Shown piece by piece: positions 1-32,000 of a stretch of 32,000 bases of DNA. The first letter of the stretch is position 1. Every line of letters begins with the position of its first letter. A program made the position numbers and the translations under genes. Where the stretch lies: the NCBI GenBank assembly GCA_965228485.1, contig OZ245819.1:180001-212000 (forward strand), in the 5' to 3' direction. The notes beneath the pieces were generated by a model. That model did no database searches, had not been told where the DNA came from, and worked only from the letters and a program-made list of their open reading frames with translations. The DNA is from Candidatus Saccharimonadota bacterium. Its GTDB lineage: Bacteria > Patescibacteriota > Gracilibacteria > UBA4473.

Positions 1-398
1 TTAGTCATTTATCAAAAGATAAAGATATAGCCAATAAAATAAAAAAAGAGTTATCTAATTATAATGCTACTTCGTTTGTCGCTCATGAAGATATTCATCC
101 TACATCGGAATGGGAGAAAGAAATAAAAAAAGCTTTATCCACTATGGATATTTTTATATCTGTGCATACTTTAGGATTTTCTAAAAGTGTATGGTGTCAA
201 CAGGAAGTTGGTTATGCAATTGGTTCTGGAAAGAAGGTTATTCCCGTAAAGTTTAATGAAAATCCACCAGGTTTTCTTTCTTCAATTCAAGCTCTTCCAC
301 GTGGTAAAAAGACAGCCAAAGAGTTAATAGAAATTATCTTATTAATTTTAAAAGATGATAAAAATACTAATGAATTATATAAAAAATTACTAAATTAA
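1..398 (+). CDS. TIR-like domain protein, 5' end outside window
   Basis: The frame starting at base 3 is open to TAA 396-398; the track shows it only from internal Met 144. Translation ..SHLSKDKDIANKIKKELSNYNATSFVAHEDIHPTSEWEKEIKKALSTMDIFISVHTLGFSKSVWCQQEVGYAIGSGKKVIPVKF.. follows the bacterial TIR layout: [FLIV]-SH start, D..A..I, W...I..AL, D.FI.V.S, S.WC..E, then IPV. Confidence 0.6.
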   Translation, partial: SHLSKDKDIANKIKKELSNYNATSFVAHEDIHPTSEWEKEIKKALSTMDIFISVHTLGFSKSVWCQQEVGYAIGSGKKVIPVKFNENPPGFLSSIQALPRGKKTAKELIEIILLILKDDKNTNELYKKLLN

Positions 399-404
399 AT
401 TTTA

Positions 405-1529
405 ATGACTGAATACAAAATACAGATATATGAAAAGAAAAAATATATTAGAAAATTAACTTTTTTGAATTTAAAAGAAGAGGTTACAAATTTTATGTAC
501 AAAAGAACGGTTGCCGCCTCTTCCAGAGGTGATTTGTTATTTTTTGTTTTAATATTTTTTCTTTCTATCAAGTCAGAAAATAGCTCAAATTCTTTATTAA
601 AGGATTTATTAGAGCAAAATATTGGGAGGTTAAAACTACTTAACGAAATGTTTGCAACAAAGAAAAATCAATTAAAAAAATATGAATATCGGGAGGTGGT
701 TGAATCTTTAGGGCTTCAAAACTTGGTTAAGTATGATGTTATATTTTTGCTTATTGAGGCCATTGAGAATGCAGATTTATTAGAAGTAAAATATCGTGAT
801 TATTTTTTAATGAATCCAGAATTGCTTAATCAATTAAATTACATTGTGGATTCTCATGGGAAAGATTTGTCAGAATTTTATACTGTTTTTAAGGGATTTG
901 ATATAGAGGATGATAGATACAATTCAATTACTGGTCATTATTTAGATTTAAGTAAAAGTGTTTACCGTCCTATAAAAATGCGGACACGTCGGAAATTGGA
1001 TATCTCTTTGCAGCAATTTACAGAAATCACTCGAATTAAAAGTGAGAGTCCAATTCTTGTTGAGTTTATTCAATCTATTGATCCTCAAATAATTTTTGAA
1101 TTATGGGATAAGTATCATTTAGCTTCTTATATCCAATCGGTTTGGGTTGAAGCAAATAATTCACCTATAATTTCAAACTTTATAGGAGGCGGTGCTGCTG
1201 GAAGTATAGTGGCTTGGATTCAATGGAAAAATACGAAAGATCCAAATGAAAAAGATTTAATAAAAAAAGAGTTAGATAAACAAAAAGTGCTTTTTTTGGA
1301 AAGAGAAAACGAACTTCTTCGAGCTTTAAATCATTCGATAAAAACTACCCCTGAAAAATTAGCTAATGAAGTTAAGAAATTAAGAGAGGAGATATTAATT
1401 TTGAGAGAAAAAGAAAAAACAAAAGAGGAAAAAAGAATATACTCTTCTTTAAAGTTAGAGTTAAGAAATCTTGAAAATTTATCTGTGGTTGTGAACGATA
1501 AAATAGATTCGGAGATTACTGATTTTTAA
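405..1529 (+). CDS. hypothetical protein, candidate partner or effector of the TIR gene
   Basis: 374-aa ORF whose ATG lies 7 nt after the TIR gene stop, so the two look like an operon. It has two hydrophobic segments (LLFFVLIFFLSI and ISNFIGGGAAGSIVAWIQW). The C-terminal ~90 aa are Lys/Glu-rich with heptad-like spacing (KKELDKQKVLFLERENELLRAL...KKLREEILILREKEKTKEEK). I recognise no family. Confidence 0.5.
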   Translation: MTEYKIQIYEKKKYIRKLTFLNLKEEVTNFMYKRTVAASSRGDLLFFVLIFFLSIKSENSSNSLLKDLLEQNIGRLKLLNEMFATKKNQLKKYEYREVVESLGLQNLVKYDVIFLLIEAIENADLLEVKYRDYFLMNPELLNQLNYIVDSHGKDLSEFYTVFKGFDIEDDRYNSITGHYLDLSKSVYRPIKMRTRRKLDISLQQFTEITRIKSESPILVEFIQSIDPQIIFELWDKYHLASYIQSVWVEANNSPIISNFIGGGAAGSIVAWIQWKNTKDPNEKDLIKKELDKQKVLFLERENELLRALNHSIKTTPEKLANEVKKLREEILILREKEKTKEEKRIYSSLKLELRNLENLSVVVNDKIDSEITDF

Positions 1530-1682
1530 TTTTTGATATAAATTTAAGAGAAAGGATGGGATTACTTAAGCTTTTGAAAAGTTTTTAGCGTGACTGTGTA
1601 TCGAACTCATCTTTCAGATACGGGTTCTCATTCTAACCAATACAAAAATAGTTTTAGACTTGAAAGCCCAAAACTATTTTCG

Positions 1683-1772
1683 TGGCGGAGAGGATGGGAT
1701 TCGAACCCACGGTACCATTGCTGGTACACTCCCTTAGCAGGGGAGCGCTTTCGACCACTCAGCCACCTCTCC
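1683..1772 (-). tRNA. tRNA-Ser (anticodon GCU), CCA encoded
   Basis: The reverse complement reads GGAGAGGTGGCTGAGTGGTCGAAAGCGCTCCCCTGCTAAGGGAGTGTACCAGCAATGGTACCGTGGGTTCGAATCCCATCCTCTCCGCCA. It has a 7-bp acceptor stem, anticodon stem CTCCC/GGGAG with loop CTGCTAA, a long variable arm (class II) and a GTTCGAATC T-loop. Confidence 0.9.
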
Positions 1773-1865
1773 GTGTACGTTTTGTGGTTACTGTTAAACA
1801 GCCAGTGAATTCTAGATAAAAAGCTATCCCCGTCAAAAAATTTACTTTGCTTTTTTATTACCAGC

Positions 1866-2675
1866 CTAGGTACGAACGATAAAACTCGTCAGCTTTGTAA
1901 ATACATACAAAACCACCAGACTCAGAATGATCCCGCTACTGGCTGGAATATCAAAGTAAAAAGAACTTGTAACTCCAACTAAGACCGCTGAAATATTGGA
2001 CATAATACTGCCATAAACATTTCCGATAAAACTTCGTGAAAAAGTCTGAGCAATGAGGACGGGGATGACCAGCAGTCCGCTGATAAGGAGTCCTCCAATG
2101 ATCTTTAGCCCGATTCCTACGATCAGAGCAATAAGCATCATAAAGGTGATTTCGTAGAAAGTTTTGTAAGGTTTTGTTTGGAGAAAATCTTGGTCAAAAA
2201 CCAAAATTAAAAACGGTCTCCAGAGGTAGATCAAGATACTGATGATTAGTAAATTGAGCCCTACAAAAATCCACATTTCATTTTTTGTAATAGTCAAAAT
2301 TGAACCAAACAGATAAGTATCTAGGGCGATAGGATTATCTTTGTTGAGGTGAACGAGTAGAAGTGTAAAAGCTAAACCCCCTGCAATCAGTAGCATAGAA
2401 AAAGCCTCTGGGGCTTGAGTAGATTTTCGGCTACCCCACCATAAAATTAGGGCAAAGATTAAAGTTGTAAGGAGTGCGAGATTGGTTGGTGAAACCTGCC
2501 AAAAAATTCCTAGTCCCACTCCAACAAGTGCGGTGTGAGAGAGCATGCCAGAAGCCATTGTCTGTCGGGCTGTAACGACGAAATTTCCAAGTATAGCCGT
2601 ACTGATTGCCGTGAAAAATCCAACGACAAAAGCCCGAACCATGAAATCGTAATTAAGTACTTCTAAGAGCAACAT
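1866..2675 (-). CDS. znuB: metal (zinc) ABC transporter permease, ABC-3/ZnuB family
   Basis: 269-aa polytopic membrane protein with the typical N-terminus (..FMVRAFVVGFFTAISTAILGNFVV..MLSHTALVGVGLG). It overlaps the upstream ATPase gene by 13 nt and is the last gene of the zinc operon. Confidence 0.85.
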   Translation of the reverse strand: MLLLEVLNYDFMVRAFVVGFFTAISTAILGNFVVTARQTMASGMLSHTALVGVGLGIFWQVSPTNLALLTTLIFALILWWGSRKSTQAPEAFSMLLIAGGLAFTLLLVHLNKDNPIALDTYLFGSILTITKNEMWIFVGLNLLIISILIYLWRPFLILVFDQDFLQTKPYKTFYEITFMMLIALIVGIGLKIIGGLLISGLLVIPVLIAQTFSRSFIGNVYGSIMSNISAVLVGVTSSFYFDIPASSGIILSLVVLYVFTKLTSFIVRT

Positions 2676-3376
2676 GATGAGTCTTTATCGTGATGATGGT
2701 GGACGGGTACGACTTGAGGAGTGGTTGTCAGTACAGGACAATCTGAAGTTTCCCCTTTGGCAAAATCTAGTGGGTGACATCCCGTGTGCATGGTTCGATT
2801 GAGGCACAAAATATGATGACATTTATCAATGATATGATCGACCTCATGGGAGACAAACAAGATGGTTACCTTTTCGGTTTTATTGAGTGTTGAGAGGAGC
2901 TCATAAATTTTTAGTTTGGTTTCAAAGTCCACTCCATTGAGTGGTTCATCAAAAATAATTAGGTCTGGGTTTTGGCAGAGCGCTCGAGCAATAATAACTC
3001 GTTGTTTTTGTCCGCCGGAAAGTTGATGAAAATTTTTATGGAGAAAGTCGTCATTCAGTCCAACTTTTTTAAGGCTTGCACTGAGTTGTTCCTTACTTCC
3101 AATGCCAGACATTTTGAGTACTTCTGCCACTGAAATGGGAACTACATTGGAGAGTGTATAGCTTTGCGGAACATAACCAATATTGATATTTGATGCGATT
3201 TCTAGAGACCCTTTGGTTGGTTTGTTAAATCCAAGAATAAGTTTTATTAGACTTGTTTTTCCCGCTCCATTTGGACCAATAAGGCCCACGTATTCTCCTT
3301 TTTTGATAGAAAAAGAAACGTCATCTAGGATGACGTTTCCTTCAATCTGTAGTTTTAAGTTTTGTGCTTTGATCAT
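2663..3376 (-). CDS. znuC: metal (zinc) ABC transporter ATP-binding protein with Cys/His-rich C-terminal tail
   Basis: Walker A GPNGAGKTS, ABC signature LSGGQKQR, Walker B LIIFDEP and H-loop SHE. The C-terminus is ..HTGCHPLDFAKGETSDCPV...VPVHHHHDKDSSCCS. Its ATG overlaps the znuA stop (TAATG). Confidence 0.85.
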   Translation of the reverse strand: MIKAQNLKLQIEGNVILDDVSFSIKKGEYVGLIGPNGAGKTSLIKLILGFNKPTKGSLEIASNINIGYVPQSYTLSNVVPISVAEVLKMSGIGSKEQLSASLKKVGLNDDFLHKNFHQLSGGQKQRVIIARALCQNPDLIIFDEPLNGVDFETKLKIYELLSTLNKTEKVTILFVSHEVDHIIDKCHHILCLNRTMHTGCHPLDFAKGETSDCPVLTTTPQVVPVHHHHDKDSSCCS

Positions 3377-4356
3377 TATGCTTCGCAGTTCAACGCTATG
3401 CTAAAGCTTTCTAGATTATTTTCCATCACATCAAAGAAATCTTTGTTTGGATCGAGAGTTCCTCGTCCCATTGGGTTTACGTTGAGGGTTCCTAGTCCTG
3501 TTTCGTTGGCGAGTGTGTCGGCAAACTTTTTAACTGAGTTTTTTTCTACTAAAATATGAGTCATCCCTTCTTCGGCTTCTTCTTTGAGTTCGGCGAGGAT
3601 TTGTGCTGATGGTTCGTCGGTAATGGAAAGACCAGCAATGGCGTGAGTTTCAAATCCGTAAGCTCGTGCCAGATAACCATAGGCATCATGAGAAATGATC
3701 ACTTCGTTTTGTGTACAGTTTTGGAGTGTCGTTTGAAATTTTGTATCTAGTGCCACAAATTTTGATTTTAGATTCTGAGCATTCGTTTCATAGGTCGTTT
3801 TATTTTCTGGATCGATTTCGATCATAGATTGCATGATTGTATCTACCATATCAGAAGCGAGAACTGGACTGAGCCACGTATGTGGATCGAATTTTCCATG
3901 GTCGTGTTCATCGTGTCCCTCTTCCTCATGAGCTTCATCTTCATGTTCTTCTTCATGCTCATCATCCTCATGATGTTCGTCTTCATGTTCTTCATGATCT
4001 TCGAATTCATAAAGTTCTAGGTGTTCAGATAGTTCGAGCGTGTTAACACTTTTTTGATTGAGTTCTTGCACTATATCTTCTGACCAAGGTTCAAGTTTTG
4101 CTCCTTGGACAAGAACAAGGTCAGCATTGTTTAGTTTTACCAAATCTTGAGGCGTTAATTGGTAGGTGTGAGGGCTCACACTTCCGGCCAAGTTTGTTAC
4201 GGCGACTTTTTTACCTCCAATTTCCTCTGCCATGAAAGCTAGAGGATAGAAGCTCGCAACAATTTGTTTTTGGTTTTCATTATTGGTTTCAGTTTCTTTA
4301 CCACATCCGATAAGGGTGAGTGATAAAAGAGTCAGAAGTAGAAAAGTTTTTTTCAT
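3376..4356 (-). CDS. znuA: zinc-binding lipoprotein, ZnuA family (cluster A-I substrate-binding protein)
   Basis: The track ORF starts at 4401, but the internal ATG at 4356 gives a lipoprotein signal (MKKTFLLLTLLSLTLIGC). There is a long His/Asp/Glu loop (HEEHEDEHHEDDEHEEEHEDEAHEEEGHDEHDHG, roughly 3880-3990), typical of Zn-specific ZnuA. Conserved metal-ligand context is present (SPHTYQL, DPHTWLSP, ISHDAYGY). Confidence 0.85.
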   Translation of the reverse strand: MKKTFLLLTLLSLTLIGCGKETETNNENQKQIVASFYPLAFMAEEIGGKKVAVTNLAGSVSPHTYQLTPQDLVKLNNADLVLVQGAKLEPWSEDIVQELNQKSVNTLELSEHLELYEFEDHEEHEDEHHEDDEHEEEHEDEAHEEEGHDEHDHGKFDPHTWLSPVLASDMVDTIMQSMIEIDPENKTTYETNAQNLKSKFVALDTKFQTTLQNCTQNEVIISHDAYGYLARAYGFETHAIAGLSITDEPSAQILAELKEEAEEGMTHILVEKNSVKKFADTLANETGLGTLNVNPMGRGTLDPNKDFFDVMENNLESFSIALNCEA

Positions 4357-4379
4357 GTTTATAAAATTAAATAAAAAAT

Positions 4380-4760
4380 TTATTGGCAAGATTTGCAGCA
4401 ACCAGAAAAAGAAAACTGGTGTTGTTTAATTTTGAGACCAGAGGCCTTGAGCTGGTCTTCGAGTTGGTGAATTTTTTCCTCTAAATCTTGATCAGAAATA
4501 CACTGGATTTCATCACAGTTTTCACAGACAAAGTGATGGTGATGATGATCGGCTTTTTCATAGTAAGTCGTTCGGCTATCGAGTAGAACGGTATCGATTT
4601 TGCCATTGGATTCGAGTCTTTCTAGGAGTCTATAAAGTGTCGTTTTATTTGGTTCTAGGTTTTGTTCTTTCAGCAATGCCTGTAATTCTGGAACAGAAAT
4701 AGGGCGGTGTTGATCGGTAAAAATTTTTAAAACGGTCTCGAGTAATGGTGTATTTCTCAT
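4380..4760 (-). CDS. zur: Fur-family zinc uptake regulator (Zur)
   Basis: The likely start is ATG 4760 (MRNTPLLETVLKIF..); the upstream extension to 4817 overlaps the preceding gene. It has a winged-helix N-domain (TTLYRLLERLESNGKI), then HHHHHFVCENC and a terminal GCCKSC, the two CxxC pairs of the Fur/Zur structural Zn site. Confidence 0.8.
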   Translation of the reverse strand: MRNTPLLETVLKIFTDQHRPISVPELQALLKEQNLEPNKTTLYRLLERLESNGKIDTVLLDSRTTYYEKADHHHHHFVCENCDEIQCISDQDLEEKIHQLEDQLKASGLKIKQHQFSFSGCCKSCQ

Positions 4761-4790
4761 AGGTGCAAAATATATAATGGAAACAAAAAA

Positions 4791-4803
4791 GCAACTTAGT
4801 AGC
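4791..4803. promoter_or_regulatory. candidate Zur operator (one-mismatch copy GCAACTTAGTAGC)
   Basis: It differs at one position from the 6-1-6 palindrome GCAACTnAGTTGC found twice at 6001-6044. It lies about 35 nt upstream of the zur ATG, next to an AT-rich -10-like TATATA, and overlaps the COG0523 stop codon. Confidence 0.4.
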
Positions 4804-5995
4804 TTTGAACAGTCCAAGCTGGGAATGGGTCAGCAAGTTTTTTCCATTCAGCTATTCCCGCATCAAATTCTTCATCGGTGAGTAGACATTGATCTAGTTT
4901 TTTGGTTATTTCTTCTTGGTTGTGTTTGATTCCGATAATTACGATTTCCTGTCGTCGATCTTTGTAGCGAGGATCCCAATTATTTTTTTTGGCTAGAATT
5001 TTGATCGGCTCTGGCCATTCTTCCATATCCACAGCTCCCCACCAACTACCAGCACAATCAAGGTTTCTCATCTTTCCAGCCTGAGAAAATGATCCTACAC
5101 CTTCCCATCGTGAAGCGAGCCAGAAATATCCTTTTGCTCGAACAACTCCGTCCCAATTTTCTTCACAATATTTCCAAAATCGTTTCGGATGAAATGGACG
5201 ATTGGCTCTATAGACGAAACTGCTGATTCCATACTCTTCAGTTTCAGGTACGTGCTCTCCACGAGCTTCTTTCAGCCACATTGGGTCTTGAGCGGCTCTT
5301 TCAAAACTAAATTTATTGGTATTTATGATTTTATTGAGTGGGACTTGGCTGTAGTTTGTTTCGATAATTTCCACACCTGGGTTTAGAGACTTAATTATTT
5401 TTCTAATCTTTTCTAGCTCACTTTTGGTCACCATATCTATTTTGTTGAGTATCAAGATATCACAAAATTCGATTTGATCGGTTAGAAGATTTACAATGTC
5501 TCTTTCGTCTTCTTCTCCAAGAGATTCATTTCGATCTTTTAGCGTATCGGTTGATTTAAAGTTATCCAAAAAGTTGGCCGCATCGACCATGGTCACCATG
5601 GTGTCTAGACGGGCAAATTCTGCCAGGTATTCTCCGCTTTCATCATCAAAAGTAAAAGTTTCGGCCACAGGAAGGGGTTCAGAAATACCCGTAGACTCAA
5701 TGAGTAGATAATCGAATCGATTTTCTTGAGCGAGTTTTTTTACTTCGATTAATAAATCTTCACGTAGTGTACAGCAGATACACCCATTACTCATTTCAAC
5801 GAGTTTTTCTTCGGTTCTAGAAAGATTGGCTTCTCCTTTTTCAATGAGTGAAGAGTCAATATTGATCTCAGACATATCATTTACAATAACAGCGACTTTG
5901 AGTCCTTCTCGATTCGTAAGAATGTGATTGAGTAGGGTAGTTTTTCCAGATCCTAAAAATCCAGAGAGTACGGTAACGGGTAATTTTTGATTCAT
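4796..5995 (-). CDS. COG0523-family GTPase (CobW/YjiA/ZigA-type zinc metallochaperone)
   Basis: P-loop [15 protein letters not shown], the metal-binding CxCC motif (GCICCTL), NKID, and a CobW_C-like C-terminal domain. The track uses TTG 6004; ATG 5995 ([10 protein letters not shown]) is more plausible. It is the first gene of the zinc operon. Confidence 0.85.
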
Positions 5996-6000
5996 AAATA

Positions 6001-6013
6001 GCAACTAAGTTGC
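6001..6013. promoter_or_regulatory. candidate Zur operator, perfect palindrome GCAACTAAGTTGC
   Basis: Perfect 6-1-6 inverted repeat, 5 nt upstream of the COG0523 ATG, in the divergent region shared with the CNNM gene. Confidence 0.45.
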
Positions 6014-6031
6014 GGTGGTTTTACTTTTTAA

Positions 6032-6044
6032 GCAACTCAGTTGC
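6032..6044. promoter_or_regulatory. candidate Zur operator, perfect palindrome GCAACTCAGTTGC
   Basis: Second perfect 6-1-6 copy, 31 bp centre to centre from the first. On the minus strand it overlaps a -35-like TTGCAA, followed by a 17-nt spacer and a -10-like TAAAAC. Confidence 0.45.
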
Positions 6045-6093
6045 AAGTCTTTTTTGTGAAATCAGGAAAAATCAAATCGATATTTAGGGTAAA

Positions 6094-7107
6094 ATGTGTT
6101 ACAATAAAGGGATTATGGAAATTTTTATCTGGATTGGAATTGTGTTTTGTGCGCTGAAAGCCGCGACGTTTTCTGGGCTTAACTTGGCGTATTTCAGTAT
6201 TCCGTATCTTCGATTGAAAGTTCTGGCAAAGAAGAAAAATCCAGAAGCTCTAAAAATTCTTGAGCTGAGAAATCAGCCAAATTTTTTGCTCTCTACGATT
6301 TTGTGGGGGAATGTGAGTTACAATGTTTTACTAACGTTATTGACCAATTCTGTGATGGCGGGAATGACGAGTTTCTTTTTTAGTACCATTGTTTTGACTC
6401 TTGTAGGGGAGATTCTTCCTCAGGCAACATTCTCAAGAAAAGCGCTTAAATTTGGAGCATTTTTTGTCCCAATGATGAAGTTTTATGAATTTGTGCTCTA
6501 TCCTATTTCTAAACCAACCGCTTTGGCGTTGGATTATTTTTTAGGAAAAGAATCACCTCAGTATTATTCGGAAAGAGATTTGATTTCTTTTATTGAAGCT
6601 CATTTAGAATCTGGAAGCGCAGAAGATATTTCGACGCGAGAGGGGAGGGGGGCAATTCATTTTTTGGAGTTGGATGATAAATTGATCAAAGATGTAGGAC
6701 AGAAGATTCAATCAGAACAGATTGTGCCTATGAATTTCAAAAAGGGGCACTTGGTAGAACCAGATTATATTCCGCATCCTGATGATCATTTTATTAAGAA
6801 ACTTATGAAGTTTTCAGGTATGGAAGTGGTCTTAGTAAGTGAAAAAAAAGAGCCAAAATTAGTCTTGGCTTTAGATGCTTTTTTACGAGCGCTTTTTGAA
6901 AAACAAGAAAAAATAGCTTTGCAGGACTTTTGTCATGTGCCGGTGGTAGTCACTGATCCGAAAGCCATTGTTTCTGATGTTTTATCTCATTTTGAAACCC
7001 TGGAAAGCGATGATTTGGAGCGAGTTTATATTGTCTATTGGCACGGACGCACGAAAAAAATTCTTACTTCGGAAGACTTGGTTTATTTGTTGATGAAGGA
7101 GATTTAG
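6094..7107 (+). CDS. CNNM/DUF21-domain membrane protein (CorC/HlyC-type putative divalent-cation transporter)
   Basis: The N-terminal region matches the DUF21 pattern (KAATFSGLNLAYFSI...LRNQPNFLLSTILWGNVSYNVLLTLL). The soluble C-terminal half is only weakly CBS-like. The start could be 6094 or 6115. Confidence 0.6.
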   Translation: MCYNKGIMEIFIWIGIVFCALKAATFSGLNLAYFSIPYLRLKVLAKKKNPEALKILELRNQPNFLLSTILWGNVSYNVLLTLLTNSVMAGMTSFFFSTIVLTLVGEILPQATFSRKALKFGAFFVPMMKFYEFVLYPISKPTALALDYFLGKESPQYYSERDLISFIEAHLESGSAEDISTREGRGAIHFLELDDKLIKDVGQKIQSEQIVPMNFKKGHLVEPDYIPHPDDHFIKKLMKFSGMEVVLVSEKKEPKLVLALDAFLRALFEKQEKIALQDFCHVPVVVTDPKAIVSDVLSHFETLESDDLERVYIVYWHGRTKKILTSEDLVYLLMKEI

Positions 7108-7357
7108 CCCCTTTTATTATTTTTTTGCTTGTCCAAAAAAATAAAAGAAAAAAAGACAGCCCGTGTAAAATTTTTGAAAAATTAATGATTTGTTTCGCTA
7201 ATTCACAAAACTCATTTCACTAACGTTCAATTCAAACGCTTGTGAATTTTGACACTCAACCCATCAAAATTTTAAGTAAAAATTTCACAGAGGGCGTAGA
7301 AAATTGCTCTGAATTTAAATGAAATTGAAACAAAGTAACAGGAACAGGTATTATTAA

Positions 7358-8830
7358 TTAGATAAATCTTTTTCTGAATAGGTAGAGTACCGATAGATAC
7401 AAAATACCACTAAATACAACAGCGTAAGCGAGATGGTTTTTGAGACAGGGGACAAACCAGATTGTTAAAAATAATCCTGCATTAAGACCAAAAATGATCA
7501 GGCAGTTAATGAGATTTAATTTAGGTGTGAAGTACTTGAGCATTACACTTGTCAGGCAAGCGAGCACGATAATTTCGCAGATAACGGTTGATATGGCTGC
7601 GGCGATGATTCCGTATTGAGGAAGGAAAACGATGTTGAGGATAAGGTTTAAACCAAAAGCGAGAGCATTGGTATAGAGCAGATATTTTTGTTTTTTCTTG
7701 GCTACGAGAGTGAAAGAAAAAAGCTGATTTAAAAAGGCAAAAAGAACTGTTGGTACCAGGATCATAAGAACCTTATCTGATCCGAAAAAGTTTTCGGTAC
7801 TGAGGTATTCGGTACTACTGAGGAGTTGAATAATTTCTGGAGCAAAGGTGTAACTTCCCCAGATGATAGGAAGGGCAAAAATGAGTAATTTTTCGATGCC
7901 CCATCCGAGAAGTTGATTGCTTTCTTCTTGGTGATTTTCGTGACGAGTGATTTTTGGCAAGATTGCTTGTCCAAAGAACACGCCGAGCACTAAAAAGCTT
8001 TCTAAAACTCTGGCACTTACTCCATAAACTCCGACGGCCGCACTTCCCAGTAAAACAGAAATCAGTACAAGATCGGCTCGAAGGTAGAGTGTTTGGAGGA
8101 TGAGAGCGATTCCGTAGGGGAGAGATTCGGTGAGTGTTTTTTTCCAGTATTCAAGATCAAAGTGTAGACGGATTGAAACTTCCAATCGAGCAAAAGCGTA
8201 GACTAAACTTACAAAGACAAGATTAGAAATGACTCCGGCCCACAGGAATGTAAAGAAGAGTGTCTCAGGGGTTTTGATAGTACCGAATTGGAAACTAATC
8301 CAGGTAATAAGTCCTGCGAGAATAATCTTTCCAGTAACGAGACTTCCAGAGAAGTATTGGATTTTCATGCGAGCCTGCAAGATCGCACTCAGTGTTCCAG
8401 CAATAATAGTTAGCGCCATAGAGAGTCCTGTAATCCAAATCCCGACTTTTACCCATTCGTTATAACTTGGGATGAGTTGAGCAATAAATCCTGCAGCGAG
8501 TGTAGCTATCAAAATAAGAACCAGTCTCATGCTGAGGATATTTCCTAGAATGTGTTCGGCTTTTTTACTTTGTTTTGGGAGTTTACTGATGTCCCTTACC
8601 GCAATAGCAAAAAGTCCAGCATCAGCTAATATTCCGAAAAAGGCCAAAAATTCATAGGCCGTTACATAGTTTCCATAGAATTCTTTTCCAAACCCAGAAA
8701 CGATTTTTACCACGATAAAACTGGCAACAACCGTTCCTACTTTCCCTAGGAATTGAATCAGAGCATTGGTAAGTACTTTTTTGTGACTGGGCATGCGGGA
8801 TGATTTTATGTGAAAAAATCCCATTATCAA
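7358..8830 (-). CDS. MOP-superfamily oligosaccharide/polysaccharide flippase (Wzx/MurJ-like)
   Basis: 490 aa with about 12-14 hydrophobic helices throughout and the N-terminal motif ..NALIQFLGKVGTVVASFIVVKIV.. typical of polysaccharide biosynthesis (Wzx) proteins. The true start may be ATG 8794. Confidence 0.55.
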   Translation of the reverse strand: MIMGFFHIKSSRMPSHKKVLTNALIQFLGKVGTVVASFIVVKIVSGFGKEFYGNYVTAYEFLAFFGILADAGLFAIAVRDISKLPKQSKKAEHILGNILSMRLVLILIATLAAGFIAQLIPSYNEWVKVGIWITGLSMALTIIAGTLSAILQARMKIQYFSGSLVTGKIILAGLITWISFQFGTIKTPETLFFTFLWAGVISNLVFVSLVYAFARLEVSIRLHFDLEYWKKTLTESLPYGIALILQTLYLRADLVLISVLLGSAAVGVYGVSARVLESFLVLGVFFGQAILPKITRHENHQEESNQLLGWGIEKLLIFALPIIWGSYTFAPEIIQLLSSTEYLSTENFFGSDKVLMILVPTVLFAFLNQLFSFTLVAKKKQKYLLYTNALAFGLNLILNIVFLPQYGIIAAAISTVICEIIVLACLTSVMLKYFTPKLNLINCLIIFGLNAGLFLTIWFVPCLKNHLAYAVVFSGILYLSVLYLFRKRFI

Positions 8831-8890
8831 CTTATTAACAAATTAGGGATTCTTCTTGCTTTAAGAGGCTTTTGTGTATAAAAAGATTGA

Positions 8891-10117
8891 ATGCCCATAA
8901 ATGAAATTTTATCGATTCTGTCCATTGATCCTCATGATCACTTCCAGATATTGCTCCTATTGATGGTGGTCGTTTGGGGAGCGGGAAGAATTTTTAAGTT
9001 AATGGGATTGCCGCCAATGCTTGGAGAAATCTTGTCGGGAGTCTTAGTTGGCCCCTCTGTTTTAGGGCTTCTGGATACGACTGAATTTATTAAAATATTA
9101 GCCGAATTGGGAGTTTTCTTTCTCATGTTCCATTCTGGATTGGATACCGATATGAAAGAGTTTTTTGGGAGAGTTAAGGCTTCCATGGCGGTGGCTTTTG
9201 GTGGCATATTTATGACCTTTCTATTCTCGATATTTTTCTTCCAATTTTTTAAATTTCATTGGGTTACTGCAGCCTTCTTATCCTTAATGTTGGCTTTGAA
9301 TTCTATTCCAGTAATTGTTTCGGTTTTAAAAAGTTTTAAGCTCAAGAACTCAAAGATTGGGCATATAGTTTTGGGATCTTCTGTGGTGAATGAGTTGGTG
9401 CTCTTTATTGTGTTTTCTGTCTTAATTGCTCTGGCTCAGTCTGGAGAGTTTTCACTTCAAATGTTGATTCTGGTAAGTGTCAAAGTGCTTCTGTTTGTTT
9501 TGGGATCACTGCTTATTGGCCTAGAAATACTGCCATTTATTGGTCCAAAAATTCTCAATCGATCCGGATCAAAAGGCTTTACCTTTGCTTTGATCATCGC
9601 TCTGTTTTTTGGGCTTTTTGCTGAAGCGATTGGTCTTCATATGATTATTGGAGCGTATGTGGCCGGACTCTTCGTTCGGCAAGAAATTACAAAGCCAGAT
9701 TTGATGCGTAAGATTGAAGATAGGTTTTATGCTTTGTCTCATTCATTTTTAGGTCCAATATTTTTTGCTTCAGTAGGGATGATGATTTCTTTTGAAGCGA
9801 TTCTGTCTCATCCGTGGTTTGTGTTGAGCCTGCTCTTGATTGTGATTTGTGGTCAGATTTGTGGAACTTGGTTGGCAGCTTTATTTTTGCCAGGACTGAC
9901 TCCAAAGCAGACTTGGCCGATTGGTATTGCGCTCACAGGGCGGGGGAGTACAGAGATTATTATGGCTCAAATTGGTTTTTCTACTGTGGTGACGGCTACA
10001 GGAGCAACGATTCTCGATAAGTCACTTTTTGCGAGTATTGTTGGTTTGGCTTTTGCTTCCACGTTATTGATGCCAATATTACTTAAGTGTTATTTAAAAA
10101 TTAGTGCGAGGTTCTAG
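8891..10117 (+). CDS. cation:proton antiporter (CPA2 / Na_H_Exchanger family)
   Basis: 408-aa polytopic protein with the family N-terminal signature GLPPMLGEILSGVLVGPSVLGLL...LAELGVFFLMFHSGLD. Confidence 0.75.
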   Translation: MPINEILSILSIDPHDHFQILLLLMVVVWGAGRIFKLMGLPPMLGEILSGVLVGPSVLGLLDTTEFIKILAELGVFFLMFHSGLDTDMKEFFGRVKASMAVAFGGIFMTFLFSIFFFQFFKFHWVTAAFLSLMLALNSIPVIVSVLKSFKLKNSKIGHIVLGSSVVNELVLFIVFSVLIALAQSGEFSLQMLILVSVKVLLFVLGSLLIGLEILPFIGPKILNRSGSKGFTFALIIALFFGLFAEAIGLHMIIGAYVAGLFVRQEITKPDLMRKIEDRFYALSHSFLGPIFFASVGMMISFEAILSHPWFVLSLLLIVICGQICGTWLAALFLPGLTPKQTWPIGIALTGRGSTEIIMAQIGFSTVVTATGATILDKSLFASIVGLAFASTLLMPILLKCYLKISARF

Positions 10118-10140
10118 GTTTTGTTCTAGAATAAAGATCG

Positions 10141-11370
10141 ATGAATTTTTTTAGAGAACATAAGTTAAAGGGTTTTGGGAAATACTTCGTGAGTCATAAG
10201 GATGTTTATTCAGCTTTAACTGCTCAGACACTTGAGACTACTGTGGGGGCAGTTGTTTTTGCACTTATGCCTGTTATTTTAGCTTTTTATCTTGGGAATG
10301 AGCAGATAGCAGGGATTGTAATTGCGTTGTTTACGGCGTTGCAGATATTTGTTTTTATTCCTTTATCTGGAGTCGTGATTGATAAAAAAGGCGCACTTCT
10401 GGCGATGAAGCTCGGAGTTTTTGCTGAAATAATTGGAATTTTGTTATGGGTTTTGGTGGATTTGAATTGGGGGATTTATTTTTTCTTTTTGGGATACTTT
10501 TTTCGATGGTCTTTTTTCTTGATTGACCCTTTTTTACTCCGTCGAACTGAATCTGAAGAAGGGGGGTTTTGGTTTGGGTTGAAAGAGGAGATTATTGCTA
10601 TTGGTAATTTTCTGGGGATACTGGTTTTTACTTGGTTTGTAGCTCGTGAACACTGGTACTTTTTACCATTTGTTTCGGCTTTAACTCATATTATTTCTTT
10701 ATCGTTTTTGTATACGGTTGAGGTGAAAGGCAAAAAACGAAAAATTACTTGGAAGGCTTTGTGCCAGGCTTTTAATTATTGGCATTTTATCAAATCTGGT
10801 TTGTCTTTTATTCATAAGAACCATCGTTATCCATTGTTTAATTTAGGAAGTAATTTGTTTGAGGGGCTATTCTATGGTTCTATTTGGTTCTTATTACCAC
10901 TACATCTTGCGAAGATGGCGGTGGAAGGGGACTCTCTAAGCTTGGGAATATATGAGGTGGTAACGATTGCTTTTGCCTTAATCTGTGGAGTTTTGGCTGA
11001 TCGACTGGACTGGAGAAAGCAAGAATTATTTTCTTGGCTCATTATGATTGTAATGGTCTGGATACTCCCTTTTTGGCATTCTCAATTTGCTTTAGTCGTG
11101 ATAGGATTCGTTATTGGTTTAGCTAATAATTTCTTCGCTTCTGCAGGCTATCATGTATTAGCTTTGTTTGATGAAGACCATGAAGAAGATGGTCAGTATG
11201 TGGCTTTTGCCAAAATTGTTTGTAATTCAGGCTATATGGTTTCACCCATTATTTGCGGTTATCTTTATTACAATTTTGGGTTTGATTTGGCTTTAGTATT
11301 TGTAGCCGTTGTGGTGACGCTTATTGCCTTGTGGATGCTGTTTCTGACGAAAAAATTGGGACGTATATAA
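10141..11370 (+). CDS. MFS-type transporter (putative)
   Basis: 409 aa with about 10-12 predicted helices in two halves separated by a basic loop (VEVKGKKRKITWK). No substrate can be inferred. Confidence 0.45.
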   Translation: MNFFREHKLKGFGKYFVSHKDVYSALTAQTLETTVGAVVFALMPVILAFYLGNEQIAGIVIALFTALQIFVFIPLSGVVIDKKGALLAMKLGVFAEIIGILLWVLVDLNWGIYFFFLGYFFRWSFFLIDPFLLRRTESEEGGFWFGLKEEIIAIGNFLGILVFTWFVAREHWYFLPFVSALTHIISLSFLYTVEVKGKKRKITWKALCQAFNYWHFIKSGLSFIHKNHRYPLFNLGSNLFEGLFYGSIWFLLPLHLAKMAVEGDSLSLGIYEVVTIAFALICGVLADRLDWRKQELFSWLIMIVMVWILPFWHSQFALVVIGFVIGLANNFFASAGYHVLALFDEDHEEDGQYVAFAKIVCNSGYMVSPIICGYLYYNFGFDLALVFVAVVVTLIALWMLFLTKKLGRI

Positions 11371-11455
11371 AAAAATTGGCTAAAAAATTTGACGTACAAA
11401 TTGAATCTCATAGAATCTCTCGGCTCCTTTGAAAAACGTTCTTTTTATTGTGACT

Positions 11456-11530
11456 GGCCCGGTCGTCTAGTGGTTAGGACGCCAGGTTTTCATCCTGGTA
11501 ACCGGAGTTCGATTCTCCGTCGGGTCACCA
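11456..11530 (+). tRNA. tRNA-Glu (anticodon UUC), CCA encoded
   Basis: GGCCCGG TC GTC TAGTGGTTAG GAC G CCAGG TTTTCAT CCTGG TAAC CGGAG TTCGATT CTCCG TCGGGTC A CCA. The layout parallels E. coli tRNA-Glu, and the anticodon loop is TT-TTC-AT. Confidence 0.9.
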
Positions 11531-11536
11531 TTTCAA

Positions 11537-11586
11537 AATAGCCTGATAGTATTTCGTAATATGAGGCTATTTTTGTGTTTTTTCTG
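11537..11586 (+). terminator. probable intrinsic terminator after tRNA-Glu
   Basis: AATAGCCT (11537-11544) pairs with AGGCTATT (11564-11571), followed by TTTGTGTTTTTT. The 19-nt loop is rather large. Confidence 0.45.
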
Positions 11587-11625
11587 GTTTGAATTTTCCT
11601 CGGCAACCAGTTACCCTAAGAAAAA

Positions 11626-12474
11626 ATGAAATATTGGAAAAAATTAGGGGCACGATCTGTACGAGAGGGAACGCTACAGTTATGGCGTAATAAATTTCTT
11701 TCAGGAACAACTATTCTACTGGGAGCTTTGGTCGTGTTTTTGTTGAATTTTATTTTTGCGATTCAGTATTTTACGGATTTATCTTTAAAAAACCTTGAAG
11801 CTCGGGCCGATTTTGCGATTCCAATTCGAGAATCTGCGGAAGCTTTTGATATAGATTCTCTGCGCAATGATTTGAAAAATAATTTTGATGTGGAGATCAA
11901 AATCCTTCCGCCTGAAAATTTTACTAATTTTGTCGTGCCAGAACGTTTGTACATTAAGTTTAAAGACTTGAAACAAGTGCCAGGAATTTTTGAAACGCTC
12001 AAAAGTTTGCGTTATGACACCGTAATAGGAGACTGGGATGGTGCGGCAGAAAGAGATTTTGTAACCCTGGTAGAAAAGTTGTTAAAAATTCGTGAAGCGG
12101 TGGATAAGGCGAGTTTTTGGCTCGTTATTATCTTTATTGGTGGGGGAGTAATGCTCGCAGTAAATGCCTTTCGGATTGTTTTGTTTTCACGGAAGCAGGA
12201 GATATTTATCGCTCGCTTGGTTGGTGCTGATACTATTTTTATTGCGGGACCTTTTCTTTGGGAAGGGATTTTACTAGGAATTGTTTCGGCGCTGATTGCA
12301 CAGCTTATTTTTATTTTTGTTTTACGAGAAATAGAGTTTTTGCCAGGAGGAGATATATTTATTCATCTTTGGAATAATATTTTCTCAGCGCAGATTATCG
12401 TTGCTGGATTGGTAGGCCTTACCGGAGCGTGGCTTGCCATTAAGAAATATTTAACAGGGAATTTTGCCAACTAG
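11626..12474 (+). CDS. ftsX: cell division ABC-transporter permease-like protein FtsX
   Basis: 282 aa. It has the N-terminal motif ..SVREGTLQLWRNKFLSGTTILLGALVVFLLNFIF, an extracytoplasmic domain of about 110 aa, and then three C-terminal TM helices, which is the classic FtsX topology. Confidence 0.7.
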   Translation: MKYWKKLGARSVREGTLQLWRNKFLSGTTILLGALVVFLLNFIFAIQYFTDLSLKNLEARADFAIPIRESAEAFDIDSLRNDLKNNFDVEIKILPPENFTNFVVPERLYIKFKDLKQVPGIFETLKSLRYDTVIGDWDGAAERDFVTLVEKLLKIREAVDKASFWLVIIFIGGGVMLAVNAFRIVLFSRKQEIFIARLVGADTIFIAGPFLWEGILLGIVSALIAQLIFIFVLREIEFLPGGDIFIHLWNNIFSAQIIVAGLVGLTGAWLAIKKYLTGNFAN

Positions 12475-12477
12475 ATT

Positions 12478-13140
12478 ATGGAATGGATCAAAACGCAAGG
12501 AATCTTATTAAAAGAAACACCTCTTGCTAATGATGATGTAATTTTAGAGATTTTTACGTTAGATCTAGGGAGAGTTTCAGTATTTGTTTCAAAACTACAG
12601 AGATCAAAAAAGAAAAGAAGTGAGATAGATTTTTTTCGTTTGATGGCTCTGGAAATAGAAGCTAAAAACCATTCTTATAAACTTAAAAATGTGCATACTA
12701 AAAAGGTGTTTCATGTTTTTGGACAAAACTATGAGTTGATCAATCAAGGTTTCTCGTTTTTGCAAAGACTTCAAAAGGTTCTACCTGAAGCGAAGCCCTT
12801 AGAATCATTTTTTATTTTAGTTTGCCATGTTTTTGAGACTTTGAATTTAGAAAATAAAGAAGTCTATTGGGCTTATTTGAGAATACAATTATTAATTTTT
12901 TCAGGAATTATGCCTCGTTTTGATATTGTCAGGGAATCTACTTTTTTTGATCCTTCTCACATGGCCTTTACTTCTCAAGAAAATGAAAATTTTTGTCACC
13001 TAACGAATGAATCTCGCCAAGTGATTGAGTTTTTGCGGCGTTTACAATTTTCTGAGTTATTTTTTGAATACAAAAAAGTACTGGATAAAGATTTTTCAGA
13101 GGTGAATAGCTTGCTTCAAAGAGTTGAAGAATTTCATTAA
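12478..13140 (+). CDS. recO: DNA repair protein RecO
   Basis: 220 aa. The N-terminal OB-fold pattern is MEWIKTQGILLKETPLANDDVILEIFTLDLGRVSVFVSKLQRSKKKR. The ATG is 3 nt after the ftsX stop. Confidence 0.6.
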   Translation: MEWIKTQGILLKETPLANDDVILEIFTLDLGRVSVFVSKLQRSKKKRSEIDFFRLMALEIEAKNHSYKLKNVHTKKVFHVFGQNYELINQGFSFLQRLQKVLPEAKPLESFFILVCHVFETLNLENKEVYWAYLRIQLLIFSGIMPRFDIVRESTFFDPSHMAFTSQENENFCHLTNESRQVIEFLRRLQFSELFFEYKKVLDKDFSEVNSLLQRVEEFH

Positions 13141-13187
13141 AAAAGTTTGACGGGCGCTTATTCATCGGAAATAATAGAGAAAAATAT

Positions 13188-14018
13188 TTGTTCAATAAAT
13201 TGGTTATGAAAAGATTTTTTACCATTTTCGCTCTCATGTCTTTTTTAGCCGTTCCAGGAGCTTTTGCTCAAGAAGGATCAGAGCTAGAAGACTTAATTAT
13301 CGATGATTTTGGAGATGATTTATTCCTTCCAGATGAATCAACTTTAGATGATAGTTTAGAATTACCAGAAGCCCCCCCTATTGGAAATGAAGGATTTGAT
13401 GATTCAGAACTGATCCTAGATCCTTTTGTAGATGATCTTGGAGGAGATGAAATTCTTACTCCTGTAGCAGACAATCCTATCATTGAAGACAATCTTGTCG
13501 CAGAAGACGAAGCTCATAGTAGTGCTATGGCTCCGTCAGGGAATCTTCCAGCTTCAGCTAATGCAACTTTCAGCGTTGTAAATGTATCTCAAGATAATCA
13601 AGATGCAGAAACAGTAGGAGCTCGTCCTGGAGATTTGCTTCGATATGAACTACGGATTACTTCTGATGTTGAAGATGTTAACGATTATGTGGCTTCAATT
13701 GATGTGGCTAATGTGATTGCTGCTCTAGATTTTACTGATACAGGGCTTGGAGTTCTTGAAAACGGAAGAATTACTTATCCTGCTTACTCTAATGCGGCTC
13801 CTTGTGAACAAGTTTTCACTTTCTTTGCTCAGGTTAAACCTGATTGTGGAGATCTAAGAAGTTTGGCCGTTGGAGCTGAAGGAGATAGTACAACGGTTGG
13901 AACCAGTTGTGAGTTGGCTCAGACTGGTCCAGGTCAAAGAATTTTCCTTGTGGCTGGTATTATGGTGCTTATGATGAGTTTAATTCTTGGGATGTCTTGG
14001 AGATCTAAAACTTCATAA
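13188..14018 (+). CDS. acidic secreted protein with C-terminal LAQTG cell-wall sorting signal
   Basis: Signal peptide MKRFFTIFALMSFLAVPGAFA|QEG (likely start ATG 13206). The N-region is Asp/Glu-rich, and there is a PGD..RYEL..T segment. The C-terminus is LAQTG + hydrophobic FLVAGIMVLMMSLILGM + basic tail WRSKTS, the tripartite sortase-substrate architecture. Confidence 0.65.
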   Translation: MFNKLVMKRFFTIFALMSFLAVPGAFAQEGSELEDLIIDDFGDDLFLPDESTLDDSLELPEAPPIGNEGFDDSELILDPFVDDLGGDEILTPVADNPIIEDNLVAEDEAHSSAMAPSGNLPASANATFSVVNVSQDNQDAETVGARPGDLLRYELRITSDVEDVNDYVASIDVANVIAALDFTDTGLGVLENGRITYPAYSNAAPCEQVFTFFAQVKPDCGDLRSLAVGAEGDSTTVGTSCELAQTGPGQRIFLVAGIMVLMMSLILGMSWRSKTS

Positions 14019-14048
14019 AGGACTTATTGATTTGAATAACAAAAAAAA

Positions 14049-14075
14049 ACTCAGGATAAAATCCTGAGTTTTTTT
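14049..14075. terminator. bidirectional intrinsic terminator
   Basis: A 9-bp stem ACTCAGGAT / ATCCTGAGT with loop AAA, flanked by a 9-A run upstream and a 7-T run downstream. It lies between convergent genes ending at 14018 (+) and 14095 (-). Confidence 0.85.
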
Positions 14076-14094
14076 GTTATAGAGCTGAATAAAA

Positions 14095-14412
14095 TTACTT
14101 ACTATTTTTAGTATGAAACTTTCTCGCTTGTCTTTCGAGAATATCTTTAATGTTATCTGCTAGAGCATGAATATTTTCGGCATCTGTTTCGGCTACAAAA
14201 TCAGCACCATTTGGAGCACTCATATGTGCTTTGGCGTGAAATCGGTTTCCTGAACTGTGTTTGTCTTTAGACACATCAACGTGTACTTTGGTAGAATCTT
14301 CGTCTCCAGCGTGATTCCCAAGGAATCTTTCCACGTCGTTTAGGCGTTTTTCAAAATAGGCCTTATCTTCATCGAAGAAGGTAACGTCGTGCGTTTTGAA
14401 TTGTATAATCAT
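14095..14412 (-). CDS. hpf: ribosome hibernation factor (HPF/RaiA family, short form)
   Basis: 105 aa. MIIQFKTHDVTFFDEDKAYFEKRLNDVERFL ... FVAETDAENIHALADNIKDILERQARKFHTK matches the HPF/RaiA layout, including the C-terminal D.A.D.L.RQ..K.K motif. Confidence 0.65.
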   Translation of the reverse strand: MIIQFKTHDVTFFDEDKAYFEKRLNDVERFLGNHAGDEDSTKVHVDVSKDKHSSGNRFHAKAHMSAPNGADFVAETDAENIHALADNIKDILERQARKFHTKNSK

Positions 14413-14432
14413 TTTTTGTTTTGATTAAGAAA

Positions 14433-15503
14433 CTAAAAATTTAGAACGTTATTTGAGAACTTCGAATTAAGCTCTATCATAGGGCTACTCGCAATTTCTC
14501 CGATAACTTGTGCTTCAACTTCTGCATCAGCACTATTTAGTATATCACAGATCTTATTTGTGTCATCTTCATTTACAACTAATGCCATGGCCGTACCACA
14601 ATGCCAGGTTTTGTAACATTCAGATTCGTTAATATTAGCGACACGTTGTAGATCTTGGATAGCGGTATGTGGTTCGTGAAGGTTGTTCAGTTTAACTCCT
14701 AAGCCATTAGGGATAATACGACAAATATTCCCAGGGATTCCGCCACCAGTAATGTGAGCAATTCCATGAATTTCGAACTTTCGCTTACCTTCAAAATTAC
14801 CGATAAGGTTATCAAGAAGTAATCGATGAAATATTTTACTTGGTGTTAGGAGGGCTTCCCCCCAAGATAAACCATTTTTCCATGGAGTACTATGCCAGTT
14901 ATTTCCAAATTCGTTTTCACAAATTTTCCGTGCTAGGGATATACCATTAGAACGTAGGACTCTTCCTTTGAGCCCAATGATTTTATGCCCGGCTTTAATC
15001 GTGTTTCCAGTAATGAATTTTTCTTTCTTTACAACTCCTACAGCGGTAGCGTTCCAAACCATTCTGTTAAGCGCATTTCCTAGTTCTGCAATTTCTCCTC
15101 CAGGGACAACAATTTTTTCTTTGATACAGGCTTTTGCCAGTCCTTCTGTCATAGTTGCAATAGCTTCAGGATCTACTTGAGGGACATCAAAAGTGTTGGT
15201 AATAGAAATAACTTCCGCTCCAACACATATGGCATCATCCGCTACCATACAAACAAGATCTTCTCCGATGGTATCAAATTTTTGAATTCTTTCTGCAATT
15301 TCTAATTTTGTTCCGACACCATCATCATTTTGGATAAGGAGAAAATCACCCATATCGAGGGCTCCAGAGAATCCTCCTTCAAAGTCAAAAGTTTGACCCA
15401 CTAAGCCTTCTCGGCTTGGGAAAGTTTTTTTTGCGTTGTAATAAGCTTCTTTTGAAGCTTTGTCTCCAGCATCAATATCTACCCCTGCAGCTTTGTAATC
15501 CAT
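14433..15503 (-). CDS. purM: phosphoribosylformylglycinamidine cyclo-ligase (AIR synthetase)
   Basis: 356 aa. The N-terminus MDYKAAGVDIDAGDKA and the motifs DGVGTK, ..DLVCMVADDAICVGAEV.. and HITGGG are canonical PurM. Confidence 0.9.
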   Translation of the reverse strand: MDYKAAGVDIDAGDKASKEAYYNAKKTFPSREGLVGQTFDFEGGFSGALDMGDFLLIQNDDGVGTKLEIAERIQKFDTIGEDLVCMVADDAICVGAEVISITNTFDVPQVDPEAIATMTEGLAKACIKEKIVVPGGEIAELGNALNRMVWNATAVGVVKKEKFITGNTIKAGHKIIGLKGRVLRSNGISLARKICENEFGNNWHSTPWKNGLSWGEALLTPSKIFHRLLLDNLIGNFEGKRKFEIHGIAHITGGGIPGNICRIIPNGLGVKLNNLHEPHTAIQDLQRVANINESECYKTWHCGTAMALVVNEDDTNKICDILNSADAEVEAQVIGEIASSPMIELNSKFSNNVLNF

Positions 15504-15505
15504 TT

Positions 15506-16396
15506 CTATTTATTAAATAAAATTAATCCACATTGATCTCCAAATATAGCTTTGAGGTTTTCGAGTTCTAGGGTTGTAGTGCTTCCCATTTTTATAAGCA
15601 GAATTGGAGTATCTACTGTTCCATCTATATTATCTGACGGTGATAAGGAAAAGAACTTTTCAGCTGCGGGAAAAGTCCCTATAAGGCGAGGGGATTCAAA
15701 AGTCAGGATGAACCTTTCGAGAAGTTTTTCGTCATGAGCGCCTGGTTTATCGGTAATATGTAGTAGAGGAGCGTCTGGGAATACTTTTCGAATTTGGTAG
15801 TAAAAAGAAACACGACCTCTAATAGATTCAATAAGATAGATAGCAAAGAGACTGAGACAAAATCCTGCAAAGATTGAAAAGCTTAGACTCCAAGAGTTTG
15901 GAATGGAAGCATCCAGGCTAAAGACTTCTGGTTTAGTCATTTTAAAAGGAAAAGTACTATCTTTCGTCAGCGCTTCAAAACGTTCATTTATATTTTTGAT
16001 AGTAGCTTCGGTGATTTTATTACGATGTTGATTTTCATCCCCATAGAGCTTAATTGTCCAGAATACATTCAGGTAATTCTGCTTACGAGCAGAGATTTTT
16101 CGTTTGAAGTTTGGAATAAAGATTTCAGCATCTTTTAGTACATCTTCTCTGAAGCGTGGATTTTGAGCCCACCCAGCAATAGCTTCAGCGGTTTTCATAG
16201 TGCTTTCTGCGGGGTCCATGCTATTGATAGCGCTATTTTCAGCAGCGATTGGAGCGAGTGAAAAATAGATGGTTGTTTTTTCGATTTTTGGAATTTGAGA
16301 TAGCCCTGTGTAAATAGCTGCAGATAAAGCTACAAAAGTAAGAATCCAGATATATTTATATCTTTTTAGTGGTGATAGTAAGTCTCCAAAATGCAT
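15506..16396 (-). CDS. hypothetical bitopic membrane protein, polysaccharide co-polymerase (Wzz/PCP)-like topology
   Basis: 296 aa. It has an N-terminal TM (YIWILTFVALSAAIYTGL), a soluble domain of about 130 aa, a second TM (WSLSFSIFAGFCLSLFAIYLI), and a C-terminal ~100 aa ending ..GLILFNK. That tail is reminiscent of a BY-kinase-like domain without a Walker A. The gene is packed 3-4 nt from purF and purM. Confidence 0.3.
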   Translation of the reverse strand: MHFGDLLSPLKRYKYIWILTFVALSAAIYTGLSQIPKIEKTTIYFSLAPIAAENSAINSMDPAESTMKTAEAIAGWAQNPRFREDVLKDAEIFIPNFKRKISARKQNYLNVFWTIKLYGDENQHRNKITEATIKNINERFEALTKDSTFPFKMTKPEVFSLDASIPNSWSLSFSIFAGFCLSLFAIYLIESIRGRVSFYYQIRKVFPDAPLLHITDKPGAHDEKLLERFILTFESPRLIGTFPAAEKFFSLSPSDNIDGTVDTPILLIKMGSTTTLELENLKAIFGDQCGLILFNK

Positions 16397-16399
16397 TAT

Positions 16400-17890
16400 T
16401 TAAATATTAATAAGTGGTATTTCGTCGAGTTTTTCAGTGACTCGTTGACTGTTTTCAAGTTTGTCTAAGTATTCTTGATCAATGTCTCCTGTAATGTATT
16501 TTCCATCAAAACAAGAAGCATCAAAAGTTTGAATATTTTGATTTCCTTCACTGGCTGCCCAAACTAGGTCCTCTAATTCTTGATAGAAAAGAGCATCAGC
16601 TCCAAGAACCTGACGAATTTCTTCAGTTGTAAGGTTGTGGGCGATGAATTCTTTTCGAGTTGGCATGTCTATACCATAAACGTTTGGATATTTTACGGGA
16701 GGAGCAGCACTGGCGACATAAACATTCTTAGCTCCAGCGTTCCGACAGAGGGAAACAATTTGTTTCATAGTATTTCCTCGAACGATTGAATCATCTACCA
16801 GTAATATATTTCGGTTTCTAAATTCAAGTGGGATAGCATTGAGTTTTCTTTTTATTGATTTTTGACGCTCTGATTGCCCAGGCATAATAAAAGTTCTTCC
16901 AACATATCGATTTTTAACGAGCCCTTCTCGATACTTGATTCCTGTTATTTTTGACATTTCTAGGGCTACTGGACGGGCTGAATCTGGAACCGGAATAATA
17001 CTGTCAATTTCTAATCCTGAAGCTTCGATCTGTTTCGCTAAAGCTTGTCCCATTCTGAGTTGTGTTTTGTATACAGAGATGCCATCGATCATCGAATCTG
17101 GTCTCGCTAGGTATACGTATTCAAAAATACAAGGATGAATTTCTCCTGGAGCACATTGCTGAGAGGTCATGTTTCCTTGAAAATCAATCAAGACCGCCTC
17201 TCCTGGGGCTACATCTTTTACTTTTTCAAAACCCCCAATAGAAAAAGCCACATCTTCTGAAGCAAAAGCCCATTCATCACCAAAGCTTGTAGAACGTTTA
17301 CCAAGAGATAGGGGACGAATACCATTTGGATCTCGAAAGGCGAAAAGTCCTACCTTATCAATAAGGGTAATTACAGCATAAGCTCCTCGAATTCGTTCCA
17401 TAGTTAATTTTGCTGCTTCAAAAACAGCTTCTGTGTCTTCGATTTCTGAATGGCTTTTTAAAACTTCATAAATTTTATCGGCGAATACATTGAGTAATAC
17501 TTCTGAATCGGAAGTGGTTCGTAGATGTCTTCTGTATTTATGCTGAATTTTTTTTCTTTGTTCTTCTGTGTTGGTTAAATTTCCATTGTGAATAAGATAT
17601 ATTCCGAAGGGGGCATTAACGAAGAAAGGTTGAGCTTCTTTGGCGCTAAGACTCCCAGCGGTTGGATATCGGACATGGCCGAGTCCGGCTTTTCCGCGGA
17701 GCCTTTCTGTGTGATGACTCATAAAGACATCTTTTACCAGGCCATTACTTTTTCGTTCATGAAAGAAGTTTCCATCATGAGTAACGATTCCCGCGGCATC
17801 TTGTCCACGGTGTTGAAGCATTAAAAGTCCATTGTATAATTCTGGGAATACTTCGTTTTGTTGATTGAGAATACCAATAATTCCGCACAT
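16400..17890 (-). CDS. purF: amidophosphoribosyltransferase
   Basis: 496 aa. The N-terminal nucleophile MCGIIGI, plus RGQDAAGI, the PRPP-binding loop ILLVDDSIVRGNT, and ..HNGNLTN.. are canonical class II glutamine amidotransferase/PurF features. Confidence 0.9.
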   Translation of the reverse strand: MCGIIGILNQQNEVFPELYNGLLMLQHRGQDAAGIVTHDGNFFHERKSNGLVKDVFMSHHTERLRGKAGLGHVRYPTAGSLSAKEAQPFFVNAPFGIYLIHNGNLTNTEEQRKKIQHKYRRHLRTTSDSEVLLNVFADKIYEVLKSHSEIEDTEAVFEAAKLTMERIRGAYAVITLIDKVGLFAFRDPNGIRPLSLGKRSTSFGDEWAFASEDVAFSIGGFEKVKDVAPGEAVLIDFQGNMTSQQCAPGEIHPCIFEYVYLARPDSMIDGISVYKTQLRMGQALAKQIEASGLEIDSIIPVPDSARPVALEMSKITGIKYREGLVKNRYVGRTFIMPGQSERQKSIKRKLNAIPLEFRNRNILLVDDSIVRGNTMKQIVSLCRNAGAKNVYVASAAPPVKYPNVYGIDMPTRKEFIAHNLTTEEIRQVLGADALFYQELEDLVWAASEGNQNIQTFDASCFDGKYITGDIDQEYLDKLENSQRVTEKLDEIPLINI

Positions 17891-18023
17891 GTTTTTTATG
17901 TCAAAAAAACCCGACTACCTTTTAGTATTTTTGGAAAAACAAAAACTAAAAACCGTGGGTGAATTCATTAAGTCAATTAAAGACGGAATGATTTTAAAAA
18001 TTATTTTTGATTTTGCAATCGCT

Positions 18024-19571
18024 TTATGGTGAATGTTCTGGATTTGTAGAAACTTCTGGAGTCGTTGGGTTTTCTGCTTCTAGTAATTGGTTGTATTTTT
18101 CTACAGCAAGATTTACAACACTTGTATATTCTGGAGATTCTCTTCCTGTTTCGTAGGCTATTTTGTAGTGTTTTTTCGCGAGGTCTGTTTGATTTTGTTC
18201 CTCGTAGAGAAGTCCAAGATTAAGTTGGGTTCTTGGGTTTGAAGGATCAATTTTAGTGGCTTTAGTTAGGGCTGCCTTAGCCTCAACAAAACGTTTGTTA
18301 GCGATCAGTGCCCAAGCATGAAGGTTGATGGAGAATGGGTCATTAGGCTGGCTTGCCATGAGGACCTCGCTGAACTCTAAACCAATTTCAGGCTTTCTAA
18401 GAATGTCTACAGCGGTATGTATGGCGGAAACAAATTTTTCTGAATCAGTGTTTCCGTCGAGCAATTCTCGATAGAGATTGATGACTTGTTCGTATTTTTT
18501 TTGTTTGGCAAAAATATCTAGAAGTTTCCATCGTACTTCTTCTGAAAACTCAAATTCGTATTCGAGAGCTTTCTCAAAAAAGAGAGCGGCTTCGTCATGC
18601 TTATCTTGTTCATATAAAGCAAGTGCCAAAAAGTACTGAGTTTCTGGTCGGATCGGATCGAGTTCATAAGCCTGTCTAAAATCAGCTTCGGCTGGTCCAT
18701 ATTCAAGAAGTATTAAATTAGCGTATCCTCTGAGCAGCCAACCGTCTATATATTTAACATCTTCTTTGATAGCCACATCTGCAAACTCGCGAGCGAGCAA
18801 GCCTTCATTATTCTGAGAAAGAGCTTTTGAAAACTCTGCAAATAAATGAGCATTCTTCCATTCTGCGAGTTCCTCAAATTCCAAATAGATATTCTCTATA
18901 TCATTTACTTTTTTATTTAGGATATCATCTACGTAAGGTTCTGGATTGTCTTCTATTGCGCCTTCTGGGGTGACCTTGAACTCAGTTTTTTTCACTGGGA
19001 AGTCATCAATCAAGTCGATGATTTCTTTTGCGCCTTCATGGTCATTCTGTAGCGCCAAGAGAATTGCTTCATAGAAAAGTAGCTCGGGAGGAAGGCTTTC
19101 TTGGCTTTGCAGTGTTTGGAGTACTTCTCCAAATTTTCTAGCCGTAATAAATTGTCTTGTTTTCAAGATTAAAGTCTCACTTGATTGTGGAAATTTGTTT
19201 TCCATTTCCTTAATAAGGTTATCTAATTTCCAGACATCACCCGTTCTCAAATAAACTTCTCCGAGAAGAACATAGGGTTTTAGTAGGTCTGGTTTTTGTT
19301 TCATGGCTTCAGCTAGCTCTGCGGCAGCCAAAGAGTAGTATTCGTGATCCATTAGTTTTTGAGCTTCTTCAAGTCGACCTAAATAGGTAATCTTGCGAGA
19401 AATTTTTACCGGAGTTTTTGGAGTTTCTACTTCCAGTGTTGGAATCTCTTGTATTCCAGTATTTGGATTTTCTGAGTCTACAGAATTATTGGATTGTTTT
19501 TGAAACAAGAAAAAAATTCCTCCTGCAACCGCTAAAGTTAAAATAACTACAACAAAAACTTTATTATTCAT
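18024..19571 (-). CDS. membrane-anchored TPR-repeat protein
   Basis: 515 aa. N-terminal anchor MNNKVFVVVILTLAVAGGIFFLF, followed by multiple 34-aa TPR-like units (e.g. AEADFRQAYELDPIRPETQYFLALALYEQDKHDEAALFFEKALEY; AKAALTKATKIDPSNPRTQLNLGLLYEEQNQTDLAKKHYKIAYE). Confidence 0.7.
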   Translation of the reverse strand: MNNKVFVVVILTLAVAGGIFFLFQKQSNNSVDSENPNTGIQEIPTLEVETPKTPVKISRKITYLGRLEEAQKLMDHEYYSLAAAELAEAMKQKPDLLKPYVLLGEVYLRTGDVWKLDNLIKEMENKFPQSSETLILKTRQFITARKFGEVLQTLQSQESLPPELLFYEAILLALQNDHEGAKEIIDLIDDFPVKKTEFKVTPEGAIEDNPEPYVDDILNKKVNDIENIYLEFEELAEWKNAHLFAEFSKALSQNNEGLLAREFADVAIKEDVKYIDGWLLRGYANLILLEYGPAEADFRQAYELDPIRPETQYFLALALYEQDKHDEAALFFEKALEYEFEFSEEVRWKLLDIFAKQKKYEQVINLYRELLDGNTDSEKFVSAIHTAVDILRKPEIGLEFSEVLMASQPNDPFSINLHAWALIANKRFVEAKAALTKATKIDPSNPRTQLNLGLLYEEQNQTDLAKKHYKIAYETGRESPEYTSVVNLAVEKYNQLLEAENPTTPEVSTNPEHSP

Positions 19572-19678
19572 CCGCCAGATATTACTGAGACCGCCTTTAG
19601 TTTCAAAGACTTTTTCGTGTCAAAAATCTCAATTGTTTTCTAATAGAAAAAACCTCTTGAAGAGAGAGGTCAGTAAAA

Positions 19679-19756
19679 TGGGGCGAACGATGGGATTCGA
19701 ACCCACGGCCACCGGAACCACAACCCGGTGCTCTAACCAACTGAGCTACGTTCGCC
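19679..19756 (-). tRNA. tRNA-His (anticodon GUG) with genome-encoded G-1 and CCA
   Basis: The reverse complement reads G GCGAACG TA GCTC AGTTGGTTA GAGC A CCGGG TTGTGGT TCCGG TGGCC GTGGG TTCGAAT CCCAT CGTTCGC C CCA. The extra 5' G pairs with discriminator C73, which is the tRNA-His identity element. Confidence 0.9.
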
Positions 19757-19846
19757 GTCAAAAGCGAGGCTGATTCTAGGCCAAGGTAAAAATTTCGCAA
19801 ATTTTTGTTTTGTTTTCTGAAATTCACTTTAACATAGCGGTGTTTC

Positions 19847-20980
19847 ATGGGATCTGCAAAGTATAAAATTGGTATCGATTGTCGGATGTTTTCTGATAGT
19901 TTTACAGGGATCGGTCGTTATAATTACGAGCTGACAAAACGTCTTTTTTCTCAAACAGAAATCAATGGAAAACCTGTAGAATGGGTTATTTTTATGAATG
20001 AACCTGAAGCTGGGAATTTCTCATTTCCAGATCATGTAAAAAAGGTTTCGGTTAATGCTCGACATTATACTTTTAGAGAGCAGTGGGCTTTCTGGCGAAT
20101 TCTTATGAAAGAGAAATGTGATTTAGTTCATTTTACTCATTTCAACCTCCCGTTTTTGTATAGACGTAAGTTTGTTGTGACGATACACGATACAACGATT
20201 TCTTTTTTCCCAGGGAAGAAAATGAATGTTTGGTGGCGAAAAATGGCTTACCGTTTAGTTTTTGGGCACGCAGTTAAATCTTCAGCTGGGATCATAACAG
20301 TTTCTAAAAACACGAAATTGGATGTAGTAAAACTTTATCCTGGTACAGAGGAAAAAATTACTGTTATCTGGAATGGTCTAGGAAAGGATTTTGTTTCGGT
20401 AGATATTGATGAGCAACTCCAGGTGAGCAAGAGGTATGATTTAAGTGATCGGTTTTTACTTTACACGGGGGTTTGGAGAGAGCATAAAAATCTAGTGGGA
20501 TTAATTAAGTCTTTTGCTCTAATTTCTAAAAATAATCCGGATTTAAATCTTGTGATTACCGGAAAAGAGGATCCTTACTACCCAGAGGTAAAAACGGAAG
20601 TTATAAATTGGGGATTAGAAGATAAGGTTAAGTTTGTAGGGTTAGTACCTTTTCATGACTTAGTGGCATTGTATAATGCGGCTGAAATTTTTGTTTTTCC
20701 GAGCTTTTATGAAGGTTTTGGTTTTCCCCCATTGGAAGCCATGCTTGTTAGCACTCCAGTATGTGCTTCTGAATCAGCTTCCATTCCAGAAGTTTGTGGT
20801 GAAGCGGCCTTGTATTTTGATCCTACGGATATAGAAGACATGGCTCAGAAAGTAGAAATGCTTTTGTTAGATGAAAATTTAAAATCAAGCCTTATTGAAA
20901 AAGGGTTGAAACAGACTTCTCTTTTTTCTTGGGATACTTGTTCTAAGGCAACGTTAAATTCTTATATAAAGTATTCTTAG
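19847..20980 (+). CDS. glycosyltransferase family 4 (GT-B, 'group 1')
   Basis: 377 aa. The C-terminal domain carries the family motif ..FVFPSFYEGFGFPPLEAMLVSTPVCASESASIPEVCGEAALYFDP.., the EX7E-type signature. Confidence 0.8.
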   Translation: MGSAKYKIGIDCRMFSDSFTGIGRYNYELTKRLFSQTEINGKPVEWVIFMNEPEAGNFSFPDHVKKVSVNARHYTFREQWAFWRILMKEKCDLVHFTHFNLPFLYRRKFVVTIHDTTISFFPGKKMNVWWRKMAYRLVFGHAVKSSAGIITVSKNTKLDVVKLYPGTEEKITVIWNGLGKDFVSVDIDEQLQVSKRYDLSDRFLLYTGVWREHKNLVGLIKSFALISKNNPDLNLVITGKEDPYYPEVKTEVINWGLEDKVKFVGLVPFHDLVALYNAAEIFVFPSFYEGFGFPPLEAMLVSTPVCASESASIPEVCGEAALYFDPTDIEDMAQKVEMLLLDENLKSSLIEKGLKQTSLFSWDTCSKATLNSYIKYS

Positions 20981-21044
20981 AATTTCTGGCATTTACTGAA
21001 TCTACTACAAGACATACTTTGAGCATTTAGGCAATGTTTTTGGT

Positions 21045-21074
21045 TTGGTTTTTGGCTGTAAGACAGCTTATAAT
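21045..21074 (+). promoter_or_regulatory. possible sigma70-type promoter of the giant gene
   Basis: TTGGTT (21045-21050), an 18-nt spacer, then a perfect TATAAT (21069-21074), 30 nt upstream of ATG 21104. Confidence 0.35.
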
Positions 21075-21103
21075 CCACTTAACTCACAAAAATAAAAATT
21101 GCT

Positions 21104-21220
21104 ATGCTACACTCTCCTGGAGCGAAGACTTCCTGGTTTGGTGCGATAGGACGTAAAATCCTGTCAATTTTTTTAGTATGGGCATTATTGCTTCCACTAC
21201 TGCCACCACAGGTTTTTGCT
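21104..21220 (+). other. Sec signal peptide of the giant protein
   Basis: MLHSPGAKTSWFGAIGRKILSIFLVWALLLPLLPPQVFA|QS has a basic n-region (R17 K18), a hydrophobic core and an A-x-A-like VFA cleavage site. Confidence 0.7.
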
Positions 21221-24200
21221 CAGTCGGTAGTAGCTCCAAAGGTGCAGGTGACAGATTTAGTGGTATTATTGGTGGATAAAGATTTGGTTTCTCAGGCTTC
21301 TCTTAAAAGTCGAATTAACCGCTATGCAGAAGATGTTCAGAGAGCTCTAGAGCATCAAGCGGTAGTTATTCCTGTGGACACGGATTCATCTATACTTCGC
21401 ATCCATGAATTATTGGCTCAATATTATTTTTCAGGTCGATATAATGATGGACTTTCCCGACTTAAAGGAGTGGTTCTTATTGGGGATTTGCCAATCCCAG
21501 TAGTTGAAAAAAATGGTAATTACTGGCCATCCGTCTTTCCTTATGTTGATTTCGAAAATACGAGTTATACCTGGGATTACGAGAAAGAGCAGTTTGTTTA
21601 TGAAGACAATTACCTCATGGCACCAGAAATCTGGCATAGTATTATTCGTTCAAATAACGAGGAGTTAGAAGATCGGGTGGAGGAGTTAGAAGATTTTTTT
21701 GATAACAATCATCAGGTTCATCAAGAACAGACTGATTTTTCTAAAAAAGTGTTCTATGCTAATTTCGAACGTCAGAGAAAAGTGATTCCTGCTGAATCAT
21801 TTTTTCGATATCAGGAATGGATCAAGTATGCTGAGCCAATTCAGTATCTAAGATTTACAAAACACTTCGCCAATGAGCTTATTGAAAATCAAAAATCTGC
21901 GGGGATTGGAAGTGGTGTTTTTGATAATTTAACAGACGAAGAAAAAGAGGAATTGGCTGATGAAATAGCTGATTCTGAGGAAGATGTATCGAGAGAGGAT
22001 GTTTTAGAAAGTTTAAATGCTGATACACTTTCAATGATGCCAGATGTTCAATCAAAATTACTGATTGATAATTTTGCACAGAGGTATTTTGAAATTTATA
22101 CACATTGGTTAACCGAAGTTCATGAAAGAGTTGGAAAGGCTGCCAGATGGAAAGCTGGAGAGGTAGACACTACCCCGTCACTGGTTTCTCGTAAAGATGA
22201 AGCTTCCGTGCTTATTTTGCGTTATTTTAATGATTTAGTGGAAGAGGAGTTGGTGAAGACTTTTAATGAAAACAATATTGCTACACATCTTTATATTAAT
22301 CATGAGGTTCCAGTAATCTATACAGTTGGTGATGGAGAAGGTGGTTCTCATGAAGAATGGGCTTATAAACCTTTTTATTGGAATGGAGTTTATCCAAAGA
22401 ATGATTTTGAGGTAGAGAATTGTACGCTTATCCGTGGAAGTAAAAGAGATATTCAAAATCAGCCCTTAGCTCAACAGGTTGAAGCGAATAACACTCTGGA
22501 TATTAGAACAGCCGAAACCTGTAAGCATACCCAAGAACCAGGTTATGCTTCGGATCCTTATGGAGGGTGTTGTGCTAAGAATTTGAAGTATGAGAATGAG
22601 GAGTTTACCTATAATGGCTGTATAGCAACTTCCACTTGGATGGGGGGGCAGAATGGGGAGTCTTCACTCTATCATTCAGGAGCACGTAATCCTGTATTAG
22701 GGCTAGCAGGAACAAGAGAGATTGACGGAAAGCAAGGGGCTGCAGGGTGTCTGGCGGCTTTACACTTTAACGAAGCAGAAGAACATTCTACAAAATTTTC
22801 TACGCTTATGATTCATGATGAGCCAAAACCCGAAACGGTTATGGAGCAGGTTGAGGCACAATTTAGTCGAGCCCTTCCAGTGGATGATCCTCGTGGTTTC
22901 TCTTTTTTAGATCACGGTCGTCAATTCCGGCGTCTGGCTTTCCCAAATGTTTTTGAATTTAGAGAGCAGTTTGATAGTTTTGAAGCTTTTGAGGCCGCTG
23001 TTAGGGGCAGTTTGATTTCAAAAATAAAACAAGTTAATCAGATTACAGAAGGAGGTAATGTTGCTTCTGCGGATCGTTTTGATAGTGAATCAACTATTTA
23101 TGCCTGGCCAGCTCCTCCAGAGGCGCCACCAATACCAGCGGTTCAAACAGAAGGAGCTCAGATGGATTGCAGTATTACAAACGGTATTCAACAGGTAGAT
23201 GAATTTACAAAGGTTCGTGTTTGGACACGGAATTGTGAAGAATATGATGAATCTGAAACAACAAGCCCAACCGGGGGAGTAACGACTACTCGAAATAGTC
23301 TGTACAACTATACGGATGTGGTAAAACGTTATTATGAATCTGGTAACGAAATTGAGGAATCAGCCATTGTTGATGAATTTTTAAAAACTGTTGATCTTGA
23401 AAAAGTTTATGAAGCGATTACTTGGATTGATAAAAATGTAGAAGAAAAAAATAGAGAAGTATTTGAGGTGGCAATGGGAGAAGTCGATGAATTCCAACGT
23501 TTCTTTTTTGATACAGAAAGTGACGGTTATGAAGTTGTTGAAATTTTGGGAGAGGGGACTCATGAAAATGGGCTAGAGTTGGCTTTTTCTCCTCTGCAAA
23601 TTAAAGCTGATAGAGAATATGAGGACGGTACTGATACAGGAACAGGAATCGATGATGATGATTTAACTTCTTTATGTGAAGGTATTCCGTCTCGACCAGA
23701 ACTTGATATGGAATATTTGAAAGCCAAGGAAAAGTTTGTGAAATTTCAGTTTAAAAATGGTGAAACTAAAAATGTGTTTTTAGGCCAAGACATGGCGAAA
23801 ACATTTTTAAATACCGAGGCAGAAGATAAGTGTGATCAAATCCCTTCTACCTTACTGTACTGGCCTTCAAAAATTGCTTGTTCAGCCAAGGCTACAGCGA
23901 GTGGGGCGAGTAAAAAATTGTTCTTAGGTGAAAATCTAGGGACCACAAAACCATTTGAGCCGGTGATTGAAAGTTTTGATGTTGATCTTAAAAATAAAAA
24001 TCTATTGGTTGAGTCTGATAACATAATGCTTCATGCACAATCGGTTGATCCACTTGAGGTTAAAGTGAAGCTAGTAGACATTGATGGTAAGTTACAAGAG
24101 CAAGATTTTTCAACGCAGGTGGAACTTGATTTCAGTACCCAAGATGCGGCGAGACTCTTTAAGATTGCTCCATCTCAGAGCTTGCCACTCACCAAAGGAG

Positions 24201-27200
24201 AGGCTATTTTTTATCTGATTCCACAAACTAGTCAGTTTGGTGGTAAAATAGAAATGACTGCTACGGCTACTCGTGATGATTCCGAGCTAGAGCTGGCTTC
24301 AGAGCCAGTACCTGTTTTGGTGAGTCGTTATGGGCTGTTTGGAATATCAGAAAGTGAACAAGTAGTCGTAAAAGACAAGGATGGGGTGAAAATTAAAGCT
24401 CGAATTTTAGATCAAAACAACAAGCTAACGAGCGATATGGATGGTGTGAGCTTGAAATTTAAAACGGAGGCAGGAAGTTTTATTGGGGGAGAAAATAGAG
24501 CTATCGTAAAAGAAGGGATTGCAGAGATTACCCTTTTGCCAGGAACAAAGGCTGGTAAATTTAAGATTTATATTTCAGATCCTTCTGAGAGAGTTGCTCC
24601 TTATGAGGTCAATATTGAGTTATTACCAGATGATCCAGCGACTATATATGTTAGTAAAAAATCATCGTTTTTAGTTCAGGCTTCTTCGTCTATTCCAATT
24701 ACGGCTAAATTATTAGATCAGTACGGGAACATTGTTTATGATGTCTTTCATAAATGGTCTTGGCAGTGGGAAAACTTGAATATTGAATCACTGGAAGAGA
24801 GAGATATAGATCCTCGAGTTTCAGGGCTTCAAGAATTTACAAATTACTCAGGAGAGAGCACGGTGTTGGTGTCTCCAACTCCGGGGACCTCTACGGCAAG
24901 GCTTACTATTGGGAGCGATTACTGGGAAGATGGGAATGCTAGAAGTTTAGGTTTAACGGTAATTAAAGATCCGACCTTTTGGGTCGAGCTCAATAAATCA
25001 GAAGTTATTGCAGGAGGTGAAGATACTTTGTCGGTTTCAGTTGAAGCGCGAACAGCCGAAGGAACCGCTATAAAAGATGATTTTAATATTTCCTTGGTAG
25101 TTTCTCCAGTGAAGGATGGAGCTTATCCTGAAACAATTGACCTTGTGGATGGGAGAGCCTCTTTTGATATTACTCCAGGAACTCTTGCGGGTAAGTTTAA
25201 ACTTTTCTTCCACAGTCCAGGTTTTGTGCCAGGAGAGTCGGAGTTTACGGTTTTACCAGGAGAGCCTGAAAAAATAGAGCTTTCTCGATCAGGGAATGTG
25301 CGTTATGCGGCGGAATTTGATACGGACAAAACGGTCCCAATTGAAGTAAAGGTTTTGGATGAATTTAGAAATGTGGTTCCAACCTTTACTGATAGAATAG
25401 ATTTAAGAGCCACTGAAGTTACCAGCTATTTAGTCGATATCCCAGACGATGAAAAGCAAGTGACTCGGGGAAGTAATATTGTTGAACTTCAGCCAAAAGG
25501 CTTGGCTGGAAAAGTTCGTCTAATTGCTGAACATGATGATTTGGTCGGAGATACTCTTGAATTTGATTTAGCCGATTTCTTTAGAATCCAAGATGTAAAA
25601 AATCTGGCTCCAAAATCATTGCTGACTTTGATTCTTGGTTTTGAAGCTGGGGATTTACGAGATAAAGAAAACTTTGCAAATACCTTTTTACATGTGGGAT
25701 CGACACAATCGGTTGGAACTTTAACTGTGCCGCCATTACCACCTCTTCAGTATGGTTCTCTGGCTCCAGCAGGAAGAATTGGGAATGGATTGATCGCTAA
25801 GTTTGTTTCGAGTTCATATCCAGAATTCTTATTGGAATCTGATGATAAAATTCTGACGCAGCAAAGACTCTTTTTCGGACGTTCACCCAAATTTTATTTA
25901 AATCAAAGTATCTCAGATGAAGGGGTTTATGTGCAAGTGGAAGATGAAGATACCCCAATACTGTTAACTGATAAAACTTTGTACTGGAAAGAGAAACCTC
26001 TTTTGAGATTGGAACCTGAAGGAGGGTTAACCATTTTAAGTGGGGTACTCGAACTCGTTCCAACTGATAATATTTTTGTTTGGGATATTGAGTATGAGTC
26101 AGATGTTATTGGGACGCTTACCTTTGAAGAGGAAGCGAAAGAATTGCAGACAGTTGATAAGTTTGAGTTGATAGATGACTTCTCTGGACTTCAAATTCGT
26201 CCGATTGATACCGATATCTATTTTAATCGTGTGTTTGTTGGTAAGAACACCCATGATGCCTTGGGGGTTGGTATTTTTGATCAACAAAAAACAGAAACCA
26301 GAACTCGACGTTTGGGGGCAGACTTCCCATCAGCCGAATCACTTTTGGTTAACAATGAACTTGTGTGGGATCAAGAATGGAAACCTGGGACTACCATGGC
26401 AGCATTTAACTCGATAGGAATATCTTCTCAGTGGGGATCGAGTGATGCCTTTATTATGTATGGTGACCCAAGCCTGAAATTGAGAGGTGAAAACGAGCGA
26501 AAACCAAATGGATTTACACAAGATATAGGAAGACCTTTATGGAGATCTGGAGATGGAACTATTCGAAAAATTATTGGTATGGATGTCAATGATGATGGGA
26601 ATATGGATGTTCTTTCCCTCGTCGAAAATACATTGTATGCACTCTATCAGACCGATGAAAAAAGGGCTCACTTTAGAGATACAGGACCTATTATTAAATT
26701 TACAGATGGAGTGGTTAGTCTGGCGGGAATTAATCTTGGGAATACAGAAAATCCAGATCACAAAGATCTGATACAACTTAATAGTAGTGGTAAATTAAAA
26801 CTTTGGAAAAATAAAGATCAGGGAGTTTTCCGTTCTCATCAGATTGATCTTGGTCTTGAAAACTCAATAGAGAGTTTTCAGGTAGCAAAACTTAATACTG
26901 ATAATTTTGAAGATTTGATTGTGGTTGACCGTCATCACAAGGTATGGGCTTTGTACGGGAAAGCTAATGAGTTTCATCCTCCAGTGTTTATAAAAGACTT
27001 ATCACCTGAATTTAGAGCAATTGATGAGTCTTTTGCTTATGCTAAAGATGATTACGCTCCGATTAATCTAAAATATTCTATGTTCTCTTTTGAGGGGATT
27101 AGAGAGGTTGAATCTATAGAGCCTTTAGAATGGAATCGTTTCACTAGACCAACAGCGCCAGTTCAAACAGAAATTGAACCAGAAGACTTAGAACCCTTAC

Positions 27201-30200
27201 TGCTGAATGACTACTACAATACAGGAGGGGAAACTTTAACAGATGAAGCTATTTTTGTTAGGACTGACCAGGCTTCTTTTTTAAGTGAAGTAACTCTTGA
27301 GACTACTTCAGATAATGAGAAGTTAAAACCAGGAGACAGAATTAAGGCCGAATTGGTGGTAACGGCCAAAGGGCCATTAAAAAACTTTGCCCTACTTCCA
27401 GCGAAAGAAGGAAATTCAAAATTCCTTGAAGAAACTTTTCGATGTAGTGGATGTTCTGGAGATGTTCGTCTTTACCCTGGTGCAGGAGATGGATTCTTCT
27501 GGGCAGAAGTTGGTGATATAAGCGACAAAGTAACCTTTACTTGGCAGGAAGAAATTTCTGAGCTTAATACCCTTAAATTCTTTGTTGGGAATTTTGACAA
27601 AGGATTTGATGATCTTGATGATGTAACACTGCCTTGGTTTCAAGAAGATACAGAAGTTTTAATGCAGTTTTTAACTCAGAAAAAAACAGGAGATAAAGCT
27701 TCTACTACAGAATCTCCATACTTATTAAACCCAGATATTTTAACGGTTAGTAAGCCAAAACTTTCTCTTGATCTCATCCAAAACCTTTCTGAAGAAGATT
27801 TGAATAAACGTTCGGAAGAATTGTTTGGCCGAGAATCAGATATTGATAACGACAACCTTCCTTATAGTTTTGATCACTACAATAGTCAGAATAATTTTGA
27901 TGTTGATCGAAGAGCGGCTTTGGGCGGAGGAAATGTAAATTTTGATAATTTACTGAAATCAAATAACCAAGAAAAAAGAGCTCAAATGTTGATGGGAGGA
28001 GGGAGTTGTTTTAATCAACCAGAGTCGGCGGCTCCTAATGCTCCAGGGTTGATTAATGATAGAAAAGTTCCTCATGCTAAACCGAAAGGAAAACAACAGG
28101 GGCAATTCCAACTTTCTTGGCTAACAACTAAATATACGCCCTCAGGCCCGGTCCCAAGTACCTCACCTCCAGATAGTCCAGGAGAGAGAACGGAGCCACA
28201 TCCATACAAGTCTATGGGACGTTATTATGTGATGCCAACTTCAACTGGAAAAACTGGGACAGCGATCTGTACAGGTTCTTTTCCTGTTCATATGGCGGCT
28301 CCAAATTGGGCTCCAAATTGTTTTGTTTCAACGCCTCCAGTTAAATTTATGCAGAGTTGTGCAAATCCTCAGGACTATGAACCAAAAGAGGATCAACTTA
28401 TGTGTGCGGCTGATAGCTTTGTTTCAGGAAGTTCGGCTATTGCTACAAGTGGAGGTTCTGCTGGGAAAGGGAATGCTTCTATGGGAAGAGGACCTGGGAA
28501 AATAAATGCTCCATTAACGGGAACAAATGCAACAAGTTTTCAAAACCTTTCATCAGGAATGATGAATAACGATAAGACAGGAAAAGGGAATGCAACAGCA
28601 AGTAGTATGAAGCCAAATCCTGATTTTTCTTCAAAAACTAGAACGAACCCTATGACCGCAGGAGGGAAGAAAGATCAAAACTTGAATAATCTTATGGCTG
28701 ATATTGTAAATGTAACTCACGAGCCAGTGCCTGTGAGTATTCCAGCTACAAGTCAATCTGAGATGGATCAGGCAGAGGAAGATTTTGCCCAAAATCAAGA
28801 ACAACTGAAGCAGGTGATGGACGAGAAAATCCCACCAGCGGTTGTGGATCTTAAAGATGATCTTGAAGTTACACTAGAGGATTTAGAAATGATTCAAAAA
28901 GGAGATTTTGATGATTTCACATTACCGCCAATAGACCGTTTAACTTTGGCTTTAGAAAGTTATGAATCGCAACTAGAGGCATTCCGTGGAAGTATAGAAG
29001 AGAAAGTTTGCACTTCTTCAGGAAAAGCTTCTACTTGTGAAAATGGACGGAAGCTTATTCGTCAGGCAGAAGCACGATTGAGAACAATCAAAACTGTTTT
29101 GGGAACTGATTATCAATCAAATGCTGAGAGTGTTGAAACTTTTGTCGATGGAGCAGGAGAGCTTTCAGAAGAGATTGAAATCTTCTCAACGGATTTAGAA
29201 AGTTATGTTGATTCTTTAGAATCTCCAATTGAGGCTCGAGAAGAACTCCAAAATCATATGGTTCGATTTGAGCAGAACTTTAAAAATCTGGATCAAGCTG
29301 CAGGGAGTGGAGCGCAGAAGGTTTTACAAATTAGAGATCTTGAAAATAAGATTGTTTCTTCTACGGCCCAAATTGTTGAGCAGTATCAGAATTATCATAA
29401 AGGTTGGATGGCTCAGAACCAGAAAAGAGAAAATGAGTGGAAAGCTCAGTCAGAAGTTAATAAGCAGATTCTTTCTATGATGCAGACGGTTCCACAAATC
29501 TATACAGATTTCGCAAATAACTGTAGGACTGGAACCGTGGATCGAGCCACTTTGCTTCCATGGTTAACCGACCATGTGTTTGAAAAAGGAGCTTCTCGTA
29601 AGGTGATTAATCTTCCAACAACACCAAATACGGAGTTGGATGGTCGTCAGATGACACCGGCCAAAATGGATCTTAAGCTTCCAACTCCTCAAATCACACA
29701 AGTGGCGATAGGACCACTTGATACCATGGAAAATATTCCAGAAGTGCCAGATTATTCAGAAGAAATTGATGATGGAGTCGTTACTTTTACCGATAAGGTG
29801 AACTTAGCGGAGAAAGTAAATACAACTCGTACAGAATTAGAAAATTGGAATGAAATTTATAATACTTTGAGAAAAACTTCTCAATTCTTTCCAACCCTGG
29901 ATAGTAATGGAAATATTACTCAAAAGGGAAGTACAGAAGCTATTCTTCCAGCCGTTTCAACAAATTTTGACCCTGTTTCCTTGGACGATCTAGAAAACCT
30001 ATTGCAGACCGAAATTCCAGAATTAATTGAAGAAAAACGAATGGAGCTACCATTTGTTAAGAATCTTCCTGCCACAGCAGGCGGAGGGGAGAGTTCTTTC
30101 CAACCAGATATTCCAAGTCTTCCAATGAGCCAGCTACCATTCTTACCACCACCTCCAAAGATGGATAATTTGACTTGTGGGATGCTTAATAATTTGAAAG

Positions 30201-32000
30201 TTCCACTCTCATTCTTGAATTTGGAATGTATGATTCGTTTGGGAGTAGCCCCTGTGTCTGAGTGGTATGTAAAACCTCATGTAGAGAGAAGAACTAATCG
30301 TTCAGCACTTTCAAAAAATAAAGACTTTACTTCGTCTTCGATTAAACCAGGACCATTTACAGGAAATCCGAGTACTATGAGTGTCTTTGGGAAAAGTGGA
30401 AGAAACTCTATTTTTGAAGGAAATCATGATCAACTAAAGGAAGCGGCAAAAGGCCAAAGTTCTTTTATTAAATCCAATTCTCAATCGCCTTCCACTAAAG
30501 GCTTGAATAGTATCCCCGCTTCAGGAGGTGAAACGATTAAAACTTCTTCTCTTGATCCATTAAAAGAATGGAAAAATTGGCTCGTTACAGGAGAAACAGA
30601 ATCTGAAAAAGCACTAGAGCCAATCGCTTTTTTGAAAGCTCTGAAGCATTTATCAGAAACGATGCCAACCTATGTTGATGCGCAAGAAAAATTAAAAGTT
30701 CAATTAGCGACAACGGAAATTCCTGAGTCTATTACCAGGGCAAGAGAGATTAAAGAAATAGATACCGCCTTTAATAATTATTTGGCTAAACTTGAATCTT
30801 ACAGACAAGAACGATTACAAGAAACTAAAAGACTTAAGTATGTATACGAAAGTCAGCCAGAAACTTTCTTTGAAGATCGATTTGTTCAAAATACGATTTC
30901 TAAAGACAAACGTTTCTTAGCGGCTAATACTGATAGCGCGCTTGACTTTGAAATTCCAGTGAGAGAATTTACAACCAGTGTGGCACAATTTGAACCACCA
31001 GTAGAAGATACGGCAGATTTTGAATTTGTGGCGGATAACTTTGAAGAAAATATTAATCAAGATGAATCAAGCAATAGCTGTGCCAATATGGTAAAGCCCG
31101 GGATTTACTACGGGGATGGTAATGGCGATAGCTTGGATAGAATTAATAAGCTGCCATACCGAACTATTAGTGCTTATGCGGTCTTTGACCTAGATGATGA
31201 TGGAGTGAATGAAATTCTCTATGGATTGGGAGCAGAGCTCTTTGTAAAAAGAAAATCAGGACCGAGTGGAGAAACTCTTAAGTTTAATTTGGAAGTTATC
31301 AACAGCATTGATCTAGATGATTTTGAAAGGCCTGTAGATACATTGGAAAACTATGAATTCTATGGGGCACTGAATAGTGAATTTGGAAAAGATGAATCTC
31401 TAGCCAATTATACGGAATGGGAATTCTCTGAACGACCAGACCAGATTTTTGAGCTTCATAAAACCTCCGCTAATAAGTATGCGAACTGGAAATCTTCTTT
31501 AGGGACTATTTCTAGAGGCATTCCAGAGCAGGGAACTTTGAGAGATACGACCGCTCAAATTGTAGAAGTAAAAGGTTCTCCACAGATTAAATCTCCATTA
31601 AAAATTCCTCTACTCAAGTTTGAACCAGAAGCTTGTGCCAATGAGAATATTGTAAAACCTTTCATTCAGAGTGGGATGGTTATGGCCATAGATGAACCCG
31701 CAACGGTTCAGGTTTACTTCCCACCAAATAGAGCCCGAGAAGCGAGAGTAGAAGTACATGATATTGCCCCAGGGGAAGAGCTTTATTTAGAAGATGCTGA
31801 TGTTTGCCTCTTTGAGGGAACGGCTTGGTTTGCTCAGTATGATTATTTGGATGAATATGATTTTTGGGTAACAAACCAACAAGTTTTTGCGGGTAACAAT
31901 GAGGAACTTGAGCCAAAAGTTATTAAATTTGCTGACGGATCAGAAGTACTTATTGAAGGGCGGGATGAATGGCTTGAAAAAGTAGAAGACGGGACATTCC
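21104..32000 (+). CDS. giant secreted/surface protein, 3' end outside window (at least 3,632 aa seen)
   Basis: I translated the frame (codon starts congruent to 2 mod 3) codon by codon from ATG 21104 to base 32000 and found no TAA, TAG or TGA. It is absent from the ORF track because no stop lies in the window. Features include a signal peptide, Ig-like repeats, FG-GAP-like loops, scattered Cys pairs, Pro-rich linkers and a helical region. Confidence 0.9.
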   Translation, partial: MLHSPGAKTSWFGAIGRKILSIFLVWALLLPLLPPQVFAQSVVAPKVQVTDLVVLLVDKDLVSQASLKSRINRYAEDVQRALEHQAVVIPVDTDSSILRIHELLAQYYFSGRYNDGLSRLKGVVLIGDLPIPVVEKNGNYWPSVFPYVDFENTSYTWDYEKEQFVYEDNYLMAPEIWHSIIRSNNEELEDRVEELEDFFDNNHQVHQEQTDFSKKVFYANFERQRKVIPAESFFRYQEWIKYAEPIQYLRFTKHFANELIENQKSAGIGSGVFDNLTDEEKEELADEIADSEEDVSREDVLESLNADTLSMMPDVQSKLLIDNFAQRYFEIYTHWLTEVHERVGKAARWKAGEVDTTPSLVSRKDEASVLILRYFNDLVEEELVKTFNENNIATHLYINHEVPVIYTVGDGEGGSHEEWAYKPFYWNGVYPKNDFEVENCTLIRGSKRDIQNQPLAQQVEANNTLDIRTAETCKHTQEPGYASDPYGGCCAKNLKYENEEFTYNGCIATSTWMGGQNGESSLYHSGARNPVLGLAGTREIDGKQGAAGCLAALHFNEAEEHSTKFSTLMIHDEPKPETVMEQVEAQFSRALPVDDPRGFSFLDHGRQFRRLAFPNVFEFREQFDSFEAFEAAVRGSLISKIKQVNQITEGGNVASADRFDSESTIYAWPAPPEAPPIPAVQTEGAQMDCSITNGIQQVDEFTKVRVWTRNCEEYDESETTSPTGGVTTTRNSLYNYTDVVKRYYESGNEIEESAIVDEFLKTVDLEKVYEAITWIDKNVEEKNREVFEVAMGEVDEFQRFFFDTESDGYEVVEILGEGTHENGLELAFSPLQIKADREYEDGTDTGTGIDDDDLTSLCEGIPSRPELDMEYLKAKEKFVKFQFKNGETKNVFLGQDMAKTFLNTEAEDKCDQIPSTLLYWPSKIACSAKATASGASKKLFLGENLGTTKPFEPVIESFDVDLKNKNLLVESDNIMLHAQSVDPLEVKVKLVDIDGKLQEQDFSTQVELDFSTQDAARLFKIAPSQSLPLTKGEAIFYLIPQTSQFGGKIEMTATATRDDSELELASEPVPVLVSRYGLFGISESEQVVVKDKDGVKIKARILDQNNKLTSDMDGVSLKFKTEAGSFIGGENRAIVKEGIAEITLLPGTKAGKFKIYISDPSERVAPYEVNIELLPDDPATIYVSKKSSFLVQASSSIPITAKLLDQYGNIVYDVFHKWSWQWENLNIESLEERDIDPRVSGLQEFTNYSGESTVLVSPTPGTSTARLTIGSDYWEDGNARSLGLTVIKDPTFWVELNKSEVIAGGEDTLSVSVEARTAEGTAIKDDFNISLVVSPVKDGAYPETIDLVDGRASFDITPGTLAGKFKLFFHSPGFVPGESEFTVLPGEPEKIELSRSGNVRYAAEFDTDKTVPIEVKVLDEFRNVVPTFTDRIDLRATEVTSYLVDIPDDEKQVTRGSNIVELQPKGLAGKVRLIAEHDDLVGDTLEFDLADFFRIQDVKNLAPKSLLTLILGFEAGDLRDKENFANTFLHVGSTQSVGTLTVPPLPPLQYGSLAPAGRIGNGLIAKFVSSSYPEFLLESDDKILTQQRLFFGRSPKFYLNQSISDEGVYVQVEDEDTPILLTDKTLYWKEKPLLRLEPEGGLTILSGVLELVPTDNIFVWDIEYESDVIGTLTFEEEAKELQTVDKFELIDDFSGLQIRPIDTDIYFNRVFVGKNTHDALGVGIFDQQKTETRTRRLGADFPSAESLLVNNELVWDQEWKPGTTMAAFNSIGISSQWGSSDAFIMYGDPSLKLRGENERKPNGFTQDIGRPLWRSGDGTIRKIIGMDVNDDGNMDVLSLVENTLYALYQTDEKRAHFRDTGPIIKFTDGVVSLAGINLGNTENPDHKDLIQLNSSGKLKLWKNKDQGVFRSHQIDLGLENSIESFQVAKLNTDNFEDLIVVDRHHKVWALYGKANEFHPPVFIKDLSPEFRAIDESFAYAKDDYAPINLKYSMFSFEGIREVESIEPLEWNRFTRPTAPVQTEIEPEDLEPLLLNDYYNTGGETLTDEAIFVRTDQASFLSEVTLETTSDNEKLKPGDRIKAELVVTAKGPLKNFALLPAKEGNSKFLEETFRCSGCSGDVRLYPGAGDGFFWAEVGDISDKVTFTWQEEISELNTLKFFVGNFDKGFDDLDDVTLPWFQEDTEVLMQFLTQKKTGDKASTTESPYLLNPDILTVSKPKLSLDLIQNLSEEDLNKRSEELFGRESDIDNDNLPYSFDHYNSQNNFDVDRRAALGGGNVNFDNLLKSNNQEKRAQMLMGGGSCFNQPESAAPNAPGLINDRKVPHAKPKGKQQGQFQLSWLTTKYTPSGPVPSTSPPDSPGERTEPHPYKSMGRYYVMPTSTGKTGTAICTGSFPVHMAAPNWAPNCFVSTPPVKFMQSCANPQDYEPKEDQLMCAADSFVSGSSAIATSGGSAGKGNASMGRGPGKINAPLTGTNATSFQNLSSGMMNNDKTGKGNATASSMKPNPDFSSKTRTNPMTAGGKKDQNLNNLMADIVNVTHEPVPVSIPATSQSEMDQAEEDFAQNQEQLKQVMDEKIPPAVVDLKDDLEVTLEDLEMIQKGDFDDFTLPPIDRLTLALESYESQLEAFRGSIEEKVCTSSGKASTCENGRKLIRQAEARLRTIKTVLGTDYQSNAESVETFVDGAGELSEEIEIFSTDLESYVDSLESPIEAREELQNHMVRFEQNFKNLDQAAGSGAQKVLQIRDLENKIVSSTAQIVEQYQNYHKGWMAQNQKRENEWKAQSEVNKQILSMMQTVPQIYTDFANNCRTGTVDRATLLPWLTDHVFEKGASRKVINLPTTPNTELDGRQMTPAKMDLKLPTPQITQVAIGPLDTMENIPEVPDYSEEIDDGVVTFTDKVNLAEKVNTTRTELENWNEIYNTLRKTSQFFPTLDSNGNITQKGSTEAILPAVSTNFDPVSLDDLENLLQTEIPELIEEKRMELPFVKNLPATAGGGESSFQPDIPSLPMSQLPFLPPPPKMDNLTCGMLNNLKVPLSFLNLECMIRLGVAPVSEWYVKPHVERRTNRSALSKNKDFTSSSIKPGPFTGNPSTMSVFGKSGRNSIFEGNHDQLKEAAKGQSSFIKSNSQSPSTKGLNSIPASGGETIKTSSLDPLKEWKNWLVTGETESEKALEPIAFLKALKHLSETMPTYVDAQEKLKVQLATTEIPESITRAREIKEIDTAFNNYLAKLESYRQERLQETKRLKYVYESQPETFFEDRFVQNTISKDKRFLAANTDSALDFEIPVREFTTSVAQFEPPVEDTADFEFVADNFEENINQDESSNSCANMVKPGIYYGDGNGDSLDRINKLPYRTISAYAVFDLDDDGVNEILYGLGAELFVKRKSGPSGETLKFNLEVINSIDLDDFERPVDTLENYEFYGALNSEFGKDESLANYTEWEFSERPDQIFELHKTSANKYANWKSSLGTISRGIPEQGTLRDTTAQIVEVKGSPQIKSPLKIPLLKFEPEACANENIVKPFIQSGMVMAIDEPATVQVYFPPNRAREARVEVHDIAPGEELYLEDADVCLFEGTAWFAQYDYLDEYDFWVTNQQVFAGNNEELEPKVIKFADGSEVLIEGRDEWLEKVEDGTF
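24001..25570 (+). repeat. about five tandem divergent Ig-like (Big/invasin-type) domains within the giant protein (aa ~966-1489)
   Basis: Units of about 100 aa share one pattern: a strand ending in a [VIL]xAx[VIL]xD..G/N motif, then a ..G.A.[VIF].[VIL].P....G.[FV]K[IL].. tail. Examples: VKIKARILDQNNKL..GIAEITLLPGTKAGKFKIYISD; IPITAKLLDQYGNIV; LSVSVEARTAEGTAI..GRASFDITPGTLAGKFKLFFHS; VPIEVKVLDEFRNVV..NIVELQPKGLAGKVRLIAEH. The repeats are visible at protein level only, not at DNA level. Confidence 0.6.
26560..26960 (+). repeat. three consecutive FG-GAP/VCBS-like repeats (putative calcium-binding beta-propeller blades) in the giant protein
   Basis: The three units are GMDVNDDGNMDVLSLVENTLYALYQ, then NPDHKDLIQLNSSGKLKLWKNKDQGVF, then LNTDNFEDLIVVDRHHKVWALYG. 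The D-x-N-x-D-G-x-x-D loop followed by a hydrophobic strand is the FG-GAP hallmark. A fourth copy (AVFDLDDDGVNEILYGLG) lies at about 31180-31230. Confidence 0.5.

Follow-up and report, generated by a model that had tools for sequence, protein, structure and literature searches.

At one end of the 32,000-nucleotide stretch of Patescibacteriota DNA analysed here (hereafter the window), a short AT-rich islet next to a tRNA gene carries the 3' part of a TIR gene, closely followed by a gene for a 374-residue protein of an uncharacterised family that we call FAM. A first-pass annotation had proposed that the two genes form a defence module in which the TIR protein works with a membrane effector. Do they constitute such a dedicated pair, or does the islet bring together genes that function independently of each other? 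To answer this question, we analysed the composition and setting of the islet, the features of both proteins and the genetic environments of their homologues.

An AT-rich islet beside a tRNA-Ser gene

The features of the islet and its surroundings are collected in Table 1. Its low GC content had been noticed at first sight and was borne out: GC makes up a fraction of 0.281 of the islet and 0.384±0.028 of the remaining window (z = -3.8). The GC3 values of its two genes are 0.15 and 0.22, compared with 0.20-0.40 in the other genes of the window. Because the nearest FAM homologue sits in a Gracilibacteria MAG, we also weighed genetic code 25. Translation tables 11 and 25 gave the same gene calls, and neither of the two islet genes contains an in-frame TGA.

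Table 1. Features of the islet and of the adjacent tRNA gene (window coordinates)
Feature	Position	Strand	Basis or remark
AT-rich islet	1..1529	.	three lowest 500-base GC bins in the window
3' part of TIR gene (131 codons + TAA)	3..398	+	Pfam TIR_2 match
374-aa FAM ORF	405..1529	+	uncharacterised family; alignment, AlphaFold2 model
13/14-base direct copy of the tRNA-Ser 3' T-arm/acceptor part (1688-1701)	1550..1563	+	repeat D6
tRNA-Ser (anticodon GCT)	1683..1772	-	ARAGORN; 3' end toward islet

The tRNA-Ser gene, which the first reading had also placed beside the pair, indeed faces it with its 3' end, across a gap of 153 bases. Within this gap, on the tRNA side of both islet genes, lies the short repeat of tRNA sequence listed in Table 1. 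When bases 1-1682 were shuffled 150 times, no match of at least 13 of 14 bases to the terminal 40 bases of the tRNA arose, and the copy is a possible relic of an attachment site. The islet combines the deviant composition and the adjacency to a tRNA 3' end by which tRNA-linked genomic islands are recognised. It looks like the tRNA-proximal end of a horizontally acquired segment whose far boundary would lie upstream of base 1, in agreement with the earlier view that this DNA was imported. In addition to low GC and the tRNA 3' end, it shares with tRNA-linked genomic and defence islands a defence-type cargo and a partial tRNA 3' copy. In contrast, its integrase would lie beyond the window together with the far boundary, and the recombinases of FAM-carrying islands in other genomes are large serine enzymes, for which tRNA genes are not the classical targets.

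A TIR protein with no fixed partner

Frame 3 is open from base 3 to base 398 and up to the window edge, and it reads SHLSKDK...EWEKEIKKAL...MDIFISVHT...SVWCQQEVG. The TIR-type domain initially recognised from such motifs was confirmed by a profile search, as the fragment aligns to positions 4-106 of the 122-position Pfam TIR_2 profile (PF13676) with an E value of 2e-15 and 57.8 bits, for a cut-off of 28. The 5' end of the gene was rightly placed outside the window. The full-length protein found in the database (P0048) has 228 residues, of which the window shows the last 131, and it scores 64.5 bits with TIR_2 against the same cut-off. Its TIR domain is preceded by an N-terminal region of ~95 residues that matches no family. 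The Glu residue that follows an S-x-W-C/T motif is catalytic in TIR NADases. Judging from its sequence, the TIR gene carries a catalytic-type Glu in the WCQQE context; this residue (E165 of the full protein, in SVWCQQE) is invariant across 19 TIR homologues.

The TIR homologues share 37-43% identity with the window protein over their full length and 47-58% across the TIR part. We examined seven TIR loci, which represent four distinct settings (L010-L013, L050, L051 and L053). The gene lies between housekeeping genes in L010 and L011 (same setting), in L012 and L051 (same setting) and in L013, and in L050 and L053 it belongs to the cargo of elements that carry a tyrosine integrase as well as HTH_17 and DUF3987. 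FAM was found near none of the seven, based on FAM profile scans of L010-L013 and on the gene tables of L050, L051 and L053. Similarly, none of these loci harbours a ThsA-type gene (SIR2, Macro, SLOG or TM) beside the TIR homologue.

Several features are shared with the single-protein TIR defences TIR-V, -VI and -IX of E. coli (PMC11350192) and with stand-alone TIR NADases, namely a short protein with TIR as its sole recognisable domain, a catalytic-type Glu, no fixed partner and, sometimes, a location in the cargo of integrative elements. Nevertheless, the window TIR matches those proteins at the level of the domain only, not as a sequence-level family, and its N-terminal region has no equivalent. 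It also weakly matches the PADLOC ThsB models of Thoeris (E 4e-8, about 31 bits) and NCBIfam ThcB4. However, the ThcB4 score is 34.6 bits for a cut-off of 220 and the PADLOC ThsB matches are partial, which leaves the protein below family level for ThsB, and no ThsA-type effector (SIR2, Macro, SLOG or TM) is encoded downstream of it. The first reading had mentioned Thoeris and TIR-STING as systems with TIR components; neither a ThsA-type nor a STING-type partner is visible in the window, and a ThsA-like partner might still be encoded upstream of base 1.

FAM proteins lack a recognisable family or fold

The 374-residue ORF had been described as starting seven nucleotides downstream of the TIR gene. 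The ORF itself stands, but six bases separate the TIR stop codon from the FAM start codon, and thus the ATG begins at the seventh base past the stop. As first surmised, the protein falls outside described families: searches of Pfam, NCBIfam, PADLOC and PHROGs with the window protein gave nothing above noise. Using 27 FAM members as queries, we obtained only coiled-coil noise from Pfam at E ≤ 5 (LapA_dom, ZapG-like, phasin) and a single chance match to Cas5b (E 0.002) from PADLOC v2.0.0, PDC models included (E ≤ 1). None of the 27 matched SLATT even at E ≤ 5, and profile searches detected no SLOG, SAVED, STING, Macro or other signal-binding or effector domain. The FAM profile had no match among PDB sequences.

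AlphaFold2 yielded a confident model of FAM, with a pLDDT of 86.8 and a pTM of 0.84. No structural counterpart was found for the full model in PDB and BFVD, or for the core model (residues 1-252) in PDB; no fold match reached an E value below 0.06 or a TM-score higher than about 0.3. ISHp608 TnpA, MakE and Hbl-B were dismissed as fold relatives, their matches being at noise level. With E values of 0.38-5.3 and TM-scores of about 0.10-0.15 for MakE and Hbl-B, we also rejected FAM as a ClyA-type alpha pore-forming toxin.

FAM proteins are composed of an alpha/beta core, a variable hydrophobic or amphipathic helix and a C-terminal helical, coiled-coil-like region. The latter corresponds to the charged C-terminus pointed out earlier, which the model folds into helices (residues 280-357), and it may drive oligomerisation. 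The core harbours the motifs I-x-DDRYDE and HDLSKSVYR-x(3)-MR, and in the alignment D169, R171, D181, S183, K184, S185 and R193 are invariant and D173 and R188 nearly so. The clustering of charged residues on the beta-hairpin/helix core suggests a putative catalytic or nucleic-acid/ligand-binding site; any enzymatic role of FAM would be by inference from these residues. As an observation only, the invariant D169...D181-L-S-K184 on the beta-hairpin loosely recalls a PD-(D/E)xK-type nuclease site. Searches of Pfam, of PDB sequences with the profile and with Foldseek returned no nuclease family match.

Two hydrophobic segments had been reported. Both are present in the window protein, although conservation as a transmembrane segment is seen for neither of them. 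One consists of ~12 apolar residues with charges on both sides, and the other, rich in Gly and located at about 251-270, resembles a TM segment in roughly one third of the homologues. Hydropathy analyses across homologues revealed no conserved transmembrane segment, and FAM appears to be a soluble protein, compact in the model. The initial description of a two-TM membrane effector is at odds with these features and with the absence of SLATT or effector domains; a SLATT-like, 2-TM effector was discarded both for want of a SLATT match and because the hydropathy peaks are not conserved.

Genetic environments of FAM

FAM is a rare family. We collected 47 homologues, and a profile search of 1.84 billion representative proteins yielded 49 clusters, with only same-length FAM members and fragments returned. 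All named hosts are CPR genomes. A comparison of PurF, made to place the host lineage, gave 82% identity to a protein on a 1.33-Mb contig and 68-70% to the PurF of Rhodobacteraceae; within this analysis, it is the distribution of FAM that assigns the genome of the window to CPR. We found no FAM in the 2.9 million viral contigs of IMG/VR, and a phage origin was rejected on that basis. None of the 45 FAM loci besides the window contains a TIR gene.

Analyses of the FAM loci revealed an association with type I restriction-modification (RM) operons. FAM lies between HsdR and HsdM in L001, between HsdM and a 164-aa gene followed by HsdS in L020, after HsdM in L028, and after HsdR and an HsdM-S fusion in L034. 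In L001 and L020, it is nested on the same strand between subunit genes of a known defence system. In type I RM operons FAM has the orientation of its neighbours and is often translationally coupled, with stop/start overlaps with hsdM, and it is also found outside such operons. Looser neighbours include a PLD-SNF2 helicase and an Eco57I-type methylase, divergently transcribed, in L015, as well as AAA_16 and KAP NTPases. Clustering of the neighbours by BLAST and jackhmmer identified no universal partner within five genes; the recurrent families are serine recombinases, HTH proteins and RM subunits. The neighbours of FAM elsewhere are thus RM and other defence genes. The candidate defence role first attributed to the islet is plausible for both of its genes.

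In ten distinct contexts, the window among them, the gene just before FAM on the same strand encodes an enzyme, either ≤27 bases away or in a 4-base overlap, and these enzymes include nucleases, helicases and methylases. Such an arrangement might be expected of a generic accessory protein (a sensor, guard, regulator or scaffold) serving whichever effector adjoins it, be it HsdR, HNH/GmrSD, a ResIII nuclease, a Schlafen-type helicase or, here, TIR, for example by sensing its inhibition or by activating it. The insertion of FAM into operons, where M is one neighbour and either R or S lies on the other side, and its lack of a recognisable catalytic domain or fold point in the same direction. Nevertheless, the adjacent partners (TIR, HsdR, HsdM, HNH, SF1/SF2 helicases) are structurally unrelated, which makes one specific physical interface unlikely, and the position of FAM in type I operons varies. 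Furthermore, at least eight loci have FAM at the head of a transcription unit of its own, in divergent orientation or among unknown neighbours only. We consider an accessory function of this kind unlikely.

Alternatively, FAM might be a maintenance or core gene of CPR integrative elements, involved in exclusion, partition or replication control, and its proximity to RM genes would result from shared islands. Consistent with this idea, a large serine recombinase is encoded within five genes of FAM in 6-7 of 30 non-redundant loci, a ParB-methylase fusion is present at 4 loci, an HTH_Tnp_1_2-like gene at 4-5, and a Rep protein in L026. However, most FAM loci have no recombinase within five genes, and where there is one its distance and orientation to FAM vary. 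A core gene of such elements would also fit poorly with the location of FAM within type I RM operons, in overlap with hsdM, and with its absence from viral contigs, and we regard this explanation as improbable.

Probably two stacked modules rather than one system

In the window, the TIR and FAM genes lie on the same strand, and we found no terminator or clear promoter in the six bases that separate them. Thus, they are probably co-transcribed in this genome, where they may also cooperate functionally. However, a TIR gene and an uncharacterised gene that lie close together on an islet provide no evidence for a signalling pair. A dedicated two-gene system, in which TIR would sense infection and make a nucleotide signal or deplete NAD+, and FAM would be the membrane-disrupting effector, might be argued from this spacing, from the Gly-rich hydrophobic helix at about 255-275 of the window FAM, from the weak likeness of some members to TM-plus-coiled-coil proteins (LapA_dom, ZapG-like) and from the few ClyA-type toxins (MakE, Hbl-B) among the noise-level fold matches, but it is very improbable, given that the pair occurs in this window only (FAM in 0/7 TIR loci, TIR in 0/45 other FAM loci), that FAM has neither a conserved transmembrane segment nor a SLOG, SAVED, STING, Macro or SLATT domain, and that those fold matches have TM-scores of about 0.1-0.2 and E values above 0.06. 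The lack of co-conservation, which the first-pass annotation had itself named as a refuting outcome, contradicts its TIR-plus-effector pair.

We lean slightly towards a small imported defence islet that stacks two autonomous single-gene modules, instead of one two-component system. Single-protein TIR defences have been demonstrated by experiment (PMC11350192). By analogy with those of E. coli, the TIR protein would act alone, with infection-triggered NAD+ consumption leading to abortive infection; both its NADase activity and the defence function of the two proteins are what we infer from these likenesses and contexts.

As for the second module, genes located inside type I RM, BREX and DISARM systems often turn out to be defence systems in their own right (bioRxiv 10.1101/2024.01.29.577857; PMC11411939). 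The location of FAM between hsdR and hsdM or between hsdM and hsdS resembles that of PrrC, TgvAB and the HEC/PDC candidates of Payne et al. In contrast with these, all named hosts of FAM are CPR, and neither in sequence nor in fold does it resemble PrrC, GmrSD or any PADLOC model. Based on its embedding in known systems, FAM would be an independent defence-type gene, and possibly a back-up layer to restriction. Less easily reconciled with this view are the loci in which FAM has unknown neighbours alone (L007, L040 and L042), its position just behind an enzyme gene in ten contexts, as would also suit an accessory role, and its lack of a recognisable catalytic fold. More tentatively, and with less than an even chance in our estimation, FAM might represent a new, CPR/Patescibacteria-specific family of single-gene immune proteins with a fold not seen before, acting independently of TIR, for example as a second line of immunity, by killing or arresting the cell or by attacking the invading nucleic acid once the restriction system around it has been bypassed or inhibited.

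Implications for CPR immunity

CPR/Patescibacteria are mostly devoid of CRISPR and are thought to depend on island-borne restriction-modification (PMC12455944). Their immune repertoire is little known because defence catalogues have been built from cultivated, RefSeq-type genomes. To our knowledge, next to nothing has been described of that repertoire beyond restriction-modification. As FAM recurs in CPR restriction operons and defence clusters and has no annotated homologue or structural neighbour, it is a concrete candidate, amenable to testing, for a function in defence or as an accessory of restriction that is specific to this lineage.

A low-GC islet with a TIR gene and an orphan gene

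As the first-pass annotation had observed, a TIR-type gene and a 374-aa ORF form a two-gene islet of low GC content next to the 3' end of a tRNA gene. The ORF calls, a Pfam TIR_2 match and a tRNA-Ser(GCT) gene confirmed this observation, and both the islet and its TIR gene are real. The GC content is 0.281 in the islet (bases 1-1529) versus 0.384±0.028 over the remaining window (z = -3.8), with GC3 values of 0.15 and 0.22 for its two genes. Between the second gene and the tRNA gene, 120 bases off the tRNA end, lies a direct repeat of the T-arm/acceptor portion at the 3' side of tRNA-Ser, with a degree of matching reached in none of 150 shuffles. This copy may be an att-site relic from an earlier or tandem integration.

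The TIR fragment present in the window matches Pfam TIR_2 at profile positions 4-106 of 122 (E 2e-15; 57.8 bits for a gathering score of 28), and the proposed TIR-type domain is thus upheld. PADLOC ThsB-type and NCBIfam TIR-containing models gave weak, domain-level matches. The complete product (database record P0048, 228 aa) consists of an N-terminal region of ~95 residues, for which no family was matched, followed by the TIR domain. Its ~30 homologues, from Novosphingobium and Asticcacaulis among other sources, are mostly proteins of 210-230 residues with the same architecture, the others being shorter and apparently partial. Full-length identities are 37-43%, and the TIR part alone gives 47-58%. 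Residue E165, the Glu of the S-x-W-C/T-Q-Q-E motif, and an FVAHEDI motif are invariant in 19 aligned homologues.

Main features of the window and of the loci encoding FAM (the family of the 374-aa ORF) or TIR homologues
Locus	Feature	Coordinates	Strand	Remarks
Window	TIR gene, 3' part	3-398	+	Frame 3, open to left window edge; 131 residues, TAA at 396-398
Window	FAM ORF	405-1529	+	374 aa; starts six bases past TIR stop codon
Window	tRNA copy	1550-1563		13/14 bases identical to 1688-1701
Window	tRNA-Ser(GCT)	1683-1772	-	3' end toward both genes, 153 bases apart
Window	Zinc-uptake cluster	1866-6004	-	Includes 145-aa ORF (4380-4817)
Window	PurF	16400-17890	-
Window	Giant ORF	21104-32000	+	>3,632 codons; runs past right window end
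L001	HsdR / FAM / HsdM - 179-aa gene - HsdS			Type I RM; Gracilibacteria chromosome
L020	HsdR - HsdM / FAM / 164-aa gene - HsdS - NucS-like nuclease			Type I RM
L028	HsdM / FAM			Type I RM
L034	HsdR, HsdM-S fusion, FAM, 235-aa gene, DUF3800			Type I RM
L002-6	EcoRI-type methylase, GmrSD_N-HNH, FAM
L017	C5 methylase, N6_N4 methylase, HNH, FAM
L014	ResIII/TnsA-like nuclease / FAM / DUF2779
L027	Schlafen-group-3 helicase / FAM
L015	PLD-SNF2 helicase (1094 aa), Eco57I/MmeI-type N6 methylase (1037 aa)	49-6443	-	Divergent from FAM (7187-8302); Saccharibacteria MAG
L030	FAM adjoining AAA_16 protein
L039	KAP NTPase			Two genes downstream of FAM
L001	Recurrent recombinase module	2501-5558		Also in L030 and L039
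L019	Recurrent recombinase module	9073-12188
L007	Conserved FAM cassette	6875-9658		Also in L009
L008	Conserved FAM cassette	298-3574
L022	Short FAM-like ORF	6608-6862		84 aa
L048	Short FAM-like ORF	6001-6372		123 aa
L010, L011	AhpC / TIR / DUF455			Identical settings
L012, L051	ruvB / TIR / ybgC-tolQ			Setting repeated
L013	pyrF / TIR / thioesterase
L050	Integrase element with TIR	4815-8693
L053	Integrase element with TIR	4847-8690

The FAM family

We collected 47 FAM homologues from a collection of 5.8 billion proteins, and only 49 clusters were found among 1.84 billion representative proteins; FAM was absent among the 2.9 million viral contigs searched. Full-length members have ~360-400 residues and a single architecture, the remaining entries being fragments. 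Named hosts are Gracilibacteria, Saccharibacteria, Campbellbacteria, Parcubacteria and 'Patescibacteria group' MAGs, and the closest homologue (51% identity) comes from a Gracilibacteria MAG. Searches against Pfam, NCBIfam, PADLOC (including PDC candidates) and PHROGs returned coiled-coil noise only, which strongly supports the initial view that the ORF has no assignable family.

The alignment contains 21 invariant residues, clustered in the motif I-x-DDRYDE...HDLSKSVYR-x(3)-MR (residues 167-193). The AlphaFold2 model, based on 27 aligned sequences, is confident and compact (pLDDT 86.8, pTM 0.84). It predicts a mixed sheet made of an N-terminal strand, beta-hairpins 170-181 and 206-225 and a C-terminal strand, wrapped by long helices, with those of residues 280-357 forming a C-terminal helical region. 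Residues 1-252 modelled apart gave a pLDDT of 84. No credible structural neighbour was found for the full model in the PDB and BFVD or for the 1-252 model in the PDB (best E 0.06, TM-scores up to ~0.3).

The first-pass annotation had read two hydrophobic segments as those of a membrane effector. The stretches are present, yet neither is a conserved transmembrane segment: the first comprises ~12 apolar residues between charges, and the Gly-rich helix 251-270 is transmembrane-like in about one-third of the members and polar in the others. A membrane effector is therefore not supported.

Two loci, L022 and L048, which have other neighbours in common, harbour short ORFs corresponding to the N-terminal part of FAM only. 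These may represent copies that were truncated or have decayed, or else a shorter form of the family. One of the two is labelled Candidatus Azotimanducaceae, which is not a CPR-type name.

FAM genes are embedded in defence operons

FAM is rare and lacks a recognisable fold. Its known hosts all belong to the CPR (tiny-genome, Patescibacteria-type bacteria), and its genes lie within operons for restriction and for other kinds of defence. Its contexts were established from precomputed gene calls and our own ORF calls with Pfam scans. In addition to restriction-modification (RM) genes, they include a DISARM-like helicase-methylase pair (L015). Many junctions between FAM and its neighbours are 3-8-base gaps or 4-base overlaps. 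We clustered the neighbours within five genes of FAM in 30 non-redundant loci and found no universal partner among them. The commonest families are large serine recombinases (6-7 of the 30 loci) and RM subunits, together with XRE-type HTH proteins, an HTH_Tnp_1_2-like protein and a fusion of ParB with a methylase at 4-5 loci each. The FAM neighbours in L007-9, L040 and L042 had no Pfam or PADLOC matches. L007-9 share a cassette coding for proteins of 214 and 236 residues, FAM, then a protein of 183 or 260 residues; this last gene also follows FAM beside the Schlafen-type helicase of L027.

This pattern, with no fixed partner, nesting in or next to unrelated defence systems and recombinase-bearing islands, is that of 'guilt by embedding'. 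The study that used this approach reported that genes lying inside systems of the type I RM, BREX, DISARM and Hma kinds often turned out to be defence systems in their own right (bioRxiv 10.1101/2024.01.29.577857), and TgvAB is an example embedded in type I RM (PMC11411939).

The tight coupling of FAM to a neighbour in ten contexts could also indicate a general accessory or guard for whichever effector precedes it. However, the partners are structurally diverse and FAM stands alone in some loci, which makes this role unlikely. Several FAM-bearing CPR islands harbour a module in which a large serine recombinase occurs with an HTH_Tnp_1_2-like protein of ~150-210 residues and a ParB_N-N6_N4 methylase fusion. 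This module is likely to form the backbone of an integrative-element family. The recurrence of recombinase modules speaks for FAM itself belonging to the backbone of such CPR elements, but its nesting within hsd operons speaks against this, and we regard it as rather improbable.

The TIR and FAM genes are not conserved together

We read the contexts of TIR homologues at seven loci, which represent four distinct settings, and found no constant neighbour. In L050 and L053, the TIR gene is apparently the cargo of elements with a tyrosine integrase (Arm-DNA-bind_3 and Phage_integrase), HTH_17 and DUF3987 proteins. Their layout recalls P4-like satellites, known carriers of defence hotspots.

The FAM profile had no match in L010-L013, and the gene tables of L050, L051 and L053 contain no unknown gene of FAM size; conversely, the TIR-family profile detected no TIR in the 45 other FAM loci fetched. 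FAM thus occurs at 0/7 TIR loci and TIR at 0/45 other FAM loci. The proposed TIR-FAM pairing is not a conserved system, and because the two genes are not co-conserved, the point on which the first-pass annotation itself had made the pairing depend, we rejected it. A dedicated TIR and membrane-effector pair is very improbable, as FAM also has neither a conserved transmembrane segment nor any signal-binding domain.

Other features of the window

Twelve of the 20 complete ORFs of at least 100 residues end with TAA, eight with TAG and none with TGA. Across ~10,100 codons, those of the giant ORF among them, there was no in-frame TGA, despite its high frequency in the two alternative frames. In the other CPR loci fetched, TGA represents ~10-40% of stops. 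These counts hint that this genome avoids TGA or leaves it unassigned. The Gracilibacteria, to which the MAG with the closest FAM homologue belongs, are known for UGA reassignment. At >3,632 codons, the giant ORF codes for a giant protein, and the genome that carries it is ~1.3 Mb in size.

The genome of the window was assigned to the CPR from the relatives of its FAM protein. PurF has its closest relatives in MAGs; one protein is 82% identical to it, and Rhodobacteraceae homologues (Ruegeria, Shimia, Phaeobacter) are 68-70% identical, which would be unexpectedly close if the host is a CPR bacterium. This likeness suggests either that purine genes were transferred horizontally or that the host belongs to another lineage. 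Directly past tRNA-Ser, the zinc-uptake cluster, named by eye from translations, comprises znuB, znuC, ZnuA with a long His/Asp/Glu-rich insert, the 145-aa ORF and a COG0523/CobW-type GTPase.

Proposed roles

We slightly favour the view that the islet is a stack of two autonomous modules, a stand-alone TIR and a candidate defence gene. Single-protein TIR systems have been shown by experiment to protect Escherichia coli (PMC11350192), and CPR bacteria reportedly rely largely on genomic-island RM systems (PMC12455944). What the data show is the identity, distribution and context of the two genes; their defence function and the following steps are inferred. The stand-alone TIR would deplete NAD+ upon infection. 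For FAM, the invariant acidic/basic cluster suggests a putative enzymatic or nucleic-acid/ligand-binding site, and the C-terminal helical region might mediate oligomerisation. FAM is a more interesting object of the islet than the proposed pairing, and we tentatively raise the possibility that it represents, in CPR bacteria, a new immune protein encoded by a single gene.

Follow-up and report, generated by a model that had tools for sequence, protein, structure and literature searches.

Type IV pili are the main named players so far in the interaction of Patescibacteria with their hosts, and bacteria of the Gracilibacteria clade are thought to be monoderm. LapA, SiiE, MpIBP and FrhA are giant, acidic, calcium-associated adhesins that are type I secreted and carry an Ig-like extender and distal binding modules. 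Cultured members of the Absconditabacteria live as epibiotic predators, have giant surface proteins and drain the cytoplasm of their prey (PMC8080830). The largest surface protein of Vampirococcus lugosii, VAMP_16_20, has 4,163 amino acids and is listed as 'hypothetical' (PMC8080830), and Peribacter has extracellular proteins that vary between strains and reach 3,861 amino acids, for which a role in attachment was proposed (PMC4736985). Here we examined a gene that runs off the end of a 32,000-nucleotide stretch of DNA (the window). We found that its product belongs to an undescribed family of giant proteins with a fixed order of conserved blocks and, judging from its sequence, is a strong candidate for the host-contact machinery of its clade.

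A single gene of 3,729 codons and its family

The original prediction described a giant frame that continues unterminated to the edge of the window, and translation bore this out: positions 21104-32000 of the forward strand comprise 3,632 codons with no stop, and the remaining five frames of the same interval have 169-426 stops each. From base composition we calculated a chance of ~1e-117 for a stop-free run of this length. The ATG at 21104 is the earliest start past an in-frame TAA at 21080, GC content at codon positions 1, 2 and 3 is 0.52, 0.37 and 0.28, and codon usage agrees with that of 19 neighboring genes (r = 0.88). The frame is absent from the mechanical list of open reading frames because it overruns the window end, in agreement with the stated rule of the tool and with the earlier explanation that a start-to-stop caller had dropped it. 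The stop lies 97 codons beyond the window, as located via a database protein of 3,729 amino acids (P0003) that is 100% identical across all 3,632 window residues. This protein comes from a single 1.295-Mb contig, the one contig from which the exact product is recorded; the contig size and relatives within Patescibacteria also support the claim of a small-genome organism. A 33%-identical homolog (P0004) is collinear along its full length, with identical gene order around it. Positions 21104-32000 are the first 97% of one intact gene of 3,729 codons. We also considered whether the window is recoded or avoids TGA, and rejected both: TGA ends ~10% of the open reading frames of the closest relatives, so that 0/19 here is unremarkable.

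The suggestion that the product is a one-off mosaic did not hold, since it belongs to a large family with fixed block order. A tile of residues 1-1000 found 2 homologs only, and the family emerged only with an exhaustive profile search; a C-terminal tile gave no matches in the genome and metagenome scans. The profile of the N-terminal module (N-module) retrieved 528 cluster representatives at E <= 1e-3 and 307 at E <= 1e-30. Among the best 150 of the 528 there were 113 full-length members (>= 3,000 amino acids), ranging from 3,005 to 5,860 amino acids with a median of 4,111. All 113 have the N-module, 110 the PVPEW block, 107 the C-x-TC-VDRG block, 93 the C-terminal domain and 91 the Cys/Pro block, and the order of these five is identical in 113/113. 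The window protein fits the family in its N-module, the four later blocks in order, its length of 3,729 amino acids and a single N-terminal hydrophobic signal by hydropathy.

We found 79 family loci in species-representative genomes labeled Peribacteria, Gracilibacteria, SR1 or Absconditabacteria, roughly one per genome; the range of the family takes in Peribacteria/Peregrinibacteria, Gracilibacteria and Absconditabacteria/SR1, including human-oral SR1. Lineages that read TGA as glycine (code 25) are among them. Their orthologs contain 35-131 in-frame TGAs and, under table 25, are open from the start of the match until the retrieved locus ends, with block order unchanged, the open stretch exceeding 3,500 codons in 7/9 loci. 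Gene calling with the standard code would fragment these orthologs, which is an annotation hazard. Some single members have in addition SLH, GH114 or Peptidase_M15 modules, which bind or act on cell walls, and member P0037 has both GH114 (E 3.5e-59) and Peptidase_M15_3.

Layout and export of the protein

The features of the locus are collected in Table 1.

Table 1. Features identified in the window, with positions given on the 32,000-nucleotide stretch and residues numbered from the ATG at 21104.
Feature	Residues	Positions	Strand	Basis
GT4 glycosyltransferase gene		19847..20980	+	Pfam Glycos_transf_1, E 4.9e-33; 123 nt upstream of giant gene, co-directional
Giant gene, codons 1-3,632 of 3,729	1-3,632	21104..32000	+	Stop-free frame; identity to P0003; collinear P0004
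Signal-peptide-like N-terminus	1-40	21104..21223	+	Basic n-region, hydrophobic core ILSIFLVWALLLPLL, then VFA|QS
Family-defining N-module	~45-665	21236..23098	+	AF2 model; 528 profile hits
Pro-rich linker AWPAPPEAPPIP	667-678	23102..23137	+	Sequence
Region conserved chiefly in closer relatives	680-960	23141..23983	+	Coverage profile; no library match
Ig-like domain stalk, about five domains	~960-1490	23981..25573	+	Pfam, family level
Conserved beta-rich region ending in FG-GAP/VCBS repeats	1490-1960	25571..26983	+	Pfam, PDB profile, coverage
Region with conserved C-x-GC motif and acidic DxDGDG-type loops	2000-2284	27101..27955	+	Alignment consensus; no library match
Cys/Pro/Gly-rich block	2285-2429	27956..28390	+	Local HMM, E 1.7e-57; alignment
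N/G/S/T-rich low-complexity linker	~2430-2540	28391..28723	+	Composition; variable in family alignment
Helical, coiled-coil-like stretch	~2541-2770	28724..29413	+	Profile matches
W..IP..F..F...C-x-TC-VDRGTL-WL block	2771-2867	29414..29704	+	Local HMM, E 4.9e-36
LPFLPPPPK linker, then PVPEW-VKP-VE-TNR block	2996-3084	30089..30355	+	Local HMM, E 1.5e-39; alignment
Conserved C-terminal domain, FG-GAP-like DLDDDG loop at 3362	3292-3630	30977..31993	+	Local HMM, E 4e-108

The AF2 model of the ~620-residue N-module reached pLDDT 91.5 and pTM 0.77; with an alignment of only 3 sequences, pLDDT was 31.5. The model contains the alpha/beta unit predicted for the N-terminus, as a sandwich at residues ~50-220. 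Residues ~220-390 form a helical bundle, ~395-620 are beta-rich and contain 6 Cys, and 626-658 make up a long helix. The Cys-rich segment was likewise found as described, with Cys at 440, 473, 489, 490, 506 and 549. The local HMM gave E 4e-267 on residues 17-800 of the window protein. We detected no match of the N-module to Pfam at E <= 1 across 33 modules, C25 included, none to PDB sequences with a 33-sequence profile and none by Foldseek at E <= 1e-3 in the structure libraries searched. Membership of the gingipains (Peptidase C25), prompted by a motif resemblance, was rejected, there being no model match and no cysteine in residues 1-439. The first ~165 residues overlie RgpB weakly (Foldseek probability 0.91-0.97, TM-scores 0.16-0.23, E not significant), and the top Foldseek match in the viral library is a caspase-domain protein, also with E not significant. 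An H-G is conserved at a strand end; in the window copy the conserved His178 is followed by Ser, not Gly. The weak superposition and the conserved H-G recall gingipain/caspase-like proteins (clan CD, C25), but the N-module lacks both a Pfam C25 match and the catalytic His/Cys dyad, because residues 1-439 contain no Cys.

The originally proposed run of Ig-like domains was supported at the family level, as were the FG-GAP repeats; all Pfam matches of the window copy itself fall under the curated cut-offs. Its Ig-like matches are to Big_1 (residues 1087-1156, 16.7 bits vs a cut-off of 34.9), Invasin_D3 (1295-1373, 16.5 bits vs 33) and Glyco_hydro2_C5 (1406-1484). Glyco_hydro2_C5 was found in 9 of 12 family members (best E 5.5e-18), and two of the 12 match better than the window copy to Invasin_D3 (1.4e-8) and Big_1 (1.5e-5). 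FG-GAP was identified in 11/12 members (best E 6.6e-17), and the window copy falls just below the cut-off with an FG-GAP_3 match at residues 1887-1940 (positions 26762-26923; 25.6 bits vs 26.9); a DVNDDGNMD loop lies at residue 1827. The family profile of this beta-rich region matches PDB repeat proteins over its last ~150 positions only, and gave E 4.6e-5 against the secreted esterase 8w20. Residues 1490-1960 are covered by ~100 of 154 matching family members, 111 of the 154 being full-length. The further FG-GAP loop predicted near the window edge is present as DLDDDGVNE.

In the C-terminal half, the Cys/Pro/Gly-rich block has the consensus GGGSCF...APGL...R-Y-MPT-TG...PNCFV. The linkers were where the original prediction had put them: N/G/S/T residues make up 42% of residues 2401-2500, and of the two Pro-rich linkers the second, LPFLPPPPK, stands at about residue 3010. 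The stretch described as helical has a profile that matches heptad-repeat proteins only, namely an S2 HR1 mimic (3e-5), a SNARE design (7e-5) and HA2 (2e-3), as well as SMC, keratin and designed helical proteins, all with marginal E-values. Across the family, the maximum KD19 has a median of 1.36-1.52 in the Cys/Pro, C-x-TC-VDRG and PVPEW blocks, vs 0.64 in background windows, and it exceeds 1.6 in 20-38% of cases, vs 2% of background; the C-x-TC-VDRG block is a hydrophobic helix in many members, and the Cys/Pro block is hydrophobic in many. The window copy is weakly hydrophobic, with KD19 maxima of 0.49, 0.28 and 1.34 in the three blocks in that order. The C-terminal domain, which is beta-rich, had no match in PDB, and the coverage profile shows that the final ~100 residues of the full protein are not conserved. 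A word-index search with the alignment of the C-terminal blocks gave no matches, Pro-rich words having probably swamped the index. The remark that large parts match nothing nameable agrees with our searches, in which much of the protein had no usable match in the libraries; PADLOC gave no match, PHROGs noise only and NCBIfam one spurious match.

By hydropathy the N-terminus is of the Sec type, as originally proposed: the sole segment of the protein with KD19 > 1.5 starts within residues 11-25, and relatives have VWAQ sites equivalent to the AXA-like VFA|QS. The protein is strongly acidic (605 D+E vs 363 K+R), and we found no tandem or internal repeats, no GGxGxD (RTX) motif and no HemolysinCabind match in Pfam. 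The product is thus non-repetitive and is predicted to be exported via the Sec pathway and to be extracellular. Extension to the stop revealed no C-terminal anchor: the full-length protein ends in ...PQFFPIITQSEDEE, with neither a sortase motif nor a membrane anchor. LPxTG occurs in the last 60 residues of 0/113 full-length family members, and a C-terminal TM-like segment in 1/113. Pfam identified no SLH or other wall-binding domain in the window protein and SLH in 1/12 scanned relatives (E 6.9e-14).

Genomic context and predicted function

The GT4 gene reported directly upstream was confirmed, and the 123-nt spacer between it and the giant gene contains no terminator-like site. The pairing of the two genes recurs in the nearest clade (loci L001, L003, L004, L006, L007 and L011) but not elsewhere, and GT4 was accordingly rejected as a family-wide partner. 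Downstream in relatives, the stop codon of the giant gene is directly followed by genes for secreted proteins (L001, L004, L007 and L082), and past these L001 and L082 encode a divergent SecA. A trio of such genes recurs by position and signal peptides in L001, L004 and L082, and L007 has the first of them at least. Homology of the trio between loci could not be established, the proteins of L001 and L082 having no detectable similarity. The neighbors of the giant gene are housekeeping genes. Identity is 40-48% for the N-module in comparisons in which PurF has 70-82%, and such divergence, much faster than that of the neighbors, is as expected of an interaction surface. The gene takes up ~11 kb of the 1.3-Mb contig (~1% of the sequence), and the conservation of the family together with this cost implies an important function.

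On sequence grounds we consider it reasonably probable that this single intact gene encodes a Sec-exported giant cell-surface protein that is a candidate for host contact; surface retention, ligand binding and the host-contact role are what we infer beyond export. The protein would be exported by Sec, its signal peptide then cleaved, and would remain on the cell surface with no covalent anchor. Retention might depend on the hydrophobic blocks conserved in its C-terminal part, on the small secreted proteins whose genes follow directly in relatives, or on the two together; because the blocks of the window copy are weakly hydrophobic, its surface retention is not accounted for. The Ig-like stalk may project the FG-GAP region and the N-module outward, where these would attach to the surface of the cell, host or prey, that such small-genome bacteria depend on. 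No ligand-binding domain was confidently identified with Pfam, PDB or Foldseek.

A fixed, non-repetitive layout, about one copy per genome and housekeeping neighbors are unusual for adhesins and fit a structural role in the envelope equally well. The protein could then belong to the cell's own envelope as part of an S-layer-like coat, as a scaffold spanning the wall or as an element of division or shape, a reading that we regard as unlikely while giving it real weight. In its favor are the collinear layout of 113/113 members, the lack of the repeat expansion typical of adhesins, SecA adjoining the locus in two distant relatives, the SLH domains of one of the 12 scanned members, and the S-layer genes and heavy envelope investment reported for Peribacter (PMC4736985). 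However, the window copy lacks SLH and any other domain that binds the wall, it diverges fast relative to its neighbors, ligand binding is the more typical role of FG-GAP and Ig-like domains, and a many-domain protein of >3,000 amino acids is an unlikely lattice subunit.

It is considerably more doubtful that the protein is a membrane-active or lytic predation device, in which the N-terminal two thirds would dock and the coiled coil and three hydrophobic blocks would insert, fuse or deliver wall-degrading modules. The unusual hydrophobicity of the three blocks across the family, a helical stretch matching only heptad-repeat proteins (S2 HR1, SNARE designs, HA2), the GH114 and Peptidase_M15_3 of P0037, and the draining of prey cytoplasm by cultured relatives (PMC8080830) are consistent with such a device. 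Against it, the coiled-coil matches are marginal and expected from composition alone, the window-copy blocks are weakly hydrophobic, the enzymatic modules occur in single members and are absent from the window protein, and no homology to a known pore-former or fusogen was found. Slightly less probable again, and speculative, is that the family is the core host-interface machine of the whole Gracilibacteria/SR1/Peribacteria clade, a single polypeptide which would dock via the N-module and FG-GAP region and breach or bridge the host envelope via the coiled coil and hydrophobic blocks, with some members bringing their own wall-degrading enzymes; if true, this would be a new kind of device for penetration from cell to cell, with no relation to known secretion systems or fusogens. 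Finally, we found no support for an artefactual frame, whether from a chimeric assembly, a pseudogene or multiple genes read as one; the exact product is recorded from one contig only. This proposal is close to refuted by the negligible chance of an open frame of such length, >100 homologs of like length with identical block order, the conserved synteny, and the lack of repeats able to mislead an assembler.

Comparison with known systems

By our analysis, what was an anonymous hypothetical protein now belongs to a defined family of ~4,000 amino acids with the same block order in all full-length members, which spans groundwater Peribacteria to human-oral SR1 and was kept through the change of TGA to glycine. 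The N-module and the three conserved hydrophobic blocks are concrete targets for study in the few cultured relatives.

The giant proteins of Peribacter riflensis and Vampirococcus lugosii belong to the same clade and cover a similar range of sizes; they are predicted to be secreted or at the surface, have integrin/FG-GAP-type annotations and have been suggested to act in attachment (PMC4736985, PMC8080830). They were listed one by one in those papers with no family defined, and some, which we compared by description only, may be orthologous to the family of the window protein. As in invasin/intimin and Big_1 adhesins, a run of Ig-like domains would serve as a stalk; unlike invasin/intimin, the window protein and the 12 members have no LysM or beta-barrel anchor by Pfam, and the window protein has no C-type-lectin-like tip. 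Its N-terminus is a novel module, and the Ig-like part is only ~15% of the protein. FG-GAP_3 repeats, just under the cut-off in the window copy, with DxDxDG calcium-type loops are shared with integrin-alpha-like FG-GAP/VCBS proteins, but only the last ~150 residues of the region match, less than would demonstrate a full seven-blade propeller. To class I viral fusion proteins and SNARE-like fusogens there are only marginal matches of the coiled-coil type (3e-5 to 2e-3), with hydrophobic blocks on either side of the putative coil. From the type I secreted giant adhesins the window protein differs in its predicted Sec signal peptide and in having no C-terminal type I signal, no RTX and no tandem repeats. 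The giants of Omnitrophota (bioRxiv 10.1101/2023.11.21.568195) and Giant1-5 of Apilactobacillus kunkeei (PMC12863079) are likewise large, mostly unannotated extracellular proteins of interaction-dependent bacteria, some of them linked to cell wall degradation. These belong to unrelated phyla, show no detected sequence relationship and are larger or in multi-gene arrays, and neither group was described as a conserved ortholog of fixed layout across a clade. The clade-wide fixed layout and the new N-module are what is new here.

One intact gene in an ordinary chromosomal setting

Direct translation of the window confirmed a single uninterrupted forward frame from ATG 21104 to position 32000, with zero stops in 3,632 codons, while the remaining five frames of the interval have 169-426 stops; given the base composition, an open run of this length would arise with a probability of ~1e-117. 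The frame's first start codon after an in-frame TAA at 21080 is ATG 21104. GC at the three codon positions is 0.52/0.37/0.28, and codon usage correlates with that of 19 neighbouring genes (r = 0.88). The mechanical ORF list lacks this frame because it runs past the window end, so the original prediction was right to explain the empty track by an unterminated frame. An exhaustive profile search returned a full-length database copy (P0003) of 3,729 aa that is 100% identical to the window protein across all 3,632 residues, and therefore just 97 codons are missing from the window. This copy also answers the proposal to locate the stop and a C-terminal anchor: the stop lies 97 codons beyond the window, and the C-terminus, which reads ...YYKPQFFPIITQSEDEE, has neither a hydrophobic segment nor an LPXTG motif. 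P0003 is on record (NCBI, ENA) from one 1,295,315-bp contig, which suggests a closed small genome. The exact sequence is thus already public, unnamed in the records, and related clusters carry the label "hypothetical protein". The giant gene is one intact gene, and the chance that its long frame is an artefact is negligible.

The other window genes are ordinary chromosomal genes, including a Zur/ZnuABC/CobW zinc cluster, a Na/H antiporter, an MFS transporter, FtsX, RecO, PurM, PurF, a TPR protein and three tRNAs. Gene ends overlap within the compact zinc cluster, and the GC of the window's first 1 kb is unusually low (0.275). Judged by PurF identity (82%), the closest of the species-representative genomes is a 1.33-Mb "Candidatus Altimarinota" chromosome, Altimarinota being a phylum within the Patescibacteria group. 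The window is consistent with the standard genetic code: its 19 ORFs of 100 aa or more end in 11 TAA, 8 TAG and 0 TGA codons, and no in-frame TGA occurs across ~10,000 window codons. Since TGA terminates ~10% of ORFs (6/58) in the closest relatives, 0/19 is unremarkable (P ~0.13).

A GT4 glycosyltransferase gene does lie directly upstream, co-directional and 123 nt from the giant gene; the spacer contains no terminator-like site, and its promoter-like matches are not commoner than in shuffled sequence. Six related loci (L001, L003, L004, L006, L007 and L011) preserve the gene order PurM, hypothetical, PurF, TPR, GT4, giant gene, so that the suggested synteny of GT4 and giant gene held among these; more distant members do not have it. 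The hypothetical product between PurM and PurF, of 296 aa, keeps its position with 48-55% identity in the nearest relatives. Across the six loci, identity to the window copy is 70-82% for PurF and 57-61% for GT4 but 40-48% for the giant protein's N-terminal module, making the giant protein the one that evolves fast in its neighbourhood.

Genes downstream of the giant gene were read in relatives only. In L001 (20683-24731) and L082 (22572-28039), the latter encoding a giant protein 25% identical to ours, three tightly packed co-directional genes follow, whose products have signal peptides and no Pfam match, with a divergent SecA beyond. The two trios share position and zero detectable sequence similarity. 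At least the first two trio genes are kept in L004 (20575-22265; ~48% identity) and at least the first in L007 (16282-17058), where a secreted-protein gene abuts the giant gene's stop; the trio/SecA arrangement is missing from L083 and L084. At L084 (5876-7863), where the family member is P0005, the giant gene has T4SS-pilin-like genes, a transposase and toxin-antitoxin pairs on its upstream side, and on its downstream side a Fic/RhuM gene and more toxin-antitoxin genes; this copy may occupy a mobile or variable region.

A clade-wide family with fixed block order

A word-index search with aa 1-1000 gave two homologues, whose profile was then scored against 1.84 billion cluster representatives. 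Of the 528 proteins returned at E <= 1e-3, 307 reached E <= 1e-30. The majority of the best 150 of these 528 matches are 3,000-5,860 aa long and carry the matching module at the extreme N-terminus; one member, P0004 (3,552 aa), is 33% identical to the window protein in an alignment that runs from end to end. Local profile HMMs of five conserved blocks were scored on those 113 of the best 150 that are 3,000 aa or longer. They detected the N-terminal module in 113/113, the PVPEW block in 110, the C-x-TC-VDRG block in 107, the C-terminal domain in 93 and the Cys/Pro block in 91, and the block order was identical in all 113. A scan of one genome per species found 79 family loci, in MAGs and genomes labelled Candidatus Peribacteria/Peregrinibacteria, Gracilibacteria, Absconditabacteria/SR1 (including the human oral taxon HOT-345) and Altimarinota. 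The family is therefore clade-wide, with a fixed block order.

Nine orthologues from SR1/Absconditabacteria and some Gracilibacteria (L055, L046, L043, L073, L036, L029, L034, L063 and L060) contain 35-131 in-frame TGAs. Under table 25 none of these nine loci meets a stop between the start of the match and the end of the sequence fetched, the open stretch exceeding 3,500 codons in seven of them, and only under this table do they stay open for thousands of codons. Because block order is also unchanged wherever the fetched sequence is long enough, the giant gene predates the clade's UGA reassignment and was kept through it; gene calling under the standard code would fragment these orthologues. 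Over ~3,900 codons, L027 (oral GN02-873) has one in-frame TGA and L032 none. The N-module-matching frames of L038 (CP064978.1, a complete Peregrinibacteria genome) and L026 end in TAA after 789 and 1,264 codons, and could be truncated paralogues, pseudogenes or frameshifts.

Predicted architecture of the protein

Features of the window protein (aa) and of the window (nucleotide positions)
Feature	Position	Basis or content
Export signal	aa 1-40	ends VFA|QS; hydropathy and motif
Alpha/beta sandwich	aa ~50-220	AlphaFold2 model
Helical bundle	aa ~220-390	AlphaFold2 model
Beta-rich part with six Cys	aa ~395-620	AlphaFold2 model
Long helix	end of N-terminal module	AlphaFold2 model
Pro-rich linker AWPAPPEAPPIP	aa 667-678	sequence
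Region without domain assignment	aa 680-960	after Pro-rich linker
About five Ig-like domains (predicted)	aa ~960-1490	
Well-conserved beta-rich region ending in FG-GAP repeats	aa 1490-1960	
C-terminal part		in order: Cys/Pro/Gly-rich block, N/G/S/T-rich linker, helical stretch, C-x-TC-VDRG block, Pro-rich linkers, PVPEW block, C-terminal domain
C-terminal domain		beta-rich, with FG-GAP-like loop; alignment and HMM
Three hydrophobic blocks	27956-28390, 29414-29704, 30089-30355	
Zinc-homeostasis cluster	1866-6004 (-)	CobW-family GTPase, Fur-family regulator, ZnuA, ABC ATPase, ABC-3 permease
ORFs without Pfam match	15506-16396 (-), 13188-14018 (+), 405-1529 (+)	

The layout read originally from the sequence was largely borne out: the alpha/beta module, six Cys (aa 440-549), the AWPAPPEAPPIP linker, the N/G/S/T-rich linker, the LPFLPPPPK linker (about aa 3010) and a further FG-GAP loop near the window edge (DLDDDG, aa 3362) are all present. 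The claimed Sec signal peptide is likewise supported by hydropathy and motif, the export segment being the sole strongly hydrophobic one of the window protein and relatives having VWAQ at the position equivalent to VFA|QS; the N-terminus is thus predicted to be of Sec type.

AlphaFold2 modelled the N-terminal module (aa ~45-665) with a mean pLDDT of 91.5 and pTM of 0.77 from a 46-sequence family alignment, compared with 31.5 from three sequences. Foldseek searches of the PDB and a viral structure library with this model had no hit at E <= 1e-3, a 33-sequence profile matched no PDB chain, and 0/33 N-modules matched any Pfam family. The confidently modelled module thus appears novel. The sole suggestive partial matches, neither significant, were a viral caspase-domain protein and gingipain RgpB (probability 0.91-0.97, TM 0.16-0.23, about 165 columns). 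A clan-CD/C25 peptidase was rejected since no model matched and the first 439 residues contain zero Cys.

Ig-like and FG-GAP content is indicated by domain matches across the family. Glyco_hydro2_C5 was found in 9/12 scanned members (best E 5.5e-18) and FG-GAP_3 in 11/12 (best E 6.6e-17); the Big_1, Invasin_D3 and Glyco_hydro2_C5 matches of the window copy all fall short of the threshold. A 23-sequence profile of the beta-rich region matched PDB repeat proteins only along its last ~150 positions, and so a full seven-blade propeller is not shown. The helical-stretch profile matched heptad-repeat proteins only (S2 HR1 mimic, SNARE designs, HA2, SMC). The window protein has no internal repeats, tandem repeats or RTX motif, and is strongly acidic (D+E 605 versus K+R 363). 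At L005 (12783-15968), Pro-rich tandem peptide repeats (MPEMPEFE..., LPTLPSLP...) are expanded within linkers that are short in the window protein, so linker length differs between lineages. Individual members, P0037 (L082:8001-22568) among them, carry GH114 (E 3.5e-59), SLH (E 7e-14), Peptidase_M15_3, TSP3_bac, DUF11 or PKD, modules without counterpart in the window copy.

Probable surface role and comparison with known systems

The family has no classical anchor: LPxTG occurs within the last 60 residues of 0/113 members and a C-terminal TM-like segment in 1/113. Three conserved C-terminal blocks have median maximum hydropathy scores (KD19) of 1.36-1.52, versus 0.64 for random windows of the same proteins, and 20-38% of them exceed 1.6, versus 2% of background windows. 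The window copy is milder (0.49, 0.28 and 1.34), as is, by a wide margin, its nearest relative. These blocks could anchor the protein in the membrane of its own cell, contact a target membrane or form buried cores.

In the reading that we consider probable, the giant protein is exposed at the cell surface, where it would mediate contact between the bacterium and a host or prey cell. Its domain types, acidity, fast divergence and clade lifestyle speak for this, as do the wall-acting or wall-binding modules SLH, GH114 and Peptidase_M15_3 of individual members. Absconditabacteria in culture live as epibiotic predators and have giant surface proteins, of which the largest is an unannotated one of 4,163 aa (PMC8080830). 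In Peribacter genomes, extracellular proteins that vary between strains and reach 3,861 aa were proposed to act in attachment (PMC4736985), and Peregrinibacteria are reported to be enriched in huge proteins without COG assignment (PMC11573180). That the protein instead helps to build the envelope of its own cell is rather unlikely, and a membrane-active or lytic predation device is improbable. Large extracellular proteins have been noted in this clade (PMC8080830, PMC4736985); in the literature we found no account of this family, of its constant layout or of the N-terminal module.

The window protein lacks defining features of every named family considered here. It differs from intimin/invasin in having no LysM or barrel anchor, from RTX/T1SS adhesins in having a Sec signal and no RTX motif or repeats, from LPXTG proteins and SLH S-layer proteins in lacking the motif and SLH respectively, and from C25 peptidases by the absent model match and the lack of Cys in its first 439 residues. 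Its likeness is to giant bacterial surface adhesins, with which it appears to share an Ig-like stalk and calcium-loop repeat modules.
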